The notes under the pieces were generated by a model. It did not search any database and had not been told where the DNA came from. It worked only from the letters and a program-made list of their open reading frames with translations. A stretch of DNA of 64,000 bases from Streptococcus sp. Its GTDB lineage: Bacteria; Bacillota; Bacilli; Lactobacillales; Streptococcaceae. The translations under genes and the position numbers were made by a program. This document shows positions 1 through 64,000 of this stretch, piece by piece. Each line of letters opens with the position of its first letter. Positions within the stretch are counted from its first letter, which is position 1. Where the stretch lies: positions 17,798 through 81,797 of the forward strand of contig NZ_JAUMZR010000001.1 of assembly GCF_030528045.1 (NCBI RefSeq), in the 5' to 3' direction.

Positions 1-133
1 TGTATTGTTTATAATTATAGTATAAATATGCTATAGAGGCAAGTGATATTTTGAAAGCAGGAGCGATAATTGAATAATTATGAAAGAAAAGAGAAGGACG
101 ATTTTATGGTATAATAGGAAAAAGGAGTTTTAT

Positions 134-694
134 ATGCAAGATTTTTTTCAACGCTATTTTGATAGACTTGACTTAACAACTATTTTAGAGAATCTCTTGA
201 CCAAGGTGATTTCTCTTTTGATTTTGTTTCTGCTCTTTTATATAGCTAAAAAGATGCTTCATGCAACTGTACGAAAGATTGTCAAGCCCTCGCTTAAATT
301 TTCAAATCGGGATGCGGGAAGACAAAAAACCATTTCTCGTTTGCTAGAGAATGTCTTTAACTACATTCTTTATTTCTTCTTACTCTATTGCATCCTGTCT
401 ATTTTAGGTTTGCCAGTTTCTAGCCTCCTTGCCGGTGCGGGGATTGCCGGGGTGGCCATTGGTATGGGGGCGCAAGGCTTTCTATCCGATGTCATTAATG
501 GCTTCTTCATTCTTTTTGAACGCCAGCTTGATGTGGGTGATGAAGTAGTTCTGACAAATGGACCGATTACCGTTTCTGGAAAGGTCGTTAGCGTAGGGAT
601 CCGTACAACGCAACTGCGAGGTGATGATCGAGCCCTTCACTTTGTTCCCAATCGCAATATCACCGTCGTCAGCAATCTATCTCGTACTGAATAG
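134..694 (+). CDS. Small-conductance mechanosensitive channel (MscS family) protein
   Basis: ORF track 80..694. An internal ATG at 134 is preceded by AAAGGAG (118-124), so it is the preferred start. TM-rich N-terminus, then an MscS-like segment (LLAGAGIAGVAIGMGAQGFLSDVINGFFILFERQLDVGDEV) and a beta-domain. Confidence 0.75.
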   Translation: MQDFFQRYFDRLDLTTILENLLTKVISLLILFLLFYIAKKMLHATVRKIVKPSLKFSNRDAGRQKTISRLLENVFNYILYFFLLYCILSILGLPVSSLLAGAGIAGVAIGMGAQGFLSDVINGFFILFERQLDVGDEVVLTNGPITVSGKVVSVGIRTTQLRGDDRALHFVPNRNITVVSNLSRTE

Positions 695-751
695 GCCGGC
701 TATTTTAGCAGATTTGTGGTACAATAGAAGGAGTTTGGTAAAGGAGAGAGT

Positions 752-1660
752 ATGCTATTTGTAGAGAAAAAATTAGGTCACGATTGTACCTGGATAGACC
801 TTGATGTGGACAAGATTAAAAACATGGAAGACCTTTCGGATGTCTATGGATTGGACAAGGAAACCATCGAGTATGCTCTGGATAGAAATGAGCGTGCTCA
901 CATGGACTATCACCGTGAAACGGGAACGGTAACCTTCATTTATAATGTTCTTGACTTAGAAAAAGACAAAGAATATTATGAAGCGATTCCGATGACCTTT
1001 ATCGTTGAAAAACAACGGCTGATCACAATTAGCAATCACAAGAATAGTTATGTGATTAAACGAATGGCATCCTACCTTGAAAGCCATGAAGTTGTTTCAA
1101 TCTACAAATTTCTTTTTGCCAGTTTAGAGATTATAAGCAATGCTTATTATCCAGTGATTGAAGAGATGGATAAAGGTAAGGATGAAATCAGTGCACTTCT
1201 TCGTCAAAAAACAACTAAAAAAAATCTTTTTGCCCTCTCTGACTTGGAAACTGGTATGGTTTACCTGACAGCAGCTGCCAAACAAAATCGTCTCCTCTTG
1301 GAACACATCCAAGGGCATGCTCTTTATCGTAATTTTAATGAGGTAGAAAGAGAGCAGTTTGACGATGCCATGATTGAAGCGCATCAGTTGGTTTCGATGA
1401 CAGACTTGATTTCTCAAGTTTTGCAACAACTCTCAGCCTCTTACAACAACATCCTAAATAATAATCTAAATGATAATTTGACAATTTTGACAATCATCTC
1501 AGTCTTGCTAGCTATCCTTGCAGTTATTACAGGATTCTTCGGAATGAATGTTCCCTTACCGTTTGCAGATGAACCAAATGCTTGGATTTATATTTTGATA
1601 GCTAGTCTCATTTTATGGGTAGTCTTAGCCCAATATTTAAAGAATATTGCTAGAAATTAA
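752..1660 (+). CDS. corA: CorA-family Mg2+/Co2+ transporter
   Basis: 302 aa with a C-terminal two-TM region carrying the signature GMN motif (GFFGMNVPLPF). RBS GGAGAG is upstream. Confidence 0.85.
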   Translation: MLFVEKKLGHDCTWIDLDVDKIKNMEDLSDVYGLDKETIEYALDRNERAHMDYHRETGTVTFIYNVLDLEKDKEYYEAIPMTFIVEKQRLITISNHKNSYVIKRMASYLESHEVVSIYKFLFASLEIISNAYYPVIEEMDKGKDEISALLRQKTTKKNLFALSDLETGMVYLTAAAKQNRLLLEHIQGHALYRNFNEVEREQFDDAMIEAHQLVSMTDLISQVLQQLSASYNNILNNNLNDNLTILTIISVLLAILAVITGFFGMNVPLPFADEPNAWIYILIASLILWVVLAQYLKNIARN

Positions 1661-1677
1661 AAAGAAAAGGAGCCAGA

Positions 1678-2205
1678 ATGGCGATTGAAAATTATATGCC
1701 AGATTTTGCTGTGGAAGCAGTTTATGATCTGACAGTCCCAAGCCTGCAAGCGCAGGGAATCAAGGCTGTTTTGGTCGATCTGGATAATACTCTCATTGCT
1801 TGGAACAACCCTGATGGAACGCCAGAGATGAAGCAATGGCTACATGACCTCCGAGATGCAGGTATCCGCATCATCGTGGTCTCAAATAACACCAAAAAAC
1901 GAGTTCAACGTGCAGTTGAGAAATTTGGGATTGATTACGTTTATTGGGCCTTGAAGCCTTTCACATTTGGGATTAACCGTGCCATGAAGGAATTCCACTA
2001 TGAGAAAAATGAAGTGGTCATGGTCGGCGATCAACTTATGACGGATATACGAGCAGCTCACCGTGCAGGTATTCGTTCGATCTTAGTCAAACCCTTGGTC
2101 CAACACGACTCCATCAAGACGCAGATTAACCGAGCTCGCGAGCGCCGTGTCATGAAGCAAATTACTGAAAAGTATGGACCGATTACATATAAAAAAGGAA
2201 TCTAA
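1678..2205 (+). CDS. yqeG: YqeG-family HAD-IIIA phosphatase
   Basis: HAD motifs are present (VLVDLDNTL; MVGDQLMTDI). It heads the conserved Firmicute yqeG-yqeH-yhbY-nadD-yqeK-rsfS cluster. Confidence 0.85.
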   Translation: MAIENYMPDFAVEAVYDLTVPSLQAQGIKAVLVDLDNTLIAWNNPDGTPEMKQWLHDLRDAGIRIIVVSNNTKKRVQRAVEKFGIDYVYWALKPFTFGINRAMKEFHYEKNEVVMVGDQLMTDIRAAHRAGIRSILVKPLVQHDSIKTQINRARERRVMKQITEKYGPITYKKGI

Positions 2206-2207
2206 CT

Positions 2208-3314
2208 ATGGAAGAAATTCTCTGTATTGGTTGTGGAGCAACCATTCAGACGACAGACAAGGCTGGTCTTGGATTTACTCCCCAGTCGGCACTTGAAAAA
2301 GGCTTGGAGACTGGTGAAGTTTATTGCCAACGTTGTTTCCGTCTCCGCCATTACAATGAAATCACAGATGTCCAGTTGACGGACGATGATTTCCTCAAGC
2401 TCTTGCACGAGGTGGGAGACAGTGATGCTTTGGTAGTCAATGTCATTGATATCTTTGACTTCAATGGATCAGTTATCCCAGGCTTGCCACGCTTTGTATC
2501 GGGCAATGATGTCCTCTTGGTTGGAAATAAGAAAGATATCCTGCCCAAGTCAGTTAAACCGGGCAAGATTAGCCAGTGGCTCATGGAACGTGCCCACGAA
2601 GAAGGTCTTCGCCCTGTGGATGTCGTCCTGGCTTCGGCTCAGAATAAGCATGCTATTAAGGAGGTCATTGACAAGATTGAACACTACCGTAAGGGCCGCG
2701 ATGTTTACGTAGTTGGGGTAACCAACGTTGGAAAGTCAACCCTTATCAACGCCATTATCCAAGAAATCACAGGTGACCAAAATGTCATCACGACTTCGCG
2801 TTTTCCGGGGACAACCTTGGACAAGATTGAGATTCCGCTTGACGACGGATCTTATATCTACGATACACCAGGGATTATCCACCGCCACCAGATGGCCCAC
2901 TACTTGACGGCTAAAAACCTCAAGTATGTCAGCCCTAAAAAGGAAATCAAGCCCAAAACCTATCAGCTTAACCCTGAGCAAACTCTGTTTTTAGGTGGTC
3001 TTGGACGCTTTGACTTCATATCAGGAGAAAAGCAAGGATTCACAGCCTTCTTTGACAATGAACTCAAACTCCACCGTACCAAGCTAGAAGGCGCTAGTGC
3101 TTTCTACGACAAGCACCTTGGAACCCTTCTGACACCACCAAATAGCAAGGAAAAAGAAGATTTCCCAAAACTAGTCCAGCATGTATTTGCCATTAAGGAC
3201 AAGACAGACCTGGTCATCTCAGGCCTAGGCTGGATCCGCGTAACAGGCACCGCCAAAGTCGCCGTCTGGGTACCAGAAGGCGTCGCCGTCGTCACACGCA
3301 AAGCAATCATTTAA
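2208..3314 (+). CDS. yqeH: Ribosome biogenesis GTPase YqeH
   Basis: N-terminal Zn-ribbon (CIGCG...CQRC) and a circularly permuted GTPase (NKKD...GVTNVGKST...DTPG). Synteny supports the call. Confidence 0.9.
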   Translation: MEEILCIGCGATIQTTDKAGLGFTPQSALEKGLETGEVYCQRCFRLRHYNEITDVQLTDDDFLKLLHEVGDSDALVVNVIDIFDFNGSVIPGLPRFVSGNDVLLVGNKKDILPKSVKPGKISQWLMERAHEEGLRPVDVVLASAQNKHAIKEVIDKIEHYRKGRDVYVVGVTNVGKSTLINAIIQEITGDQNVITTSRFPGTTLDKIEIPLDDGSYIYDTPGIIHRHQMAHYLTAKNLKYVSPKKEIKPKTYQLNPEQTLFLGGLGRFDFISGEKQGFTAFFDNELKLHRTKLEGASAFYDKHLGTLLTPPNSKEKEDFPKLVQHVFAIKDKTDLVISGLGWIRVTGTAKVAVWVPEGVAVVTRKAII

Positions 3315-3336
3315 ACACAGAAAGGAAAGGGTTATC

Positions 3337-3500
3337 TGAATTTGGGCGAGCCCCGCGAGCCTATAACGAATACTTTTCGCCGTGGTGTCAGTTGGTACAA
3401 GTGATTGTACCAACTGCGGAAAATTTGAGACCTTAGGCTCAAATTTTAGTCATGAAAGTCCGAAGGACTTTGCTGACGTCCGTCACCACTTCAGAAAAGT
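3337..3500 (+). repeat. SPRITE-like small interspersed repeat, copy 1
   Basis: An intergenic element of about 160 bp containing a perfect hairpin (cagttggtaca-agtgat-tgtaccaactg). Its reverse complement aligns along its length with 28105-28265. Confidence 0.55.
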
Positions 3501-3527
3501 ATAAAAAGAAACTCTTTTAAAGAAATT

Positions 3528-3839
3528 ATGTCATTAACATCGAAACAACGTGCCTTCCTCAACAGCCAGGCACACACCCTCAAACCCATCATCCAAATCG
3601 GGAAAAATGGTCTCAACGACCAAATCAAAACCAGCGTCCGTCAAGCTCTTGACGCCCGTGAATTGATCAAGGTTACTCTCTTGCAAAACACAGAGGAAAA
3701 CATCCACGAAGTAGCTGAAATCTTGGAAGAAGAAATCGGTGTGGATACTGTCCAAAAAATCGGACGCATCTTGATTTTGTTTAAACAATCCAGCAAGAAA
3801 GAAAATCGCAAGATTTCCAAGAAAGTCAAAGAAATCTAA
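3528..3839 (+). CDS. yhbY: YhbY/CRS1-family RNA-binding protein
   Basis: 103 aa. The call rests on a CRM-domain-like sequence and its position in the yqe cluster. Confidence 0.8.
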   Translation: MSLTSKQRAFLNSQAHTLKPIIQIGKNGLNDQIKTSVRQALDARELIKVTLLQNTEENIHEVAEILEEEIGVDTVQKIGRILILFKQSSKKENRKISKKVKEI

Positions 3840-3889
3840 AACCTACTCCAAACAACCGTTTTTACAGAGAATTAAAGGAAGACGAGCCT

Positions 3890-4519
3890 ATGGCAATCGA
3901 ATTATTGACTCCCTTTACCAAGGTAGAGTTGGAGCCAGAAATCAAGGAGAAAAAACGCAAACAAGTCGGGATTCTAGGAGGGAATTTTAATCCCGTTCAC
4001 AATGCCCATCTGATCGTTGCGGACCAAGTACGACAACAGTTGGGACTGGACCAGATCCTGCTCATGCCCGAATACCAACCACCTCATGTAGATAAAAAGG
4101 AAACCATCCCCGAGCACCATCGGCTCAAGATGCTTGAGTTGGCGATTGAGGGGATTGAAGGCCTAGCTATTGAAACAATTGAGTTAGAGCGCAAGGGCAT
4201 TTCCTACACCTACGACACCATGAAGATTTTGACAGAGCAACATCCAGATACGGATTATTACTTCATTATCGGGGCTGATATGGTGGACTATCTGCCTAAG
4301 TGGTACCGAATTGATGAGTTGGTCGACATGGTTCAGTTTGTAGGGGTTCAGCGTCCGCGCTACAAGGCAGGGACTTCCTATCCAGTTATCTGGGTGGATG
4401 TACCGCTCATGGACATCTCGTCTAGCATGGTGCGTGACTTCCTTGCTCAAGGTCGGAAACCCAACTTTCTCCTACCTCAGCCAGTGCTAGACTACATCGA
4501 GAAGGAGGGGCTTTACTGA
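3890..4519 (+). CDS. nadD: Nicotinate-nucleotide adenylyltransferase
   Basis: [15 protein letters not shown] (H/TxGH nucleotidyltransferase motif). Synteny supports the call. Confidence 0.9.
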
Positions 4520-5112
4520 TGGCATACCAAGACTATATCAACTGTTCTCGTGAGGTTTTGTTGGAAAGAATGGCAGAGCTTCTACCTGAAAAACGTTTAA
4601 CCCATTGTTTGGGGGTGGAGCGTGCAGCCATAGAACTTGCGAAACGATTTGGAGTCGATGCCGATAAAGCTGGTCTAGCAGGCCTTCTCCACGACTATGC
4701 TAAAAAGTTGTCAGATCAGGAATTTCTAGACTTGATTGACCGTTATCAGCTAAATTCTGACCTCAAAAATTGGGGCAATAATGTCTGGCATGGCATGGTT
4801 GGCATCTACAAGATTCAGGAAGATTTGGATTTGCATGATCCAGAAATCCTGCGAGCTATTGAAATCCATACAGTCGGAGCTGGTCAGATGACCAATCTAG
4901 ACAAGGTCATCTATGTAGCAGACTACATCGAGCACAATCGTGCCTTTCCAGGAGTGGATGTGGCGCGTGAAATTGCAAGTTTGTCACTTAATAAGGCAGT
5001 GGCCTACGAAACGGCACGAACTGTGGAGCATTTAGCTCATCAGGGATTCTCCATCTATCCCCAAACCCTTGAAACCTATAACGCCTTTGTGCACTATTTG
5101 AAAGAGGACTAA
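4519..5112 (+). CDS. yqeK: HD-domain bis(5'-nucleosyl)-tetraphosphatase YqeK
   Basis: HD motifs (HCLGVERAA...LLHDYAK). Its start overlaps the nadD stop. Confidence 0.85.
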
Positions 5113-5466
<354 letters not shown>

Positions 5467-5476
5467 TAGATGAACT

Positions 5477-5500
5477 CAGTTGCAGGCAACTGGGTTTTAT
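5477..5500 (+). terminator. Rho-independent terminator after rsfS
   Basis: Hairpin cagttgc-agg-gcaactg followed by GGTTTTATTT. Confidence 0.6.
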
Positions 5501-5689
5501 TTGCTTATTTTAGAAAAAATGGATAGAAAGGTGAGGGCGTCGTGTTTTGTTCATCTCGAAACTGAACACGAGCTAAAAGCTGCGAGAAAAAGAGTAACTT
5601 CCTTTGTATCTGAAGATACAGCAGAAAGTTTCCTATTTTCTCCTTGCTTTTAACGCTCTTTGTATCTTAGAAAGGATTTGAACCCGTCC

Positions 5690-5790
5690 TGTAATTCTCG
5701 GAAAATAGACAGCCTTCCTTGGAGCTCGGCTCCATCGTCAGGTTCCTAATTTTCTATCGAATTACAGGCGGACTTGGTATCATGATTTAT
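5690..5790. repeat. RUP-like MITE with terminal inverted repeats
   Basis: An element of about 100 bp bounded by inverted repeats (gtcctgtaattc ... gaattacaggcggac). Intergenic between rsfS and the methyltransferase gene. Confidence 0.4.
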
Positions 5791-6529
5791 GGCGACTTAT
5801 GAAACCTTTGCGGCTGTTTACGATGCTGTGATGGACGATAGTTTATACGATAAATGGACGGATTTTTCCCTCCGTCATTTGCCAAAGACCAAGGAGAGAA
5901 AGAAACTCTTGGAATTGGCTTGTGGAACAGGTATCCAGTCTGTCCGCTTTTCTCAAGCTGGTTTTGATGTGTCAGGACTTGACTTGAGCGCGGATATGCT
6001 GAAGATTGCGGAGAAAAGAGCTACTTCAGCCAAGCAAAAGATTGATTTTATTGAAGGCAATATGCTGGATTTATCTAAGGCAGGTCAATACGACTTTGTC
6101 ACGTGTTATTCGGACTCTATCTGCTACATGCAGGATGAGGTCGAGGTAGGAGACGTTTTTAAGGAAGTGTATAATGTCCTCAACGAAGACGGAGTATTCA
6201 TCTTTGACGTGCATTCGACCTACCAGACGGATGAGGTTTTTCCAGGCTATTCCTACCATGAAAATGCGGAAGATTTTGCCATGCTTTGGGACACCTATGA
6301 GGACGAAGCTCCTCACTCCATCGTGCATGAGTTGACTTTCTTTGTCAAGGAGGCTGACGGTTCCTTTAGTCGCCACGATGAAGTGCATGAGGAGCGGACT
6401 TATGAGGTTTTGACCTATGATATTTTGCTGGAACAGGCTGGCTTCAAGTCTTTCAAACTCTATGCGGACTTTGAGGACAAGGAGCCAACAGAGACAAGTA
6501 CCCGTTGGTTTTTTGTCGCGCAGAAGTAG
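5789..6529 (+). CDS. Class I SAM-dependent methyltransferase (YqeM-like)
   Basis: Motif I LELACGTGIQS and the position after rsfS match the B. subtilis yqeM arrangement. Confidence 0.8.
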   Translation: MATYETFAAVYDAVMDDSLYDKWTDFSLRHLPKTKERKKLLELACGTGIQSVRFSQAGFDVSGLDLSADMLKIAEKRATSAKQKIDFIEGNMLDLSKAGQYDFVTCYSDSICYMQDEVEVGDVFKEVYNVLNEDGVFIFDVHSTYQTDEVFPGYSYHENAEDFAMLWDTYEDEAPHSIVHELTFFVKEADGSFSRHDEVHEERTYEVLTYDILLEQAGFKSFKLYADFEDKEPTETSTRWFFVAQK

Positions 6530-6532
6530 GAG

Positions 6533-6931
6533 ATGGATATGGTTCGATCAAAATATTCTTGGGAAGAAGTTTCGCAGTTTAATCGTATTCGTCAAAATGG
6601 AACGCTTTGGGAGAAAGATGGGCAATACTTCTATGTTCAGGAAGAAGGAACCGTATTTTCAGAGTTAGTCGTTTACGATATGTCTAAGAAACTTTTTGAT
6701 ATGTTAGTAAATGAAATAAAATCGGAGGATGATATCCGACATATGCTGATGTATGGAACATGGCCAATGACAGTTGCTGGATGCCATAGACCAACTATGT
6801 TGATAGCTTATCCTGAGTTACAAAAAAATTATAGTAATGAACAACTGGCAGAAATCCTTCCAGTAGGAGAAAAACAATGGCTTAACTGGAGAGGAAGATT
6901 GCCTGAGCGGTATCGTAGATTTCGTCATTAG
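6533..6931 (+). CDS. Hypothetical protein (132 aa)
   Basis: A clean ORF tightly packed between the methyltransferase and tmcAL. No recognisable motifs. Confidence 0.5.
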
Positions 6932-6945
6932 AAAGGGAGAACATC

Positions 6946-8043
6946 ATGACCATCACAGGTATTATCGCGGAGTTCAATCCTTTCCATAATGGGCACAAAT
7001 ATTTGCTTGAGCAGGCGAAGGGACTGAAAATCGTTTCCATGTCTGGGAGTTTCATGCAGCGTGGAGAACCTGCTATAGTGGACAAGTGGACACGGGCTCA
7101 GATGGCGCTGGAAAATGGAGCGGATCTGGTAGTGGAATTGCCCTTTTTAGTTAGTGTTCAGGCGGCAGATTTCTTCGGTCAAGGAGCTGTGGATATCTTA
7201 GCTAGGTTGGGCATTGATAACCTCGCTTTTGGGACGGAGGAAGTTCTGGATTACCAAAAAATATCTGACTTATACACAGAGCAAGGCACTGAGATGGAGA
7301 ATTTTGTGGAAAATCTGCCTGATTCCCTTTCCTATCCCCAGAAAACCCAAGCCATGTGGAAAGAATTTGCAGGTCTAGATTTTTCAGGCAATACGCCTAA
7401 TCATGTCCTTGCTCTGGCCTATGCAAAGGCGGTTGCAGGACGCAACATCAAACTGCATCCGATTCAGCGTCAGGGGGCAGGTTATCATTCTGTGGACAAG
7501 GATGTGGACTTTGCCTCGGCAACAGCCATCCGTCAGCACCAATCAGACCAAGATTTCTTAGAACGCTTTATGCCTTCTCTTGACCTCTTTGAGTTGGCGT
7601 GTAGGGTGAGTTGGGATGACTATTTTCCCTTGCTCCGCTATCAAATCTTGTCAAATCCAGACCTAACCACCATCTATCAGGTCAATCAAGAAATGGCTGT
7701 GCGCATCAAGGAGGCTATCAAGAAGGCTCAGTCTGTTGACGAATTGGTCGAGGCAGTTGCCACCAAACGCTACACCAAGGCGCGTGTCAGACGCTTATTG
7801 ACTTATATTTTGGTGCAGGCCAGAGAAAGTTACTTGCCAGAAGCCATCCATGTCCTTGGCTTTACCGAAAAAGGCAGACAACATCTCAAGTCACTGAAAG
7901 AGCAGGTCCATCTAGTCAGTCGAATTGGCAAAGAACCTTGGGATACCATGACCCAAAAGGCAGACCAGATTTACCAACTGGGACAGCCAAGTATTGCAGA
8001 GCAGAATTTTGGCAGAGTGCCTATCAAAATCGAATCAAACTAA
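6946..8043 (+). CDS. tmcAL: tRNA(Met) cytidine acetate ligase TmcAL (UPF0348 nucleotidyltransferase)
   Basis: N-terminal [15 protein letters not shown] (HxGH-type motif) typical of the TmcAL/YlbM family. Confidence 0.8.
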
Positions 8044-8169
8044 GTCTACTGAAAGGTAGGCTTTTTTATTGTATGTTTTAATGAAAATCTCATTTTTAAG
8101 AGTTAGAAAGTTTGTTTGGTGATTTAAGAACTTTCTTCTAAAATTCACACAAAACTCTTCAATTTGGGT

Positions 8170-8198
8170 TTGTGAAAATCGGTTTTTTATGATAGAAT
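8170..8198 (+). promoter_or_regulatory. Putative sigma-A promoter of rny
   Basis: TTGTGA, a 17 bp spacer, then TAGAAT, about 50 nt upstream of the rny start. Confidence 0.4.
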
Positions 8199-8246
8199 AT
8201 TAAGGAATGTATGTCATTCGATAAACAAATTTAATGAGGTAAAAAC

Positions 8247-9860
8247 ATGGAAATCATGACACTTGCGATTGCTGTTTTTGCCGTCATCATTGGTTTAGTC
8301 ATTGGATATGTCAGCATCTCAGCTAAGATGAAATCATCTCAAGAAGCTGCAGAGTTGATGCTTCTAAATGCTGAACAAGAAGCAACTAATTTACGAGGAC
8401 AAGCTGAGCGCGAAGCGGATTTATTGCTAAATGAAGCCAAGAGCGAAAGCAAGTCTCTTAAAAAAGAAGCACTATTGGAGGCCAAAGAGGAAGCCAGAAA
8501 ATACCGTGAAGAAGTGGACGCTGAATTTAAGTCAGAACGTCAGGAGCTCAAGCAAATTGAAAGTCGTTTGACGGAGAGAGCTACGAGCCTTGACCGTAAG
8601 GACGACAATTTGACGAACAAAGAAAAAACACTTGAACAAAAAGAACAAAGTATTTCTGATAGAGCAAAAAACCTTGATGCACGTGAAGAGCAATTAGAGG
8701 AAGTCGAAAGACAAAAAGAAGCTGAACTTGAACGTATCAGTTCCCTTTCCCAAACTGAGGCTCGAGATATTATCTTGGCTCAGACCGAGGAAAACTTGAC
8801 CAAGGAAATTGCTAGCCGCATTCGTGAGGCTGAGCAAGAAGTGAGGGAACGTTCAGACAAGATTGCGAAAGATATCTTGGTTCAGGCTATGCAGCGTATC
8901 GCTGGTGACTATGTAGCAGAGTCAACAAACTCGACAGTTCACCTACCAGATGATACCATGAAGGGGCGCATTATCGGTCGTGAAGGGCGTAATATTCGTA
9001 CCTTTGAAAGTTTGACAGGAGTCGATGTTATCATTGACGATACACCGGAAGTGGTAACCTTGTCAGGATTTGATCCGATTCGTCGTGAAATTGCTCGTAT
9101 GACCATGGAAATGTTGCTCAAGGATGGCCGCATCCACCCAGCTCGTATCGAGGAATTGGTTGAGAAAAACCGTCAAGAGATTGACAATAAGATCCGTGAA
9201 TACGGTGAGGCTGCGGCCTATGAGATTGGTGCGCCAAACCTCCATCCAGACTTGATGAAGATTATGGGACGCTTGCAGTTCCGTACTTCTTATGGACAAA
9301 ATGTCTTGCGTCATTCGATTGAGGTTGCTAAGTTGTCTGGTATCATCGCCAGTGAACTTGGTGAAAATGCGGCTCTTGCCCGTCGTGCTGGATTCCTTCA
9401 TGACATCGGGAAGGCTATTGACCGCGAGGTTGAAGGTAGCCACGTTGAGATTGGTACAGAGTTGGCACGCAAGTACAAGGAACACCCAGTTGTGGTGAAT
9501 ACCATTGCTAGCCACCACGGCGATGTCGAAGCTGAAAGCGTCATTGCGGTGATCGTTGCTGCAGCAGATGCCTTGAGTGCAGCGCGTCCAGGTGCTCGTA
9601 GCGAGTCTCTTGAAAGCTATATCAAGCGTCTCCATGATTTGGAAGAAATCGCCAATGGCTTTGAAGGAGTGCAAAATAGCTTTGCCCTTCAAGCAGGACG
9701 TGAAATCCGTATCATGGTTAATCCAGGACAAATCAAAGACGACAAAGTCACAATCTTGGCTCACAAAGTTCGTGAGAAAATTGAAAACAATCTCGATTAC
9801 CCAGGAAATATCAAGGTAACCGTGATCCGCGAACTTCGTGCAGTAGATTATGCTAAATAA
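8247..9860 (+). CDS. rny: Ribonuclease Y
   Basis: N-terminal TM helix, a long coiled-coil, a KH domain ([19 protein letters not shown]) and an HD domain (HSIEVAKL...LHDIGKA). Confidence 0.95.
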
Positions 9861-9928
9861 ATAAGAAAGAGCGGTTGAAATATTACTGCTTTTTTGTTAC
9901 ACTAGATAGAAAGACTGTAGAAGGATAA

Positions 9929-10621
<693 letters not shown>

Positions 10622-10645
10622 ACTATAGGAAACAGGTACAAGCAA

Positions 10646-10960
10646 ATGATGTTAAAACCCTCTATCGATACCTTGCTAGACAAGGTGCCATCAAAATATT
10701 CACTCGTAATCTTGGAAGCAAAGCGTGCCCACGAACTAGAAGCCGGTGCGCCAGCAACTCAAGAGTTTAAGTCTGAAAAATCAACTCTTCGTGCTTTGGA
10801 AGAAATCGAGTCTGGAAATGTAACCATTCACCCAGATCCAGAAGGAAAACGTGAAGCGGTTCGTCTCCGTATCGAAGAAGAAAAACGCCGCAGAGAAGAA
10901 GAAGAAAAGAAAATCAAAGAGCAAATTGCTAAAGAAAAAGAAGATGGTGAAAAAATTTAA
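10646..10960 (+). CDS. rpoZ: DNA-directed RNA polymerase subunit omega
   Basis: [20 protein letters not shown] matches the conserved RpoZ N-terminus. The gmk-rpoZ synteny is conserved. Confidence 0.9.
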
Positions 10961-11025
10961 GGTTGGGGGGACTCAATCTTATTTTTTCTATTGCAAGAAT
11001 TTACTGACAAGAAGGAGGTGAGAAG

Positions 11026-13422
11026 ATGGCTATTGCAAAGATTATCGTGGATGTTCCCCTGATGCAGACGGACCAGCCATACAGCTACAAGGTCCCTGAG
11101 GAATTTGTAGACATGTTGGAAGTCGGTATGCGGGTCCATGTCCCCTTCGGTAAGGGCAATCGTTTGATTCAAGGGATTGTGCTAGGCTTGGAGTCCCAGT
11201 TGGATGAAGAGGTTGCCGATCAGGACTTGAAGGAGATTGCAGATGTGCTAGATTTTTCCCCGGTTCTCACTCAAGAGCAACTCTGGTTGGCTGAGGAATT
11301 ACGCAAGTCTGTCTTTTCTTATAAAATCTCCATTCTAAAAGCCATGTTGCCGGGATTTTTAAACTCCAGTTATGATAAGATTCTCTATCCTTTAGAAGGT
11401 CTCAGTCAGGCAGACAAAGAGCACTTGTTTGGTCCCGAAGATTCGCTAGCCTTTTCTTCTCTAGACCTTGCCAAACAGGCAGAAATGATGAGCTTGACGA
11501 GAAAAGGTCTACTCCGTTTAGAATACCAGGCAATCGATCAAAAGAAGGTCAAGACCCAGTCTTGGTATGAGGTTGATGCTACTCGACTAGAGCAGATTGA
11601 GATTTCTGCGCGTGCCAAGAAAAAGGCAGAGCTGAGAGACTATCTGCTGTCTCATCCTGAAAGTGCTCCTCTGGCTAGCTTGTTAGAATCCTATTCACGG
11701 GAGCAAGTCAACTTTTTTGTGGATCAAGGGGCTCTATCTCTAGTCCAAATGGAAGTCCAACGCTCGGCTGCTTATTTTGAAGGGATTGAAGCAAGTACAC
11801 CTTTGGAATTGAATCCAGAACAAAGACAGGCGCGTGATGCCGTTGTCAGTGCTATTGGCAGTCAACAGCCTCCCTTCCTCCTTCAAGGGATTACAGGGAG
11901 TGGGAAGACAGAGGTTTACTTACAAATTATCCAAGGAGCCTTGGACAAGGGTAAGACAGCCATTTTGCTGGTACCTGAGATCTCCCTGACACCACAAATG
12001 ACGGAGCGTTTCATTGCTCGCTTCGGTGAGAAAGTAGCCATTCTTCACTCAGGCTTGTCCAATGGTGAAAAGTACGACGAATGGCGCAAGGTAGAACGCG
12101 GTGATGCCCAAGTTGTTGTTGGCGCTCGATCAGCTATTTTTGCCCCTTTGAAAAATCTGGGTGTCATGATTATCGATGAAGAACATGAAGCTAGCTACAA
12201 ACAAGACAGCAATCCCCGTTATCATGCCAGAGAGGTCGCCATTCTACGGGCCCAGTACAATCAAGCAGCCCTAGTCCTTGGCTCAGCGACACCGAGCTTA
12301 GAAAGCCGTGCGCGGGCTGGAAAAGGTGTCTATCAACACTTACGTCTGACCCAACGGGCCAATCCTTTAGCCACTATTCCTGAGGTTCAAGTGATTGATT
12401 TTCGAGACTATATCGGGCAGAATGAGACGTCAAACTTTACGCCCCCTTTGCTAGAAGCCATCCAAGACCGTTTGGATAAAAAAGAGCAGGTAGTTCTTAT
12501 GCTCAACCGTCGGGGTTATTCTAGCTTTGTTATGTGTCGGGAGTGTGGGACGGTAGATAGCTGCCCCAACTGCGATATTTCTCTGACTCTCCACATGGAT
12601 ACCAAGACCATGAACTGCCATTACTGTGGCTTTTCTAAGGGAATTCCTCATGTCTGCCCCAACTGTCAGAGCCGCAGTATTCGTTACTACGGGACGGGGA
12701 CTCAGAAAGCCTATGATGAGCTAGCAGAGCTCTTTCCTCAGGCACGCATTCTGCGGATGGATGTGGATACGACCCGCAGGAAGGGCAGTCACCAAGCTCT
12801 TCTTGACCAGTTTGGTCAAGGCGAAGCAGATATCTTGCTGGGAACTCAGATGATTGCCAAGGGCTTGGATTTTCCAAATGTGACTTTGGTTGGTGTGCTC
12901 AATGCGGACACGGCCCTAAACTTACCTGATTTCCGTTCTTCCGAGAGAACCTTCCAGCTCTTAACTCAGGTGGCTGGTCGGGCTGGACGTGCGGAAAAAG
13001 CTGGGCAGGTCTTGATTCAGTCATACAATCCTGAGCATTATGCTATTCGTTTTGCCAAAGACCAAAACTACGAAGGCTTTTACACTTATGAAATGGGCAT
13101 CAGGCGCCAACTCGGCTATCCGCCTTATTATTTTACGATTGGGATTACCCTCTCTCACAAGAAAGAAGAAGAGGTTGTCAAACGTGCCTATGAAGTCATG
13201 GGAATTTTGCGCTCAGGTTTATCGGAAACTAGTAAAATCCTTGGACCAACGCCAAAACCCATTGCTCGTACCCACAACCTTTATCATTACCAGATTTTAA
13301 TTAAATACCGTTTAGAAGATGAGCTGGGACCGACTCTCAACCAGGTCTTGGCCTTGACTCAAGAACGGGAAAATAGCGAGCTTCGTCTCAGTATTGACCA
13401 TGAGCCGCAGCAATTTTTATAA
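11026..13422 (+). CDS. priA: Primosomal protein N' (replication restart helicase PriA)
   Basis: 798 aa with Walker A GITGSGKT, a DEEH box and a Cys-rich zinc-binding region (CRECG...CPNC...CHYCG...CPNC). Confidence 0.95.
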   Translation: MAIAKIIVDVPLMQTDQPYSYKVPEEFVDMLEVGMRVHVPFGKGNRLIQGIVLGLESQLDEEVADQDLKEIADVLDFSPVLTQEQLWLAEELRKSVFSYKISILKAMLPGFLNSSYDKILYPLEGLSQADKEHLFGPEDSLAFSSLDLAKQAEMMSLTRKGLLRLEYQAIDQKKVKTQSWYEVDATRLEQIEISARAKKKAELRDYLLSHPESAPLASLLESYSREQVNFFVDQGALSLVQMEVQRSAAYFEGIEASTPLELNPEQRQARDAVVSAIGSQQPPFLLQGITGSGKTEVYLQIIQGALDKGKTAILLVPEISLTPQMTERFIARFGEKVAILHSGLSNGEKYDEWRKVERGDAQVVVGARSAIFAPLKNLGVMIIDEEHEASYKQDSNPRYHAREVAILRAQYNQAALVLGSATPSLESRARAGKGVYQHLRLTQRANPLATIPEVQVIDFRDYIGQNETSNFTPPLLEAIQDRLDKKEQVVLMLNRRGYSSFVMCRECGTVDSCPNCDISLTLHMDTKTMNCHYCGFSKGIPHVCPNCQSRSIRYYGTGTQKAYDELAELFPQARILRMDVDTTRRKGSHQALLDQFGQGEADILLGTQMIAKGLDFPNVTLVGVLNADTALNLPDFRSSERTFQLLTQVAGRAGRAEKAGQVLIQSYNPEHYAIRFAKDQNYEGFYTYEMGIRRQLGYPPYYFTIGITLSHKKEEEVVKRAYEVMGILRSGLSETSKILGPTPKPIARTHNLYHYQILIKYRLEDELGPTLNQVLALTQERENSELRLSIDHEPQQFL

Positions 13423-13434
13423 GAAGGAGAAGAA

Positions 13435-14370
13435 ATGACAAAACTAATCTTTATGGGGACACCCGACTTTTCAGCGACAGTCTTAAAAGGACTTTTGACA
13501 GACGACCGTTACGAGATTCTAGCTGTTGTGACCCAGCCAGATCGCGCTGTCGGCCGTAAAAAAGTGATCCAAGAAACCCCGGTCAAGCAGGCTGCCAAAG
13601 AAGCAGGCCTTCCTATCTACCAGCCTGAAAAATTATCTGGAAGTCCAGAGATGGAAGCCATTATGAAGCTAGGAGCGGATGGGATTGTGACTGCTGCTTT
13701 TGGACAATTTCTCCCAAGTAAACTCCTTGATAGCATGGATTTTGCGGTCAACGTTCACGCTTCCCTTCTTCCAAAACACCGTGGTGGCGCCCCCATTCAT
13801 TATGCCTTGATTCAAGGGGATAAGGAAGCTGGTGTGACCATTATGGAGATGGTTAAGGAAATGGATGCAGGGGATATGATTTCCCGTCGCAGTATTCCTA
13901 TCACAGATGAGGACAATGTCGGAACCTTGTTTGAAAAATTGGCAATCGTTGGTCGCGATTTGCTTTTGGATACGCTACCTGGCTATATAGCTGGTGAAAT
14001 TCAGCCAGAACCGCAAGATACAAACCAGGTTACATTTTCTCCAAATATTAAGCCAGAAGAAGAGAAACTCGATTGGACTAAAACCAATCGCCAACTCTTC
14101 AACCAAATCAGAGGGATGAATCCATGGCCTGTTGCCCACACTTTTCTCAAGGGAGACCGCTTTAAAATTTATGAAGCTCTACCAGTAGAAGGTCAGGGAA
14201 ATCCAGGTGAGCTTTTGTCTATTAGCAAGAAGGAATTGATCGTCGCAACGGCAGAAGGTGCCCTATCTCTCAAGCAAGTCCAGCCAGCTGGAAAGCCTAA
14301 GATGGACATTTCTTCCTTCCTCAATGGAGTTGGACGGACATTGACTGTAGGAGAACGATTTGGTGACTAA
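13435..14370 (+). CDS. fmt: Methionyl-tRNA formyltransferase
   Basis: Formyltransferase motifs ([16 protein letters not shown]). priA-fmt-rsmB synteny. Confidence 0.95.
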
Positions 14371-15676
14371 AGTAGAAACGGCTAGAAGTCTTGCTCTAGC
14401 AGTGCTAGAGGATGTTTTGGTTAACCAAGCATATTCCAATATTGCCTTAAATAAACACCTCAAGGGCAGTCAACTCTCAGTAGCAGATAAGGGGTTGGTG
14501 ACAGAGATTGTCTACGGAACGGTAGCTCGTAAACTGACTCTGGAATGGTACCTGTCCCACTTTATCCAAGACAGAGATAAGTTAGATAACTGGCTCTATA
14601 TCCTGCTCCTTCTGAGCGCTTACCAACTTCGGTATCTGGATAAGATTCCTAATCACGCTGTTGTTAATGAAGCGGTAGATCTAGCCAAAGCCCGTAAAAA
14701 AGGCAGTGAAAAATTAGTCAACGCCATCCTTCGTCGTATCTTGCGAGAAGGTTGGCCAGATATTGACAGCATCAAACGAAAAAATAAGCGTGATTCCATT
14801 GCCTATTCTCTCCCAGTTTGGCTAGTATCTAAGTTCAAGGAAGAATACGGCGAAGAGCAAGCCCAAGCCATTTTTGAAAGCCTATTGGTGCGTAACAAAG
14901 CCAGTATTCGAGTGACAGACTTGAGCCGAAAAGAGGAAATCAAATCCGTTTTAGAGGCGAGTGATTCACCTTTGGCGGCCACTGGTCTGGTCAAGGAGCA
15001 AGGCCACTTTGCAGGTCATGATTTGTTCGCAGAAGGGGCTATAACCATCCAAGACGAGTCCAGTCAATTGGTTGCTCCGACTCTTGATTTACAAGGTGAT
15101 GAACAGGTCCTAGATGCCTGTGCCGCTCCGGGTGGAAAAACAGCCCATATGGCTTCTTACCTCACATCCGGTAAGGTGACTGCTCTGGACTTGTATGACC
15201 ATAAGTTGGACTTGATCCAAGAAAATGCGGAGCGTTTGGGTGTGGCAGATCGAGTGCAAACGCAAAAATTGGATGCCAGAAAGGTACATGAGTTTTTTGC
15301 TCAGGCTTCATTTGATAAGATTTTGGTAGATGCTCCCTGTTCTGGGATTGGACTTTTACGCCGCAAACCAGACATCAAATACAATAAAGAAACAGCAGAT
15401 TTCATGTCCTTACAGGAAATTCAGCTGGAAATATTAGGTAGTGTTTGTCAAACGCTACGAAAAGGTGGTATAATAACTTATAGTACCTGTACTATTGTCT
15501 CTGAGGAGAACTTTCAAGTCGTTGAGGCGTTTTTAGAAAGTCATCCCGAGTTCGAGCAGGTTAAACTAGAACACGAATGTAAAGATATCCTGAAAGATGG
15601 CTGCATCCTGATCACTCCTGAATTGTATGGAAGTGATGGATTTTTTATCAGCCAATTTCGCAAGATATCAGAATAG
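14360..15676 (+). CDS. rsmB: 16S rRNA (cytosine967-C5)-methyltransferase RsmB
   Basis: NusB-like N-terminus plus a methyltransferase domain ([10 protein letters not shown]...DAPCSG). The TTG/GTG start overlaps the fmt stop. Confidence 0.9.
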
Positions 15677-15691
15677 GAAGGAACTGACACA

Positions 15692-16432
15692 ATGGAAATA
15701 GCATTATTAACAGATGTTGGTCAGAAACGGACAAATAATCAGGACTATGTCAATCACTTTGTCAACCGAGCAGGACGCACTATGATCATCTTGGCTGACG
15801 GGATGGGAGGACACCGTGCAGGAAATATCGCTAGTGAGATGGCGGTAACAGACCTTGGTGTGGCTTGGGTGGATACCCAAATTGACTCAGTCAATGAAGT
15901 TCGTGAGTGGTTTGCCCACTACCTGGAGATTGAAAATCAAAAAATTCATCAACTAGGTCAGGACGAAGCCTACAGAGGTATGGGAACAACGCTAGAAGCT
16001 GTTGCTTTTATTGACAACCAAGCCATCTATGCTCACATTGGAGATTCTCGTATCGGTTTGATTCGTGGAGAAGAATACCACCAGTTGACAAGTGACCATT
16101 CTTTGGTCAATGAATTGCTCAAGGCTGGTCAATTGACTCCAGAAGAAGCAGAAACTCACCCTCAAAAGAATATCATCACCCAGTCTATCGGACAAAAAGA
16201 TGAAATCCAGCCAGATTTTGGGATGATTACACTGGAGTCAGGAGATTATCTCTTGCTCAATAGTGATGGTTTGACCAATATGATTTCGGCAAGTGAGATT
16301 TATGATATCGTAACCAGCGATATTTCCCTAGCAGACAAGGCGGCAACCCTTATTCGTTTCGCTAACAATGCAGGAGGTTTAGACAACATTACGGTTGCCC
16401 TTGTTTACATGAACGAGGAGGCAGCAGAATGA
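15692..16432 (+). CDS. phpP: PP2C-family Ser/Thr protein phosphatase
   Basis: PP2C motifs (ADGMGGH...NSDGL). Translationally coupled to the downstream kinase through a 4-nt overlap. Confidence 0.9.
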
Positions 16433-18330
16433 TCCAAATCGGCAAGATTTTTGCCGGGCGGTATCGGATTGTCAAGCAGATTGGTCGAGGAGGCATGGCA
16501 GATGTTTACTTGGCCAAGGATTTGATCCTAGACGGGGAAGAAGTGGCAGTGAAGGTCCTGAGGACCAACTACCAGACGGACCCGATTGCTGTGGCACGTT
16601 TCCAACGTGAAGCGAGGGCCATGGCGGATCTGGACCATCCTCATATCGTTCGGATAACAGATATTGGTGAGGAAGACGGTCAACAGTACCTAGCTATGGA
16701 ATACGTAGCAGGCCTTGACCTCAAGCGTTATATCAAAGAACACTATCCTCTTTCAAATGAAGAAGCGGTTCGGATCATGGGGCAAATCCTCTTGGCCATG
16801 CGCTTAGCCCATACTCGAGGAATCGTTCACCGGGATTTGAAACCTCAAAATATCCTCTTGACACCCGACGGCACAGCTAAGGTCACGGACTTTGGGATTG
16901 CCGTAGCCTTTGCGGAGACTAGTCTGACCCAGACAAACTCAATGTTAGGCTCTGTTCATTATTTGTCACCTGAACAAGCGCGTGGTTCTAAAGCGACCTT
17001 CCAGAGTGATATCTATGCAATGGGGATTATCTTCTATGAGATGCTGACGGGACATATCCCTTATGATGGGGATAGTGCGGTTACGATTGCCCTCCAGCAT
17101 TTCCAGAAGCCACTTCCGTCCGTCATAGCTGAAAACCCATCTGTCCCTCAGGCTTTAGAAAATGTTGTCATCAAGGCAACTGCTAAGAAACTGTCAGATC
17201 GTTATCAGTCTGTTTCAGAAATGTATGTGGACTTGTCAACTAGCTTGTCTTATAATCGTCGCAATGAACCGAAACTGGTCTTTGACGATACGAGTAAGGC
17301 AGACACTAAGACTTTACCTAAAGTCCCACAAAGTACACTAACATCGATTCCTAAAGCTCCGGCGCAAGAAGAACGCCCTCAGCCAAAGAAACCAACTCAA
17401 CCAGTGGCAGAACCGGCTCCAGCGCCAAAACCAGCCAAGAAACGGAAGTTTAAGGCTCGCTATATGATTCTTTTGGCCAGTCTTCTATTGGTTGCAGCCT
17501 CTTTGGTCTGGATTTTGTCAAGAACACCAGCAACGATTGCTATTCCTGACGTGGCTGGACAAACCGTTGCAGAGGCTAAGGAAGCTCTTAAAAAATCCAA
17601 GTTTGAAGCTGGTGAAGAAAAGTCAGAGGCCAGCGATACCGTAGCAGAAGGACGAGTTATTCGAACGGATCCAGAAGCTGGTAGCGGCCGAAAAGAAGGA
17701 ACCAAGGTCAATTTGATAGTTTCTTCTGGTAAGCAATCCTTCCAATTGAGCAATTATGTCGGACGCAAGTATACGGATGTCGTAGCCGAACTCAAGGAGA
17801 AGAAGGTTCCTGAAAATCTAATCAAGATGGAAGAGGAAGAATCCAATGAAAGCGAACCTGGAATCGTCCTCAGACAGACCCCTACTTCGGGTTCGACTTA
17901 TGATCTCTCAAAAGCCACTACGATTACCTTAACAGTGGCTAAGAAGGTGACTAGTGTCAGCATGCCGAACTACATCGGTTCAAGTCTCGAGTTTACAAAG
18001 AATAACTTGACTCAAATTGTCGGTGTGAAGGAAGCAAATATTGAGGTTGTAGAAGTATCGACTGCTCCTGAAGGAACCGCAGAAGGAACTGTTGTAAGTC
18101 AAACGCCAAGAGCAGGAGAACAGGTTGATCTTGCAAGTACGCGTATCAAACTTTCTATCTACAAACCAAAAACACCGCCATCAACTTCATCCTCTAATCC
18201 TGCCCAACGTGGGAACCAAGGTTCTACAACCACTCCAAACCAGGGGAACCAACAAGGAAATCAACAAGGGAACACTCCTTCTAGTAGTTCATCCAATAGT
18301 GAAGGAACTCACGAAAGTTCTCGAGATTAA
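16429..18330 (+). CDS. stkP: Eukaryotic-type Ser/Thr protein kinase with PASTA repeats
   Basis: Kinase catalytic loop [10 protein letters not shown] and DFG motif, a TM segment, repeated PASTA-like modules, and a low-complexity [11 protein letters not shown] tail. Confidence 0.9.
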
Positions 18331-18334
18331 ACGA

Positions 18335-18370
18335 ATCTTTGTCATGAATTCATGACAAAGATTTTTTTTC
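18335..18370 (+). terminator. Rho-independent terminator after stkP
   Basis: Perfect hairpin atctttgtcatgaattcatgacaaagat followed by T8. Confidence 0.8.
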
Positions 18371-18417
18371 ACAAGATTTTGTGATAAAATATAGGAAGTA
18401 GAAAAAAGGAGGAGAAA

Positions 18418-19176
18418 ATGGACGAATCGAGAGAGTTGAATGCCGTCATTGGTGTGATTATGCTAGCAGGAACCATTCTCCTGAAAAGTGGCTCAGAGAT
18501 TCATCGGGTTGAGGATACTATGATCCGTATTGCCCATTCGCAGGGAATAATGGATTGCAATGTTCTTGCCATGCCTGCAGCTATTTTCTTTTCTATTGAA
18601 AACACCAATATTTCTCGGATGAAACGGGTGACCTCATCCTCTTATAACATTGAAAAAGTCTGTGATGTCAACCAAGTATCACGGGAGCTTGTCGGAGGGC
18701 AGATTGATCTTTCGACAGCCTTTAAAAAGCTGAAAGAAATCGGCAATCAAGCCCTTCCTTATACCAAGTTCCAAGTAACCGTAGCAGCGACCCTCAGTGC
18801 CCCTTTCTTCTCGATTATGTTTGGGGGCAATGTCTATGACGCTTTTGGTGCGGCTATTGCGACCTTATTTGGATTTGCCTTCTCTCTCTATGTAGAGAAG
18901 TTTGTCCGCATTCCTTTTGTAACGGCCTTTGCGGGTGCCTTTGTTTTCGGATTGATTGCCCAGTTCTGGGCCCGCCACACAGGATTTCCTTCGACGGCAG
19001 ACCTGATTATAGCAGGAGCGGTTATGCCCTTTGTTCCAGGCATTGCTCTGACAAATGCGGTACGGGATATCATGACCAACCATATCAACTCTGGTATGAG
19101 CAAGATGTTTGAATCTTTGCTCATTACCCTCGCTTTAGGGGCTGGCACCTCTGTCGCCCTGGTTTTGATGACATAA
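18418..19176 (+). CDS. Threonine/serine exporter family protein (ThrE N-terminal-like, DUF1212)
   Basis: 252 aa multi-TM protein. A two-gene arrangement with the downstream small TM protein is typical of split ThrE/YjjP-YjjB. Confidence 0.65.
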   Translation: MDESRELNAVIGVIMLAGTILLKSGSEIHRVEDTMIRIAHSQGIMDCNVLAMPAAIFFSIENTNISRMKRVTSSSYNIEKVCDVNQVSRELVGGQIDLSTAFKKLKEIGNQALPYTKFQVTVAATLSAPFFSIMFGGNVYDAFGAAIATLFGFAFSLYVEKFVRIPFVTAFAGAFVFGLIAQFWARHTGFPSTADLIIAGAVMPFVPGIALTNAVRDIMTNHINSGMSKMFESLLITLALGAGTSVALVLMT

Positions 19177-19177
19177 G

Positions 19178-19633
19178 ATGACTCTAACAAGTATTTTGCT
19201 CCAAGCAGTGGCGAGTTTACTCGCCATTATCACCTTTCTAATCGTACTGAATGTTCAACGCTCCATGCTCCTACCTGGTGGTATTTTGGGAATGGGCGTT
19301 TGGCTCCTCTATCTCGTGCTCAAAGAACCAACCAATGTTATTATTGCGACCTTTATCGCAGCAGTAATTGGCTCTTGCATCAGTCAGATTTTAAGTATTG
19401 TCTATAAGACACCAGCGGTGGTCTTTGTCTTGGCCATTCTTGCCCCCTTGGTGCCAGGTTATTTATCCTATCGAACGACAGCTTTCTTTGTGACAGGCGA
19501 TTACAGCCATGCAATTGCTAGCGCGACTTTGGTGGTTATGTTAGCTCTTGTTATTTCTATTGGAATGGCAAGTGGAACGGTAATTCTAAAGCTTTATTAC
19601 TACATCTGCAAACAACGAGGAATCTCTTCCTAA
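19178..19633 (+). CDS. Threonine/serine exporter family small subunit (YjjB-like, DUF3815)
   Basis: 151 aa, 4-5 TM. Its start overlaps the upstream stop (ATGA). Confidence 0.6.
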   Translation: MTLTSILLQAVASLLAIITFLIVLNVQRSMLLPGGILGMGVWLLYLVLKEPTNVIIATFIAAVIGSCISQILSIVYKTPAVVFVLAILAPLVPGYLSYRTTAFFVTGDYSHAIASATLVVMLALVISIGMASGTVILKLYYYICKQRGISS

Positions 19634-19645
19634 TACAATCAAAGC

Positions 19646-19677
19646 AAAGACTTGATTTGTTGAATCAAGTCTTTTTT
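19646..19677 (+). terminator. Rho-independent terminator
   Basis: aagacttgatt-tgt-tgaatcaagtctt followed by TTTTT. Confidence 0.7.
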
Positions 19678-19751
19678 CTCTCTTTTGTCCCTATTTGTGA
19701 TAAAATAGAATGAAACGATTTTTTACAATGAATGAAAAAACAGAGGTAAAT

Positions 19752-20924
19752 ATGACAATCGGTATTGATAAGATTGGTTTTGCGACCAGTCACTATGTCT
19801 TGAAATTACAAGACTTAGCAGAAGCGAGGGGAATTGACCCCGAAAAATTTAGCAAGGGACTCTTGTTAAATGAAATTAGTATTGCGCCACTGACTGAGGA
19901 CATTGTTACCTTGGCAGCTAGTGCAAGCAACTCTATTTTAACAGACAAAGAAAAAGAAGAAATCGATATGGTCATCGTGGCAACCGAGTCAGGGATTGAC
20001 CAGAGTAAGGCGGCAGCAGTCTTTGTTCATGGTCTGCTAGGCATCCAGCCTTTCGCCCGTAGCTTTGAAATCAAAGAAGCCTGCTATGGAGCAACAGCTG
20101 CCCTTCATTATGCCAAGTTACATGTGGAAAATTCTCCAGAGTCTAAGGTTCTGGTCATTGCCAGTGATATTGCCAAGTATGGTGTAGGAACTCCAGGTGA
20201 ACCAACTCAGGGTGCTGGAAGTGTGGCGATGCTAATCACTCAAAATCCGCGCATCATGGCCTTTAACAATGATAACGTTGCCCAAACGCGCGACATCATG
20301 GATTTCTGGCGTCCGAACTACTCAAGCACTCCTTATGTAAACGGCATGTACTCGACCCAACAGTATCTTGATTGCCTGACAACGACTTGGGATGAATACA
20401 AGAAACGCTATGATTGGACTATGGATGACTTTGTGGCTATCTGCTTCCACTTGCCTTATCCTAAGTTGGCCCTAAAAGGCTTGCGCAAGATGATGGACAA
20501 GACTCTATCTCAGGAGAAGCAGGATAGTTTGCAAGAAAACTTTGACAAATCCATTCTCTACAGTCAGATGATTGGGAATATCTATACAGGTTCCCTCTTC
20601 CTCGGTCTCCTCTCCCTTTTGGAAAATGCAGAGACTTTGAAGGCTGGCGATAAAATTGCCCTCTACAGTTACGGAAGTGGAGCGGTTTCAGAGTTCTTTA
20701 GTGGTGAGCTGGTCGAAGGCTATGAGGCTTACCTTGATAAGGATCGCTTGAGCAAACTCAAGCAACGTACAGCATTGTCTGTTACAGACTATGAAAAAGT
20801 CTTCTTCGAAGAATTGCAGTTGGATGAGTCTGGCTCAGCTCAATTTGCAGGTTATGAACATCAAGACTATGCCTTGGTTGAAATTGTCGACCACCAACGC
20901 CGTTATAGCAAGGTTGAAAAATAA
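19752..20924 (+). CDS. mvaS: Hydroxymethylglutaryl-CoA synthase
   Basis: MTIGIDKIGF N-terminus and catalytic Cys context (EACYGATAAL). The ATG at 19752 has a better RBS than the ORF-track start at 19710. Confidence 0.9.
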   Translation: MTIGIDKIGFATSHYVLKLQDLAEARGIDPEKFSKGLLLNEISIAPLTEDIVTLAASASNSILTDKEKEEIDMVIVATESGIDQSKAAAVFVHGLLGIQPFARSFEIKEACYGATAALHYAKLHVENSPESKVLVIASDIAKYGVGTPGEPTQGAGSVAMLITQNPRIMAFNNDNVAQTRDIMDFWRPNYSSTPYVNGMYSTQQYLDCLTTTWDEYKKRYDWTMDDFVAICFHLPYPKLALKGLRKMMDKTLSQEKQDSLQENFDKSILYSQMIGNIYTGSLFLGLLSLLENAETLKAGDKIALYSYGSGAVSEFFSGELVEGYEAYLDKDRLSKLKQRTALSVTDYEKVFFEELQLDESGSAQFAGYEHQDYALVEIVDHQRRYSKVEK

Positions 20925-22198
20925 TGAAGATAAGTTGGAATGGATTCTCTAAAAAAACATACCATGAGCGCCTTGAGTTGTTACAAGCTCAGGCGCTCCT
21001 TAGCCCTGAAAAGCAAACCAGTCTGGAGCAGGATGAACAAGTCAGCTTGGCAGTTGCAGATCAGCTGAGTGAGAATGTGGTAGGAACTTTTTCTCTGCCT
21101 TATTCCGTCATTCCAGAGCTTGTGGTGAATGGTCAGGACTACACAGTTCCCTATGTGACAGAAGAACCCTCAGTGGTTGCTGCGGCCAGCTATGCTAGCA
21201 AAATCATCAAGCGAGCAGGTGGTTTTACTGCTCAAGTACATGAGCGCCAGATGATCGGTCAGGTAGCCCTTTATCAAGTTGCTGATCCTGAACAAGCGCA
21301 AGAGAAGATTGCCAGCAAGAAAGCCGAACTCTTGGAACTTGCCAATCAAGCCTATCCTTCTATCGTCAAACGTGGTGGTGGGGCGCGTGATTTACATGTA
21401 GAGCAGATCAAAGGTGAAACAGACTTTTTCGTTGTTTATCTTCATGTCGATACCCAGGAAGCCATGGGAGCCAATATGCTCAACACCATGCTGGAAGCCT
21501 TGAAACCAGTCTTAGAAGAACTCAGTCAAGGGCAGAGTCTCATGGGAATCCTGTCCAATTACGCGACAGATTCTCTAGTGACAGCAAGCTGTCGTATCGC
21601 CTTTCGCTACTTGAGTCCCCAAAGGGACCAAGGACGAGAAATTGCGGAGAAAATAGCCTTGGCTAGCCGGTTTGCGCAGGCTGATCCTTACCGAGCAGCT
21701 ACTCATAATAAAGGGATTTTTAACGGTATTGATTCCATTTTGATTGCCACTGGTAATGACTGGCGTGCCATCGAAGCTGGGGGGCATGCCTTTGCCAGTC
21801 GAGATGGACGCTATCAAGGCCTCAGCCGATGGAGTCTAGATAGGGACTCAGAAGAATTGGTCGGTGAGATGACCCTACCCATGCCGGTAGCGACCAAGGG
21901 TGGCTCTATCGGTCTCAACCCTCGTGTTGCCCTCAGTCACGAACTACTAGGAAATCCTTCTGCCAAGGAATTAGCTCAGATTATCGTGTCCATCGGTCTT
22001 GCTCAAAACTTTGCGGCCCTCAAAGCCTTAGTAAGTACGGGCATCCAGCAAGGCCACATGAAATTGCAGGCCAAATCGCTAGCTCTCCTAGCAGGTGCTA
22101 GTGAGTCTGAAGTTGCTCCCCTCGTTGAGCGCCTCATCGCAGATAAAACCTTTAACTTAGAGACAGCCCAGCGCTATCTCGAAAACTTAAGATCATAA
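20924..22198 (+). CDS. mvaA: Hydroxymethylglutaryl-CoA reductase (class II)
   Basis: Class II HMGR motifs (ENVVGTFSLPY...DAMGANM...GTQGG-like). Overlaps the mvaS stop. Confidence 0.9.
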   Translation: MKISWNGFSKKTYHERLELLQAQALLSPEKQTSLEQDEQVSLAVADQLSENVVGTFSLPYSVIPELVVNGQDYTVPYVTEEPSVVAAASYASKIIKRAGGFTAQVHERQMIGQVALYQVADPEQAQEKIASKKAELLELANQAYPSIVKRGGGARDLHVEQIKGETDFFVVYLHVDTQEAMGANMLNTMLEALKPVLEELSQGQSLMGILSNYATDSLVTASCRIAFRYLSPQRDQGREIAEKIALASRFAQADPYRAATHNKGIFNGIDSILIATGNDWRAIEAGGHAFASRDGRYQGLSRWSLDRDSEELVGEMTLPMPVATKGGSIGLNPRVALSHELLGNPSAKELAQIIVSIGLAQNFAALKALVSTGIQQGHMKLQAKSLALLAGASESEVAPLVERLIADKTFNLETAQRYLENLRS

Positions 22199-22233
22199 AA
22201 AACTCAGACAAATCAGTCTGAGTTTTCTTGTGT
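22199..22233. terminator. Bidirectional rho-independent terminator between mvaA and scrR
   Basis: aaactcagac-aaat-cagtctgagttt flanked by T-runs on both strands. Confidence 0.75.
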
Positions 22234-22236
22234 TTA

Positions 22237-22350
22237 TACTCAATGAAAATCAAAAAGCAAACTAGGAAGCTAGCCGTAAGCTGTACTTGAGTGCGGTAAG
22301 GCGACGCTGACGTGGTTTGAAGAGATTTTCGAAGAGTATTAAATACTTTT
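22237..22350 (-). repeat. BOX element (boxA-boxC type)
   Basis: About 110 bp with terminal inverted repeats (atactc..gaaaatc). It contains ggtaaggcgacgctgacg, which matches the BOXA1R primer region of pneumococcal BOX elements with one mismatch. Intergenic between convergent genes. Confidence 0.7.
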
Positions 22351-23304
22351 TCCTGGTAATAGGGTGACTGGTAAGAAGTAACCAGTTGTCGCAACTTCCT
22401 TACCTTCAATCTTCTGTAAGAGAAGATCAACAGTGAGGTGGGCAATCTCTTTCATAGGTTGCTTAATCGTTGTCAGGTGAGGATAGTAGTTTTCGATAAA
22501 GTAAGTCCCATCATAGCCGATGACCTTGAGCTCATCAGGAACAGAGATACCTAGCTCCTGAGCTATTTTGATCACCAGAATAGCTGTCAAATCATCCGAA
22601 GCAAAAATCGCATCTGGTTTCTGATGGGTCAAGATATTTTTGATTTCCATTTCTTTTCTGACGGGAGAAAAATCACTCGAAACATTGATAATAGGCGCTT
22701 TCGGGAGAACAGAGGCAAATCCAGCATGGCGCAGTCCGGTCGGTGAATTCGAGTTATCATTTCCTGTAATCATGATGATAGACTGAGCTCCAGTCTTGAC
22801 CAAAGTTTGGGCAGCGAGGACTCCGCCACCGTAGTTGTCAGAGGAGACGACAGGGATGTCTGGAGACAAGTTTCGGTCAAAGGAAATGATCGGCGCCGTC
22901 ACGCGATTGTAGTCTTCGATGCCCAAGTTGTGACTTCCAGAAATGATACCGTCTACCTGGTTGGCCTCCAGCATTTCAATGTACTCTCGTTCTTTTTCAG
23001 AGTCATGTTCGCTGTTACAGATGATGGTCTTGTAGCCATTCTTGAAGAGTTGGTGTTCCAACTTGTCAATCAACTCCGCATAAAAGACATGACTGATGTT
23101 TGGGAAAATGAGTCCAATCAACTTGGCAGATTTTCCTTGGAGGCTTCGAGCCAGATTATTGGGCTTGTAGCCAAGCTCTCGCATGGCTTCATTGACCTTT
23201 TGAATGGTTTTCTCAGATAGATAACCCTTTTTATTGATGACCCGTGAGACGGTAGTGGGGCTGACGCCTGCAAGTTTTGCGACATCAGTTAGTTTTGCGA
23301 CCAT
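22339..23304 (-). CDS. scrR: LacI-family sucrose operon repressor
   Basis: N-terminal HTH (KLTDVAKLAGVSPTTVSRVIN) plus a periplasmic-binding-protein-like sugar-binding domain. Adjacent to scrB. Confidence 0.85.
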   Translation of the reverse strand: MVAKLTDVAKLAGVSPTTVSRVINKKGYLSEKTIQKVNEAMRELGYKPNNLARSLQGKSAKLIGLIFPNISHVFYAELIDKLEHQLFKNGYKTIICNSEHDSEKEREYIEMLEANQVDGIISGSHNLGIEDYNRVTAPIISFDRNLSPDIPVVSSDNYGGGVLAAQTLVKTGAQSIIMITGNDNSNSPTGLRHAGFASVLPKAPIINVSSDFSPVRKEMEIKNILTHQKPDAIFASDDLTAILVIKIAQELGISVPDELKVIGYDGTYFIENYYPHLTTIKQPMKEIAHLTVDLLLQKIEGKEVATTGYFLPVTLLPGKSI

Positions 23305-24739
23305 AATCTAATTCATAGTAAGTTCCAGTTGGGTTTCCAGACTTGATCAGGATACCATTTTGGTCTGCATGTGGGAAAACACGACCAGAAAATACTTTTT
23401 CTCCTTTATTGATGAAAATTTCAAAGACTGACTTGTCGATGAAGATAGTGGCAGTAGTAGCTTGGTTATTGATAGGGCAAGAACGAGTCGTACCAAATTC
23501 TTGGGCGTACTGTTCACCAGCCTGACTACGATCCACTGTCACCTGTCCATTGACAAGGTCAAAGTTGATTGAAAGCCCCTTGCCTTCTTTGTCAGCGAGC
23601 AAGATAATCTCGCTTTGGCTATTGGCCTCCAAGTTGAGCTCCAGTTCATAGGTGTTATTGGTTTGAGTACGATTTGAGAAGACCTCTTCAGAAGAACGAA
23701 GTTCTTTGACGGCTGCGACCGGATATTGGTAGAGTTTTCCATCTTTGATAGTGAGTTCTTTGACCAATGAGAAGGTTCCTTGGTGGTCAAAGCGGTCAGA
23801 TGGGTAGGAAACATCTGGTAATCCAAGCCAGCTAACTGCTAGAGCACGTCCATCAGGAGCGTTGAAGGCTTGAGTTGCATAGGCTTCAAAACCATGGTCT
23901 AGATTTTGCAATGAAGACACATCTGCCATTTCGGCATTTTCAGGATCAAAGGAAGCCCCGATTTTGTACATATTTGGATAGATATTGTTGTAGTCTAGGA
24001 CACCCTTATCCAATCCTTGTGGACAGTAGAGAAGGACAGGTTGCCCCCCCACAAAGACTAGATTTGGACATTCCATCATGTAGGCAGTACGGTCGTTAGA
24101 AAAGTCAAGGTCGCCAACTGCTTGCCAGTTTGTATAATCATTGTCCACAGCCTTGTAGAGACGGACGAAGCCTTTTTTCTCCAAGTCCTGTCCACCGACG
24201 ATAGCATAATATTGACCCTTGAAGTTAAAAATTTGCGGGTCGCGGAAGTGGTCAGTAGAGTCTGCTGGCTGGTCAATCAAGATCTTGTCAATCTTTGTAA
24301 TCTTGCCATCCTTATCCATCAAAGCACCAATCTGGTATGGGTGACGGATCCAGTTTTCATCACGGACATTTCCAGTATAAAATAGGAACAACTGATTGCC
24401 GAACTGCATGGCAGAACCAGAGTAGGCACCGTGGCTATCTAATGGAGTATCTGGCAAAACTTTGACTCCAGTTTCTGTAAAGTGCACTAAATCATCACTT
24501 TCAAGCTGCACCCAAGACTTCAACCCATGGGCTGCACCAAAGGGGAAGTTTTGGTAAAAGAGAATCCATTTGCCATCAAAATAAGAAAAGCCATTTGGAT
24601 CATTGAGAAGCCCCATTTTAGGCTCGACATGGTAACGAGTATGCCAAGGAGATTGTGCCATCTTTTCCTTGATTTGCTTGATTTCATCATTAGACCAGTC
24701 TTCATAGCGTCTATAACGGCGCTCGGTTGTCCATTCCAT
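23285..24739 (-). CDS. scrB: Sucrose-6-phosphate hydrolase (GH32)
   Basis: GH32 motifs (HVEPKMGLLNDPNG...RDP...ECP). Divergent from the scrA PTS gene. Confidence 0.9.
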   Translation of the reverse strand: MEWTTERRYRRYEDWSNDEIKQIKEKMAQSPWHTRYHVEPKMGLLNDPNGFSYFDGKWILFYQNFPFGAAHGLKSWVQLESDDLVHFTETGVKVLPDTPLDSHGAYSGSAMQFGNQLFLFYTGNVRDENWIRHPYQIGALMDKDGKITKIDKILIDQPADSTDHFRDPQIFNFKGQYYAIVGGQDLEKKGFVRLYKAVDNDYTNWQAVGDLDFSNDRTAYMMECPNLVFVGGQPVLLYCPQGLDKGVLDYNNIYPNMYKIGASFDPENAEMADVSSLQNLDHGFEAYATQAFNAPDGRALAVSWLGLPDVSYPSDRFDHQGTFSLVKELTIKDGKLYQYPVAAVKELRSSEEVFSNRTQTNNTYELELNLEANSQSEIILLADKEGKGLSINFDLVNGQVTVDRSQAGEQYAQEFGTTRSCPINNQATTATIFIDKSVFEIFINKGEKVFSGRVFPHADQNGILIKSGNPTGTYYELDYGRKTN

Positions 24740-25032
24740 TTTATCTTTCCTCCATAAGTTCTATTCTATTATTAATAGTAAACGTTTTCGGCAAAAAAAG
24801 CAAGTCTTTTATGTTGAAAAAAGAAAAATATGTTAAACGATTGCTATAAATCAAGTAAAGGAAATCTGGCAAATTTTCACGAAAAAATGAAAGAAAATGT
24901 AAATAAAAGCTTTGATTTCTCAAGTATAAAGATATTTTTTTGAGGAAAAAGAGAATGACCATCAAAAACGAGCAAAAATAATCAAAGAAAAAAGAAAGGA
25001 TTTAAAAATTTCTGCAAAACGCTTGACATATT

Positions 25033-25061
25033 TTAGGAACGTGATAAAATAATAGTCGTAG
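25033..25061 (+). promoter_or_regulatory. Putative scrA promoter
   Basis: TTGACA, a 16-17 bp spacer, then TAAAAT, about 60 nt upstream of the scrA start. A cre-like half-site lies nearby. Confidence 0.4.
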
Positions 25062-25116
25062 GGCGAATAAAATCGCTTTCAAACAAGAACAAAATTTTAT
25101 AAGGAGATTTTTGCAA

Positions 25117-27003
25117 ATGAACAATCAGGATATTGCAAAAAAAGTCATCGAAGCCCTTGGCGGACGTGAAAATGTCAACAGTGTTGCCCACTGTGCGACT
25201 CGTCTACGTGTCATGGTCAAAGATGAAGGGAAAATCAATAAGGAAGTGATTGAGAACTTGGATAAAGTTCAAGGAGCTTTCTTTAACTCAGGTCAATACC
25301 AAATCATCTTTGGTACTGGTACAGTAAACAAGATGTACGACGAAGTCGTTGCACTTGGTTTGCCAACCTCTTCTAAAGAAGACATGAAAGCTGAAGCTGC
25401 TAAACAAGGAAACTGGTTCCAACGTGCTATCCGTACTTTCGGTGACGTCTTCGTGCCAATCATCCCAGTTATCGTAGCGACTGGTCTCTTCATGGGTGTG
25501 CGTGGCCTTTTCAACGCTCTTGAAATGCCACTTCCAGGAGACTTTGCAACTTACACTCAAATCTTGACAGATACAGCCTTCATCATTTTGCCAGGTTTGG
25601 TTGTATGGTCAACCTTCCGCGTATTCGGTGGAAATCCAGCCGTTGGTATCGTTCTTGGTATGATGCTTGTTTCTGGCTCACTTCCAAACGCTTGGGCTGT
25701 AGCATCAGGTGGTGAAGTAATAGCTATGAACTTCTTTGGTTTCATTCCTGTTGTTGGTTTGCAAGGTTCTGTTCTTCCAGCTTTCATCATTGGGGTGGTC
25801 GGAGCCAAGTTTGAAAAAGCTCTCCGCAAAGTGGTTCCAGATGTCTTGGATCTCTTGGTGACTCCATTCGTGACACTTTTGGTCATGTCTATCCTTGGAC
25901 TTTTTGTCATCGGACCAGTCTTCCACGTCGTTGAAAACTACATCCTTATTGCTACAAAAGCGATTCTTGCCTTGCCGTTTGGTCTTGGTGGTTTGGTCAT
26001 CGGTGGGGTTCACCAATTGATCGTCGTATCAGGTGTGCACCACATCTTCAACTTGCTTGAAGTGCAATTGCTTGCTGCGGACCATGCGAACCCATTCAAC
26101 GCCATCATCACTGCAGCGATGACAGCTCAAGGGGCTGCAACGGTTGCCGTTGGTGTTAAAACGAAGAATCCTAAACTGAAAACACTTGCTTTCCCAGCTG
26201 CTCTTTCTGCCTTCCTAGGTATTACAGAGCCTGCCATCTTCGGGGTAAACTTGCGCTTCCGTAAGCCATTCTTCCTTTCATTGATCGCTGGTGCTATCGG
26301 TGGTGGATTGGCTTCTATCCTTGGACTCGCTGGTACTGGTAATGGTATCACCATCATCCCTGGTACAATGTTGTACGTTGGTAACGGTCAATTGTTCCAA
26401 TACCTTCTTATGGTAGCTGTATCATTCGTTCTTGGTTTTGCCCTTACTTACATGTTTGGTTACGAGGATGAAAAAGAAGTTGCTTCTGAAGTAGCGACAG
26501 AACGTTTGGTTCAAGAAGAAACAACTGGTAACATTCCAGTAGCTCCTCAAAGTGAAACAATCCAAACTCCAATTGTTGGGGACGTAGTTGCTCTTGAGAA
26601 TGTTAATGACCCAGTCTTTTCAAGTGGTGCAATGGGACAAGGGATTGCTGTAAAACCAAGCCAAGGTGTGGTTTATGCACCAGCTGATGCAGAAGTATCG
26701 ATTGCCTTTGCCACAGGACATGCTTATGGTTTGAAGACAGCAAATGGAGCTGAGATCTTGATCCACGTTGGTATCGATACAGTGACTATGAACGGTGAAG
26801 GCTTTGAACAAAAAGTTGCTCAAGGCGACAAGGTCAAAGCAGGTGATGTTCTTGGAACCTTTGACTCAAACAAAATCGCTGCTGCAGGTCTTGACGACAC
26901 AACAATGGTTATCGTAACCAACACAGCAGACTACGCTTCTGTGACACCAGTTGCAAGCGGTTCAGTTGTCAAGGGTGACGTGATCATCGAAGTGAAAGCC
27001 TAG
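25117..27003 (+). CDS. scrA: PTS sucrose-specific EIIBCA component
   Basis: EIIB Cys motif (NSVAHCATRLRV), a multi-TM EIIC and a C-terminal EIIA(Glc)-type domain. The ATG at 25117 is preferred over the TTG at 25111. Confidence 0.9.
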   Translation: MNNQDIAKKVIEALGGRENVNSVAHCATRLRVMVKDEGKINKEVIENLDKVQGAFFNSGQYQIIFGTGTVNKMYDEVVALGLPTSSKEDMKAEAAKQGNWFQRAIRTFGDVFVPIIPVIVATGLFMGVRGLFNALEMPLPGDFATYTQILTDTAFIILPGLVVWSTFRVFGGNPAVGIVLGMMLVSGSLPNAWAVASGGEVIAMNFFGFIPVVGLQGSVLPAFIIGVVGAKFEKALRKVVPDVLDLLVTPFVTLLVMSILGLFVIGPVFHVVENYILIATKAILALPFGLGGLVIGGVHQLIVVSGVHHIFNLLEVQLLAADHANPFNAIITAAMTAQGAATVAVGVKTKNPKLKTLAFPAALSAFLGITEPAIFGVNLRFRKPFFLSLIAGAIGGGLASILGLAGTGNGITIIPGTMLYVGNGQLFQYLLMVAVSFVLGFALTYMFGYEDEKEVASEVATERLVQEETTGNIPVAPQSETIQTPIVGDVVALENVNDPVFSSGAMGQGIAVKPSQGVVYAPADAEVSIAFATGHAYGLKTANGAEILIHVGIDTVTMNGEGFEQKVAQGDKVKAGDVLGTFDSNKIAAAGLDDTTMVIVTNTADYASVTPVASGSVVKGDVIIEVKA

Positions 27004-27030
27004 TCCTCTTCGAAAATCAGATTTAAAAAC

Positions 27031-27063
27031 AAAACGAACAAATATTATGTTTGTTCGTTTTTA
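27031..27063 (+). terminator. Rho-independent terminator after scrA
   Basis: aaacgaacaaa-tattat-gtttgttcgttttt. Confidence 0.75.
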
Positions 27064-27161
27064 CTTGGATGGTAAGATTTACAGAGGAAAATCTAAAATA
27101 TTGAGAAATCTAGCCCTTTAAAATGTGCTATAATAGAGAAAACAAAGATAAGAGGTTTATC

Positions 27162-28049
27162 ATGACAAAATTATATGGAAGCTTAGAAGCGGGCGGTACA
27201 AAGTTTGTCTGTGCTGTCGGAGATGAAAATTTTAATGTTGTAGAAAAAACACAGTTTCCTACAACAACTCCTATCGAGACGATCGATAAAACCATCGAAT
27301 TCTTTTCAAAATTCGATAATCTTGCAGGTCTTGCCATCGGTTCCTTCGGTCCTATCGATATCGATAAAAACTCAAAAACTTATGGCTTTATCACAACGAC
27401 TCCAAAACCTCACTGGGCAAATGTAGACATACTTGGTGCCCTCCGCCGCTCCCTCAACGTACCCATGTATTTCACCACAGACGTGAACAGCTCTGCCTAT
27501 GGTGAAGTGGTTGCTCGTAACAATGCTGGTGGCCGTATCGAAAACTTGGTTTACTACACGATCGGTACAGGGATCGGTGCAGGTGTTATCCAACGTGGTG
27601 AGTTTATCGGTGGTGTGGGTCACCCTGAGATGGGGCACTACTATGTGGCTAAACACCCAATGGATGTAGAAAAAGAATTTAACGGTGTCTGTCCATTCCA
27701 CAAGGGCTGTTTGGAAGGCTTTGCGGCTGGTCCAAGTCTCGAAGCCCGTACAGGTGTTCGTGGCGAAAACATCGAACTCAACAGTTCTGTCTGGGATGTT
27801 CAAGCCTACTATATCGCTCAGGCTGCGGTCAATGCTACAGTGACTTTCCGTCCAGACGTCATCGTCTTTGGTGGCGGGGTTATGGCCCAACAACACATGC
27901 TGGACCGTGTGCGTGAGAAATTCACAGCTCTTCTCAATGGCTACCTACCAGTACCAGACGTGCGTGACTACATTGTCACTCCAGCAGTCGCAGGCAATGG
28001 TTCTGCCACACTTGGAAACTTTGTCCTCGCTAAGAGTGTCGCAAAATAA
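27162..28049 (+). CDS. scrK: Fructokinase (ROK family)
   Basis: ROK motifs (LEAGGTKFVCAV...GIGAGVI...CPFHKGCLE). The ATG at 27162 lies downstream of an extended -10 element TGTGCTATAAT (27124-27134). Confidence 0.85.
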   Translation: MTKLYGSLEAGGTKFVCAVGDENFNVVEKTQFPTTTPIETIDKTIEFFSKFDNLAGLAIGSFGPIDIDKNSKTYGFITTTPKPHWANVDILGALRRSLNVPMYFTTDVNSSAYGEVVARNNAGGRIENLVYYTIGTGIGAGVIQRGEFIGGVGHPEMGHYYVAKHPMDVEKEFNGVCPFHKGCLEGFAAGPSLEARTGVRGENIELNSSVWDVQAYYIAQAAVNATVTFRPDVIVFGGGVMAQQHMLDRVREKFTALLNGYLPVPDVRDYIVTPAVAGNGSATLGNFVLAKSVAK

Positions 28050-28056
28050 AATAAAC

Positions 28057-28094
28057 AAAACATCCGCTTGGGAAACCAAACGGATGTTTTGTTT
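28057..28094 (+). terminator. Rho-independent terminator after scrK
   Basis: aaaacatccg...cggatgtttt followed by GTTT. Confidence 0.75.
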
Positions 28095-28104
28095 GACGAA
28101 AATG

Positions 28105-28265
28105 TTTTTGAGCCTTTCCTTAAGTGATGACGGACGGTAGCGACTTTCTTCGAAATTCCATACCTAAACTTTGAGCCTAATGTCTCAAAGTTTCCGAACA
28201 CCTGAAACCATTAGATTTCGGGTGTTTTTATCACGGCGGAAAGGCTAGGTAAGTCCTCGATTCAC
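28105..28265 (-). repeat. SPRITE-like small interspersed repeat, copy 2 (inverted relative to copy 1)
   Basis: It shares gtgatgacggacgg...tttgagcctaa.gtctcaaa.ttt...cacggcggaaag with the reverse complement of 3337-3500. It contains a terminator-like hairpin aacacc..gggtgtt followed by T-rich sequence. Confidence 0.55.
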
Positions 28266-28327
28266 TATCGAAAAGTTGGCATGATTTCCATACCAAAGTA
28301 TATTTAGTATCAGGCTATTTTCTATTC

Positions 28328-28945
28328 TCAAAACATCTGCCAGAAGAAATCAATAACATAGGTCAAACCATAAGTGTAAACCACTAGGGTAAAGGGTTTG
28401 GTCAGAATGATGATAATCATATAGCGTTTGAAGGTCATCTTGGTAAGGGCAGCCAGCATGCAGAGAAAGTCAGCTGGGCTAACAGGCCAGATCATCATAA
28501 AGATAAAGAACCGCTCGAAACGATTGCCCTTATCTAGCCAGTCGATGTATTTGTCATAGGTGCGCTTGCTGACGACGGACTGGACAAAGGCAGCTCCATA
28601 GAGACGCACGAGGTAAAAGATAATGGCACAGCCAATCACAATGCCGATATAGTTATAGATGGTCCCGATGATGTGGCCGTAAATAAAGACCCCAGCCACT
28701 GAGGTCAAAGCTCCCGGAATGATCGGAACGACGGTTTGTAGGATTTGTAAAAAGATAAAGAGTGGTGGTCCCCAAATCCCAGCTTGCTGGATAAAGGCCG
28801 ATAGGGTTTCCTTGGACTGTAAAACACCCGCCTGATAGGCCCAAATACAGAAAATCAAGGTGCCGACTCCCCCGACGATAGATGAAATATTGATGACTTG
28901 CTGTAGAAGGGGAGAAACAGCTTTCATTTGCTTATCCTGTGACAT
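28328..28945 (-). CDS. TVP38/TMEM64 (DedA-related) family membrane protein
   Basis: 205 aa multi-TM protein with a TVP38-like core (PGALTSVAGVFIYG...). Confidence 0.7.
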   Translation of the reverse strand: MSQDKQMKAVSPLLQQVINISSIVGGVGTLIFCIWAYQAGVLQSKETLSAFIQQAGIWGPPLFIFLQILQTVVPIIPGALTSVAGVFIYGHIIGTIYNYIGIVIGCAIIFYLVRLYGAAFVQSVVSKRTYDKYIDWLDKGNRFERFFIFMMIWPVSPADFLCMLAALTKMTFKRYMIIIILTKPFTLVVYTYGLTYVIDFFWQMF

Positions 28946-29077
28946 GTAAACTCCTCATAGATAGTATGATTCTACTATACCATATTTTGTGGAAAAAAAC
29001 TATCTGGATTATCTGACTGGCGAAATAAGTGTGGTAAAATGAGAATAAGAAAATGACGGTATAGAATGAGGGGTATC

Positions 29078-30878
29078 ATGTTAGGTTTAAACTTTAAAGG
29101 AAGCTGGCGCCAATATCAAAAACAGGTCTTGGATCGTTTTCAGGACTATCAAGCAGATGGTCATGTTCATCTAGTGGCTGCTCCAGGGTCTGGAAAGACA
29201 ACCATTGGTATCGAGCTAATCGCTCGTTTTGGCAACCCAGCCCTCATCTTAGTTCCGACTGTCACCATTCGTGAACAATGGGTAGATAGGATTCAAACTG
29301 CATTTCTAGGGGAGGGTCAGAGGCTTTCAGACCTCGTTTCCCAAAACTTAAAGGAGATGAAGACATTAACGATTGTGACCTATCAGGCTTTTCATAGCGC
29401 CATGAACCAATTGCAATCACAAGAAGATGGAGAAGCAGAAGATTTTGTGGGGTTTGATTTGCTTGCAAGCCTAAGAGCTCAGAAAGTTGCGACTCTTTGT
29501 TTGGACGAATGCCACCACCTGCGCAATGAATGGTGGAAAAGTCTGGAAGCCTTTCGCAAACAGTATGAACCGCTGCAAGTCATCTCCCTGACAGCGACAC
29601 CACCTTATGACAGCGAGCCTGAACTCTGGGAACGCTATATCCGTATGTGTGGGGAGATCGATCAAGAAATCACGGTACTTGAACTAGTCAAGGAAGACAC
29701 TCTTTGCCCTCATCAGGATTTTGTCTACATGTGTTCACCAACAGCTGAAGAGGCGGAACGTCTCAAACGGTTTGAGGAGACTAAGCGGGACTATATTCAT
29801 CACCTTATAGTCGATCCTGATTTTCAAACATTTGTAGTAGGGTCTAAGGTTCTCAAAGGGGATATTTCATCTGATTTGCTCTTAGAAGATCCCAAGTACT
29901 TGTCTGCTATGTTGATTTATATGCATTCTCAGGGGTTAACGATTCCTCCTTCTTTACAAAATTTACTGGGAACCCAGAACCTTCCAGCATTGACCTCCTA
30001 CTGGCTGGAGACGCTGTTGCAGAGCATACTCTATCAGACACCAGATTGGTATGAGGATCCAGATGGATATAGGAAAAAGTTAGAGGCTGACTTAAAGGCG
30101 CGTGGGTTGGTGGAAAAACGTCAGGTTTATCTGGTTAAGTCTAAGGCTTCTGACCAGCTTTTAACCCAATCTCTGGGGAAGTTGTCTGCCATTGCCGATA
30201 TCTTTTTGACGGAGTATGAGAGTCTAGGTCAGGAACTGAGACAGTTAGTACTAGCTGACTATATTCGCAAGGATTTTGCTGCCTATCTGGGAGATGATCA
30301 GGCAACCATTTCTCAGTTGGGGGGTTCTCCCTTATTTTGAAAGCATTCGTCGAAAAGCTCAGGAGCAAGAGATACCTGTGTCTTTGGCTGTTTTGACAGG
30401 TAGTGTCGTTATTTTGCCTACCGATGTGGCAGCAGAGTTGAAGGAGCTCTTGCCTCAGGTTCCTCTTAATTTCTCATCTATTGGTCACTTGGATCCAAAA
30501 GATTATGTGCAGGTTGGTTTTCCGAGCTCAGCTAAGGGAATCGTAGCGGCAGTGACGGAGCTTTTTCAACGAGGGCGGATTCAAGTCCTAGTCGGAACCA
30601 AATCTCTCCTCGGAGAGGGTTGGGATGCTCCTTGTGTCAATTCCCTAATCCTCGGAAGCTTTGTGGGGAGCTTTATGCTCAGTAACCAGATGCGTGGGCG
30701 TGCCATTCGTATCTGGCCGGGACATCCAGAAAAGACCAGTAACATCTGGCATCTGGTAGCCGTTCAAGCGCAGGCGCTTATCACTCTTCCTAGTGAGGAG
30801 CCTAGATCAGAGAGTAATCAGGATCTGCAGACCTTGTCGCGACGGATGGAGCATTTTCTTGGATTGGCCTATAAATAA
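29078..30878 (+). pseudogene. DEAD/DEAH-box superfamily-2 helicase, disrupted by a frameshift at a G6 tract
   Basis: Motif I VAAPGSGKT, motif II DECHH, motif III SLTATP and motif VI QMRGRAIR are spread across two overlapping frames (ORFs 29066..30340 and 30276..30878). The frame switch maps to the homopolymer GGGGGG at 30319-30324. Confidence 0.7.
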
Positions 30879-30888
30879 TAAGGAGAGT

Positions 30889-31716
30889 ATTGAGACCGGT
30901 TTGGATCGTTTGGATTTTCCAAAGCCCCCTTTTAAGAAAAAGCAAATTAGTGAGTACAATGAGCGAGTTAAGAGTCTCTCCAAGGATCGAGCAGGCTTGA
31001 GAAAAAAATGGCAGGAAGCTCTTGTCGTAGCAGATCAGTTCGAGATAGTTACAGAAGTCGCAACTCAAAAACAGAAAATTCCAGTCATGCTCTTGCTTGA
31101 TGCATTAAAATGGGTTCGCATGTCATTGCTCTTGTTAGCAGTGGATTTGTTGGTTTTGCTATTTAGACTGAGACTGATTGGTGTTTGGTGGCTTACGACA
31201 GTCTGTCTCATCTTTTTGGCCTTTGCATCTTGGCGCTACCTCCGCTATAAGAGTCCTTGTAAACGATTGCAGTCTCTGGGTGAGCAGATCCGAAAGGCTT
31301 TGCTAGATTCGGGGCATCTAACGGACAATCAATCCCGTGTTCAGGTAGAGGAGGACAAGGAAAACTACATGGTTTTCGCCTACCTCAAGGGAGGAAGCAT
31401 GAGGGACAAGGAGCTGTTTGCACAGACTGTGGGAGAGTTCTTTGCTCCAGTGGACAACCAGCGCTATCTCTTGAAGGCAGAGAAAGTCCGACAAGGTCAG
31501 TCACCTTACTATGCCGTGCCTAGTCTTTTTGAGAAGCGCAAGGAAGAAGCACAGAAATTCCTCGACTTTATGAGGCCAACTATCGGACGCTATCACCTCG
31601 TCTACACACGAACAGAGGCCGGACGGAAAACCCTTCTCGAAGCTCGTATCAAAGCTCTCTCCAATCAAAACGACCGTACCTTGACTAAGAAGAAGGTTAA
31701 AAATCGATTAGAGTAG
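30889..31716 (+). CDS. Hypothetical membrane-associated protein downstream of the helicase (or its C-terminal domain)
   Basis: The reading frame continues after the helicase's tandem TAA TAA stops and an AGGAGAG RBS, but no canonical start codon is well placed (ATT at 30889, TTG at 30901). Two predicted TM helices (LLLLAVDLLVLLF; WWLTTVCLIFLAFASW). Confidence 0.4.
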   Translation: METGLDRLDFPKPPFKKKQISEYNERVKSLSKDRAGLRKKWQEALVVADQFEIVTEVATQKQKIPVMLLLDALKWVRMSLLLLAVDLLVLLFRLRLIGVWWLTTVCLIFLAFASWRYLRYKSPCKRLQSLGEQIRKALLDSGHLTDNQSRVQVEEDKENYMVFAYLKGGSMRDKELFAQTVGEFFAPVDNQRYLLKAEKVRQGQSPYYAVPSLFEKRKEEAQKFLDFMRPTIGRYHLVYTRTEAGRKTLLEARIKALSNQNDRTLTKKKVKNRLE

Positions 31717-31727
31717 GGTAGGTAGCT

Positions 31728-31925
31728 ATTCGAAGTTTCGAAGATATGAATTTACTAAAGTTTATATGCATTCTAAACTTAGAATGGAAAGAAATACATA
31801 AATTTATGAGCATTCTAAGCTTCGAATAGTCTAGCTGAGAAAGTTTTGGGGTCTTCTAGTTTTCGAACAGTCATCTTTCTTAAAGTTTAGATGTATTCTA
31901 AGGCTAGAAAAGTTAAAATCTAAAA
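31728..31925. repeat. BOX-like tandem module repeat (boxB-like units)
   Basis: Three or more tandem imperfect units of about 45 bp (..tgcattctaaacttagaatgg.. / ..gagcattctaagcttcgaatag.. / ..gatgtattctaaggctagaaaag..) carrying cttcgaa palindromes. It marks the left edge of the accessory island. Confidence 0.5.
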
Positions 31926-32130
31926 ATAGTAAGAGTCTCTATCTGATAGACGGGTATGTTTCCAGTCAGATAGGGATTTTCTGTTTCTGAAATGACTGAT
32001 TTATCCTGTAAAAGTAAGAAATAGACTGAAAAAGTGCTATTGGGATGATAAAGTAGACAGTTGAGAGGATGAGTGTCCTAAGTTCTTTGCTATTTGTTAG
32101 AATTGTCTTATCAACTTAAAGGAGAAATCT

Positions 32131-32293
32131 GATGAAGAAAGATAAAGAAAATGAGGAAAGTATGCTATCGACACTTCCTCTATGGGGCCTCCTATTTTTG
32201 GTCTGTGTATTACTTCAAGTCTATGTAGGAAAGGATAGGCCTTTGATTCAACCTCCTAGACAAGGAAGCATTGTAAAAACAGATCAAAAATAG
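32131..32293 (+). CDS. Putative small membrane peptide (54 aa)
   Basis: An ORF below the track threshold: MKKDKENEESMLSTLPLWGLLFLVCVLLQVYVGKDRPLIQPPRQGSIVKTDQK. A GGAG-like RBS (aaggagaaatctg) is upstream. One hydrophobic helix. Confidence 0.3.
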
Positions 32294-32372
32294 GTCTATC
32301 TTCCAGAACTAATCCAGTCTTGGTTTGATAAAGAAAAAACTAAATGATTCGTTAAATAGAAAGGTTATCATC

Positions 32373-33134
32373 ATGACAAAAACATTCACTATCTGCCCTC
32401 TAAGCTACACAAACTCTACCAACCGCGAGTTTGAAAGTCTCATGGTAGATACGGGTCAACTACTAGAAGTTTTTGCCAAGGCACATAAGGACGAGCCTAT
32501 GTATAGCAAACATCTCGATTCCTTCAAGAGCAGGCTAGCAGACTTCCAAAGCCAACTCGCTATCGTCGAAAAGAAAGAGGAGACGAACCTGACCGAAGTT
32601 GATCGAAATCGTGACAGTGCCCTAGTCGGTCTCTTTACCCTTCATCGAGGATTTGCTAAGATTAAGGAGACCAAACTCAAAGAAGCCCATGAGACCTTGA
32701 AACCAGTCTTTGCCAAGTACAAGGACATCACCAAGCATAGCAATGGTGTGGAAACGGCAGAAATCAAGAGTCTGCTCAAAACCCTCAGTGAAGAACCCTA
32801 CCAAACAGCAGTTACTAGTCTAGGATTGACACCTATGCTGACGGAGGTGATCAGTGCGCAGGAGGAGTATGATAAGGTGGAAAGTCAGGCGCGTGCGCAT
32901 AAGTCTACCAAGGAAGTCGGCAAGACTAGACAAGTCCGTACCGAACTAACCAGCATCTACGACCTCTTTATGCGCTATACCGCAGCCAGCGCAGAAGCCT
33001 ATCCAGAAAAAGAACACCTGACCAAACTCCTCAAGGACCTGAACACAATCCGAGATAGCAAGCGCCGATTGAGTGGTTCGAGTAAGAAGGATAAGAAAGT
33101 GAAAGTAGAAGAAGCAGAACAAGTAGCAGGATAA
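32373..33134 (+). CDS. Hypothetical protein (253 aa, charged/alpha-helical)
   Basis: ORF track 32325..33134. The ATG at 32373 is preceded by GAAAGG. No recognisable catalytic motif. GC content is like the core genome. Confidence 0.5.
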   Translation: MTKTFTICPLSYTNSTNREFESLMVDTGQLLEVFAKAHKDEPMYSKHLDSFKSRLADFQSQLAIVEKKEETNLTEVDRNRDSALVGLFTLHRGFAKIKETKLKEAHETLKPVFAKYKDITKHSNGVETAEIKSLLKTLSEEPYQTAVTSLGLTPMLTEVISAQEEYDKVESQARAHKSTKEVGKTRQVRTELTSIYDLFMRYTAASAEAYPEKEHLTKLLKDLNTIRDSKRRLSGSSKKDKKVKVEEAEQVAG

Positions 33135-33225
33135 GAATAAACGTCTTTAGATATATTATTATCTAAAGGCGTTTTTTTGGTGGATTCGTGGTATAATTTT
33201 AGTATGAGATAATGGAGGAATAATA

Positions 33226-34230
33226 ATGAATATTCAATATTTCAATGTTTTTTTGTGTCGAAATGGTGAGAAGACAGATTATGATTTATCTAAGTTAATT
33301 GATAAAATTCGAGTATCTTCTTCTGTAGAAAGAACTGTAAAGTTAGGGAGTCAGCATACTATGTTTATGAATAATAGTAGAAACCCTTCAAGTAGTAAGA
33401 CGAGTGGTTCTTCTTTGGATGGTTTAGAGTATCTCCCTAGAAATAGGACAGTCTGGATTGGAAAGTATCGAAGTGAAAAACCATATGAGGGGAGGATAGG
33501 TGAAGAAGAAATTAAACAAATTGATGGAGACCTTTTCGAACCTAGTGTTTGTTTGATTATTCCTACATCGTATCTTTTTTTAATGGAGAGAAAGTTTTTA
33601 GGACCTTCAATAAACCAAATAGGAGAGTATTTATCAAGCTTTATAAAGAGTAACGATCCTAATGTAAAGTATTCGGTGAAATTTGAGCCTATGAAAACAG
33701 ATAGTTTAAAACCTTTGATAGAAGCTTCTGAGAGTATTAAATCAATCGTGATTCAGATTAAAAATGAAGGTTTTCAATTGTCAAGTTTATTTCCAGATAT
33801 TAATGATAGCAATAAAACACTATTAGAAAAGTTATTTGGTAATATGATTGAAGTGTCTGAAGAATTAGATATAAATACTACTACTGTAGCATTTAAGAAA
33901 AGTCGGTATAAAAGAGAAATGGATATAAAACGTGTTGATGGCATTTTAAAGTTATTAAACTCTTCAGATAAAAATTTAATTTCTGCAAAAGTTGAATTTT
34001 TAAATCCAGAGACACATAGATTTGATGAAGTGGATTTAAAGAAAGATGGTTTTTATATTTTGGAAAAAACTTCTTTAAAAACTGAGGATTTTGATAAATT
34101 AGCTAATCTAATGACAGCGCATTATTATGATGACCAGAATCGTAATAAAGATCTTTACTATACTTCGTTTGGTTCTTTGTTATCTGTTGATGAGAGTGAA
34201 TTTGAAATTGTAACTGAGAATAGCATATAA
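33226..34230 (+). CDS. Hypothetical protein (334 aa), AT-rich, island-borne
   Basis: Strong RBS GGAGG. GC is markedly lower than the flanking core. No identifiable domain. Confidence 0.55.
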   Translation: MNIQYFNVFLCRNGEKTDYDLSKLIDKIRVSSSVERTVKLGSQHTMFMNNSRNPSSSKTSGSSLDGLEYLPRNRTVWIGKYRSEKPYEGRIGEEEIKQIDGDLFEPSVCLIIPTSYLFLMERKFLGPSINQIGEYLSSFIKSNDPNVKYSVKFEPMKTDSLKPLIEASESIKSIVIQIKNEGFQLSSLFPDINDSNKTLLEKLFGNMIEVSEELDINTTTVAFKKSRYKREMDIKRVDGILKLLNSSDKNLISAKVEFLNPETHRFDEVDLKKDGFYILEKTSLKTEDFDKLANLMTAHYYDDQNRNKDLYYTSFGSLLSVDESEFEIVTENSI

Positions 34231-34259
34231 AAATCCAAAACTAGAAAGGAGATGATGTC

Positions 34260-34802
34260 ATGCTTAAATTTATTGATAAATATTTTTGGTGGAGTTTATC
34301 AATCATAATTGTATTAATTGTTGCAGTGTCTCTCTTTTTAGGAAATTATCTAGAGTTATATGATTGGTTTTACAAAAATGCCTATACAAATAATGCGAAT
34401 TTAGTGACCATTTCAACAGTTTTTATTGGTATTTATTTTTCTTTATACGGTTTTTTATTGAGTTCAAATACAAATTCCCTTATATCAAAACTTAAGTTAA
34501 AAGAATATAAGAGACTAGTCTCAATAGTTAATAGAGGATTTATATCTAGTTTTATTATCGTTATATTTTCTTTTTTTAATGAAAATATCTATAATTGGGT
34601 AAGTGAAATTTATATACTGTTCTTGTTTTTTATTTTTCTCTTACTTATTGGTTCTGCAATTCAAATAGCTATTTATTTTACATTACTTTTTAGATATGAT
34701 TTGAATAAAAAATATAATAGTTTTGATGAAGATATAAAAAAAGAAATTCTAGATGACGAATTGCGTAAAAAGTTAAAACAATTTTTAGATAGAGAGTTAT
34801 AA
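34260..34802 (+). CDS. Hypothetical 4-TM membrane protein (180 aa)
   Basis: RBS AAAGGAG. Four hydrophobic helices and a charged C-terminal tail. The gene ends 4 nt before the hsdS start. Confidence 0.55.
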   Translation: MLKFIDKYFWWSLSIIIVLIVAVSLFLGNYLELYDWFYKNAYTNNANLVTISTVFIGIYFSLYGFLLSSNTNSLISKLKLKEYKRLVSIVNRGFISSFIIVIFSFFNENIYNWVSEIYILFLFFIFLLLIGSAIQIAIYFTLLFRYDLNKKYNSFDEDIKKEILDDELRKKLKQFLDREL

Positions 34803-34808
34803 GAGTTG

Positions 34809-35465
34809 ATGAAAAGAATGATACCTAAAATTATTTTTAATAGAGAAAAGAAAGATTGGATTAAAAGACCTTTATTATCTAATATAGAAAAAATCATAGA
34901 TTACAGGGGTAGAACACCTAAAAAATTAGGTTTAAATTGGAGTGATACAGGTTATCTAGCTCTATCTGCTTTAAATGTAAAGAATGGCTATATTGATTTC
35001 AAGGCCACTGCCAATTATGGAGATCAAGAATTGTATGAACGATGGATGGGAGATAATCATCTTCATAAAGGACAAGTTGTTTTTACTACTGAGGCACCGA
35101 TGGGTAACGTTGCACAGATTCCTAATGATGATTTGTATATTCTAAGTCAACGTACGATTGCCTTTGAAGTTAAACGTGATTTAATTCGGGAAGATTTTTT
35201 AGCCACTTTATTGCGTAGCCAAAAAATATTTAATGAATTAACTTCTTTATCTAGCGGAGGAACTGCAAAAGGAGTTAGTCAAAAATCTTTATCAAATCTC
35301 AAAGTTTGTTTGCCCACATCATTAGAAGAACAATCCGCTATTGGCACCCTTTTCCGCATCCTTGACGACCTTCTAGCAAGCTACAAGAATACCAATCTCT
35401 CAAGGCGACCATGCTTTCTAAGATGTTTCCAAAAGCTGGACAGACAGCACCTGAGATTCGTTTAG
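34809..35465 (+). CDS. hsdS: Type I restriction-modification specificity subunit, N-terminal half (TRD1 plus central conserved region)
   Basis: A TRD-like region followed by the conserved LPTSLEEQSAIGTLFRILDDLLAS central repeat. The frame is lost at about 35372-35380. Confidence 0.7.
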   Translation: MKRMIPKIIFNREKKDWIKRPLLSNIEKIIDYRGRTPKKLGLNWSDTGYLALSALNVKNGYIDFKATANYGDQELYERWMGDNHLHKGQVVFTTEAPMGNVAQIPNDDLYILSQRTIAFEVKRDLIREDFLATLLRSQKIFNELTSLSSGGTAKGVSQKSLSNLKVCLPTSLEEQSAIGTLFRILDDLLASYKNTNLSRRPCFLRCFQKLDRQHLRFV

Positions 35466-36037
35466 ATGGATTTGAAGGTGAGTGGGAAATAAAGAAATTT
35501 AAGAGCATAAGTAATAAAAGAGGGAAATCGAACAGCAAAGGGTATGATTATCCAGCATATTCTGTTAGCAATCAGAGTGGGTTGATTCCTCAATCGGAAC
35601 AATTCGAAGGAAGTCGTTTAGAAAATCTTGAAAAAACGTCATATAAGATAGTTGAACCAAACGAGTTCGCATATAATCCAGCTCGTATAAATGTCGGGTC
35701 CATTGCATTTAATGATCTACATGAAACGGTAATAGTTAGTTCTTTGTATGTCATTTTTTCGTTAGATAACTCAATGGATAACAACTACGCGCTACTGTTT
35801 ATAAAATCACCAGAGTTCAATAAAGAAGTTAGAAGAAATACGGAGGGGAGTGTGAGGGAATATCTTTTTTATGAAAACTTCGCAAATGTTCGGATTCCAA
35901 TACCTCCGTCACTCGAAGAACAACGTGCCATCGGCTCCTATTTCTCTAACTTCGATAACCTCATCAACTCTCACCAAGAAAAAATTTCTCAGCTTGAGAC
36001 ACTGAAAAAGAAACTCTTGCAGGATATGTTTATATAA
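35411..36037 (+). CDS. hsdS: Type I restriction-modification specificity subunit, C-terminal half (TRD2 plus distal conserved region)
   Basis: KMFPKAGQTAPEIRLDGFEGEWE marks the canonical start of TRD2. The C-terminal conserved repeat PPSLEEQRAIGSYFSNFDNLINSHQEKISQLETLKKKLLQDMF is present. It lies in a -1 frame relative to the first half. Confidence 0.7.
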   Translation: MLSKMFPKAGQTAPEIRLDGFEGEWEIKKFKSISNKRGKSNSKGYDYPAYSVSNQSGLIPQSEQFEGSRLENLEKTSYKIVEPNEFAYNPARINVGSIAFNDLHETVIVSSLYVIFSLDNSMDNNYALLFIKSPEFNKEVRRNTEGSVREYLFYENFANVRIPIPPSLEEQRAIGSYFSNFDNLINSHQEKISQLETLKKKLLQDMFI

Positions 36038-36052
36038 AAGGAGTGCAGTAAA

Positions 36053-36967
36053 ATGTCAAAAGTAAAATCAGAAACTCTAAAGAAAGAAGAAAAACCTGTA
36101 GTAGCAATTTGCTATGATTTTGATACAACGCTGTCTCCTGATGATATGCAAGCCCAAGGATTTATACAGAAGCTTGGGTATGAAATCAGTGAATTTTGGA
36201 AGAAATCCAATGGTTTTGCCAAGGCTAATAATATGGACAAGAACCTTGCCTATATGTTTACGATGAAAACAGAATCTGCAGGAAAGGTTTTATATACAAA
36301 GACAGAGTTAGCCAAGTTTGGTTCAGAGGTAGAACTATTCCCAGGAGTCAAAGACTGGTTCGAACGCATTCGAAAATATGGTGAAGATAACGGAGTTATT
36401 GTTGAGCATTATATCATTTCATCCGATTTGAAAGAAATGATAGAGGGGACTTCAATAGCTAAAAATGGTGCTTTTAAGAAAATTTATGCGACTTCTTTTT
36501 ATTGTGATGAAAGTGGGGTTGCGGTCTGGCCAGCTCAAGTAGTGAATTACACCAATAAGACTCAATTTCTTTTTAGAATTACCAAAGGTATTTTAGATGT
36601 CAATGACGATGCAGTGAATGATTTTTTTGCTGAAAGTGATTTACGAGTTCCTTTTAGAAATATGGTTTACTTAGGGGATAGTGATACAGATATTCCATGT
36701 ATGAAGCTAGTCAAAACAAGAGGTGGCTACTCTATCGGTGTATTCAATCCAAAAACCAATGACAGAAAGAAAGTTCACAAAATGACTCAGGATAATCGTA
36801 TTGATTATTTTGTTCCAGCTGACTACTCAGAAAATACAGAACTTGATAAACTAATCAAGACGATTATTAAAAAGGCGGCTTATAATGAATTGTTAGAAAA
36901 CAAGAAAAATGCTGATAAACTTGAAGCAAACTTAAGAAAGCGAAAAAGAAATCCAAAACTAAGATAA
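36053..36967 (+). CDS. HAD-superfamily hydrolase (phosphatase), island-borne
   Basis: Motif I DxDxT is present as VAICYDFDTTL (D22-F-D24-T-T). Motif IV GDxxxD is present as YLGDSDTDIP. A lysine-rich C-terminal tail. AT-rich. Confidence 0.65.
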   Translation: MSKVKSETLKKEEKPVVAICYDFDTTLSPDDMQAQGFIQKLGYEISEFWKKSNGFAKANNMDKNLAYMFTMKTESAGKVLYTKTELAKFGSEVELFPGVKDWFERIRKYGEDNGVIVEHYIISSDLKEMIEGTSIAKNGAFKKIYATSFYCDESGVAVWPAQVVNYTNKTQFLFRITKGILDVNDDAVNDFFAESDLRVPFRNMVYLGDSDTDIPCMKLVKTRGGYSIGVFNPKTNDRKKVHKMTQDNRIDYFVPADYSENTELDKLIKTIIKKAAYNELLENKKNADKLEANLRKRKRNPKLR

Positions 36968-37041
36968 TTATTTGCTAAATTAAAAGAATACCGATTAAGA
37001 TTTATCGATGCTAGTATATTTATATACATAAAGGAGTTACC

Positions 37042-37797
37042 ATGGTATCTGTAACACAACGTATAAAAGAAATTAACCAACCTCGAGGTGGTTATCTGAC
37101 CATCAAGTTATTTTCAGTAGAGCAGTTCGAAGATCACAGAGTTCTGCACGCTGTAGAGTCTGTATCTCCTAGTTTAGTGGGGATTTGTGTGGACTACTTG
37201 ACTCGTTTTATGAAAGGGGCAGAAGTCCGTGATGCTTTCAGAATTTCTCTCATGGGAGCTCAGATGGTTGGTATGGGAGACCTAGCAGAAGCACTACTCG
37301 ATTTGGTGACAGGATTGGATGACTTATCGATAGAAAGTGCTTGTCGTCTAGCGTCCTTTGATGTCGTTTTTCGTGCGGGGAAACAGTATTATAAGCCTTT
37401 TGAGGAAATTTCAGTGGATGCCGAAACGGTAGAGAATATTCGTATCATGGTAGAGCGAAGTCTTTGCTTTTTCGACCTCTATGGTCCTTTGGTAAAGGAT
37501 GGCTTTCATTTTCTTGGAGGTTATACAGACACGATTGATAAGGGTGATGGAGATTTTCTGACCAAGGATACATTATGGGATTTTAAGGTGACTAAAACAG
37601 CTCCTAATAAAGACCACACACTACAAGTCCTTGTATACTATATCATGGGTTTACATTCCTTTGATCCTGACTTCCTTTCTATCGAAAATCTTGGATTTTA
37701 TAACCCTCGAAAAAATATCGTTTACCAACTTCCGGTCTCTTCTATTCCTATAGATTTGATTCGAACGATTGAAAATGAAGTGATTTGCTATAAATGA
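37042..37797 (+). CDS. Hypothetical protein (251 aa) with a possible PD-(D/E)xK-like motif
   Basis: Good RBS AAAGGAG. The segment GDGDFLTKDTLWDFKVTK resembles the D..(D/E)xK core of restriction-endonuclease-like nucleases. This is a tentative call. Confidence 0.45.
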   Translation: MVSVTQRIKEINQPRGGYLTIKLFSVEQFEDHRVLHAVESVSPSLVGICVDYLTRFMKGAEVRDAFRISLMGAQMVGMGDLAEALLDLVTGLDDLSIESACRLASFDVVFRAGKQYYKPFEEISVDAETVENIRIMVERSLCFFDLYGPLVKDGFHFLGGYTDTIDKGDGDFLTKDTLWDFKVTKTAPNKDHTLQVLVYYIMGLHSFDPDFLSIENLGFYNPRKNIVYQLPVSSIPIDLIRTIENEVICYK

Positions 37798-37840
37798 TTG
37801 CTTGTTTAAAAATAAATTGCAAAACTTAGAAAGAAACATT

Positions 37841-39442
37841 ATGGAAACAACACAAACTTCCCAGTCGCTCTACCAAGCCCTGTGGAACTCAGCGGATGTT
37901 CTCCGCTCCAAGATGGATGCTAATGACTATAAGTCCTATCTCTTGGGCATGGTCTTTTATAAGTATCTGTCAGACAAGATGCTCTTTTTCGTGGCTGAGA
38001 CTATGGAAGAGGGGACAGATAGTCTTGAGGATACACTTGAGGTCTATCGTAACTACTACGAGGATGCGGATACTCATGAGGATCTGGTCTCTGTCATGAA
38101 CGATGAACTCAACTATATCATCAAGCCAGACTTGACCTTTACGGCTTTGGTAGCGCATGTCAATGAGGGGACTTTTCAGCTAGAAGATCTGGCTCAAGGT
38201 TTTCGTGATATCGAGCAGAGTGACGACCTTTATGAAAACCTCTTTGAAGATATCGACCTTTACTCTAAAAAGCTAGGGGCGACTCCGCAAAAGCAAAACC
38301 AAACGGTAGCAGCGGTCATGAAAGAGTTGGCTGTGCTAGATGTGGCTGGTCATGCTGGTGATATGTTGGGGGATGCCTATGAGTATCTGATCGGTCAGTT
38401 TGCGACTGACTCGGGTAAGAAAGCTGGTGAGTTCTATACGCCTCAGCCTGTTGCCAAGCTCATGACGCAGATTGCCTTTTTGGGTCGTGAGGACCAGCAA
38501 GGATTTACCATCTATGATGCGACTATGGGTTCTGGATCTCTCTTGCTCAATGCCAAGAAATACTCTCATAAACCGCAAACGGTTGTCTACTTTGGTCAGG
38601 AGCTCAATACCTCCACTTATAACTTGGCTCGGATGAACATGATCCTACACGGCGTTCCAGTTGAGAATCAATTTCTCCACAATGCCGATACCTTGGATGA
38701 AGACTGGCCGACACAGGAACCGACCAACTTTGATGGGGTTCTCATGAATCCTCCATACTCTGCCAAGTGGTCTGCAAGCTCTGGCTTCCTGAATGATCCT
38801 CGTTTCTCTCCTTTTTGGAAACTGGCACCACAATCCAAGGCTGATTTTGCCTTTCTCTTGCATGGTTACTACCATCTCAAGCAAGATAATGGAGTTATGG
38901 CTATCGTCCTTCCCCACGGTGTTCTTTTCCGTGGCAATGCGGAGGGAACCATTCGTAAGGCCTTGTTAGAAGAAGGAGCTATTGATACTGTTATCGGTCT
39001 ACCTGCCAATATCTTCTTTAATACCAGCATTCCGACCACGGTCATCATTCTCAAAAAGAATCGAACTAATCGTGATGTTTACTTTATCGATGCCTCTAAG
39101 GAGTTTGATAAAGGGAAAAACCAAAATATCATGACGGATGCCCATATCGACAAGATTCTGGAAGCCTACAAGTCTCGTGAGGAGATTGATAAGTTTGCCC
39201 ACCTAGCAAGCTATGAAGAAATTGTCGAAAATGACTATAACCTCAATATCCCTCGCTATGTAGACACCTTTGAGGAAGAAGAAGTCGAGCCGCTGACAGA
39301 CATCGTCAGCAAAATTAAAGACACAAATAAAGCTATCGAAAGCCAAACAGCTTCCCTACTTGAAATGCTGAACCAACTCCACGGAACCACACCAGAAGCC
39401 GATGCCGAACTCAAAGAGTTTTTGAAAAACTTTAAAGGGTGA
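37841..39442 (+). CDS. hsdM: Type I restriction-modification N6-adenine DNA methyltransferase subunit
   Basis: HsdM N-terminal domain (LWNSADVLRSKMDANDYKSYLLGMVFYKYLSD), an AdoMet motif (DATMGSGSLL) and the catalytic NPPYS motif (LMNPPYSAKW). The ATG at 37841 is preferred over the ORF-track TTG at 37802. Confidence 0.9.
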   Translation: METTQTSQSLYQALWNSADVLRSKMDANDYKSYLLGMVFYKYLSDKMLFFVAETMEEGTDSLEDTLEVYRNYYEDADTHEDLVSVMNDELNYIIKPDLTFTALVAHVNEGTFQLEDLAQGFRDIEQSDDLYENLFEDIDLYSKKLGATPQKQNQTVAAVMKELAVLDVAGHAGDMLGDAYEYLIGQFATDSGKKAGEFYTPQPVAKLMTQIAFLGREDQQGFTIYDATMGSGSLLLNAKKYSHKPQTVVYFGQELNTSTYNLARMNMILHGVPVENQFLHNADTLDEDWPTQEPTNFDGVLMNPPYSAKWSASSGFLNDPRFSPFWKLAPQSKADFAFLLHGYYHLKQDNGVMAIVLPHGVLFRGNAEGTIRKALLEEGAIDTVIGLPANIFFNTSIPTTVIILKKNRTNRDVYFIDASKEFDKGKNQNIMTDAHIDKILEAYKSREEIDKFAHLASYEEIVENDYNLNIPRYVDTFEEEEVEPLTDIVSKIKDTNKAIESQTASLLEMLNQLHGTTPEADAELKEFLKNFKG

Positions 39443-39535
39443 TGGGCTTAATTGATTCGCTCATAATTCTCTCGTTTTTAAAAATACAACTTTATTTCCA
39501 TATTTCCTGGAAACAGATAGATAGCAAGGAGAAAG

Positions 39536-40111
39536 ATGGAACAAACTAACCAAAAATCCCAGTGCCAGCAACTCTGGGCTAGAAACAAATACCTCGTTTT
39601 GAGCCATTCTAGCAATATTTACAATGAGATTCGCCAATACTTGAAGAATGAACAGGTGGAGCTGAGTCAGGTTTAAGAGATGATTGACCGTGCCTGTCAA
39701 ATCCCAGAACACAATGGTCAGGTTTGCAATGCCTTCCAGCATGTTTGGGGCTATTTCAAAAAGAAAGCGACAGATGCCGAGCGTAAGGACTATATGCTCT
39801 TACTGGATCGCTACCGCTTTGGTCAGGCTTCCAAGGAAGACTTGATCGCTAAAACTCGAGACTTGCTTGATCGCTATCCAAATACCTACTTGCAACATTC
39901 TACTTTACTGAAAGGAGACTCCCATGAGACTTTGGCACGAGGCCTTGATTTCACAACTTCCCCGTCCGCAGCTTTTAGGCCAACATCGAGAGTGCTGTGC
40001 CCTGCGTGGCAATGGTTGGGGCAGAAAGCATGCGACGGTGGACTATGTCTTTACTCACTCGCCCTATCACCTCTATGCTTATCATCGCTTGATCATGGAG
40101 GAGATGGATAA
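39536..40111 (+). pseudogene. DUF1722 (YbgA-like) protein gene with an in-frame TAA nonsense codon
   Basis: A 47-aa ORF (MEQTNQKSQCQQLWARNKYLVLSHSSNIYNEIRQYLKNEQVELSQV) and ORF 39680..40111 lie in the same frame, separated only by TAA at 39675-39677. Together they align to the DUF1722 region of E. coli YbgA (ARHKYLLMAHSQQGYREL...NVLQHLLGYFKRHLSADER..YL). Confidence 0.55.
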
Positions 40112-40289
40112 CCGTGGCTACAATGTCAGTCCAGAGTGGTTGGACAAGAACTACCGTGGTAAGACTTGCTCTTCTTATCAAGACTTAGCAGAGGAGAAGC
40201 TAGGCAAGCCCATCTATAGTGAGCATGATGCAGGATACTATGAGGAGTGTCTGGCTAATCTCCGTGAGAAAGGGATTAAGCTGAAGTAA
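39924..40289 (+). CDS. Conserved hypothetical protein (TIGR02328-like), overlapping the DUF1722 3' region
   Basis: Strong RBS AAAGGAGA 5 nt upstream of ATG. The N-terminus MRLWHEALISQLPRPQLLGQHRE is typical of a small streptococcal family often found next to DUF1722 genes. Confidence 0.55.
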   Translation: MRLWHEALISQLPRPQLLGQHRECCALRGNGWGRKHATVDYVFTHSPYHLYAYHRLIMEEMDNRGYNVSPEWLDKNYRGKTCSSYQDLAEEKLGKPIYSEHDAGYYEECLANLREKGIKLK

Positions 40290-40442
40290 GAGTCAGGATT
40301 ATCTCTAATTTATAACTCTTCTCATAATTTTTTCGAATAATAAAAATGAGACCTTTAGAATGATTCTAAGGTCTTCTTTTTATGGGTATTAGGATTTACT
40401 TTCAATAACTTTTAAGTTATAATTAAATTGAAAAGAGGTTGC

Positions 40443-40811
40443 TTGGTGCATACAATTTACTTCTATAAGGACAAAAATGGAAATGAGCCAGTATTGGATT
40501 ATATGAGAGAATTGGCTAGTCGTAAAAGTAAGGATAGTCGCATAAAACTCAATAAACTAAACGACTATATCGAGCTACTTAATCAGCATGGGACTAGAGC
40601 TGGTGAACCCTATATTAAACATTTAGAAGATGAGATATGGGAACTAAGACCTCTGAGGGATAGGATTTTATTTATAGCGTGGGTTGATGGGAGTTTTGTT
40701 CTCTTACATCATTTTGTTAAAAAGACTCAGAAAACTCCTAGGAGAGAAATTGAAAAAGCCAAGCGTGAACTGAAGGACATAAAAGAAAGAGGGTTAAGTG
40801 ATGAAGAATAG
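40443..40811 (+). CDS. Type II toxin-antitoxin system RelE/ParE-superfamily toxin (HigB/Gp49-like)
   Basis: [22 protein letters not shown]...[13 protein letters not shown]...[28 protein letters not shown] matches the Gp49/HigB-like pattern. The upstream-toxin, downstream-HTH order is typical of higBA. The start (TTG at 40443 or GTG at 40446) is uncertain. Confidence 0.65.
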
Positions 40812-41094
40812 TGCCATTGGAAGTAATTGGAAGGATGTTCGGACAGAACTCTTTACCAAGGAAGAAATTCTTGAAAGCGATATGCGAGTGGCTATTATGA
40901 GTGAGTTAATTGAGGCTAGGCATGAGCAAGGTATCAGTCAGAAAAAGCTAGAGGAACTCAGTGGAGTAAGCCAGCCTGTTATAGCTAGGATGGAGACAGG
41001 AAAGACCAGTCCTCAGTTGGATACGGTCTTAAAAGTTTTAGCCAGTTTAGGAAAGACACTAGCAGTCGTCCCACTTGAACAGGAAAAAAGTTGA
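40798..41094 (+). CDS. XRE-family HTH antitoxin (HigA-like)
   Basis: HTH sequence [27 protein letters not shown]. Overlaps the toxin gene by 14 nt. Confidence 0.65.
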
Positions 41095-41302
41095 TAGAGA
41101 TGAGATTACTTGGTTGGCTAAAATCATCCACTGGACAATTTCATCTCCCGTCCGTACTTTTTCAGGGAAATATCAAAAATACCAAAGGAAAATCAACCTA
41201 TAGTCTTTTCTAATAACAAGCCATAGTCACTGATGAGAATCGTCAATAGCTCGTTTGAGCATTTCAACTAAAATACAGCCACCAAACAAGCTATACAAAG
41301 GA

Positions 41303-41333
41303 TTTGAGACGATGGTCTCAAGTCTTTTTCTTT
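41303..41333 (+). terminator. Hairpin/terminator-like element in the metE leader
   Basis: tgagac-gatg-gtctca followed by AGTCTTTTTCTTTTGTTTG. Confidence 0.35.
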
Positions 41334-41348
41334 TGTTTGAAAAAGTGA

Positions 41349-41365
41349 TATAGTTTCAAACTATA
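41349..41365 (+). promoter_or_regulatory. Met-box (MtaR/MetR-type operator) upstream of metE
   Basis: Perfect 17-bp palindrome TATAGTTTCAAACTATA about 85 nt upstream of the metE start. It matches the streptococcal methionine-regulon box consensus TATAGTTtnaAACTATA. Confidence 0.6.
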
Positions 41366-41447
41366 TCAAAGCCTAATTATTTACAATTATACAGACAGTT
41401 TCTTTTCTGTTAAGATAGTTTCAACAACAAATTTTGGAGGACACATC

Positions 41448-43697
41448 ATGTCAACTACAATCATCGGTTTCCCTCGTTTGGGCGAATTCCGCGAATTGAA
41501 ATTTACAACTGAAAAATACTTTAGAAAAGAAATCTCAGAAGAAGAACTTTTAGCAGCAGCAAAAGACTTGCGTGCCAAACACTGGAACATTGTCAAAGAA
41601 AAAGGCATTACTGAAATTCCATCAAATGACTTTTCTCACTATGACAACTTCCTAGATGCTGCTTTCCTCTTTAACGTGGTGCCAGCTTCTGTTCAAAACT
41701 TGGAATTATCAGAACTTGAACGCTACTTTGCTTTGGGACGTGGTTACCAAGGAGAAAAAGGGGACGTTCGTGCCCTTCCGATGAAGAAATGGTTCAACAC
41801 CAACTACCACTACATCGTTCCTAAATTTGAAAAAGACACTCAAGTTAAATTGGCTGGTCACAAGATCTTTGATGAGTTCCAAGAAGCCAAAGAACTTGGT
41901 CTCAACACTCGTCCTGTTCTTGTAGGTCCATTCACTTTCCTTCAATTATCAGATTTTGAAGAAGGCGTGAAAGCAGAAGACTTCGTAGATAGCTTAGTGG
42001 CTGCATACCAAGAAGTTTTTGCTAAATTGGCTGAGCTTGGTGCGACTCGTATCCAATTGGACGAAGCAGCTCTTGTCAAAGATTTGACAGCTGAAGAAAA
42101 AGCTCTCTTCTTGAACCTCTACAACAAACTCTTGGCTGACAAAAAAGGTCTTGAAGTCTTGCTTCAAACTTACTTCGGTGACGTTCGTGACGTCTACTCT
42201 GACCTTGTGAACTTGCCAGTAGATGCCATTGGTTTGGACTTCGTTGAAGGTAAAAAAACTCTTGAACTCGTTAAAGGTGGTTTCCCAGCTGATAAGACTC
42301 TCTATGCAGGTATTGTCAATGGTAAAAACATCTGGCGAAACAACTACGAAAAGAGCTTGGCTGTTCTTGAGCAAATCCCAGCTGAAAACATCGTATTGAC
42401 AAGCTCATGCTCACTTCTTCATGTGCCATTTACAACTGCTAACGAAGAATTTGAACCAGCTATCTTGAACCACTTTGCCTTTGCAGTTGAAAAATTGGAA
42501 GAACTTCGTGACTTGGATGCTATCCGAAATGGTCAAGGTGCAGAAGCACTTGCAGTTAACAAAGAACTCTTTGCGACTGAGCGTGTGGGTGAAAATGCAG
42601 AACTTCGTGCGCGCATCGCTGGATTGACTGACGCAGACTACACTCGTTTGCCAGCCTTTGCAGAACGTGAAGCTATCCAAGAAGAAGCCTTTAAACTTCC
42701 AGCTCTTCCAACAACAACCATCGGTTCATTCCCTCAAACTAAGGAAGTCCGTGCCAAACGTTTGGCTTACCGTAAGGGTGAATTGTCACAAGAAGAGTAC
42801 GATGCCTTTCTTGCTGAAACCATCGACGAATGGATCAAATGGCAAGAAGAAGTTGGATTTGACGTGCTTGTACACGGTGAGTTTGAGCGTAACGACATGG
42901 TTGAGTACTTCGGTCAAAACTTGTCAGGTTACCTCTTCTCTAAGAATGGTTGGGTACAATCTTACGGTATGCGTGGGGTGAAACCACCAATCATCTGGGG
43001 TGACGTCACTCGTCTTAACCCTATCACTGTCAAATGGTCTAGTTACGCACAAAGCCGTACTGACAAACCTGTTAAAGGTATGTTGACAGGACCTGTTACC
43101 ATCCTTAACTGGTCATTCCCACGTGAAGACATCTCTATCAAGGACTCAACTCTTCAAATCGCCCTTGCTATTAAGGATGAAGTTCTTGACCTTGAAGCTG
43201 CAGGTGTGAAAATCATCCAAATCGACGAGGCTGCTCTTCGTGAGAAATTGCCACTTCGTCGTAGCGACTGGTACGAAGACTACCTTGACTGGGCTATTCC
43301 AGCCTTCCGCTTAGTACACTCTACAGTAGCGCCAGATACTCAAATTCACACTCACATGTGTTACTCAGAATTTACAGATATCATCCCAGCCATCGACAAC
43401 ATGGATGCGGACGTTATTTCCTTTGAAGCAAGCCGTTCAAACCTTGAAATCTTGGACGAACTCAAAGCGAAAAACTTCCAAACAGAAGTGGGACCTGGGG
43501 TTTACGATATCCACTCACCTCGTGTGCCAAATGAAGGCGAAATCGACCACACAATCGATGCTATTCTTGCCAAAGTTCCAAGCAAGAAAGTTTGGATCAA
43601 CCCTGACTGTGGTTTGAAAACACGTGGTATTCCAGAAACAAAAGAAAGCTTGATCCGCCTTGTCGAAGCAGCAAAAGCTGCGCGTGAGAAATTATAA
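41448..43697 (+). CDS. metE: 5-methyltetrahydropteroyltriglutamate-homocysteine S-methyltransferase (cobalamin-independent methionine synthase)
   Basis: 749 aa two-domain MetE with Zn-binding residues (H..C..E..C context: HTHMCYSEF...DCGLKTR). Confidence 0.95.
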
Positions 43698-43785
43698 GAT
43701 AGAATTTCTCTCTTGACACTGACTGATCAAGGAACTGCTTGGCCCTAGCTGGCTCAGCAATCATGAAATCAAAAAGAAAAGGATA

Positions 43786-44658
43786 ATGACTATGTCACGC
43801 CAAACTCCGTCACTTTCATTTGAAGTGTTCCCTCCAAACCCAGCTGTGGGTAATGATAAAATTATTTCAGCCTTGCAGGATATGCGGGAGCTGACACCGC
43901 ACTTTATCAGTGTGACTGCCAGCAATAATAAATTTAATATCAAGGAAACAACGGTTCGTTTGGCTGACTTTATCCAGAATGACTTGGCGATTCCAACCAT
44001 TGCCCACTTGCCAGCTATCTATCTGACCAAGGAAAAAGTTGCTGAAACCATTGCAGACTTGGATAAGGTTGGTGTACAGAAAATCTTGGCCCTGCGTGGG
44101 GATATTATCCCTGATGTGGAACCACAAAAGGATTTCCGATACGCAACGGATTTGATCGAGTTCATCAAGGAACAAGCTCCTCACTTTGATATTATTGGCG
44201 CTTGCTACCCAGAGGGGCATCCTGACTCGCCAAACCAAATCTCAGATATTCAAAATCTCAAGAAGAAAGTGGATGCAGGCTGTTCCAGCCTTGTAACGCA
44301 ACTTTTCTTTGACAATGAGCGTTTCTACGATTTCCAAGACAAGTGTACCTTGGCAGGGATTGATGTTCCTATTCATGCGGGAATCATGCCCATTCTTAAC
44401 CGTAACCAAGCGCTTCGTCTCTTGAAGACTTGTGAGAATATCCACCTTCCACGCAAATTCAAAGCCATCTTAGACAAGTATGAGCATGACCCTGAGTCGC
44501 TCAGAGCAGCAGGACTTGCCTATGCAGTGGACCAGATCGTGGACTTGGTAACCCAGGATGTTGCTGGTGTGCATCTCTACACCATGAACAATGCTGAAAC
44601 AGCAAAATACATCCACCAAGCAACCCATGCCTTGTTTAACCATCAGTCTTTAGGATAA
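43786..44658 (+). CDS. metF: 5,10-methylenetetrahydrofolate reductase
   Basis: MTHFR family (SFEVFPP...ALRGD). Immediately downstream of metE. Confidence 0.9.
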   Translation: MTMSRQTPSLSFEVFPPNPAVGNDKIISALQDMRELTPHFISVTASNNKFNIKETTVRLADFIQNDLAIPTIAHLPAIYLTKEKVAETIADLDKVGVQKILALRGDIIPDVEPQKDFRYATDLIEFIKEQAPHFDIIGACYPEGHPDSPNQISDIQNLKKKVDAGCSSLVTQLFFDNERFYDFQDKCTLAGIDVPIHAGIMPILNRNQALRLLKTCENIHLPRKFKAILDKYEHDPESLRAAGLAYAVDQIVDLVTQDVAGVHLYTMNNAETAKYIHQATHALFNHQSLG

Positions 44659-44667
44659 TAAAAAGCA

Positions 44668-44705
44668 AACCATTCTTCTCAGGTGAGGGGAATGGTTCCT
44701 TTTTA
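44668..44705 (+). terminator. Rho-independent terminator after metF
   Basis: aaccattc...gaatggtt followed by CCTTTTT. Confidence 0.75.
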
Positions 44706-45089
44706 ATAGAAAAGCCCGTACTTTTTAAGAAAAATATGATAAAATAGACTCTGTACGTACTTGATACAAAGATGAGGGTATAAACGATACAAAAAGGCTG
44801 TTGCAATCCCTATCTCATCGAGTTGCATAGTGGTTTAGTATCTTGAAAGTTGAACACGGGCTAAATCCCTAGTGAAAAAGATAGATTTCCTGGTGTGTAT
44901 CGCACGCTGCGTCAATTTATGCTATCATGAGTAATTGAACCCGGCCGAAAAGCTGTGTAAAAAAGATAAACTGTCTTGTCTTCATCGAAGACTTCGCCAG
45001 TTTCCTATTTTTACTTTGCTTTTTGCGACCTTAGTATCTTGATCTTTGTAGGCAAGGCGTATAATTTCATCAATCCAAAGGGGATTAAA

Positions 45090-47303
45090 ATGACAAAACA
45101 AGTGTTTCAAACGACTTTTGCGGGTCGTGAGTTGGTTGTAGAGACTGGTCAGGTTGCCAAGCAAGCAAATGGCTCGGTTGTCGTGCGTTACGGTGAGTCA
45201 ACTGTCTTGACTGCGGCAGTTATGTCTAAGAAAATGGCAACTGGGGATTTCTTCCCTCTTCAAGTCAACTATGAAGAAAAAATGTATGCGGCTGGGAAGT
45301 TTCCTGGTGGCTTTATGAAACGTGAAGGACGTCCTTCAACAGATGCGACTTTGACAGCGCGTTTGATTGACCGTCCCATCCGTCCCATGTTTGCGGAAGG
45401 TTTCCGTAACGAAGTGCAAGTGATCAACACCGTCCTTTCTTATGATGAAAATGCTTCTGCACCTATGGCTGCTATGTTTGGTTCATCTTTAGCGCTTTCT
45501 ATCTCAGACATTCCATTTGACGGACCAATCGCTGGGGTACAAGTGGGCTATGTCGACGGTGAAATCATCATCAACCCAAGTCAAGAACAAGCAGAGCAAT
45601 CGCTTCTTGAATTGACAGTTGCAGGAACTAAACATGCAATCAACATGGTTGAGTCTGGTGCCAAAGAATTGTCAGAAGAAATCATGTTGGAAGCCCTTCT
45701 GAAAGGACACGAAGCTGTTAAAGAATTGATTGCCTTCCAAGAAGAAATCGTTGCTGCGGTCGGTAAGGAAAAAGCAGAAGTGGAATTGCTTCATGTGGAT
45801 GCTGACTTGCAAGCTGAAATCATCGCAGCCTATAACAGCGACCTTCAAAAAGCGGTTCAAGTAGAAGAAAAATTGGCTCGTGAAGCTGCAACTCAAGCAG
45901 TTAAAGACCAAGTGACTGCTGTTTATGAAGAAAAATATGCAGACCATGAAGAATTTGACCGTATCATGCGTGATGTGGCTGAAATCTTGGAACAAATGGA
46001 ACACGCTGAAGTACGCCGTTTGATTACAGAAGACAAGGTGCGTCCTGATGGTCGTAAGGTCGATGAAATCCGTCCTTTAGATGCGCAGGTCGACTATCTT
46101 CCTCGTGTACATGGTTCTAGCCTTTTCACTCGTGGACAAACGCAAGCTCTTTCAGTCTTGACCTTGGCTCCAATGGGTGAAACTCAAATCATCGATGGTT
46201 TGGATCCAGAGTACAAGAAACGCTTTATGCACCACTATAACTTCCCTCAATACTCTGTAGGGGAAACTGGTCGTTACGGTGCGCCTGGTCGTCGTGAAAT
46301 TGGTCATGGGGCTCTCGGTGAACGTGCTCTTGCTCAAGTCTTGCCAAGCTTGGAAGAATTTCCATACGCAATCCGCTTGGTAGCAGAAGTCTTAGAATCA
46401 AACGGTTCATCTTCTCAAGCCTCTATCTGTGCGGGAACGCTTGCCCTTATGGCTGGTGGTGTGCCAATCAAGGCACCGGTAGCTGGTATTGCCATGGGTC
46501 TTATCTCAGATGGAAATAACTACACAGTATTGACAGATATCCAAGGGTTGGAAGACCACTTTGGAGATATGGACTTTAAGGTTGCTGGTACTCGTGACGG
46601 GATTACAGCTCTTCAAATGGATATCAAGATTCAAGGAATTACTGCAGAAATCTTGACTGAGGCCCTTGCTCAAGCCAAGAAAGCTCGTTTTGAAATCCTT
46701 GATGTGATTGAAGCAACCATTCCAGAAGTTCGTCCAGAATTGGCTCCAACTGCACCGAAAATTGATACCATCAAGATTGATGTGGACAAGATTAAGATTG
46801 TCATCGGTAAGGGTGGCGAAACTATTGACAAGATTATCGCTGAAACAGGCGTTAAAATCGATATTGATGAAGAAGGTAATGTATCTATCTACTCAAGCGA
46901 CCAAGATGCCATTAACCGAACCAAAGAAATCATCGCTGGTTTGGTTCGTGAAGCCAAAGTGGATGAAGTTTACCATGCCAAGGTTGTCCGTATCGAGAAA
47001 TTTGGTGCCTTTGTCAACCTCTTTGACAAGACAGATGCCCTCGTTCACATTTCTGAAATGGCTTGGACTCGTACCAACCGTGTCGAGGACTTGGTAGCTA
47101 TCGGTGATGAAGTCGATGTTAAGGTTATCAAGATTGATGAAAAAGGCCGTATCGATGCCTCTATGAAAGTTCTTCTTCCTCGTCCGCCAAAACCTGAGCA
47201 TGATGAAAAAGGCGAAAAGTCTGAGCGACCTCACCGTCCACGTCATCACAAGGACCACAAACCTAAGAAAGAAGTTACAGAAACACCAAAAGATTCAGAA
47301 TAA
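45090..47303 (+). CDS. pnp: Polyribonucleotide nucleotidyltransferase (PNPase)
   Basis: Two RNase PH domains, a KH domain ([16 protein letters not shown]) and an S1 domain. The true start is [15 protein letters not shown] at 45090; the ORF-track extension from 44976 is spurious. Confidence 0.95.
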
Positions 47304-47318
47304 GAAAAGGAGAAATGT

Positions 47319-47936
47319 ATGGGATGGTGGCGCGAAACCATTGATATTGTAAAAGAAAATGATCCAGCGGCACGCAACAGTTTGGAAGTTTTGCTGACTT
47401 ATCCAGGTGTCAAGGCCTTAGCTGCCCACCGTCTCTCGCATTTTCTCTGGAAGCATGGCTTCAAACTCCTGGCTCGGATGCACAGTCAGTTTTGGCGTTT
47501 TTGGACCCAAATCGAGATTCATCCGGGTGCCCAGATTGACTCAGGTGTTTTTATCGACCACGGTTCAGGATTGGTAATTGGAGAGACAGCGATTGTTGAA
47601 AAAGGCGTTCTTCTCTATCACGGAGTGACTCTTGGTGGAACAGGGAAGGATGTTGGCAAACGCCATCCGACTGTGCGTAAAGGAGCTCTCATATCGGCCC
47701 ATGCCCAAGTTATCGGACCGGTAGAAATCGGTGAAAATGCCAAGGTTGGTGCAGCTGCAGTAGTCGTGGCAGATGTACCTAGTGATGTGACAGTTGTCGG
47801 TATTCCTGCTAAGATTGTCCGTGTTCATGGTAAGAAGGATGAGCCGGTCATTCACGAAGTCGAAGAAAAACGTGAGTACTACGTCAATAAACTCGAGCAG
47901 GCTAAAGAAGCCAGTCACAGATCGTCTGGATTGTAG
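47319..47936 (+). CDS. cysE: Serine O-acetyltransferase
   Basis: CysE N-terminal helices plus left-handed beta-helix hexapeptide repeats (IHPGAQIDSGVFIDHGSGLVIGETA...). Confidence 0.9.
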   Translation: MGWWRETIDIVKENDPAARNSLEVLLTYPGVKALAAHRLSHFLWKHGFKLLARMHSQFWRFWTQIEIHPGAQIDSGVFIDHGSGLVIGETAIVEKGVLLYHGVTLGGTGKDVGKRHPTVRKGALISAHAQVIGPVEIGENAKVGAAAVVVADVPSDVTVVGIPAKIVRVHGKKDEPVIHEVEEKREYYVNKLEQAKEASHRSSGL

Positions 47937-47947
47937 AGGATACCTAT

Positions 47948-48832
47948 ATGATTCAAGCAAGAAACAAGTTAAGCCAAGAGGAGCTATCTGAGGCGAAAAA
48001 ACTAATTAACTGTTGCCAAAGCTATGACGGTACCTATCGTGATCCCTATCTCTCTAACATGCTTAATTTTGACCCAAACATGCCCGCCTTTTTCCTTTAT
48101 TATGAAAAAGGCGAACTTGTTGGTCTCTTAACTGTCTATGCTGATGATCAAGATGTAGAAGTGACGATACTGGTTCATCCAGATTATCGTCGTCAGGGAA
48201 TTGCGCGTGCTTTGTTTACGAGTTTTGAGAAAGAAACAGCTTCTTTCCCTATTCGTTCAGTGACTTTTCAGACAGAACGTATTTTTCTAGAGCGTCATCC
48301 TGATTCTGTCAGTGACTGGGGATTGGTCGAGGATGAAGAGACAGAAACCTGGTTAGGTAAGGATAGAAGACCTTATCAGTTAGCAAAACTTTCTAATCTT
48401 GAAGTTTTATTAGCAGATAGTTCGTATCAGGAGCAAATTAGCCAGTTAAAATTTCAGGCGTTTTCAGAGGAACATGAGTCTAGAGAGATTGTGGATAGAT
48501 ATGTTGCTAAAGCTCTGAGGGATCTAGAAAGTCGCTTATATATTTTGTTAAAAGACGGTCAGGTTATTGGAACTTGCACGGTAGATTTATCGACTAATAC
48601 GAATTACTTCTACGGTTTAGCAATATCTGAACCTGAACGTGGGAAAGGCTATGAAAGCTACTTAGCAAAATCCCTTGTTAACCAACTAATTGAGCAAAAT
48701 GATAAGGAATTTCAGATTGCAGTAGAGGATAGCAACGTCGGTGCCAAACGCTTATATGAAAAAATCGGTTTTGTCAAACAGACCCAGGTGGTTTATTTGA
48801 ACGAGAAAGGAGCAAGGGATTCCGAAGTCTAG
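47948..48832 (+). CDS. GNAT-family N-acetyltransferase (tandem GNAT folds)
   Basis: Acetyl-CoA binding motifs RRQGIARALF and GKGYESYL in the two halves. Confidence 0.7.
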   Translation: MIQARNKLSQEELSEAKKLINCCQSYDGTYRDPYLSNMLNFDPNMPAFFLYYEKGELVGLLTVYADDQDVEVTILVHPDYRRQGIARALFTSFEKETASFPIRSVTFQTERIFLERHPDSVSDWGLVEDEETETWLGKDRRPYQLAKLSNLEVLLADSSYQEQISQLKFQAFSEEHESREIVDRYVAKALRDLESRLYILLKDGQVIGTCTVDLSTNTNYFYGLAISEPERGKGYESYLAKSLVNQLIEQNDKEFQIAVEDSNVGAKRLYEKIGFVKQTQVVYLNEKGARDSEV

Positions 48833-48914
48833 AGACATTCGGACTGAAATTCAATTGAACTCTTAGTGATGAAACTAAGTGTTCTTGGATTTTGGTTTTC
48901 CTGACTATTATTTT

Positions 48915-50258
48915 ATGATTAAAATCTACGACACCATGTCTCGTAATTTGCGAGACTTTGTCCCGATTGAGGACGGTAAGGTTAAGATGTATGTCTGTGG
49001 GCCAACCGTGTACAACTATATCCACGTGGGGAATGCTCGTTCAACGATGGCTTTTGACACCATTCGTCGTTATTTCGAATACCGTGGCTACGAGATTGCC
49101 TATATTTCCAATTTCACGGATGTGGATGATAAGATTATCAACCGTGCCAAAGAAGAAGGTATCACGCCTCAGGAGGTTGCGGACAAGTACATCGCTGCCT
49201 TTCGTGAGGACGTGACGGCTTTGGGCGTCAAGCCTGCGACTCGCCATCCTCGTGTGGTAGAGTTTATGGCTGACATCATCCGTTTTGTGGAAGACTTGAT
49301 TGAAAAAGGTTATGCTTACGAGAGTCAAGGGGATGTTTACTTCCGTGTTGAAAAATCCCACAACTATGCCAAGTTGGCCAATAGAACCTTGGAAGATTTG
49401 GAGCTAGGTGCTTCAGGTCGTACCGATGAAGAAACAGCTCGCAAGGAAAATCCTGTAGACTTTGCCCTTTGGAAAGCTGCAAAACCAGACGAAATTTCCT
49501 GGGATAGTCCTTGGGGACCTGGTCGTCCGGGCTGGCATATCGAGTGTTCGGTCATGTCAACAGAGATTTTGGGCGATACTATTGATATCCACGGTGGTGG
49601 AGCTGATTTGGAGTTCCCTCACCATACCAACGAAATTGCCCAGTCAGAAGCAAAAACAGGCAAGACTTTTGCTAACTACTGGATGCATAATGGCTTTGTC
49701 AATATCGACAATGTCAAGATGTCTAAGTCCTTGGGCAACTTTATAACCGTACACGATGCCCTTAAAACTCTTGATGGGCAAGTGTTGCGTTTCTTCTTTG
49801 CCACTCAGCATTACCGTAAACCTATCAACTTTACGGAAAAAGCAGTGCGTGATGCCGAGACCAATCTTAAGTATCTAAAAAACACTTATGAGCAACCTTT
49901 TTCTGGAACTGTAGATGCTCAAGAGTTGCAGGCTTTTAAAGATAAGTTTGTTGCCGCTATGGATGAGGATTTCAACTCTGCCAACGGTATCACAGTTGTC
50001 TTTGAAATGGCCAAATGGATCAACTCAGGAAGCTATGATGCAAGTGTTAAGGAAGCTCTTGCGGCTATGTTGGAAGTCTTTGGAATTGTCTTTGTTGAGG
50101 AAGTTTTGGATGCAGAGATCGAAGCCTTGATCCAAAAACGTCAAGAAGCGCGTGCTAATCGTGACTTTGCGACAGCAGACCAAATCCGTGACCAATTGGC
50201 GGCTCAAGGAATTAATCTCCTTGACACCAAGGATGGAGTGAGGTGGACTCGTGATTGA
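48915..50258 (+). CDS. cysS: Cysteine-tRNA ligase
   Basis: HIGH motif (NYIHVGNARS), KMSKS motif (KMSKSLGN) and Zn-binding cysteines. The ATG at 48915 is preferred over the ORF-track start at 48879. Confidence 0.95.
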   Translation: MIKIYDTMSRNLRDFVPIEDGKVKMYVCGPTVYNYIHVGNARSTMAFDTIRRYFEYRGYEIAYISNFTDVDDKIINRAKEEGITPQEVADKYIAAFREDVTALGVKPATRHPRVVEFMADIIRFVEDLIEKGYAYESQGDVYFRVEKSHNYAKLANRTLEDLELGASGRTDEETARKENPVDFALWKAAKPDEISWDSPWGPGRPGWHIECSVMSTEILGDTIDIHGGGADLEFPHHTNEIAQSEAKTGKTFANYWMHNGFVNIDNVKMSKSLGNFITVHDALKTLDGQVLRFFFATQHYRKPINFTEKAVRDAETNLKYLKNTYEQPFSGTVDAQELQAFKDKFVAAMDEDFNSANGITVVFEMAKWINSGSYDASVKEALAAMLEVFGIVFVEEVLDAEIEALIQKRQEARANRDFATADQIRDQLAAQGINLLDTKDGVRWTRD

Positions 50259-50637
50259 TGTCAATCTCATTAACGGGATTGCGCTTGCCTTCGAAGGAGA
50301 TGCGGTTTATTCCATGTATATCCGTCGCCATCTCATCCTTAAAGGCATGACCAAACCCAACAAACTCCACCAAGAGGCAACTAAGTATGTGTCAGCCAAG
50401 GCTCAAGCTCACTTGATTGCCCTCATGTTGGAAGAGCAAGTCCTGACGGAAAAAGAAGAAGAAATCTACAAACGAGGTCGCAATACCAATAGTCATACAA
50501 AGGCTAAAAATGCTGATGTGGTGACTTACCGCATGTCTACTGGCTTTGAGGCGGTGATGGGCTATCTCCATCTGACTGAAAATGTGGAGCGCCTAGAGAT
50601 CATAATTTCTTGGTGCATCCAAAAAGTGGAGGGCTAG
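50251..50637 (+). CDS. mrnC: Mini-ribonuclease 3
   Basis: NGIALAFEGDAVYSMYIRRHL RNase III-like catalytic motif in a 128-aa protein. Position after cysS as in Bacillus. Confidence 0.9.
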   Translation: MIDVNLINGIALAFEGDAVYSMYIRRHLILKGMTKPNKLHQEATKYVSAKAQAHLIALMLEEQVLTEKEEEIYKRGRNTNSHTKAKNADVVTYRMSTGFEAVMGYLHLTENVERLEIIISWCIQKVEG

Positions 50638-50640
50638 AAT

Positions 50641-51510
50641 ATGATTGCAAAGGAATTACAAGACTGGTTCCCTGAAACTCAGATTTCAGATCAGCCAGTA
50701 GAGAAACCAGGCTATCTTACTCTCCCTTTAGCTTCTCAGCAGTGGATTTTACTGGAAGAAGCTGGGCTCAGCGAACGTGAAAAGCAGTTAATTGCCCTTT
50801 TAACCCAGCAGGAGCAGGCTCGCTCGCTCAATCCTTGGTATCCCTATCTGATCGAGGGGAAGGGGCAGGCACCGCAAACTTTCAAAAAGATTCAGCTGGT
50901 TTATTGCCATCTTTCCTACTTCCAACAGGAAAACTTGACTTCTTGGTTGGATATGATGAGAACCCTCTTTCCTAATTGCGAGACAGTGCTTCAGGTGGGA
51001 GCTCAGGATTACCTATTTGTTCTCCAACAGGACAAGTATACCTCGGTTCGCTCAATCTTGACAGATACCTTGGAAGCTGTAGAATACGACTTTGGGGTGC
51101 GTCTGTCTATTATGCTTGGTCAGGTCTGGTCGCAAATAGGAAATCAGAGTCTGACAGATCTCATCAAAGCTGAACGCGACTTGTTTAAAAACTGGTGGCG
51201 TCAAGGTCATCAAGGATTCCATACTTTTTCTCAACTTTACCTTTGGAGTATGGGTGAAAAAATGGTGGATCTTGGTTTGATCAAAGATTATCTACACCAG
51301 ATGATTTTGGATCAGGATCAAATTCAGGAAATCATTCTCTCCTTATGGGAAAATAGTGCAGTCCTAACTAAGACAGCTCAGCAACTCTACTTGCACCGCA
51401 ATTCTCTCCAATACAAGATTGATAAATGGGAAGAGTTAACAGGGCTACAGTTGAAAGAATTGACAGATTTGACCTTGTGTTATCAGTTGATTTTACCAGA
51501 TATTGTTTAA
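50641..51510 (+). CDS. PucR/CdaR-like C-terminal HTH domain protein
   Basis: The C-terminal HRNSLQYKIDKWEELTGLQLKELTDL resembles the PucR-family HTH. The N-terminal region is uncharacterised. Confidence 0.55.
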   Translation: MIAKELQDWFPETQISDQPVEKPGYLTLPLASQQWILLEEAGLSEREKQLIALLTQQEQARSLNPWYPYLIEGKGQAPQTFKKIQLVYCHLSYFQQENLTSWLDMMRTLFPNCETVLQVGAQDYLFVLQQDKYTSVRSILTDTLEAVEYDFGVRLSIMLGQVWSQIGNQSLTDLIKAERDLFKNWWRQGHQGFHTFSQLYLWSMGEKMVDLGLIKDYLHQMILDQDQIQEIILSLWENSAVLTKTAQQLYLHRNSLQYKIDKWEELTGLQLKELTDLTLCYQLILPDIV

Positions 51511-51548
51511 AGTTTTGTGCAAGTTGCACAGAACTTTTTTATTTTTTT
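51511..51548 (+). terminator. Rho-independent terminator
   Basis: gttttgtgcaa-gt-tgcacagaac followed by TTTTTTATTTTTTT. Confidence 0.75.
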
Positions 51549-51623
51549 GGTCACCTTGCCATAGAAAAGTAAAGCGTTTTCATCTATAATAAAACTATCA
51601 AAAGACAAAAGGAGTTCACTTCG

Positions 51624-52754
51624 ATGGTAGAATTAAATCTTAAAAACATTTACAAAAAATATCCAAACAGCGAACACTACTCAGTTGAAGACTTCAACTT
51701 GGACATCAAAGACAAAGAATTTATCGTTTTCGTAGGTCCTTCAGGATGTGGTAAATCAACAACTCTTCGTATGATTGCTGGTCTTGAAGATATCACAGAA
51801 GGTACTGCATCTATCGATGGCGTGGTTGTCAACGACGTAGCTCCAAAAGACCGTGACATCGCCATGGTATTCCAAAACTACGCTCTTTATCCACACATGA
51901 CTGTATATGACAACATGGCTTTCGGTTTGAAATTGCGTAAATATAGCAAGGAAGATATCGACAAACGTGTGCAAGAAGCGGCAGCAATTCTTGGTTTGAA
52001 GGAATTCTTGGATCGTAAACCAGCTGACCTTTCAGGTGGTCAACGTCAACGTGTTGCCATGGGTCGTGCCATCGTCCGTGATGCAAAAGTGTTCTTGATG
52101 GACGAACCTTTGTCAAACTTGGATGCTAAACTTCGTGTATCTATGCGTGCTGAAATTGCGAAAATTCACCGTCGTATCGGAGCTACAACTATCTACGTAA
52201 CCCACGACCAAACAGAAGCGATGACTCTTGCAGACCGTATTGTTATCATGTCAGCTACTAAGAACCCTGCTGGTACAGGTACTATCGGACGTGTTGAACA
52301 AATCGGTACCCCTCAAGAAGTTTACAAAAATCCAGTTAACAAATTTGTAGCAGGATTTATCGGAAGCCCAGCTATGAACTTCATCAATGTAAAATTGGTT
52401 GGTAGCGAAATTGTTTCTGACGGTTTCCGTTTGAAAGTACCAGAAGGTGCTTTGAAAGTTCTTCGTGACAAAGGCTACGAAGGAAAAGAATTGATCTTCG
52501 GTATCCGTCCAGAAGATGTGAACGCAGAACCCGCTTTCCTTGAAACATTCCCAGAATCAGTTATCAAAGCTACTATCTCAGTATCAGAATTGCTTGGTTC
52601 AGAATCTCACCTTTACTGCCAAGTTGGTAAAGACGAATTTGTTGCAAAAGTGGATGCTCGTGACTACTTGCAAACAGGTGCAACGGTTGAACTTGGATTT
52701 GACTTGAACAAAGCACACTTCTTCGACGTAGAAACTGAAAAAACAGTCTACTAA
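51624..52754 (+). CDS. msmK: Multiple-sugar ABC transporter ATP-binding protein (MalK/MsmK family)
   Basis: Walker [10 protein letters not shown], signature LSGGQRQR, Walker [12 protein letters not shown] and a C-terminal TOBE/MalK regulatory domain. Confidence 0.9.
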
Positions 52755-52767
52755 GCAAATGAAATGT

Positions 52768-52802
52768 CAAAACACTGCTAGAGAAATCTGGCAGTGTTTT
52801 TG
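52768..52802. terminator. Bidirectional terminator between msmK and the convergent nucleotidase gene
   Basis: caaaacactgc...gcagtgtttt followed by a T tract. Confidence 0.75.
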
Positions 52803-52847
52803 CTGGTTAAAAAGAAGCAGGACGAGTCTCGCCTTGCTTCTATTATG

Positions 52848-55223
52848 TTATTCTTCCTTTTTCTTGAGAGAAAGTCCAAGCCCCGCTAGAATGACACCTA
52901 GGAAGGTTAGGATAGACGTTTTCTCACCTGTATTTGGTAGAGTAGTAGCTACTGGATTATGAGCGCTTGGTAAAATAATAGTTTGCCCACCGTTTGAAAG
53001 AGTGATTGCATCGCCTTGATTTTGTCCCTGCGTATCTTGGACTTCGTGGTGATTTGTTTCTGCAGGTTCAGCTTTAGGCTCTACATAGAGAAGGCGGTAT
53101 TCGCCGAACCCTTCTTGGTCGGAGCTAGCTAGATATTGAATGTCACCATCTGTGCCGACTAAGTCTTTGGCCTTATCAGCTGTCAAGAAACGAACATCCA
53201 ACCCTTTTATGCTATTTGTGAAGTGCCAGTTTTTATCTGCACTTGGGTTGATATTTTTTACATCGAGGATATAGTTGATGATAACCTGGCGATTTTCAAA
53301 TCCGAGGAGACGATTGATGCTAGCATCACGAACACCAGGGAATTTACCATTTGCGCGATAATTGTTGGTTACCACGATGAATTCCTGATCTGGACGGACA
53401 TCTTTTCCTTGGTATTTTAGATTGCGGACACGACTAGCATCAGGGTGGATTAACTTACCTTCGCGATCGTATTTATTTGGTTGGGTGACATCGTACTCAT
53501 AGGTTACACCGTCAATCACATCAAAATTATAAGTACGGTAGCTTGGATTGATGAGCTGTTGCGCTTCTTTTTTAGTTGGATCAATCGTGTTGAACTGACC
53601 AGCAGACATTTCCAACCATTCTTTGAGTTGAGCTCCAGTGACTTTTAGGATGGCCGTGACATTGTCGTAGAGGTAGAGATCGGCTACGTTTTTGATGGCG
53701 ATTGGGCCAGCTGGAATATCTGTATAGGCAGTAGCATCTCCACGGGTTCCCGCCTTAAATGGTGCCGCAGCCGAGAGAATAGGAAGACCTCCTTCAGGAG
53801 TTCCTGCTAGTTCTTTCTTAGCATACCAGATTTGTGCGTTATTGACGATTTGAACAGATGGATCATCCTTGACAAGGGCAAAATAGCTCGTGATCGGTGC
53901 AGTTGTTGTTCCGACCTGTTGGCGAACGTATTGGATGGTTCCTTCGTGGGCTGTTTTGGCAATTTCTTTGATTCGTTCATCAGCGTCTTTGGACTTAGTG
54001 TGAATCTTACGAATAGAGCCTTTGCTGTTGGCAACAGTCCATTTTCCGTTTTTGTAGATAAGGTTAAGGTCGATAATACCGAGGTGGTCCCCATATTTCA
54101 CAGCTATGGTTACAGGAGTACCGTTGATTTTACCATTTACGCCATCAACACCAGCATATTTTTCATAAAAGCCAGTGCCATTTCCACTTGGAAATTCGGC
54201 GTGAGAATGCCCTGTTACAACTGCATCCACACCAGGTAGACTTGCAATTTGATAGCCTTCGTTTTCTTCTCCTTTTTCGTACTTATCATCTCCGATACCT
54301 GAGTGAGAGAGTACAAGAGTGATGTCTGCACCTGCTTTGCGCATTTCAGGGATAATCTTTTGAATAGCTTCTACAGAGTCATTGACCTGAATCTTTCCTT
54401 CAAGGTTGGCCTTATCCCAGCTGAGAATTTGAGGGGGAACGATTCCAGTCACCCCAATTTTGACGGTCGTTTTGCGACCAGTTTTATCAACAAAGGTTTT
54501 GCTGATGATTTTATAGGGGTCGTAGACATAAGCGCCCGTTTTAGGATCTACAACATTGGCGTTGACAATCGGCATTCCAGCTGTATCAATGACACGTTTG
54601 AGGTAGTCTAAACCATAGTTAAACTCATGGTTTCCAAGTGTACCAGCTTCAAAACCGAGCTTTTGAAGTGCTGCATACATAGTGTGCTGTTCCCCTTCTT
54701 TGACTGGGTTAACGATGGCCTTGTAAGTTCCAAGTGGCGTTCCTTGGATGGTGTCTCCATTATCTACAAGAAGTGTATTGCTATTTTCTTTTTTAGCTTC
54801 TTCGATGAGAACAGCTGTCTTTGCTAGTCCAACGTTCTCAGCGGGTTTGTCTTGGTAATAATCATAGTTAACTAAATTGGTGTGAAGGTCAGTTGTTGCA
54901 AGGATGCGGACATCGACTTCCTGTCCTTCTGTTGGTTGAAGGGCTTTGTCGTCTGCAAGGCTTCCTTCTTTAGAAGGGGTTATTTCAGTGCTTGCTACTG
55001 GAGTAGCATTTTCATCTTGTTTAACAGGGACGTCCGTTTTTTCAGATGCCGTTGCCTTTTCATTTCCAGTAGCTGTAACAGATTTCTCTGATTGGTTTGC
55101 CACTGGTTTAGGTGTTGTGCTAGTATCTAGATTTGTAGCTTTTTCATCTGCTTGTGCAGTAGAAGCTGCAAATACAGCTGCAGTCAGACCTAAAAGGGCT
55201 GCTTGTTTACGAAATGATGACAT
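52848..55223 (-). CDS. LPXTG cell-wall-anchored 5'-nucleotidase / 2',3'-cyclic-nucleotide phosphodiesterase family protein
   Basis: Signal peptide MSSFRKQAALLGLTAAVFAASTAQA. Calcineurin-like metallophosphoesterase motifs (DLHTN...GNHEFN) plus a 5'-nucleotidase C-terminal domain. C-terminal LPNTG, a hydrophobic segment and a KKKEE sorting signal. Confidence 0.85.
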   Translation of the reverse strand: MSSFRKQAALLGLTAAVFAASTAQADEKATNLDTSTTPKPVANQSEKSVTATGNEKATASEKTDVPVKQDENATPVASTEITPSKEGSLADDKALQPTEGQEVDVRILATTDLHTNLVNYDYYQDKPAENVGLAKTAVLIEEAKKENSNTLLVDNGDTIQGTPLGTYKAIVNPVKEGEQHTMYAALQKLGFEAGTLGNHEFNYGLDYLKRVIDTAGMPIVNANVVDPKTGAYVYDPYKIISKTFVDKTGRKTTVKIGVTGIVPPQILSWDKANLEGKIQVNDSVEAIQKIIPEMRKAGADITLVLSHSGIGDDKYEKGEENEGYQIASLPGVDAVVTGHSHAEFPSGNGTGFYEKYAGVDGVNGKINGTPVTIAVKYGDHLGIIDLNLIYKNGKWTVANSKGSIRKIHTKSKDADERIKEIAKTAHEGTIQYVRQQVGTTTAPITSYFALVKDDPSVQIVNNAQIWYAKKELAGTPEGGLPILSAAAPFKAGTRGDATAYTDIPAGPIAIKNVADLYLYDNVTAILKVTGAQLKEWLEMSAGQFNTIDPTKKEAQQLINPSYRTYNFDVIDGVTYEYDVTQPNKYDREGKLIHPDASRVRNLKYQGKDVRPDQEFIVVTNNYRANGKFPGVRDASINRLLGFENRQVIINYILDVKNINPSADKNWHFTNSIKGLDVRFLTADKAKDLVGTDGDIQYLASSDQEGFGEYRLLYVEPKAEPAETNHHEVQDTQGQNQGDAITLSNGGQTIILPSAHNPVATTLPNTGEKTSILTFLGVILAGLGLSLKKKEE

Positions 55224-55515
55224 AAAAATCTCCTCAAAAATAGTTTCACTCTATTATACAGGATGGAAGCCAATCAATCGAGTTAAATACGAATGTTTTT
55301 AGAAATTTTATTAAAAATGATAGGAAATAGCTGGTTTGTTTATAAAATACACTCATTAATCATAAAAGTAAATAGAAATAATAAAACAGTTTAAAGTTTA
55401 TTGTTCTTTTTGAGATCCTTGTAAGAAATGGAATAAATTATAGAACTGCAGAGCTTTTCTAGTTTTCATATCTTTAAAAAAGTGATAAAATGGTAGGAAG
55501 AATTGGAGAGTATAG

Positions 55516-57732
55516 ATGCCGAAAGAAGTGAATTTGACGGGCGATCAGGTAGTCGCTTTAACGAAAGAATATTTAACAAAGGAAGACGTTGCTTTTGTAC
55601 AAAAAGCATTAATTTACGCAGTTGATTGTCATAGTGGGCAGTTTCGGAAATCAGGTGAGCCCTATATTATCCATCCCATTCAGGTAGCAGGCATTCTGGC
55701 TAAGCTCAAGCTGGATGCAGTAACCGTTGCCTGTGGTTTTTTGCATGACGTGGTTGAGGATACAGACGCGACACTGGATGATCTAGAGAGAGAGTTCGGT
55801 CATGATGTTCGGATTATCGTTGATGGGGTGACCAAGCTTGGTAAGGTTGAGTACAAATCACTCGAGGAACAATTGGCTGAAAATCACCGCAAGATGCTTA
55901 TGGCCATGTCTGAGGATATCCGTGTTATCTTGGTTAAATTATCGGACCGTTTGCACAATATGCGGACTCTCAAACACCTGCGAAAGGACAAGCAAGAACG
56001 TATCTCCAGAGAAACCATGGAAATTTACGCACCACTTGCTCATCGTCTGGGGATTTCCAGCGTCAAGTGGGAGTTAGAAGATCTATCTTTCCGTTATCTC
56101 AACCCAACTGAGTTTTACAAGATCACCCACATGATGAAGGAAAAACGCAGAGAACGTGAGGCTTTGGTCGACGAAGTTGTAACCAAGTTGGAAGAGTACG
56201 CTACCGAACGAAATCTCAAAGGGAAAATCTATGGTCGTCCTAAGCATATCTATTCGATCTACCGCAAGATGCAGGATAAGAAGAAACGCTTTGAGGAAAT
56301 TTATGACCTGATTGCCATTCGCTGTATCTTGGATACCCAGAGTGATGTCTATGCTATGCTAGGTTATGTGCATGAACTTTGGAAACCTATGCCAGGCCGC
56401 TTCAAAGACTATATCGCTAACCGTAAGGCCAATGGTTACCAGTCTATCCATACGACTGTTTATGGGCCAAAAGGGCCGATTGAGTTCCAGATTCGGACCA
56501 AGGAAATGCACGAAGTGGCTGAGTACGGGGTAGCAGCTCACTGGGCATATAAGAAAGGCATTAAAGGGCAGGTCAACAGCAAGGAATCTGCTATTGGAAT
56601 GAACTGGATCAAGGAGATGATGGAGCTCCAAGACCAGGCTGATGATGCCAAGGAATTTGTGGACTCTGTTAAAGAAAACTATCTGGCGGAGGAGATTTAC
56701 GTCTTTACTCCAGATGGTGCAGTTCGTTCCCTTCCAAAAGATTCAGGACCGATTGACTTTGCCTATGAAATCCATACCAAAGTCGGTGAAAAAGCGACTG
56801 GCGCCAAGGTCAATGGCCGTATGGTTCCACTGACAACCAAGCTCAAGACAGGGGATCAGGTTGAAATTATCACCAACCCCAACTCCTTTGGTCCGAGTCG
56901 TGACTGGCTCAACATGGTCAAGACCAGCAAGGCGCGCAACAAGATTCGTCAGTTCTTTAAAAATCAAGACAAGGAATTATCCGTTAACAAGGGCCGTGAA
57001 ATGTTGATGGCCCAGTTCCAAGAAAACGGCTATGTAGCCAATAAGTTTATGGACAAGCGTCATATGGACGAGGTCCTTCAAAAGACTAGCTACAAGACAG
57101 AGGAGGCCCTCTACGCAGCCATTGGTTTTGGAGAAATTGGTGCTATTACCGTCTTTAACCGTTTGACCGAAAAGGAACGCCGCGAGGAAGAACGCGCTAA
57201 GGCCAAGGCGGAAGCAGAAGAGCTTGTCAAAGGTGGCGAAGTTAAGGTTGAAAACAAAGAAACCCTCAAGGTTAAGCATGAGGGTGGTGTGGTCATTGAA
57301 GGTGCTTCAGGTCTCCTAGTTCGGATTGCCAAGTGTTGTAATCCAGTGCCGGGTGACGACATTGTCGGCTACATTACTAAGGGACGCGGTGTAGCTATTC
57401 ACCGTGTGGACTGTATGAACCTCCGCGCCCAAGAAAACTATGAGCAACGTCTCCTTGATGTGGAGTGGGAAGATCAATTCTCAAGCAAGGAATACACTGC
57501 CCACATCGATATCTATGGTCTCAACCGTACAGGGCTTTTGAACGATGTTTTACAAGTTCTCTCAAACACGACCAAGAATATCTCAACCGTTAACGCCCAA
57601 CCAACCAAAGATATGAAATTTGCCAATATCCATGTCTCCTTTGGTATTTCCAACCTCTCTACACTGACCACAGTCGTGGACAAGATTAAGAGTGTGCCAG
57701 AGGTTTACTCCGTCAAACGGACCAACGGCTAA
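55516..57732 (+). CDS. relA: Bifunctional (p)ppGpp synthetase/hydrolase Rel
   Basis: HD hydrolase domain (HPIQVAGIL...LHDVVEDT), synthetase domain ([12 protein letters not shown]), and TGS and ACT domains. Confidence 0.95.
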
Positions 57733-57761
57733 TTCTCCCTTCAGTTACTAGAAAGGCTATT

Positions 57762-58205
57762 ATGAAAATCATCATTCAACGAGTCAAGAAAGCCCAAGTC
57801 AGTATCGAAGGTCAGGTTCATGGAAAAATTAATCAGGGACTCTTATTACTGGTCGGTGTTGGCCCAGAGGACCAAGAGGAAGATTTGGACTATGCTGTGA
57901 GAAAGCTTGTCAATATGCGGATTTTTTCAGACGCAGAAGGCAAGATGAACCTGTCTATCAAGGATATTGAGGGGGAAATCCTTTCTATTTCTCAGTTTAC
58001 TCTTTTTGCGGATACCAAGAAAGGCAATCGTCCAGCTTTTACAGGTGCAGCCAAGCCGGATATGGCAGCTGCCTTCTATGAGGCTTTCAACCAAAAGCTA
58101 GCTCAGGAAGTGCCCGTTCAGACAGGCATCTTTGGAGCGGATATGCAGGTGGAGCTGGTAAATGATGGGCCAGTTACCATCATTCTTGATACTAAAAATA
58201 GATAA
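57762..58205 (+). CDS. dtd: D-aminoacyl-tRNA deacylase
   Basis: MKIIIQRV...SQFTLFAD and the conserved GP motif (NDGPVTI). Follows relA as in pneumococci. Confidence 0.95.
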
Positions 58206-58207
58206 GA

Positions 58208-58238
58208 AAACCAAGCCCAGTTGGCTTGGTTTTTGTTT
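58208..58238 (+). terminator. Rho-independent terminator after dtd
   Basis: aaccaagcc-cagtt-ggcttggtt followed by TTTGTTT. Confidence 0.75.
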
Positions 58239-58650
58239 ATAGACACTCCCAGAAGGCGATGTGTTTGTTGTAAAAGTCGGGATAGTTTTCTCTTAGGTGG
58301 CTAGCCGTCATATAATATAAAGTAGAATGACAGGAAGTAAAGACTGGAGTAAGAGAGTAGAAATATTGAGGGCCAGTGATGGCTAAAAAGACAAATAATA
58401 GCAAATCGCTGATGAGCACTCCTAAATAGTAGAAGCGAATCTTTTTATTGATTTGAGGATCAATCTCAGAGAACTGTTTTTTGAGTCGATTGACCAAGCG
58501 AAATAGCAGTAGTCCTTTAGCAAGGATGAAAATGAAGCAAAAAATAAGGCCTCTCTCCAAAGAAAGTTCGTATCGGGGTCTGAAAGTTACCAACAGTAGC
58601 AAATCGCTGACTACAATGGCTGCAAAATGGATTCTAAAGAGCTTTTTCAT
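58237..58650 (-). CDS. Hypothetical small membrane protein (137 aa)
   Basis: Two internally repeated hydrophobic segments (VSDLLLLVTF / ISDLLLFVFLAI). Confidence 0.45.
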   Translation of the reverse strand: MKKLFRIHFAAIVVSDLLLLVTFRPRYELSLERGLIFCFIFILAKGLLLFRLVNRLKKQFSEIDPQINKKIRFYYLGVLISDLLLFVFLAITGPQYFYSLTPVFTSCHSTLYYMTASHLRENYPDFYNKHIAFWECL

Positions 58651-58711
58651 AGGAAGATCTCCTTCTTTTATCTAGCTTCATTCTACACCAAACGAATGGA
58701 ACTTACAACTA

Positions 58712-58750
58712 AAATAATAAAAAATCCCTGAAAGGAATTTCTTTCAAGGA
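58712..58750 (-). terminator. Rho-independent terminator after psaR (minus strand)
   Basis: The minus strand reads ccttgaaag-aaatt-cctttcagg followed by GATTTTTTATT. Confidence 0.6.
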
Positions 58751-58757
58751 TAAGGAC

Positions 58758-59408
58758 TTAGTTGATTTTTTCGACATAGAGTTGTTTGGCGATATCCATA
58801 CTAGCTTGGAGGTCTTCACCTTTGTTGACCAGTGTAAAGGTATTGGAAAAATTATCAAACTGCTTGACTTTGACTTGGTCACCGATATGGATTTCATGCT
58901 TTTCTAGATATTTGAGTAGTTCAAAACTATCATGAACGCGAGTCAGGAGATAGGTTCCAGCTTCTTGGACGTCTGCCAGTGGTAAGTTGTTGATTTCAAC
59001 CAATAGCTCCCCCTTGGCTGGGATGGTTCCTCCGTGGGGGCAGGTTTTAGGGAAGCCCAGGAGTTTATCCAGTCTCTCTACAAAGAGATCGGATACAGTG
59101 TGCTCTAGGACCTCAGCTTCCTCGTGGATCTGGTCACTGGTATAGTCGAGATGGTGAACTAGAAAGACCTCAATCAACCGGTGTTTGCGATAGAGTTCGG
59201 AGACTAGTTTGAGGCCGATATCTGTCAATAGATAGCCATTCTCCTTGTCCTTGAGGATGAGATTTTCACTTTTCATGCGTTTGATCATCTCTGTTACGGC
59301 AGGTGGAGAGACTTGCATACGGGCAGCAATTTCCTTATTGGTGATTTTTTGCATTTCCGTACCGATTTCATAAATACATTTTAGGTAGTCTTCTTTATTT
59401 GGCGTCAT
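58758..59408 (-). CDS. psaR: DtxR-family Mn-dependent transcriptional regulator
   Basis: MTPNKEDYLKCIYEIG...ITNKEIAARMQVSPPAVTEMIKRM HTH plus the DtxR metal-binding/dimerisation domain and an FeoA-like C-terminus. The start is placed at the MTPNK methionine. Confidence 0.85.
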   Translation of the reverse strand: MTPNKEDYLKCIYEIGTEMQKITNKEIAARMQVSPPAVTEMIKRMKSENLILKDKENGYLLTDIGLKLVSELYRKHRLIEVFLVHHLDYTSDQIHEEAEVLEHTVSDLFVERLDKLLGFPKTCPHGGTIPAKGELLVEINNLPLADVQEAGTYLLTRVHDSFELLKYLEKHEIHIGDQVKVKQFDNFSNTFTLVNKGEDLQASMDIAKQLYVEKIN

Positions 59409-59491
59409 TCGTTTCCTCTTGTCTTTTCTCTCCATCTAGTATATCAAAAAAAGCTAGATTTCTCTAGCCTTCTGCCCTAATGGCTTTGATT

Positions 59492-59986
59492 TTAGTCCAG
59501 TTCTTTCACTGAAGCAATAGCAGCTTCAAAGTCTGGTTCCGTGTTAATGTTGTCAACGTATTCTACGTAACGGATGACATTGTCAGTATCGAGAACAAAG
59601 ACAGCACGTGCAAGGAGATGCCATTCGTTGATCAAGAGGGCATAATCGCGCCCGAAAGAATGGTCGAAGTAGTCTGAGAGCATGATGGCATTGTCAAGAC
59701 CTTCAGCCCCACACCAGCGTCCTTGGGCAAATGGTAGGTCCATAGAAACAGTAAGAACGACGGTATTGTCGAGGTTAGCTAGTTCTTGGTTGAATCGACG
59801 TGTTTGCGTTGAGCAGATACCAGTATCGATAGAAGGGACAACACTCAAGACTTTTTTCTTTCCATCAAAGTCAGCTAGCGTTTTTTTAGAGAGATCGGTT
59901 GTCGTGAGAGAAAAGTCAAGTGCCTTGTCTCCGACTTGCAGTTGTTTACCTGTAAAAGTTACAGGATTTCCGAGAAAAGTGGTCAT
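59492..59986 (-). CDS. tpxD: Thiol peroxidase (Tpx)
   Basis: Peroxiredoxin active site [15 protein letters not shown]. Located downstream of psaA as in the pneumococcal psaBCA-psaD locus. Confidence 0.9.
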
Positions 59987-60106
59987 GAAACTACTCCATT
60001 CTTTTTTCTTTTATTTTACCGAGAATTGTCAGATTTTTCCAATGATTTGACTGGAAATTAAGCGATAAAAAACGCCTGTTCATGTGAGAACGACGTTTTT
60101 AATGGA

Positions 60107-61036
60107 TTACTTAGACAAACCTTCAGCAATCTTGTCAAGGTTGTATTTCATCATGCTGTAGTAGCTGTCGCCTTCTTTCCCTTCTTCAGCAATTGAGTCA
60201 GTAAAGATTTGTGCGTAGATTGGGATATTTGTGTCTTGTGAAACAGTCTTCATTGGACGGTCATCGACACTTGATTCAACAAAGAGGGATGGAACTTTTG
60301 TTTGGCGAAGTTTTTCAACCAAGGTCTTGATTTGGTCAGGTGTACCTTCTTCTTCCGTGTTGATTTCCCAGATGTAGGCACTTGGGACACCGTAAGCTTT
60401 AGAGAAGTATTTGAAGCATCCTTCGCTGGTTACGATGAGTTTCTTCTCAGCAGGGATATTGTTAAATTTCTCTTTGGCTTCCTTGTCCAGTTTATCTAGT
60501 TTTTCAGTATAGTCTTTGAGATTTTTTTCGTAGAATTCCTTGTTGCTAGGATCTTTTGCAATCAGTTGTTTAGCGATATTTTTAGCATAAATCATCCCAT
60601 TTTCAAGGTTGAGCCAAGCGTGTGGGTCTTCTTTGCCTTTCTCGTTTTGGCCCTCAAGGTAGATGATGTCTACACCGTCGCTAACTGCAAAGTAGTCCTT
60701 GTTTTCAGTTTTCTTGGCATTTTCAACCAATTTGGTAAACCAAGCATTGCCACCTGTTTCAAGGTTGATACCGTTATAGAAAATCAAGTCAGCTTGAGAA
60801 GTTTTCTTAACGTCTTCAGGAAGTGGTTCGTATTCATGTGGGTCTTGACCAACAGGAACGATACTATGAAGATCGATCTTGTCACCAGCGATATTTTTGG
60901 TAATATCAGCGATGATTGAGTTTGTAGCAACAACTTTTAGTTTTTGACCAGAAGCCGTATCTTTTTTTCCGCTAGCACATGCTACAAGAGCAATGACGGA
61001 AAGAAAGAGTACAAGCAATGTACCTAATTTTTTCAT
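60107..61036 (-). CDS. psaA: Manganese ABC transporter substrate-binding lipoprotein
   Basis: Lipobox LVACAS, and a cluster A-I metal-binding SBP with His/Glu/Asp ligands. Confidence 0.95.
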
Positions 61037-61062
61037 TAGATTCCTCCAGAAAGGGTCTCCCC

Positions 61063-61911
61063 TTATTTATTGATTTTTTTATGTTTCAGTTTCAAATATC
61101 GTTGTTTTGGAGCGATAAAGAAGCTAATGAGAAAGAAACTGGCAGATGTGAGCACGATGCTCGATCCTGCTGCGAGATTGAAGCTATAGCCGATAAAGAG
61201 TCCCACAACAGAAGCTAGGGCTCCGAGACTTGATGAAAGGAAAATCATGCTCTTTAGGCTATTAGCATAAAGGTAAGCTGTCGCAGCTGGAGTGATTAGC
61301 ATGGCCACGATAAGAATGGTTCCAACACTTTGCATGGCGGTGACAGACACAAGGGTCAAGAGCACCATGAGCAGATAGTGGTAGAAATTGACAGGCATTC
61401 CCATGGCTTTAGCCAGGAGCTCGTCAAAGGATGTAATCAATAGTTGTTTAAAGAAAATCCCGATAATCAAGAGAATGATTGCCCCCACACCAATGGTAAT
61501 CCACATGTCCATGTCTTGGACAGCGAGGATATTCCCGAAAAGGATATGGAAGAGGTCTGTCGAACTCTTGGCAACACTAATCAAGATGACACCTAGGGCT
61601 AAGAAAGATGAAAAGGTAATACCAATGGCAGTGTCACTCTTGATGATAGAGTTTCCCTTGATGTAGGTAATGATGATGGAGGCCATCAAGCCAAAGATGA
61701 TGGCTCCAATAAAGAAATCAATTCCTAGGATAAAGGAAAGGGCTACGCCGGGCAAAACTGCGTGAGAGATAGCATCTCCCATGAGAGACATCCCACGTAG
61801 GATGATAAAACATCCCACGGCTCCAGCAACCACTCCGATGACTATAGCTGTTATCAAGGCGTTTTGTAGGAAATGGAAATGTTGCAATCCATCGATAAAT
61901 TCTGCTATCAT
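61063..61911 (-). CDS. psaC: Manganese ABC transporter permease
   Basis: 282 aa multi-TM ABC-3 family permease. Confidence 0.9.
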
Positions 61912-62630
61912 AGGTCACCTCCATTGAAAAAGAGTTTGCTACCGTAGGCCTTCTTAAGATTGGCTTCGGTAAAGGTTTCTTTAGTCGGACCAAGGTCTAT
62001 TAATTCTCGATTGAGAAGCAAAACTTGATCGAAATAATGGGGGACTTTGCTGAGGTCATGATGGACGATGAGAACTGTTTTACCAGCTTTTTTAAGGTCT
62101 CTCAGCGTGTTCATGATAATCTCTTCACTAACCGAATCAATCCCGACAAATGGCTCATCTAGAAAGATGTAGTCAGCTTCCTGCACTAAGCAGCGGGCAA
62201 TCAACACACGTTGAAATTGTCCGCCGGAGAGCTGGCTGATTTGGTGATCAGCATAGTCTGAGAGCCCAACGATTTCAAGTGCATCTGCCACTTTTTTCCA
62301 GTGACTAGCCTTTAAGGTGTGAAAGAGTGGGATGGATGGATAGAGTCCCAGAGAGACGCATTCCTTGACCTTGATAGGGAAATTGTAGTCGATATGGATT
62401 TTTTGCTCGACATAGGCAACTCGATGTAAAGATTTCTTGAATTCTTTGTCATCGAGAAAGGCCTGACCTTCATGTGGGATAATTCCCAACATACTTTTTA
62501 ATAAAGTTGATTTTCCAGCACCGTTTGGACCAATAATCCCGGTAATAGTTGGTCCTTGGAGCACTAGTGAAATATCCTTTAGTGCCAACGTTTCTTTGTA
62601 GGAGACACTGAGGTTTTCGATACGTATCAT
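61908..62630 (-). CDS. psaB: Manganese ABC transporter ATP-binding protein
   Basis: Walker [10 protein letters not shown], signature LSGGQFQR and Walker B IFLDEP. Confidence 0.95.
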
Positions 62631-62670
62631 ACAGTTGTATTCCTCCTGTCTTTTAATATACCTTAAAAAA

Positions 62671-62692
62671 AAAATTAAGTCAAGTTAATTTT
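62671..62692 (-). promoter_or_regulatory. PsaR operator upstream of psaB
   Basis: The minus-strand reading AAAATTAACTTGACTTAATTTT is an AT-rich pseudo-palindrome. It matches the reported PsaR box and sits about 40 nt upstream of the psaB start. Confidence 0.55.
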
Positions 62693-62809
62693 TGAAAAAT
62701 TTAAAATAATAACTGAAAAATGAAGTGAAAAGAGAGACCATTTTTAATTGCATTCCCAAGTGTTTTTTGCTAAGCTAAGAATAAGTGAAAAAATGAAAGC
62801 GAGAACAAG

Positions 62810-64000
62810 ATGACACGTTATCAAGACGATTTTTATGATGCAATCAATGGCGAATGGGAAAAAACAGCTGTCATTCCAGCTGACAAATCTCGAACAGGTG
62901 GTTTTATTGACCTTGACGAGGAAATTGAAGAGTTGATGCTGGCGACTACGGACAAGTGGTTGGTCGGTGAAGAGGTCCCAGAGGATGCTATCCTCGCAAA
63001 CTTTGTTAAGTACCATCGTATGGTACGCGATTTTGACAAGAGAGAAGCTGATGGGATTAAGCCTGTTTTGCCAATGCTCAAGGAATACCAAGATTTGGAG
63101 AGCTTTGCAGATTTCACCAGCAAATTGGCAGAATTTGAACTAGCAGGCAAGCCAAACTTCCTTCCATTTGGTGTATCACCAGACTTTATGGATGCCAGAA
63201 TCAATGTTCTTTGGGCCAGTGCACCAGGAACTATCTTGCCAGATACGACTTACTATGCTGAAGACCATCCTCAACGTGAGGAGCTCTTGAATCTTTGGAA
63301 GGAAAGTACTACGAATCTTCTCAAAGCCTATGATTTTTCAGATGAGGAAATCGCAGACTTACTAGAGAAACGATTGGAATTGGACCGTCGCATTGCGGCT
63401 GTGGTGCTTTCTAACGAAGAAAGTTCAGAGTATGCCAAACTATACCATCCATACGCTTATGAAGATTTCAAGAAATTCGCTCCTGCCCTACCTTTGGATG
63501 ATTTCTTCCAAGCAGTCCTTGGACAAACTCCAGATAAGGTTATCGTAGACGAAGAACGTTTCTGGCAAGCAGCAGAGCAATTCTATAGTGAAGAAGCGTG
63601 GCCTCTACTCAAAGCAACCTTGATTTTGGGTGTGGTCAATCTATCAACAAGCTATCTCACAGATGAGATTCGTATCTTGTCAGGTGCCTACGGACGTGCC
63701 CTTTCAGGTGTGCCAGAAGCACAGGACAAGGTCAAGGCAGCTTATCACTTGGCTCAAGGTCCTTTCAATCAGGCTCTTGGCCTCTGGTATGCGCATGAAA
63801 AATTCTCCCCAGAAGCCAAGGCTGATGTAGAGAAAAAAGTAGCGACTATGATTGACATTTATAAGGAACGCTTGGCCAAGAACGACTGGCTCACGCCTGA
63901 AACGCGAGATAAGGCCATTGTCAAACTCAATGTCATCAAGCCTTATATCGGTTATCCAGAGGAATTGCCAGAACGCTACAAGGACAAAGTAGTGGATGAA
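62810..64000 (+). CDS. pepO: M13-family endopeptidase PepO (partial, continues beyond the window end)
   Basis: The N-terminus MTRYQDDFYDAINGEWEKTAVIPADKSRTGGF is typical of PepO. The frame stays open to position 64000. It is absent from the ORF track because it is incomplete. Confidence 0.8.
   Translation, partial: MTRYQDDFYDAINGEWEKTAVIPADKSRTGGFIDLDEEIEELMLATTDKWLVGEEVPEDAILANFVKYHRMVRDFDKREADGIKPVLPMLKEYQDLESFADFTSKLAEFELAGKPNFLPFGVSPDFMDARINVLWASAPGTILPDTTYYAEDHPQREELLNLWKESTTNLLKAYDFSDEEIADLLEKRLELDRRIAAVVLSNEESSEYAKLYHPYAYEDFKKFAPALPLDDFFQAVLGQTPDKVIVDEERFWQAAEQFYSEEAWPLLKATLILGVVNLSTSYLTDEIRILSGAYGRALSGVPEAQDKVKAAYHLAQGPFNQALGLWYAHEKFSPEAKADVEKKVATMIDIYKERLAKNDWLTPETRDKAIVKLNVIKPYIGYPEELPERYKDKVVDE

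Follow-up and report, generated by a model that had tools for sequence, protein, structure and literature searches.

Candidate anti-phage genes nested in Type I restriction-modification (R-M) loci have been catalogued by guilt-by-embedding, and it is from this catalogue that the PDC models stem (Payne, Hughes, Fineran & Jackson 2024, bioRxiv 10.1101/2024.01.29.577857). Loci with pseudogenes were left out of that study, and seven systems were assayed in it, with PDC-M67, PDC-S34 and PDC-S61 not among these. Likewise, the searchable literature holds no report of a phage assay on any PDC-M67, PDC-S34 or PDC-S61 protein. The classical embedded case is PrrC in EcoprrI. Of the Rex systems, of which lambda RexA/RexB is encoded in the prophage immunity region beside cI, further validated examples are gp30/31 of mycobacteriophage Sbash and RexABpp of P. 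putida (PMC12894663).

We analysed a window of 64 kb (64,000 nucleotides) from a chromosome of the Streptococcus oralis group and found in it a real locus of this known kind, that is, a Type I R-M system with embedded candidate defence genes. Sequence comparison places the segment at a chromosomal defence hot spot of mitis/oralis-group streptococci, of which it is the local form and which is flanked by rok-VTT-(helicase) on the left and by DUF1722-Pyr_excise-metE on the right. The embedded genes are full length, and three catalogued candidate anti-phage cassettes are nested in a half-dismantled Type I R-M system. We put at roughly 80% the probability that this hot-spot allele is a decayed type IC-like R-M system carrying M67, S34 and S61 as candidate anti-phage cassettes, with M67 being of the Rex type.

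Among 80 species representatives of the S. oralis group (mitis/oralis-group), with one locus each, the gap between the helicase and the DUF1722 block ranges from 1.4 kb to >10 kb, and its content shows an extreme polymorphism: 12 loci carry the hsdR family of this allele, 20 a second and 14 a third Type I family, 21 hold DUF6261 only, and 13 none of these, the three Type I R-M families at the site being mutually unrelated. Complete alleles with the same backbone were found in S. mitis as well as in metagenomes and show the order hsdR-(DUF6261)-slot 1-hsdS-slot 2-hsdM, in which the slots hold interchangeable candidate anti-phage cassettes. In relatives, the slots are occupied by GmrSD_C with SIR2 and HerA, an AbiH-like gene, a YobI-like NTPase, an SF1 helicase, a KAP NTPase or DUF4435/AAA_21. 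Mosaic identity breakpoints lie at the 3' end of hsdS and the 5' end of hsdM, and cassettes may be swapped by homologous recombination that is anchored in the flanks and in the conserved hsdS and hsdM ends.

A sequence-only reading of this DNA had described an accessory, variably present defence-type island around a Type I R-M system, and this is borne out by the GC profile, the polymorphism among relatives and PADLOC; with few exceptions, the elements that it listed lie at the positions it gave. GC falls to 22-33% over 33.2-35.0 kb and to 33-38% on to 37 kb, compared to a window mean of 42.9%; gene by gene, it amounts to 29.5% for M67A, 22.1% for M67B, 35.6% for hsdS, 34.3% for S34, 39.9% for S61 and 45.4% for hsdM, with DUF6261 and hsdM being host-like. 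All 4 uncharacterised genes interleaved with the R-M genes are full length and fall into phage-defence-candidate families (PDC-M67A/B, PDC-S34 and PDC-S61; E 1e-50 to 1e-156) rather than all into metabolic ones, and the gene order is not universal among relatives. The extent of the island, which had been drawn up to higA and the Met-box of metE, requires revision, however: by sequence comparison, DUF1722 and Pyr_excise (39536-40289) are core flank outside the island, whose right edge is the stop of hsdM, not higA. Because these two genes form a conserved flank, the variable region proper spans approximately 31717-39470, and the toxin-antitoxin (TA) module at 40428-41094 is a separate small variable piece.

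All features described below, from the helicase to the Met-box, lie on the + strand, apart from one junction that has no strand. The left flank is an SF2 helicase pseudogene (29066-31716; Pfam ResIII and Helicase_C). Its frameshift in a homopolymer, already recognised earlier, is an extra G (+1) within a G-run at 30319, to which a 4-bp insertion at 30871-30874 is to be added (compared to L001, L004 and L037); in relatives the helicase is a single intact ORF of 877-890 aa, and some S. mitis loci are devoid of it. A repeat search identified an array of four degenerate copies (68-77% identical) of a 42-nt direct unit at 31758-31913. While the tandem array itself was correctly noticed, its designation as BOX-like is unsubstantiated, because the repeat is locus-specific, has no further copy in the 64-kb window and matches no Rfam family; it is kept in relatives. 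It is followed by a small conserved ORF of 53 aa with one hydrophobic segment (32132-32293), for which L081-L086 and L108 have a gene call in the same place, and by a DUF6261 gene (32325-33134; Pfam 2.7e-36), a fifth uncharacterised gene beside the four interleaved ones, which is found in 32 of the 80 loci, 21 of these without any R-M. A strong terminator (33139-33174) lies directly after it.

The R-M locus appears to be type IC-like, a class read solely from a C-terminal domain match. No hsdR is present anywhere in the 64-kb window. In relatives, an HsdR of 996-1004 aa with the Pfam domains HSDR_N, ResIII/SWI2_SNF2, T1R_D3 and EcoR124_C is encoded in precisely the interval that separates the helicase stop from the repeat, and alignment with L066 (hsdR present) and with L017 and L005 (hsdR absent) reveals a junction at 31717-31757 in which the helicase stop is joined straight to the repeat array. 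The specificity gene hsdS (34806-36037) is split into two ORFs (34806-35465 and 35411-36037), each matching Pfam Methylase_S, because 13 bp are deleted after 35389, within the central conserved region, as determined against the intact 410-aa allele of L090 and L093 (93% alignment identity). The earlier description of a split hsdS and a missing hsdR thus stands; hsdM, however, which had been considered split as well, is intact (37841-39442; 533 aa from the ATG at 37841), equals its relatives in length and matches Pfam N6_Mtase (2.4e-107) and HsdM_N as well as NCBIfam TIGR00497 (358 bits, cut-off 243). Without hsdR and with a frameshifted hsdS, restriction is impossible in this strain, and at most a methyltransferase remnant is left. 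It should be noted that several neighbours are pseudogenes and that the embedded genes might merely have yet to decay.

To the right of hsdM, the DUF1722 gene (39536-39940; Pfam) is inactivated, in agreement with the earlier reading, by a CAA to TAA change that creates an in-frame stop at 39674-39676, where 36 of 36 relatives have CAA or CAG (codon comparison of 37 sequences). The adjacent Pyr_excise/TIGR02328 gene (39924-40289; Pfam 3.2e-24, NCBIfam 4.3e-61) was found in all loci of sufficient extent. The HigBA-like pair was confirmed through Pfam as a Gp49/HigB-family toxin with an HTH_3 antitoxin (40428-41094), and relatives harbor both genes, the antitoxin alone, or neither. The palindrome TATAGTTTCAAACTATA at 41350-41366, which we take to be a Met-box by consensus, lies upstream of metE (41448-43697).

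The slot 1 cassette comprises PDC-M67A (33226-34230; DUF6731), predicted to be cytosolic, and PDC-M67B (34260-34802; PADLOC 5.2e-50), a protein of 180 aa with four transmembrane (TM) segments by hydropathy and a charged C-terminal tail; reading of the sequence suggests an extended -10 promoter (TGgTATAAT, 33189-33197) and an RBS (GGAGGA, 33214-33219) for this cassette. The M67A model (pLDDT 88.6) has a predicted RexA-like fold (Foldseek against RexA: E 1e-7, probability 1.00), with low TM-scores of 0.39-0.46 that a hinged two-domain protein would explain. In profile comparisons, M67A-family sequences showed no similarity to lambda RexA, nor did those of the M67B family to RexB, the PADLOC Rex models do not match the pair, and only 1 of 57 M67A family members matches Pfam RexA (E 0.0093). 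No M67A homologue was found in 50,697 phage and 72,556 plasmid records, while one distant M67A/B pair adjoins a prophage holin and amidase. M67B invariably adjoins M67A downstream, even in pairs that are just 30-33% identical, and its sequence and linkage mark it as the obligate 4-TM partner of M67A. Given this partnership and the RexA-like fold of M67A, PDC-M67 is most likely a Rex-type abortive-infection pair, in which M67A is proposed as the sensor and DNA-binding component and M67B as a RexB-like effector. The RexA fold is common to RdgC and so also fits a non-defence role in DNA transactions.

Slot 2 holds two independent single-gene candidates. PDC-S34 (36053-36967; 304 aa; PADLOC 3.7e-156, Pfam HAD) is a HAD-superfamily phosphatase-like protein with invariant D22xD24, S123/S124 and G208-D-S-D-T-D213, all HAD phosphatase motifs being kept, and it is also embedded in a Type I locus of S. 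salivarius. PDC-S61 (37042-37797; 251 aa; PADLOC 1.3e-114) is PD-(D/E)xK nuclease-like (RTasPDDEXK 2.6e-9, residues 163-235) and keeps this motif through invariant D169, D171, D180 and K182; some of its homologues have an N-terminal HTH_17. Embedded anti-phage genes had thus been rightly anticipated at the level of candidate families, but not their suggested likeness to prrC, as M67 is Rex-like by predicted fold, S34 a HAD protein and S61 of the PD-(D/E)xK type.

What the analysis shows is how M67A is predicted to fold, how M67B is arranged in the membrane and linked to M67A, which motifs are retained and that the genes are embedded; the defence activity, its trigger and the substrates are inferred, and might be as follows. 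M67A would form a RexA-like dimer in the cytosol, recognise a DNA or protein-DNA intermediate that the phage induces, and activate the small four-helix membrane protein M67B, which would permeabilise or depolarise the membrane; the resulting damage would halt phage replication while the infected cell is sacrificed. S34, catalytically competent by its motifs, may act on a nucleotide or on a phosphorylated phage or host factor, and S61 probably cuts nucleic acid.

That the embedded genes are accessory or selfish modules rather than immune effectors, hitch-hiking since R-M loci tolerate insertions, is unlikely but deserves consideration. M67A would then modulate recombination or anti-restriction in the manner of RdgC, together with a membrane partner, while S34 would serve as a housekeeping phosphatase and S61 as a nuclease of repair or mobile DNA. 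Such roles would agree with the fold shared with RdgC and with the report that RexA DNA binding is not correlated with exclusion (PMC11077077). Moreover, S34 and S61 homologues also occur solo in ordinary, non-defence chromosomal contexts and are very strongly conserved (55-89% identity across genera), more so than is usual among immune genes, which evolve fast. However, the great majority of the neighbours in the same slots are established defence genes (SIR2-HerA, AbiH, GmrSD, KAP, ABC ATPases), three Type I systems of differing organisation harbour M67AB as an embedded pair, one S61 homologue adjoins an AlwI R-M system and a Shedu-like gene, and the pairing of A with a 4-TM B fits validated Rex-type systems.

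We consider it quite improbable that a mobile genetic element recently brought in the segment as a fully functional defence island that still acts in restriction. The low GC of M67AB, hsdS and S34 would suit such an arrival, as would the occurrence of the composite at other chromosomal sites, namely in S. suis and, as a whole (hsdR-M67A-M67B-hsdS-HAD-250aa-hsdM), in Streptococcus sp. H31, where the site is unrelated. Yet neither the segment nor its immediate surroundings contain an integrase, a transposase, a tRNA or an attachment repeat, the 80 genomes point to allelic replacement at a fixed site between conserved flanks, hsdM and DUF6261 are host-like in GC, and restriction is precluded by the lesions; the island proposed earlier thus stands as a decayed R-M system at a hot spot of recombination and not as a mobile element of recent arrival. 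Finally, the hsdS split, the helicase frameshift, the DUF1722 stop and the hsdR loss would all have to be sequencing or assembly errors for the Type I system to be really intact. One helicase frameshift does lie within a G homopolymer, but a 4-bp insertion, a 13-bp deletion, a base substitution and a clean 3-kb absence are not homopolymer errors, and all lesions recur in the independent read-level assembly L108 (Logan SRR24915844; 100% identical across 21,005 bp), which may come from the same isolate as the window. Decay is also common at this locus, as evidenced by another, different hsdS frameshift in L089 and L091 and by hsdM remnants in four loci (L026, L039, L054 and L080), which renders such errors scarcely credible.

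The preferred reading, a decayed type IC-like allele with candidate anti-phage cassettes, can be set beside the described systems. In contrast to EcoprrI, the window has no PrrC-like anticodon nuclease. Complete alleles resemble the EcoR124I type (type IC) in an HsdR with HSDR_N, SWI2/SNF2, T1R_D3 and EcoR124_C, an HsdM that is the TIGR00497 equivalog, and an HsdS with two target-recognition domains flanking a central conserved region, but their order is hsdR...hsdS...hsdM with large inserts, and in the window hsdR is gone and hsdS split. As in HigB/Gp49 modules with a HigA-like HTH protein, the toxin gene (~121 aa, PF05973) overlaps a downstream antitoxin gene (97 aa, HTH_3); in S. salivarius the same pair sits within a Type I locus, whereas the pair predicted here lies outside, beyond two core genes. 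M67 shares with lambda RexA/RexB a predicted RexA-like fold and a four-TM partner, but differs in lacking similarity at the sequence level to Pfam RexA/RexB or the PADLOC Rex models (bar the one weak match), in the extra charged tail of M67B, in its chromosomal position within an R-M locus, and in its Gram-positive coccal host, where it is known from sequence and models. Compared to the guilt-by-embedding loci, the R-M system is decayed whereas its guests are intact; in common with them, hsdR, hsdS and hsdM have cassettes of the defence type nested among them on the same strand, and the four genes match the PADLOC models almost end to end.

The segment that a sequence-only reading had singled out as an accessory defence island (31728-41094) follows a helicase gene in three ORF pieces (29066-31716; + strand, as are all features listed here up to metE) and begins with an array of 42-nt repeats (31758-31913), an ORF of 53 aa that contains a single hydrophobic segment (32132-32293) and a DUF6261 gene (32325-33134). 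After these, an AT-rich block comprises M67A (33226-34230) and M67B (34260-34802), followed by hsdS as two overlapping half-ORFs (34806-36037), the HAD-like gene S34 (36053-36967), S61, which encodes 251 aa (37042-37797), and hsdM (37841-39442). A truncated DUF1722 gene with a Pyr_excise gene (39536-40289), a Gp49/HTH toxin-antitoxin (TA) pair (40428-41094) and the palindrome TATAGTTTCAAACTATA upstream of metE (41350-41366) complete the order. GC content is 22-30% in the two AT-rich genes, 34-40% in hsdS, S34 and S61, and 45% in hsdM and DUF6261, compared to a window mean of 42.9%. Since gene order, GC profile and the lack of an HsdR ORF within the 64 kb all agree with it, the initial description of the segment, including its drop in GC, was accurate. 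Another low-GC stretch (31-34%) lies at 24500-25250, upstream of a PTS gene (25111-27003).

The Type I restriction-modification (R-M) operon that surrounds M67A, M67B, S34 and S61 has decayed. No ORF with HSDR_N, T1R_D3 or EcoR124_C was found in the whole window. In relatives, the HsdR gene is located between the helicase and the repeat, and loci with hsdR have approximately 3.05 kb extra at this junction; in the window, the helicase stop codon abuts the repeat array, identical to the loci devoid of R-M genes. A 13-bp deletion after position 35389, in the central conserved region, splits hsdS into its two overlapping ORFs, and no single HsdS with two TRDs and an intact central conserved region is encoded; apart from this, the gene shares 93% identity with an intact allele of 410 aa. 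The third gene, hsdM, is intact, with 533 aa as in relatives, Pfam matches to N6_Mtase (2.4e-107) and HsdM_N, and a match of 358 bits to TIGR00497 (cut-off 243). Without HsdR and with a split HsdS, the window does not hold a complete, restriction-proficient Type I system.

Further lesions affect both flanks: in the helicase gene, a G-run at 30319 is longer by one G and 4 bp are inserted at 30871-30874, and DUF1722 carries a CAA to TAA change that is the sole case in 37 sequences. Were such lesions sequencing artefacts, the host operon would merely appear decayed. However, hsdS of two metagenomic relatives (L089 and L091) carries a different lesion, of 1 nt, and four other loci (L026, L039, L054 and L080) retain hsdM fragments as their sole R-M remnants, which indicates that decay is recurrent. 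Moreover, a read-level assembly from Logan (L108, SRR24915844) is 100% identical to the window across 21,005 bp, which speaks against assembly artefacts, though it possibly represents the same isolate. On the comparison of lesions with relatives and on the Logan match, artefacts were therefore rejected, and we retain the reading of a decayed host. Nor can the helicase be regarded as a diverged HsdR, as it lacks HSDR_N and T1R_D3, starts directly with the ResIII motor and co-occurs with a true HsdR in relatives. In its intact form, this SF2 helicase comprises 877-890 aa, and two hydrophobic, TM-like stretches lie in the third nearest its C terminus. Weak PADLOC matches are PbeA-like, and among S. 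mitis loci the gene is missing from L081-L084 and present in L085-L086; the helicase may itself be of the defence type and not a housekeeping gene.

The surroundings were compared across 80 species-representative loci of the S. oralis/mitis group, anchored on the C-terminal part of the helicase and taken with 10-kb flanks. The left flank (ROK, a VTT-domain gene and the helicase) and the right flank (DUF1722, Pyr_excise, metE and metF) are conserved, and the distance between them can be as short as 1.4 kb or exceed 10 kb. The contents at this metE-side locus vary widely: 13 of the 80 loci contain none of the genes recognised here and 21 only DUF6261, while the Type I family of the window occurs in 12, a second family in 20 and a third in 14. 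A locus of the second family (L001, 10971-19784) has the order AbiH-hsdM-RhuM-hsdS-half-hsdS-hsdR; one of the third (L025, 11049-19132) has hsdR-hsdM-hsdS and, after these, genes for an AAA_21/AAA_15 ATPase and for a protein of 249 aa. In the 12 loci of the window's family, a 1004-aa ORF with HSDR_N, SWI2/SNF2, T1R_D3 and EcoR124_C directly follows the helicase, and an optional DUF6261 gene, hsdS and hsdM come after it, with one variable cassette ahead of hsdS and another between hsdS and hsdM. The cassettes found there include GmrSD_C with SIR2 and HerA, AbiH-like, YobI-like NTPase, SF1 helicase, KAP NTPase and DUF4435/AAA_21 genes, as well as S34 and S61. Such variable cassettes at one site define a defence hot spot in which the R-M operon is the carrier of guests. 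Between hsdR and DUF6261, relatives also keep the 53-aa ORF, which corresponds to a 71-aa gene call in L081-L086.

The identity between alleles is mosaic. Over the stretch that begins with DUF6261 and includes hsdS, the window and L090 share 95% identity; the similarity is lost between hsdS and hsdM and returns in hsdM. With L063 and L046, an identity of 94% sets in with the final 120 nt of hsdS, spans S34 and S61 and reaches into hsdM. This pattern supports homologous recombination between conserved ends of genes as the probable route by which cassettes are exchanged. A mobile genomic island in the classical sense would be expected to bring mobility functions, but no integrase, recombinase or transposase domain was found in any ORF between 29 and 41.5 kb, nor a tRNA gene, and the variation is allelic, at one fixed site. 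The segment is thus not such an island, a correction to the first interpretation, while the finding of a defence island as such is real, supported by the variability of the hot spot and by PADLOC defence candidates. The proposed BOX-like nature of the 42-nt repeat likewise found no support: pneumococcal BOX is dispersed and multi-copy (boxA-boxB(n)-boxC), whereas this repeat has no second site within the window, matches no Rfam family and holds its position in relatives, a distinction that is drawn from copy distribution, Rfam and position. The Rfam scan, which covered 28-45 kb, returned zero families; known RNA and repeat families therefore do not account for the repeat, and metE is not preceded by a riboswitch.

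The extent of the island was shortened on its right. DUF1722 and Pyr_excise belong to the core flank, and the hypervariable region ends at approximately 39.47 kb. DUF1722 (134 aa in relatives) and Pyr_excise/TIGR02328 form a conserved pair by metE with a 17-nt overlap; in the window, the TGA stop of relatives is changed to CGA, and the ORF past the nonsense codon extends to 40111. The TA pair is variable, with both genes, the antitoxin alone or neither in relatives, and is a separate small module rather than a part of the island. Its genes, which overlap by 14 nt, encode a toxin matching PF05973 (1e-19) and an antitoxin matching PF01381 (6e-13), and thus have the predicted HigBA-like type II arrangement of a Gp49/HigB toxin next to an HTH antitoxin. 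In S. salivarius, with the order hsdR-AbiH-x-hsdS-S34-(Gp49/HTH TA)-hsdM, a Gp49/HTH pair (L102/L103, 9103-9775) with approximately 75% nucleotide identity to window positions 40329-41088 lies between S34 and hsdM. Its location inside a Type I locus indicates that the TA pair behaves as a further guest cassette of that R-M family.

The genes that had been uncharacterised in the sequence-only reading all belong to defence-candidate families catalogued by PADLOC. The match to PDC-M67A (2.4e-119) covers residues 1-327 of 334, and those to PDC-M67B (5.2e-50), PDC-S34 (3.7e-156) and PDC-S61 (1.3e-114) are near end-to-end; M67A and M67B are thus full-length and adjacent, with a gap of 29 nt. PHROGs and NCBIfam contain no family for M67A, M67B, S61 or DUF6261. 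PrrC-like content, named at the outset as an example of anti-phage genes embedded in Type I loci, was searched for with PADLOC and none was found. Elsewhere in the window, a 738-aa ORF (55516-57732) has a partial match to PDC-S33 (2.7e-14, residues 197-335).

The family to which S34 belongs is large, with 8000 matches or more, and highly conserved; S34 is also found alone in Lachnospiraceae. It matches Pfam HAD (4.2e-7) and contains the motifs that define this superfamily (motif I, DxDx(T/V); motif II, S/T; motif IV, (G/S)(D/S)x3-4(D/E)) as D22-F-D24-T-T, S123/S124 and G208-D-S-D-T-D213, invariant in 14 diverse homologues. For S61, which matches no Pfam family, 1714 homologues with 55-60% identity were detected across Firmicutes, some with an N-terminal HTH_17; the gene is found by itself or in the vicinity of AlwI R-M and a Shedu-like gene. 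Residues D169, D171, D180 and K182 (GDGD...WDFK) are invariant in 20 homologues, and the PADLOC model RTasPDDEXK (PD-(D/E)xK, from DRT systems) gives a partial match (2.6e-9). From these motifs, phosphatase chemistry is a well-supported prediction for S34, and nuclease chemistry is probable for S61; their substrates and any defence role we infer from context only.

The M67A family corresponds to Pfam DUF6731 and is rare: in a set of 1.84 billion representatives, it accounts for 74 clusters at 50% identity. Close homologues of M67A are confined to streptococci. In S. mitis, the M67 pair occupies the same slot of complete hsdR-hsdS-hsdM loci; in S. suis, it is found at another site and in another order (hsdM-hsdS-M67A-M67B-Fic-hsdR); and Streptococcus sp. 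H31 carries the entire composite, hsdR-M67A-M67B-hsdS-HAD-250aa-hsdM, at a third site. The cassette is AT-rich in every host and appears to have its own terminator-promoter-RBS arrangement on the + strand, with a predicted terminator (33139-33174) and, as read from the sequence, a putative promoter (TGgTATAAT, 33189-33197) and a putative RBS (GGAGGA, 33214-33219). M67B, a 180-aa protein with four hydrophobic segments, is the partner in all contexts examined; even next to M67A homologues with 30-33% identity, an M67B-like 4-TM protein is encoded directly downstream (phmmer, 1e-16 to 1e-23). One distant pair (30% identity; L097, 1752-5053) directly follows a holin and an amidase gene, which suggests a prophage-borne copy; tblastn of M67A against 50,697 phage records and the plasmid collection identified no homologue.

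A first model of M67A, from a shallow alignment of 16 sequences, was unusable (pLDDT 60) and was superseded by an AlphaFold2 model from 57 sequences (pLDDT 88.6, pTM 0.78). In Foldseek, RexA is matched by this model with E 1e-7 and probability 1.00, with RdgC next, and these structural relatives are those given for RexA in its structure paper (PMC11077077); in BFVD, five uncharacterised phage proteins match with E 6e-8 or better. As modelled, M67A has the two-domain fold of RexA, with a split globular and a dimerisation domain, and M67B is predicted to be the small four-TM partner encoded directly downstream that is expected of a Rex-type pair. Sequence comparisons, however, were negative: neither protein of the window matches Pfam RexA (PF15969), RexB (PF15968) or the PADLOC Rex models, the M67B family does not match Pfam RexB and reaches 0.6% probability against RexB in hhalign, and the M67A profile reaches 3% against a single lambda RexA sequence, where a RexA profile would be more sensitive. 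No PDB chain was matched when M67A, S34 and S61 were searched by sequence. One of the 57 M67A family members touches PF15969 (E 0.0093), which counts as a weak supporting hint because RexA had been specified beforehand from the structure. With the fold match present and the sequence tests negative, we propose likeness in function and do not file PDC-M67 as a sequence member of the RexAB family; that it works like RexAB is the view we favour, with moderate confidence. The hallmarks of that type are A-dependent activation of B, leading to membrane damage and phage exclusion, and an A dimer with non-specific DNA binding (experiment types in PMC12894663 and PMC11077077). A member of the M67B family (L096, 1842-2516) also scores above the threshold for Pfam DUF2254, a predicted membrane protein (1.9e-7), a hint of a relationship between the 4-TM module and the N-terminal region of a larger family of membrane proteins.

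Taken together, M67 may represent a deeply diverged chromosomal Firmicutes branch of RexAB, a guest in Type I R-M operons whose cassettes remain functional after the decay of the host, a reading to which we assign a probability of roughly 0.5. If so, M67 and the two other embedded candidates would stay under selection after the loss of restriction, embedded defences would be autonomous of their R-M host, and the decayed scaffold would persist mainly as a landing pad for recombination. The hot spot itself has clear bounds, the helicase on one side and DUF1722/metE on the other, and in mitis/oralis streptococci it is occupied alternately by three Type I R-M families and by many Abi-type cassettes; it is useful for mining and comparing defence cassettes in naturally transformable commensals and pathogens.

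In comparison to known systems, the locus is a further instance of an established phenomenon, and all of its parts already have PADLOC models. The PDC models derive from a study by Payne, Hughes, Fineran and Jackson of genes that lie within BREX, DISARM and Type I R-M systems, in which 145 "phage defence candidates" were curated, seven Hma-embedded systems only were tested experimentally, and PDC-M67 is listed in the supplement as cassette CAS_00206, with 35 occurrences and no comment on function (bioRxiv 10.1101/2024.01.29.577857). A search of a full-text library found no test of PDC-M67, PDC-S34 or PDC-S61; S61 is mentioned once, in an S. thermophilus survey. What goes beyond this catalogue is a clear case from nature in which guest cassettes are intact after their R-M host lost hsdR and hsdS, with M67A, M67B, S34, S61 and hsdM each exactly as long as their intact homologues, which bears on whether embedded systems depend on the surrounding one. 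The proposed placement of PDC-M67 in the Rex type, based on the fold of the model, goes beyond it as well; it would extend Rex-type systems to oral streptococci and give a candidate known by number only a testable mechanism, a Rex-type sensor with a membrane effector.

Follow-up and report, generated by a model that had tools for sequence, protein, structure and literature searches.

What do two AT-rich genes placed directly in front of the specificity gene (hsdS) of a streptococcal type I restriction-modification (R-M) operon do, and do they depend on the R-M system that carries them? We asked this of a gene pair, here termed A and B, found in the window, by which we mean the whole 64-kb stretch of DNA that was analysed. 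The first-pass annotation, made from the sequence alone, had taken the pair for an abortive-infection or sensor-effector module. We combined an inspection of expression signals and selection with family assignment, a comparison of gene neighbourhoods, and structure prediction for the A protein.

The gene pair and its operon

The genes of the pair and the features around them are listed in Table 1.

Table 1. Features of the A-B locus, in window coordinates.
Feature	Position	Strand	Description
Terminator-like hairpin	33139-33174	+	strong; T-run behind a 15-bp stem; ends the upstream DUF6261 gene; 5' border of the unit
Putative extended -10 element	33189-33197	+	TGgTATAAT; 29 nt upstream of the A start; read from sequence
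Shine-Dalgarno site of A	33214-33218		GGAGG, 7 nt 5' of the ATG; strong
Gene A	33226-34230	+	334-aa soluble acidic protein, pI 5.3; DUF6731, PDC-M67A; predicted RexA-like two-domain fold
Shine-Dalgarno site of B	34245-34251		AAAGGAG, 8 nt 5' of the ATG; strong
Gene B	34260-34802	+	membrane protein of 180 aa, four hydrophobic segments; PDC-M67B; charged C-terminal tail
hsdS	34806-36037	+	two overlapping ORFs, 34806-35465 (219 aa) and 35411-36037 (208 aa)
HAD-like cargo gene	36053-36967	+	PADLOC candidate PDC-S34, 3.7e-156
251-aa cargo gene	37042-37797	+	PADLOC candidate PDC-S61, 1.3e-114; weak PD-(D/E)xK model similarity
hsdM, type I methyltransferase	37802-39442	+	HsdM_N and N6_Mtase

The earlier description of two AT-rich open reading frames (ORFs) with good ribosome-binding sites, spaced 29 nt apart, agrees with these coordinates, with both Shine-Dalgarno sites and with GC contents of 0.295 for A and 0.221 for B, compared with 0.429 for the whole window. 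The low-GC block extends past B over approximately the first 300 nt of hsdS. Kyte-Doolittle hydrophobicity likewise bore out the division into a soluble protein and a protein with four transmembrane (TM) segments: the A protein contains no hydrophobic segment (maximum 19-residue mean of 1.29), and those of B lie at approximately residues 9-28, 48-67, 88-106, and 116-144. The lysine and arginine residues of B cluster at the N-terminus, in loop 2 (six residues), and in the 35-residue charged C-terminal tail. This distribution suggests an N-in/C-in topology, with the charged tail in the cytoplasm.

Both genes are kept across 12 Streptococcus loci. Among orthologues from eight Streptococcus loci, dN/dS ranged from 0.09 to 0.25 for A and from 0.06 to 0.23 for B; by this measure, A and B are real genes under purifying selection. 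The most conserved element of B is TM2, in which the motif VFIGIYF is invariant in the Streptococcus set.

The reported closeness of B and hsdS holds, although the gap is not the 4 nt previously given: the TAA stop codon of B ends at 34802, and hsdS may start either with a TTG at 34806 or with an ATG at 34809, which leaves 3 or 6 nt, respectively. No terminator was found between B and hsdS. Because of this, and because the terminator-like hairpin and the TGgTATAAT element lie upstream of A, it is plausible that A is the head of one transcription unit. The unit is probably A-B-hsdS-cargo-cargo-hsdM, with a putative promoter in front of A and presumed translational coupling. The putative -10 element has no good -35 partner and is absent from the list of the promoter scanner, which returned 25 sites against 24.5 expected and is uninformative in DNA this rich in AT.

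The R-M system around the pair has decayed. The split of hsdS into two overlapping frames is due to a 13-bp frameshifting deletion in its central conserved region, and an upstream gene for an 885-aa ResIII helicase is split over three frames. No hsdR gene was found anywhere in the 64-kb window, and homology to S. cristatus DD08 resumes exactly past the hsdR stop codon of that strain. The lesions in hsdS and in the helicase gene are probably real, since an independent Logan assembly has the same ORF structure at both places, which disfavours assembly errors as their source. The host R-M system in the window is degraded, and A-B is intact.

Family assignment and genomic contexts of the pair

The first-pass annotation recognised no motif of a known family in either protein, and profile searches overturned this. 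The A protein matches the Pfam family DUF6731 over residues 129-303 with 33.7 bits (E-value 3.7e-8), above the gathering threshold of 27 bits, and DUF6731 is also matched by 35 of 53 relatives of A, with a best E-value of 2.5e-23. In PADLOC, A is recognised as PDC-M67A (2.4e-119) and B as PDC-M67B (5.2e-50). All 53 sampled members of the A family match PDC-M67A. PDC-M67B is matched by the partner proteins from Lachnospiraceae (1e-6 to 1e-9), and a profile comparison of the Streptococcus and Lachnospiraceae B proteins indicates that they are related (hhalign E-value 2.4e-4 over 118 columns). Pfam matches of B to TMEM128 and Tetraspanin fell below the cut-off and were rejected as reflecting a generic four-TM composition. 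Searches of PDB sequences with A, with B, and with a 53-sequence profile of A returned nothing useful.

The PDC systems are candidates that were nominated by guilt-by-embedding in BREX, DISARM, and type I R-M loci (Payne et al., 2024, bioRxiv 10.1101/2024.01.29.577857), and other authors have termed them "unpublished candidate systems". The pair studied here belongs to the same family as PDC-M67, with adjacent genes, very strong HMM scores, and an embedding in type I R-M as in the definition of that candidate. PDC-M67 differs in being an unnamed candidate: our literature searches on DUF6731 and PDC-M67 found no papers, and neither fold nor mechanism for it in the literature searched, to which we add the link to the RexA fold described below.

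The A family is small, with 108 representatives at 50% identity among 1.84 billion proteins, and almost all of its members are stand-alone proteins of 310-350 aa. In all 21 loci with continuing sequence, two IMG/VR viral contigs not used for the B profile among them, a B-family gene lies directly 3' of the A gene.

Related loci were found in S. cristatus, S. mitis, S. australis, S. oralis, S. parasanguinis, S. huangxiaojuni, and S. suis. The pair resides inside a type I R-M operon in the window and in 10 other complete Streptococcus loci. In 10 of the 11, the pair and hsdS are immediate neighbours, either 3 nt apart or overlapping by 4 nt. Intact loci of the mitis group have the layout [helicase]-hsdR-[DUF6261 or 221-aa gene]-A-B-hsdS-[variable cargo]-hsdM. 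The pair of S. suis belongs to an unrelated type I system with the order hsdM-hsdS-A-B-Fic-hsdR, where the start codon of A overlaps the stop codon of hsdS. The streptococcal operons that host A-B are thus of two unrelated type I R-M kinds with differing gene orders. In one locus (L004), A-B is present and hsd genes are absent.

Outside the streptococci, Lachnospiraceae prophages carry A-B either immediately upstream of terminase genes (L015; L020/L021) or beside a YqaJ/RecT module (L022). The pair also occurs in a defence island together with AAA_21-RloB, Fic, and AbiH (L016/L017), and stand-alone among metabolic genes (L018). The co-occurrence with R-M and other defence genes that the first-pass annotation had proposed to look for is therefore found, in type I R-M operons and in a defence island, with prophages as a further setting. 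Since the pair occupies sites free of R-M genes, these are evidently not needed, and on the comparison of loci A-B is a conserved pair that forms a self-contained mobile module. Its link to hsdS looks more like the embedding of cargo than a functional dependence, because distant relatives lack R-M genes and the R-M system in the window is broken.

Predicted fold of A and comparison with RexA and RexB

An initial AF2 model of A, based on 15 close homologues, was of low quality (pLDDT 64.5). In a Foldseek search of this model against the PDB, the sole strong match was lambda RexA (8TWQ; E-value 1.5e-6), with RdgC next. A second model was built from a 50-sequence alignment that included distant DUF6731 members, and reached a pLDDT of 80.3 and a pTM of 0.66. 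RdgC was the second-best structural match of this second model, and nothing further scored above 7. The A model starts at the N-terminus with seven strands and a helix, continues with a beta/alpha middle domain, and ends in C-terminal helices; this order of elements is that of the published RexA topology. The A protein, whose fold had been called unknown, is accordingly predicted by AF2 and Foldseek to have a two-domain fold of the RexA/RdgC type, with a split globular domain and a dimerisation domain. Foldseek against viral models returned several uncharacterised phage proteins of 277-314 aa (best E-value 1.5e-15), with phage RdgC lower down.

The fold of RexA is common to RdgC, which is not a defence protein. 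RdgC (PDB 2OWL) matches A with a much lower structural score, and it comes without a membrane partner gene or a defence context.

At the sequence level, the link between A and RexA is fainter. A comparison of the 53-sequence DUF6731 profile with a four-sequence RexA profile gave one colinear alignment of 236 columns (E-value 2.4e-4, hhalign probability 44%), which spans residues 4-274 of the query and 1-247 of RexA. The alignment pairs a family-invariant GP motif (G126-P127 of A with G109-P110 of RexA) and an EP motif (E154-P155 with E135-P136). The DUF6731 profile against the single lambda RexA sequence was not significant, and the A protein of the window has no match to the Pfam or PADLOC RexA models at E≤0.1. 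Within the family, one of the 53 members matches Pfam RexA (PF15969), at 0.0093 and thus below the curated cut-off. The PADLOC RexA model is matched by none of the 53 sampled members, a Lachnospiraceae protein giving one weak sub-threshold match (0.0062). By these searches, A falls outside the RexA sequence family. Homology of A to RexA is nevertheless likely, although unproven.

B resembles RexB in its size (180 versus 144 aa), its four TM segments, a charge pattern of the N-in/C-in type, and the gene order: B is a small four-TM partner, adjacent to A, on the same strand and directly downstream. No Pfam match of B to RexB (PF15968) appeared even at E≤10, PADLOC RexB was not matched, and four profile comparisons with hhalign gave probabilities of 0.2-1.6%. 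Pairwise BLAST of B against RexB, run without composition correction, gave E-values of approximately 3e-3 to 3e-4; we discounted these, because transmembrane composition bias makes BLAST unreliable there. Thus, B lies outside the RexB sequence family as far as these comparisons reach, and since none of them found significant similarity, the putative effector may be unrelated to RexB.

Taken as a pair, A-B and lambda RexA/RexB share adjacent co-oriented genes that encode a soluble and then a small four-TM protein, the weak colinear profile similarity of A with its GP and EP motifs, and the frequent occurrence of A-B relatives on prophages. They differ in that A belongs to Pfam DUF6731 and neither protein has a significant RexA or RexB HMM match. 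The A protein is 55 residues longer than its lambda counterpart, including a disordered insertion at residues 51-73, and B is 36 residues longer, with a charged C-tail and no detectable similarity to RexB. A-B is also chromosomal: it lies within a type I R-M operon, in a Gram-positive host, and not beside a cI repressor. None of the prophage-borne relatives lies in an immunity region downstream of a cI-type repressor; they adjoin terminase or recombination modules.

A candidate Rex-type mechanism and its alternatives

Of the abortive-infection systems, Rex is, to our knowledge, the one known longest. How lambda Rex itself is triggered and how it works are incompletely established. We propose, with a probability of roughly 60%, that A-B is an autonomous, distant two-gene Rex-type module for phage exclusion (abortive infection), composed of a soluble sensor (A) and a membrane effector (B). 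The proposal starts from the results given above on predicted fold, membrane topology, gene pairing, selection, and genomic context, and every mechanistic step in it is borrowed by analogy from lambda RexAB and from RexABpp of P. putida. Following this analogy, A would probably be dimeric and DNA-binding, and the signal that it senses may be a phage protein or an intermediate of phage replication or recombination. Once activated, A would engage the cytoplasmic face of B, through the basic loop 2 and/or the charged C-tail. Oligomeric B would permeabilise or depolarise the membrane, and a drop in ATP together with growth arrest would abort the infection. The site in the hsd operon could provide co-expression from the promoter 5' of A and a layered defence, which does not imply a physical dependence on Hsd proteins. 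The earlier guess of an abortive-infection or sensor-effector layout gains support from the PDC-M67 match, from the RexB-like small four-helix membrane partner, and from the recurrence of the pair in R-M operons, prophages, and a defence island.

The roles of the two proteins may be reversed, with A as a toxic or antiviral effector that acts, for example, by clamping DNA, and B sequestering or neutralising A until infection. The Rex-like pair gp30/gp31 of phage Butters is described as working in this manner (PMC12894663), and such an arrangement would suit both the predicted fold of A, which is of a DNA-clamp type related to RdgC, and the dissimilarity of B to the RexB channel family. We nevertheless consider it unlikely, given that the membrane protein is the effector in four of the five described Rex-like systems (PMC12894663) and that the conservation peak of B in TM2 (VFIGIYF) is easier to reconcile with activity in the membrane than with simple anchoring. 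A different possibility is that A acts as a guard in the style of PrrC, keeping watch on the Hsd complex, or on the DNA that serves as its substrate, and triggering B when anti-restriction proteins of the Ocr/ArdA type disable type I restriction. Such a role would account for the position of the pair right beside hsdS in two type I systems that are unrelated (10 of the 11 complete Streptococcus loci), and it has a precedent in PrrC, a cargo gene that occurs almost nowhere outside type I R-M loci; the DNA-binding-type fold of A might conceivably bind DNA-mimic anti-restriction proteins. A guard of this kind would be expected essentially only inside type I R-M operons, whereas A-B occurs free of R-M genes in prophages, at the stand-alone site among metabolic genes, and in the hsd-less locus L004. 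In the window, moreover, the pair is intact and under purifying selection despite the absence of hsdR and the frameshift in hsdS. We regard a dependence of this type as improbable.

An equally doubtful reading places the pair outside defence: A would be a DNA-binding modulator with the RdgC/RexA fold, acting on recombination or on the lysis-lysogeny switch of a prophage, and B would be unrelated or accessory, for example a superinfection-exclusion protein that blocks DNA entry. It can draw on the rank of RdgC among the structural matches of A, on the prophage-borne state of several family members, and on a RexB-independent role of lambda RexA at the bistable switch (PMC11077077). As for Kiwa, this system consists of a small four-TM protein, KwaA, and a soluble protein of about 310 aa, KwaB, so that similar sizes and a membrane-plus-soluble layout are shared with A-B. 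A Kiwa-like system is very improbable and was rejected: A does not belong to KwaB/DUF4868, and the gene order is not that of kwaA (TM) followed by kwaB.

A 2026 paper puts the number of described Rex-like systems at only five, each of them prophage-encoded and from a proteobacterial or actinobacterial host (PMC12894663). Compared by description with RexABpp of Pseudomonas putida prophage P1, Sbash gp30/31, CarolAnn gp44/43, and Butters gp30/31, A-B differs in being found in Firmicutes and, in Streptococcus, in being embedded in R-M operons. Defence cargo in type I R-M operons, the candidate status of PDC-M67, and Rex-type systems as such are already on record. What is new here is the predicted RexA fold for DUF6731/PDC-M67 and, on the sequence comparisons above, a putative membrane partner of a RexA-like protein outside the RexB sequence family. 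If DUF6731/PDC-M67 is of the Rex type, then the class reaches the Firmicutes, in oral and zoonotic streptococci and in phages of gut Lachnospiraceae, and extends to a chromosomal, R-M-embedded setting. An anonymous PADLOC candidate would gain a fold and a testable mechanism, and a sensor coupled to a membrane partner of another sequence family would bear on how sensors and effectors are matched.

With regard to their position, A-B resemble PrrC in EcoprrI, the Rlo genes of Campylobacter, and TgvAB of V. cholerae, which are defence genes located between hsd genes, co-transcribed with them, and set in variable cargo slots. The proteins themselves, an anticodon nuclease and GmrSD-like enzymes, are unrelated to A and B, and PrrC is functionally dependent on its R-M partner, whereas no such dependence is indicated for A-B. 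The locus illustrates how the streptococcal hsdR-hsdS and hsdS-hsdM gaps serve as swap-in slots for defence cargo, and how such cargo can outlive the R-M system that carries it. In other strains, the slots around hsdS hold a KAP NTPase or Fic proteins, and the slot taken here by A-B is filled with different defence-type cargo, the KAP NTPase being one example. In S. downii, the slot contains an AAA_13 ATPase and a protein with a DpnII-like domain, and of A only the first 29 codons are left.

Decay of the type I R-M locus

The gene pair A-B, the proposed Rex-type module of a soluble and a membrane protein, is embedded in a degraded type I R-M locus, whose other features are collected in the table. 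No hsdR gene was found anywhere in the window (positions 1-64000). In relatives, HsdR is a protein of 996-997 aa encoded between the helicase gene and the DUF6261 gene. When the window was compared with the S. cristatus DD08 locus, homology picked up exactly past the stop codon of the DD08 hsdR, which suggests that hsdR was removed by a clean deletion.

The specificity gene is also altered. Compared with its counterparts in three related strains, hsdS has lost 13 bp from the central conserved region, and this deletion divides the gene into two half-subunit ORFs. The identical split is present in an independent assembly. The first target-recognition domain is 86-95% identical to those of the relatives; the second has diverged, with about 40-45% identity.

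Upstream, the helicase-like gene is distributed over three frames, and its counterpart in S. downii and Streptococcus sp. HMSC056C01 is a single ORF of 881-885 aa. The C-terminal part of the window gene contains hydrophobic stretches, and the gene weakly resembles the PADLOC model PbeA. It may be a decayed defense gene adjoining the R-M island.

Features of the type I R-M locus surrounding A-B (window coordinates)
Feature	Position	Remarks
ResIII/DEAD helicase-like gene	29066-31716	three frames: 424, 200 and 307 aa
hsdR gap site	31717-32324	
DUF6261 protein gene	32325-33134	269 aa; Pfam E 2.7e-36
hsdS, first half-subunit ORF	34806-35465	13-bp deletion at 35388-35390
hsdS, second half-subunit ORF	35411-36037	
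HAD-like protein gene	36053-36967	PADLOC PDC-S34, 3.7e-156; between hsdS and hsdM
251-aa protein gene	37042-37797	PADLOC PDC-S61, 1.3e-114; between hsdS and hsdM
143-aa ORF	39680-40111	different frame, overlaps Pyr_excise ORF
Pyr_excise ORF	39924-40289	121 aa; pyrimidine-dimer DNA glycosylase homologue; just downstream of hsdM
Gp49-family (HigB/RelE-like) ORF and HTH ORF	40428-41094	overlapping, HTH ORF downstream

Exchange of cargo at the A-B position

In S. downii (locus L013, 10001-13116), all that is left at the A-B position is the initial 29 codons of A, at 90% identity. Next come two other genes, one encoding a 733-aa AAA_13 ATPase and the other a 247-aa protein that has a DpnII/MboI-like domain. 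The arrangement is evidence that the cargo of the slot is exchanged by recombination, with the promoter region retained. The DUF6261 gene, which in many strains occupies the slot that separates hsdR from A, is kept in S. downii although A-B has been replaced there, and is thus not part of the A-B module.

Genes flanking hsdM

The two cargo proteins encoded between hsdS and hsdM are defense candidates by their PADLOC assignments. The HAD-like protein, with 304 aa, is smaller than its S. downii and S. huangxiaojuni counterparts, which have 383-398 aa; the 251-aa protein shows weak similarity to a PD-(D/E)xK model. Downstream of hsdM, the Pyr_excise region (39680-40289) may represent another frameshifted gene. 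The Gp49-family and HTH ORFs look like a toxin-antitoxin pair, which in some relatives is placed between hsdS and hsdM, whereas in the window it follows hsdM.

Follow-up and report, generated by a model that had tools for sequence, protein, structure and literature searches.

Organization of the R-M island

The window, i.e. the whole 64-kb stretch of DNA analysed here, lies on a 119,913-bp NCBI contig of a Streptococcus sp. metagenome-assembled genome (MAG), and contains an R-M island with a split hsdS gene, an intact hsdM gene and two pairs of cargo genes. In related genomes, the locus is flanked by ROK and VTT-domain genes on one side and metE on the other, and the genes are arranged in the order of a helicase (877-881 aa), hsdR, cargo, hsdS, cargo, hsdM, a DUF1722 gene, a pyrimidine-dimer glycosylase gene, a Gp49/HTH pair and metE. 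The HsdR proteins of the relatives (996-997 aa) possess HSDR_N, ResIII and EcoR124_C domains, and the system is therefore classified as type IC-like.

In the window, hsdR is missing. The stop codon of the upstream helicase gene (31714-31716) abuts the last ~10-15 bases of hsdR and the downstream intergenic sequence, which together mark a deletion scar at positions 31707-31735. Alignment against the S. oralis locus L002 matched window positions 28318-31717 to L002 513-3907, and window positions 31707-31980 to L002 6949-7222, with a loss of ~3.05 kb that consists of the intergenic region and the 997-codon hsdR (compare L002 3908-6958). The endpoints of this deletion have the microhomology GAGT(A/G)GG in common. 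A tblastn search with HsdR gave no match anywhere in the 64-kb window, so that of a complete type I system the linked hsdM is present and hsdR is absent; the original prediction had spoken of an orphan methyltransferase, and within the window this description holds, hsdR having been cleanly deleted.

The hsdM gene (37841-39442, forward strand) is intact and encodes a protein of 533 aa with HsdM_N and N6_Mtase domains and an NPPY motif, which shares 95% identity with S. oralis HsdM over residues 1-533, and 95-99% identity with the orthologues in 80 species representatives. Two cargo regions, both recognized by PADLOC, lie on the same strand. The first (33226-34802), located between the deleted hsdR and hsdS, comprises the candidate defence genes PDC-M67A (DUF6731) and PDC-M67B (a 180-aa membrane protein), whereas the second (36053-37797), between hsdS and hsdM, comprises PDC-S34 (HAD-like, 304 aa) and PDC-S61 (251 aa); all four genes are intact. 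Compared to S. oralis L002, the HAD-like gene is short and a KAP NTPase gene is absent, which we considered as a further deletion and rejected, as it is a natural and common arrangement: the 304-aa HAD-like gene fully covers the 284-position PADLOC model of PDC-S34, and the PDC-S34/PDC-S61 pair is found at 96-97% identity in at least six species representatives (L020, L025, L033, L041, L048 and L053).

Other genes of the island are broken. The ResIII/DEAD helicase (29066-31716, forward strand) is a pseudogene that falls into three ORFs, with a +1 frameshift in a G run at ~30319 (G6 versus G5) and a +4 insertion (ATAA) at ~30871. The DUF1722 gene (39536-39937, forward strand) is interrupted by an in-frame stop codon, a Q codon having changed to a stop at 39674-39676; it has moreover lost the stop codon at its usual end, and the frame continues to 40111, into the region of the overlapping pyrimidine-dimer glycosylase gene. 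By contrast, the flanking housekeeping genes have lengths equal to those of their relatives, and large same-strand ORF overlaps are confined to the island. Since several genes of the island are broken and the flanking genes are intact, the disabling lesions are concentrated in the R-M island.

Two further observations concern the edges of the island. The intact S. oralis orthologue of the helicase gives weak PbeA-like matches in PADLOC. Directly downstream of the island, window positions 40428-41094 encode a Gp49-family (HigB-like) toxin and an HTH_3 antitoxin, a pair that some relatives carry and others lack.

Layout of the split hsdS gene

A single hsdS gene spans window positions 34806-36037 on the forward strand and is read as two overlapping frames. 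ORF1, in frame 0, starts at TTG 34806, ATG 34809 or ATG 34818, ends at the stop codon 35463-35465, and has a length of 219 aa. Its homologous part (34818-35389) covers the N-terminal motif and TRD1 and runs through the opening 22 residues of the central helix (LEEQ...ASYK), including the start of the central repeat LEEQSAIGTLFRILDDLLASYK. It is followed by an out-of-frame tail (35388-35465) of 25 nonsense codons, NTNLSRRPCFLRCFQKLDRQHLRFV, and a TAG stop codon. The tail is basic, contains proline and cysteine, and has no counterpart in the intact homologues with which it was compared.

The 3' fragment (35390-36037) lies in frame 2 and encodes the remainder of the central helix from YQSLK onwards, TRD2 and the distal conserved helix in full. 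This frame stays open between 35366 and the stop codon at 36035-36037, and carries YQSLKATMLSKMFPKAGQTAPEIRLDGFEGEWE, TRD2 and the distal repeat LEEQRAIGSYFSNFDNLINSHQEKISQLETLKKKLLQDMFI. The first ATG of ORF2 is at 35411 (208 aa), and the next one, at 35423, gives the 204-aa version annotated by NCBI. ORF1 and ORF2 have been deposited as two separate “restriction endonuclease subunit S” proteins (MDO4658798/9, WP_303203952/3).

Both fragments match the Pfam family Methylase_S (PF01420), ORF1 with an E value of 4.2e-13 and ORF2 with an E value of 1.7e-12 over profile positions 3-167 of 168. In tblastn, residues 1-191 of an intact S. oralis HsdS aligned to 34818-35390 with 94% identity, and residues 193-410 aligned to the 3' fragment with 92% identity. 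Thus, the split gene still encodes the two TRDs of a two-TRD HsdS, each of which matches Methylase_S; what it lacks is a single polypeptide of ~400 aa that contains both the complete central and the complete distal helix. The extent of the Methylase_S match was discarded as a gauge of the truncation of ORF1; it is uninformative because intact homologues likewise end at profile position 156 of 168.

The translations of the ORFs and the Pfam matches agree with the original prediction that hsdS is split into two ORFs by a net -1 frame change in the central repeat. The sequence given there for this repeat is right except for one residue, which is A rather than G (KLQEYQSLKATML). The motif KLQE, which had been taken for the expected continuation in the second frame, turned out to be the frame-2 reading of bases that encode SYK(N) in frame 0, and the true frame-2 homology begins at YQSLK.

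A 13-base deletion at the junction

An alignment to intact hsdS homologues had been suggested as a check, and we performed it at the DNA level with 12 related alleles (L001, L002 and L006-L015). It placed the lesion at the junction 35389|35390, where 13 bases (..GACAATCTCGCCAAC..) are absent from the window and retained in all 12 alleles, producing the net -1 frame change. The intact junction is AGCTACAAGGACAATCTCGCCAACTACCAATCT, compared to AGCTACAAGAA and TACCAATCT on the two sides of the 13 missing bases in the window. All 12 alleles read AGCTACAAGGA(C/T)AAT(C/T)TCNNCAACTACCAA, whereas the window reads AGCTACAAGAA-TACCAA. Accordingly, the net -1 change is not a single-base event. The gap can be described either as one contiguous 13-nt deletion plus one substitution (G-to-A or C-to-A), or as a 12-nt in-frame loss (DNLA) plus the loss of one C. 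Simple microhomology was rejected as its origin, as none yields the observed sequence in one step.

The earlier statement that no homopolymer lies at the junction is correct, and it extends to tandem repeats and to notable inverted repeats nearby, the inverted repeats near the junction being short and weak ones only. A search with the repaired protein retrieved full-length proteins of 410 aa, one of them named from Streptococcus oralis, with identities of 89-93% over 99% of the length.

Position of the lesion in the protein fold

In type I enzymes, the pair of conserved helices of HsdS is what the two HsdM subunits grip. We modelled the intact homologue P0001 by AF2 from an alignment of 47 sequences, with a mean pLDDT of 84. 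In this model, the two long helices expected of an HsdS are a central one at residues 169-206 and a distal one at residues 370-408. ORF1 stays in frame no further than residue 190 and thus retains 22 of the 38 residues of the central helix, whereas ORF2, when read from its first ATG, keeps 4 of these 38 residues and the whole 39-residue distal helix. The lesion therefore falls midway along the central coiled-coil helix of HsdS. The nearest solved structures by sequence are the HsdS proteins of PDB 1YF2, 3OKG/5YBB and 7VRU.

hsdS in related loci

A scan with the HsdM protein, using one genome per species, yielded 80 mitis-group loci at ≥95% identity. Among these loci, 75 were assessable for the state of hsdS: 72 possess a full two-TRD gene, two an in-frame half-size gene of 187 aa (L022 and L032), and one a gene split inside TRD2 (L038), while the remaining five have too little upstream sequence to judge. 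An hsdR gene was seen in 69 of the 80 loci; of the other 11, ten have too short an upstream sequence to tell, and L066 shows no hsdR at this site. The hsdS gene of L051, first listed as a candidate broken gene, is intact and encodes 402 aa.

Several of these loci deserve a description of their own. In L066 (positions 4804-11599; S. mitis ColumbLawn), an intact 397-aa hsdS and hsdM occupy this chromosomal position, but the stretch from the VTT-domain gene to hsdS contains no hsdR; it would be a naturally R-less, methylase-only variant. In L038 (8135-9361; S. mitis BCA11), the break in hsdS falls within TRD2, and the entire central repeat is left in its ORF1. Outside the species scan, a metagenome contig from ERR13927396 (L007, 1128-2399) carries a disrupted hsdS, in which CAA is changed to TAA at the LEEQ motif.

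The cargo also varies. The slot between hsdR and hsdS of the mitis-group type IC operon is occupied by PDC-M67A/B, by a two-gene insert or by a gene for a 1318-aa P-loop protein. The two-gene insert, found in L022 and L032, encodes proteins of 441 and 607 aa, guessed from their sequences to be a SIR2-like protein and an ATPase, respectively. The slot between hsdS and hsdM contains a fused AriAB (PARIS) in 18 loci, PDC-S34 and PDC-S61 in 10, and both of the latter together with a KAP NTPase in 7; examples of cargo are found at L008 11279-13147, L022 4383-7524 and L024 981-4937. Altogether, this operon is nearly always found intact in mitis-group streptococci, where it acts as a scaffold into which candidate defence genes are swapped.

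The natural half-size gene is located at positions 7535-8098 of both L022 and L032, which come from S. infantis SPAR10 and Streptococcaceae AF77-01CM03A. Its helix is a hybrid of the central and distal helices (EEQSAIGSLFRNLDDL and INSHQEKISQLETLKKKLLQDMFI), which indicates an origin by in-frame recombination between the two conserved repeats. Its protein cluster has 21 members, and the 15 listed are all 182-187 aa in length except for one 68-aa fragment. Exact copies of the 187-aa sequences are found on 70 and 53 contigs, and the hsdR and hsdM genes alongside are intact. Since this half-size subunit is widespread beside intact hsdR and hsdM, a one-TRD subunit can evidently work in this type IC HsdS family, and a palindromic target would be predicted for the S. 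infantis system.

The split allele is private to the MAG

We then compared the two ORFs with protein clusters and with a metagenome collection. The 90%-identity cluster of ORF1 consists of ORF1 itself and one full-length protein of 422 aa. The half-size members of the ORF2 cluster are that of the MAG, one from L006 and one from L007. Neither of the latter two is an independent occurrence of the same split: the L006 protein is a contig-end artefact with an intact junction, and the L007 protein results from the different lesion at LEEQ described above, in an allele with a different TRD1. A 24-mer spanning the deletion junction had 0 matches in the metagenome collection, compared to at least 120 matches of the intact-junction pattern. 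By these comparisons, the split allele is a singleton that is private to the MAG, and neither other strains nor other samples conserve a half-size form of the ORF2 type.

A probable young pseudogene in a decaying island

The original prediction left the choice between a pseudogene and two half-S subunits. Our results favour the former, given the cut helix, the private allele and the damaged island, and speak against a pair of half-S subunits, although ORF2 has a plausible architecture for one. We therefore propose that the split hsdS is most probably a recently formed pseudogene in a decaying type IC defence island.

In the proposed course of events, one lineage of an oral mitis-group Streptococcus lost 13 bases in the middle of the central-helix region of its type IC hsdS. 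The frame of the normal start now encodes TRD1, 22 of the 38 helix residues and the 25-residue nonsense tail, whereas TRD2 and the distal helix are left in another frame, without a dedicated ribosome-binding site. Because the helix pair joins the two TRDs and is gripped by HsdM, the normal M2S1 methyltransferase with its bipartite target presumably could not be made. The system would by then have lost, or have been losing, its restriction function, as judged from the deleted hsdR, the two frameshifts of the helicase and the nonsense codon of DUF1722, so that nothing would select for hsdS. We infer both the loss of methyltransferase activity and the order of these events.

Apart from the deletion, neither half of hsdS has a further stop codon or frameshift. 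As the halves are otherwise undamaged and hsdM is intact, either the lesion is young or some methylase function is still selected. Most differences between the hsdS halves and their relatives predate the deletion and are allelic or recombinational.

The latter possibility leads to an alternative in which ORF2 alone, translated from ATG 35411 or ATG 35423, acts as a half-size S subunit that dimerizes via its distal helix, binds two HsdM subunits and recognizes a palindromic target of two TRD2 half-sites. We regard this as possible but unlikely. By sequence, ORF2 combines one TRD and one complete helix in a single ORF, namely an N-terminal motif (PEIRLDGFEGEW), a complete TRD and the complete 39-residue conserved helix; ORF1, with its truncated helix and nonsense tail, does not. 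This layout is that of the natural 187-aa half-S of the orthologous S. infantis system, whose hsdR and hsdM are intact; moreover, engineered half-S dimers methylate palindromes (PMC6158711), and an intact hsdM is available to ORF2 in the window. Against this, ATG 35411 is internal to ORF1, whose stop codon follows 52 nt downstream, and the anti-SD pairing energy at the start of ORF2 is -3.8 kcal/mol, compared to medians of -3.1 across the background of all ATGs and -8.5 across 33 genes in the window; ~40% of all ATGs pair as well or better. The weak SD does not exclude translation, because the native starts of hsdS and hsdM are equally weak (-3.4 to -4.1 kcal/mol). Nevertheless, neither the protein clusters nor the metagenome junction search revealed a conserved stand-alone gene of the ORF2 type, the natural 187-aa half-S arose via in-frame repeat fusion rather than a frameshift, and for NgoAV, the only natural split that has been studied, an active product of the downstream hsdS2 is reported to be lacking (PMC9577141).

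On the sequence evidence, a residual methylase that acts on a palindrome thus seems rather improbable. The same holds for the wider scenario in which the island, after the loss of hsdR, would be a pure epigenetic module, where ORF2 is made at a low level from its internal ATG and its homodimer directs HsdM to a new palindrome; we consider it doubtful. If it were true, a frameshift, instead of the usual in-frame recombination of repeats, would have created a new methylation specificity, and ORF2 would be a small natural case in which truncation alters specificity, something for which the principle has been established before.

It is very unlikely that the real gene is continuous and that the split arose through an error in sequencing or assembling the MAG. 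The sequence is metagenome-assembled, the central conserved region is common to many co-occurring hsdS alleles and is thus a place where assembly graphs branch, and the G6 versus G5 run in the helicase could be an error. On the other hand, a 49,926-bp Logan contig of SRR24915844, possibly derived from the same reads, is 100% identical to the NCBI contig over window positions 27001-45000 (18 kb), including the split. Each k-mer of a de Bruijn contig should, in addition, have to occur in the reads, and the lesions cluster in the island while the flanking genes are intact. A 13-base gap without repeats is atypical of short-read or homopolymer error, and we thus take the split allele as probably real, with a small reservation.

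Still less credible is a model in which both ORFs are translated and their products come together again, without a covalent link, as a two-TRD subunit that keeps the original bipartite target. The circular, two-fold symmetric architecture of HsdS tolerates truncations, fusions and domain swaps (PMC6158711), and both TRDs are undamaged here. However, ORF1 has lost 16 of the 38 central-helix residues, i.e. the half which pairs with the N-terminal half of the distal helix, and carries the nonsense tail in their place; besides, ORF2 has no evident translation signal, and the two-ORF arrangement is not conserved.

Pneumococci have inverting hsdS loci. NgoAV provides an hsdS that is split by a poly-G-switched frameshift (PMC9577141). 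Nevertheless, a regulated switch is the least probable explanation of all, since phase variation was rejected for want of a homopolymer, tandem repeat or meaningful inverted repeat at the site, tblastn found no second hsdS copy in the 64-kb window, programmed ribosomal frameshifting to restore a full-length S was rejected as the reading from 35366 to 35465 has no canonical slippery heptamer, and any frameshift would still leave the protein without 4 helix residues or with nonsense residues.

WP_303203952 and WP_303203953 are fragments of one disrupted gene, which matters mainly for annotation. Counts of active type I systems should leave this locus out, and counts of active methyltransferases probably should as well. 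The finding is an ordinary one, as hsdS genes with frameshifts or truncations are a familiar sight, and there is no hint of a new mechanism.

Comparison with known systems

The closest counterparts are the intact type IC-like HsdS proteins of mitis-group streptococci, such as S. oralis P0003 (410 aa, GCA_026782665.1), which are encoded at the same site (between ROK/VTT and metE), have the same TRD1 and TRD2, and share 89-93% identity. Their loci also have neighbours in common with the window, with PDC-M67A/B upstream and hsdM downstream. Compared to these, the window allele has lost 13 bases of the central-helix region, which leaves two ORFs, and its hsdR is deleted, whereas the relatives carry an HsdR of 996-997 aa.

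In NgoAV of Neisseria gonorrhoeae, hsdS1 and hsdS2 are split by a frameshift in a phase-variable poly-G tract; HsdS1, which comprises 208 of 410 aa, is active on GCAN8TGC, and the downstream hsdS2 yields no active protein (PMC9577141). The two systems are alike in that a gene of the 410-aa type is present as two ORFs owing to a frameshift in mid-gene, with an upstream product of ~208 aa in length. However, the NgoAV split is reversible and its HsdS1 is active, whereas in the window there is no such tract, 13 bases are gone, the helix is cut and hsdR is absent.

An engineered “M 1/2 S” of S. aureus CC398-1, cut where the central conserved region ends, methylates the palindrome ACCN5GGT (PMC6158711, which also cites earlier truncations of the EcoDXXI and EcoR124I HsdS proteins). 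N-terminal half-S proteins that are active, engineered or natural, retain the central conserved region in full (PMC6158711, PMC9577141). Similar to the engineered half-HsdS proteins, which dimerize, ORF2 has a composition of one TRD and one conserved helix. Nevertheless, the engineered proteins are N-terminal halves with a complete central region and a proper start, whereas ORF1 ends in the middle of the helix, and ORF2 is a C-terminal half without a translation signal of its own.

The half-S of S. infantis SPAR10 (EJG87912, WP_025170538) resembles ORF2 in belonging to the same family and locus and in possessing the N-terminal motif, one TRD and a full helix that ends in ...KKKLLQDMFI. It differs from ORF2 in being a single in-frame gene with its own start just after the upstream gene, in which one TRD has been removed and the helix is a hybrid.

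Follow-up and report, generated by a model that had tools for sequence, protein, structure and literature searches.

A HAD phosphatase gene and a RecB/Cas4-clade nuclease gene as probable independent defence-candidate cassettes in the hsdS-hsdM gap of a streptococcal Type I operon

Defence genes nested in Type I restriction-modification (RM) operons are a known phenomenon. Payne, Hughes, Fineran and Jackson (bioRxiv 2024.01.29.577857) defined families of phage defence candidates by their nesting within Type I RM, BREX and DISARM loci, and their single-gene candidates include PDC-S34 and PDC-S61, the latter also listed for S. thermophilus ST55. Among characterised defence genes, PrrC has been described as embedded in Type I operons almost without exception. 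HAD phosphatases were only recently demonstrated to act as nucleotide-depleting immune effectors: Chp, a CARF-HAD protein of type III CRISPR systems, dephosphorylates ATP, dATP and IMP (PMC12715507), the HAD protein of PUA-Cal-HAD (Metis) converts dNTPs to dNDPs (bioRxiv 10.64898/2026.01.15.699771), and DS-9 is a metallophosphatase paired with a HAD protein (PMC13092281). A literature search found no anti-phage experiment on PDC-S34 or PDC-S61.

Both candidate families are represented in the 64,000-nt stretch of streptococcal DNA analysed here (hereafter, the window). As the initial annotation had it, two genes lie between hsdS and hsdM on the + strand: a HAD-superfamily phosphatase of the short PDC-S34 form (36053..36967) and a PD-(D/E)xK nuclease of PDC-S61 (37042..37797). 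That annotation regarded the two-gene insert as undescribed; both genes are, in fact, already catalogued in PADLOC as defence candidates, and the streptococcal hotspot that harbours them is known. The genes are co-directional, separated by 74 bp, and flanked by hsdS and hsdM, both identified by Pfam as well as PADLOC. Each has an AAGGAG Shine-Dalgarno sequence 6-8 nt 5' of its ATG, and both evolve under purifying selection (dN/dS of 0.07-0.12 among orthologues), which marks them as real genes and excludes chance ORFs. A terminator scan detected no hairpin terminator between hsdS and hsdM; promoter and terminator counts were at chance level, and the scan was therefore used solely for this absence.

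The 304-aa phosphatase matches the PDC-S34 profile PDLC05001 with an E-value of 3.7e-156 (residues 8-299 aligned to positions 7-296 of the 384 in the profile) and the short model of the family, PDLC05002 (284 positions), over nearly its full length (E 4.7e-119); it ends without the C-terminal extension of ~90 aa that the 384-position model includes. It combines a Rossmannoid core and a cap domain, and Pfam finds no domain besides HAD. Family alignments show that D22, D24 and T26 of motif I (D22-F-D24-T25-T26), motif II (I-I-S123-S124), the GDSDTD of motif IV (G208-D-S-D-T-D213) and three basic residues N-terminal of motif IV (K169, R175 and K178) are all invariant; the motif III lysine may be among the last three. 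Motifs I and IV had been recognised in the initial annotation, but the DFDTT that it took for a textbook sequence is atypical: all homologues checked read DFDKT, and every other member of the family has K at position 25. Just after motif II, D125 occupies a position where the family has a nearly invariant G. K25T and G125D are unique to the copy in the window, the consensus K25 and G125 being kept in, for instance, the S. oralis NCTC10232 orthologue. Because both substitutions fall at family-conserved positions adjoining catalytic motifs I and II, this copy may, judging from its sequence, be impaired. The best fold match is phosphoserine phosphatase-like, at 14-19% identity, a generic similarity that does not indicate a substrate; a PDB sequence search with the family returned no match. 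More than 1,700 homologues were detected.

The nuclease matches the PDC-S61 profile PDLC05052 from end to end (E 1.3e-114), its residues 1-251 aligning with positions 1-251 of the 253 in the profile. The family, for which we detected more than 8,000 homologues, has no model in Pfam (scanned at E <= 1) or NCBIfam. Its G168-D-G-D171 ... D180-F-K182 motif, previously noted as nuclease-like, is invariant in 26 diverse homologues (54-88% identity), as are, residue by residue, D169, D171, D180, K182, Q195 and Y199. The acidic/lysine triad is thus conserved, the (D/E)xK and QxxxY signatures are both present, and the fold is of the RecB/Cas4-type PD-(D/E)xK class. The nuclease assignment is supported, but the clade is that of the RecB/Cas4/MGME1 exonucleases and not the classical restriction-endonuclease type that had been suggested. 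C101 is the sole invariant cysteine among the 26 homologues, and some members of the family have, in addition, an HTH_17 domain at the C-terminus and a hydrophobic tail.

The RM system in which the two genes reside is degenerate. hsdM (37841..39442, + strand) is intact (HsdM_N and N6_Mtase, E 2e-107; MTase_I, E 8e-168), and its product is 97% identical to HsdM of an S. oralis locus (L002); translation probably starts at ATG 37841, within an ORF that is open from TTG 37802. The initial annotation treated hsdS (34806..36037, + strand) as a single gene, but DNA alignment with three orthologues revealed that 13 nt are missing from its central conserved region, following nt 35389, and the resulting frameshift splits the gene into two ORFs (34806-35465 and 35411-36037), both with Methylase_S matches; hsdS orthologues are intact and encode 390-422 aa. 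HsdR is encoded nowhere in the 64,000 nt, as had been noticed, so that the operon falls short of a complete Type I system. Comparison with a related locus (L005) traces the absence to a clean 3,045-bp deletion: window positions 30992-31717 align to L005 1-726 and positions 31710-33224 to L005 3772-5284, with the junction at 31710..31717, whereas L005 encodes HsdR at 793-3783. Relatives carry a full hsdR upstream, in the operon order R-S-M, and the absence of HsdR from this genome is a recent loss. The suggestion of an alternative restriction activity in an HsdR-less locus does not fit this deletion, nor the mostly RM-free surroundings of PDC-S61 described below; the nuclease as a substitute for the missing HsdR was rejected in view of the full HsdR of the relatives and the 3-kb deletion here. 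Also rejected as a divergent HsdR was the helicase at 29066-31716, which has ResIII and Helicase_C domains but no HSDR_N nuclease domain and coexists with true hsdR in relatives.

Upstream of hsdS lies a DUF6261 gene (32325..33134, + strand; Pfam E 3e-36), a landmark conserved in many related loci, where it stands between hsdR and the cassettes that vary. On its 3' side it is followed here by a strong terminator-like hairpin (33139-33174). Next to it, a second embedded cassette (33226..34802, + strand) encodes PDC-M67A (DUF6731) and the membrane protein PDC-M67B (PADLOC E 2e-119 and 5e-50). This cassette is low in GC (0.25-0.31), is shared with another locus (L031), and appears as a recurrent embedded cassette in table S8 of Payne et al. 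(bioRxiv 2024.01.29.577857).

We consider it probable, at roughly 70%, that the phosphatase and nuclease genes are two independent single-gene defence-candidate cassettes lodged in the variable hsdS-hsdM gap of an operon that serves, in oral streptococci, as a hotspot of defence-gene exchange. Contiguity of hsdM and hsdS, previously taken as the norm, is not the streptococcal arrangement: the operon order in this family is hsdR-[slot]-hsdS-[slot]-hsdM, with variable inserts in both gaps. Across oral streptococci, the hsdS-hsdM gap is either empty or occupied by the HAD gene, a KAP NTPase, a Kiwa-like pair or a toxin-antitoxin pair. We compared 37 mitis-group loci chosen through PDC-S61 lying next to hsdM. 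The space between hsdS and the nuclease gene is occupied by the short HAD form in 13 of them, by the long form followed by a KAP NTPase, which separates HAD from PDC-S61, in 9, and by a KwaA-like pair or a lone KAP NTPase in about 11; it is empty in 3, as it is in an S. sanguinis locus (L038). An S. salivarius relative has the order hsdR-AbiH-hyp-hsdS-HAD-toxin/antitoxin-hsdM, without PDC-S61, although it shares 98.7% HsdM identity with a locus that has KAP and PDC-S61 in the gap, and the two hsdR genes are 95% identical in DNA.

Beyond the mitis group, the two families occur largely apart. PDC-S61 is absent from all 80 non-streptococcal HAD loci (within up to 10 kb), and HAD from 41 of 43 distant PDC-S61 loci; even among the mitis-group loci, about 15 of the 37 have the nuclease without the phosphatase. 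Each gene thus occurs without the other, in streptococci too, and the two do not form an obligate pair. Conversely, S. sanguinis KO16 has a diverged copy of each gene (73% and 60% identity), with 2 bp between them and no RM genes alongside, and the two are neighbours once more in another locus (L039); a common hotspot explains the KO16 adjacency but does not prove it to be the cause. Elsewhere, HAD is found in the arrangements hsdM-hsdS-HAD-hsdR (L108), HAD-hsdR (L120 and L129) and Type IV REase-HAD-TIR (L110), and altogether it is nested in at least 3 different Type I architectures. For PDC-S61, Type I genes lie within 10 kb in 9 of the 43 distant loci; Kurthia, Bacillus and Clostridia loci have Type I genes near PDC-S61. 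A bulk PADLOC scan of PDC-S61 neighbours was dominated by redundant HsdS models and gave little information.

It is unlikely that one or both genes serve outside defence, the phosphatase in metabolism and the nuclease in repair or as mobile-element cargo, hitch-hiking in a recombination-prone region. The generic HAD fold would suit this explanation, as would the surroundings of some homologues: outside streptococci, the 19 loci of the largest HAD clade adjoin dnaK, other HAD genes lie beside phosphoketolase or, in one Lachnospiraceae locus, amid metabolic and regulatory genes, and the heterogeneous neighbours of distant PDC-S61 genes include integrases, resolvases and housekeeping genes. Against it stand the repeated nesting of HAD in Type I operons and its position beside Type IV and TIR genes, the recognisable defence genes that fill the same slots (KwaA-like, KAP/PifA-like, AbiH and toxin-antitoxin), and a presence that is patchy between close relatives although purifying selection is strong.

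Somewhat less likely still, in our assessment, is that the nuclease is an accessory subunit of the Type I RM system, processing restricted DNA or replacing the HsdR nuclease. Such a role would account for its constant site directly 5' of hsdM, observed in every one of the 37 mitis-group loci as well as in several loci of S. sanguinis and of the S. salivarius type, but this constancy within one lineage partly reflects shared ancestry, the loci having been selected through PDC-S61 itself. A conserved DNA block that begins about 30 bp upstream of the PDC-S61 start and the Type I genes near some distant homologues also favour this role. However, the S. salivarius comparison shows that the same RM system exists without PDC-S61, the HsdR of the relatives is complete and includes a nuclease domain, and RM genes are not found within 10 kb of most distant homologues.

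A further proposal, to which we give similarly little weight, is that the phosphatase is functionally tied to adenine methylation while PDC-S61 is, separately, a stand-alone Cas4-like defence nuclease. The tie would account for the recurrence of HAD in Type I (m6A) operons that belong to unrelated families and differ in gene order: as in PUA-Cal-HAD/Metis, the phosphatase may act on, or respond to, methylated or ordinary deoxynucleotides released from phage-degraded host DNA. It may be a minimal single-protein system that collapses the dNTP pool, with the ~90-aa extension of the long form as a sensor, and PDC-S61 may defend without a CRISPR, Argonaute or helicase partner. Least probable is the effector pair put forward in the initial annotation. 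In such a pair the phosphatase might, for example, process DNA ends or nucleotides for the nuclease, or one protein might regulate the other: the close, uninterrupted spacing, the 13 adjacent mitis-group pairs and the KO16 and L039 neighbours favour it, but the separate distributions of the families, the intervening KAP NTPase, the S. salivarius HAD without PDC-S61 and the PADLOC curation as separate single-gene candidates all weigh against it.

On the preferred reading of independent cassettes, the anti-phage part of that earlier suggestion remains plausible for both families, given their recurrence in defence contexts. Cassettes would be exchanged by homologous recombination between the conserved hsdS 3' end and the hsdM side. 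PDC-S34 would be a Mg-dependent HAD phosphatase that, by analogy with characterised immune HAD effectors, most likely acts on nucleotides, dephosphorylating them and starving the replicating phage, and PDC-S61 a metal-dependent RecB/Cas4-like nuclease most likely degrading invader DNA ends or replication intermediates; neither would depend on the other or on the RM system. The locus illustrates well how defence genes can nest within Type I operons, and it cautions that an "HsdR-less" operon may be a decayed copy. The remaining value of the two candidates lies in their wide distribution and strong purifying selection, and the natural series of cassettes in the streptococcal slot (HAD, KAP NTPase, Kiwa-like, toxin-antitoxin and nuclease) offers a ready-made comparative panel.

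The genes in the window resemble the PADLOC predictions for PDC-S34 and PDC-S61 most closely, in their near full-length profile matches and in the Type I embedding that defined the candidates; they differ in that their operon has lost hsdR and carries a frameshifted hsdS, and the phosphatase is a short form with two substitutions beside its catalytic motifs. As with PrrC and AbiH, a stand-alone defence gene is nested among, and co-oriented with, hsd genes, and AbiH itself fills the hsdR-hsdS gap of the S. salivarius relative. The protein families are unrelated to these, however, and whereas PrrC is an anticodon nuclease under regulation by the RM complex, functional coupling to RM is not indicated for HAD or PDC-S61. 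With Chp and PUA-Calcineurin-HAD/Metis, PDC-S34 shares a HAD phosphatase domain and an anti-phage setting, which by analogy points to the nucleotide depletion those systems perform. Unlike Chp, it has neither a CARF nor a transmembrane domain; unlike Metis, it has no PUA-Calcineurin(-CE) partner, its neighbours being hsdS and the nuclease, and the short form has no recognisable sensor domain. PDC-S61 shows 10-14% identity to the RecB/Cas4 nucleases, among them MGME1, the nuclease domains of AdnAB and AddAB, Dna2, the Argonaute-associated ACE1 and Cas4. It is without the four-cysteine Fe-S cluster found in Cas4, AddB and Dna2, and the ORFs scanned around the locus include no cas genes, setting it apart from Cas4 proper; it differs from these systems in standing without a helicase, Cas1 or Argonaute partner.

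The two genes reported between hsdS and hsdM are real and lie at 36053-36967 and 37042-37797 as initially placed, within a genomic island at ~29-41 kb of the window. Every gene of the island reads on the + strand. The flanking housekeeping genes are PTS EIIABC, a ROK kinase and a DedA/VTT protein on the left (up to 28.9 kb), and metE and metF on the right (from 41.4 kb). Because metE and hsdM share 97-99% identity with S. oralis and mitis-group loci, the window comes from a mitis-group oral streptococcus. The island begins with a ResIII/Helicase_C helicase of ~880 aa in three overlapping ORFs (29066-31716), followed by DUF6261 (32325-33134), PDC-M67A (DUF6731; 33226-34230), the membrane protein PDC-M67B (34260-34802), hsdS in two ORFs (34806-36037), the 304-aa HAD protein, the 251-aa S61 protein, hsdM (37802/37841-39442), a split DUF1722/pyrimidine-dimer glycosylase gene (39680-40289) and a Gp49/HTH toxin-antitoxin pair (40428-41094). 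The window is a mosaic, resembling S. cristatus L031 on the left (94.8%) and S. oralis L002 on the right (92.9%). The PDC-M67A/B cassette (33226-34802), with a G+C content of 0.25-0.31 versus ~0.43 around it, is also found in S. cristatus DD08 (L031) at 97-99% identity. The helicase lacks the N-terminal nuclease domain of HsdR, and its PADLOC matches are PbeA-like and weak; relatives have it directly upstream of hsdR, and its orthologue in locus L033 is in two ORFs.

Both the HAD and the nuclease genes are preceded by an AAGGAG ribosome-binding site 6-8 nt upstream of the ATG, and dN/dS between orthologues (0.07-0.10 for HAD, 0.12 for the nuclease) indicates that both are functional in this lineage. 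The 304-aa protein matches PF12710 (E 4e-7) in Pfam and yields only a sub-threshold HAD-IB match in NCBIfam. It is a predicted HAD phosphatase, given the invariance in family alignments of D22, D24 and T26 (motif I), S123/S124 (motif II) and G208-D-S-D-T-D213 (motif IV). Its homologues come in two sizes, a short form of ~292-304 aa, to which the window protein belongs and in which no sensor domain is recognisable, and a long form of ~390 aa with an additional ~90-aa helical C-terminal extension.

The 251-aa protein matched no Pfam or NCBIfam model, even at E <= 1. Nevertheless, the initial guess of a PD-(D/E)xK-like fold was borne out: G168-D169-G170-D171, D180-x-K182 and Q195-x3-Y199 are invariant in an alignment of 26 sequences (54-88% identical) and correspond to motif II, motif III and QxxxY as arranged in RecB-type nucleases. 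AlphaFold models the protein with confidence (pLDDT 93.4, pTM 0.89), and Foldseek independently retrieved Dna2, AdnA and ACE1 with probabilities of 0.95-1.0, but E values of only ~3e-3. The clade is of the exonuclease/end-processing rather than the classical restriction-endonuclease type; Cas4 proper is ruled out, because the four-cysteine cluster is absent. Longer S61 homologues of ~350 aa (P0050, P0058, P0071, P0072, P0106 and P0114) have an HTH_17/excisionase-like DNA-binding domain towards the C-terminus and, after it, a hydrophobic tail that probably spans the membrane.

Scanning one genome per species yielded 364 nuclease relatives, of which 80 loci were kept. The order in 37 mitis-group loci is helicase - hsdR - DUF6261 - (variable) - hsdS - (variable) - S61 - hsdM - glycosylase - (toxin-antitoxin) - metE. 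Since hsdR, hsdS and hsdM are arranged in this way with variable gaps, the gene order of this RM family is R-S-M, with both gaps accepting inserts. The gap between hsdS and S61 contains the short HAD in 13 loci, the long HAD with a 600-aa KAP-family P-loop/membrane protein in 9, and either the KAP protein alone or a KwaA-like membrane protein with a 275-aa protein in ~11; it is empty in 3 mitis-group loci and in S. sanguinis L038. The S. salivarius operon has the order hsdR-AbiH-hyp-hsdS-HAD-Gp49/HTH-hsdM, without the nuclease gene. Its HsdM and its hsdR DNA are 98.7% and 95% identical, respectively, to those of a locus with KAP and S61 in the gap. Such near-identity with and without S61 indicates that S61 is itself an exchangeable cassette rather than an RM subunit. 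In these naturally transformable streptococci, the conserved hsdS 3' end and the S61/hsdM block would serve as homology arms for the exchange.

The alternative occupants of the gap are also of note. The KAP-family P-loop NTPase (600-633 aa, with internal hydrophobic segments; L003 8175-9977, L043 8072-9973) is frequent, matches PifA and PDC-S20 weakly, and may be an uncatalogued candidate. The KwaA-like protein (PADLOC KwaA E 1e-15) and the 275-aa protein without family match (L004 8591-9959; ~ten loci) may represent a divergent Kiwa-like pair. A Gp49/HTH_3 pair of the same type as the HigB-like one downstream of hsdM in the window lies inside the hsdS-hsdM gap of S. salivarius (L087-L090, ~9100-9790); the occurrence of the pair found in the window varies across mitis-group relatives.

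The proposal that HAD and nuclease form an effector pair did not survive comparison. Among the nuclease loci, 43 are more distant (50-62% identity; Firmicutes and a few Actinomyces), and HAD was present in only 2 of them; around the nuclease they carry a mixture of integrases, resolvases, helicases, housekeeping genes and a few HsdS genes. The nuclease was found in none of the 80 non-streptococcal long-form HAD loci from metagenomes. The sole observation favouring coupling comes from S. sanguinis KO16 (L041 4590-10753), where only 2 bp separate the long HAD from the nuclease, without hsd genes and beside a HerA-type ATPase cassette; the gene order is DUF6261, 404-aa protein, 595-aa HerA-like ATPase, 237-aa protein, long HAD, nuclease. 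The sister strain KO9 carries hsdR-DUF6261-hsdS-S61-hsdM, and the KO16 locus looks like the same hotspot, a defence island that kept the DUF6261 landmark and lost the RM genes. HAD and nuclease are therefore not a pair.

The locus was also suggested to provide alternative restriction without HsdR. No HsdR-like sequence exists anywhere in the 64-kb window, but a role of the two genes as its substitute is not supported, as relatives possess a full-length HsdR, ~80% identical to that of S. salivarius (domains HSDR_N, ResIII and EcoR124_C). Window positions 30992-31717 align to 1-726 of L005 (S. oralis SK304) and 31710-33224 to 3772-5284, revealing a clean deletion of 3,045 bp including hsdR. The 8-bp overlap at the junction (31710-31717) suggests a microhomology-mediated loss. 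Furthermore, compared with three orthologues, hsdS is missing 13 nt after nt 35389; this deletion falls in its central conserved region and yields two half-size ORFs (219 and 208 aa). The helicase and glycosylase genes are likewise split; the overlapping DUF1722 (39680-40111) and glycosylase (39924-40289) ORFs are probably one frameshifted gene. HsdM and the nuclease appear intact. Given the deletion and the decay of other island genes, the absence of HsdR is a recent loss, not a design feature. The window HAD carries K25T (DFDKT to DFDTT) and G125D (SSGLKE to SSDLKE), found in no other copy, each a single nucleotide change adjoining catalytic motifs I and II; K25 and G125 are present in 15/15 orthologous loci and in 112 of the 120 listed homologues; in the remaining 8, the pattern used to locate one or the other site had no hit, and none shows a substitution. 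This allele may be impaired, judging from these positions.

Neither family is new, and the initial idea of an undescribed insert does not hold: in PADLOC-DB, HAD is PDC-S34 (E 3.7e-156) and the nuclease PDC-S61 (E 1.3e-114), both over near full length, and the pair upstream of hsdS is PDC-M67A/B. PDC families stem from a collection of genes nested within Type I RM, BREX and DISARM systems (145 curated candidates; Payne et al., bioRxiv 2024.01.29.577857); the experiments there concerned only seven Hma-embedded systems, PDCs not among them. PDC-S61 was recorded in S. thermophilus ST55 without experiment, and we found no experimental test of PDC-S34 or PDC-S61 in the literature. HAD and nuclease are two independent, already-catalogued candidates; the hotspot is of a known kind and its copy in the window is degenerate, and the modest interest rests on the experimentally uncharacterised families rather than on the window locus.

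A defence role for both is plausible, and the earlier interpretation as a whole is partly supported. Beyond streptococci, HAD occurs in Type I and IV settings. The order is hsdM-hsdS-HAD-hsdR in L108, and in L129 it lies between hsdM and hsdR; in L120 it adjoins an integrase and hsdR, and in L110 a Type IV restriction enzyme lies on one side of it and a TIR protein on the other. A Type I-like gene is near HAD in ~16/80 non-streptococcal loci, despite the shortness of many contigs. However, the largest non-streptococcal clade adjoins dnaK, and one Lachnospiraceae HAD lies between a two-component system and phosphoketolase. Type I genes lie within 10 kb of the nuclease in 9/43 distant loci (~5 independent), by rough estimate about ten times the chance level for genomes with one or two Type I systems each.

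Folds, catalytic motifs, modular genomic behaviour and purifying selection are directly established. Judging from its structural relatives, the nuclease would degrade incoming DNA at its free ends or as replication intermediates. The HAD protein would be a nucleotide phosphatase lowering (d)NTP or NMP pools upon infection, by analogy with Chp, which dephosphorylates ATP, dATP and IMP (PMC12715507), with the m6-dAMP-triggered HAD of PUA-Calcineurin-HAD/Metis, which turns dNTP into dNDP, and with DS-9.
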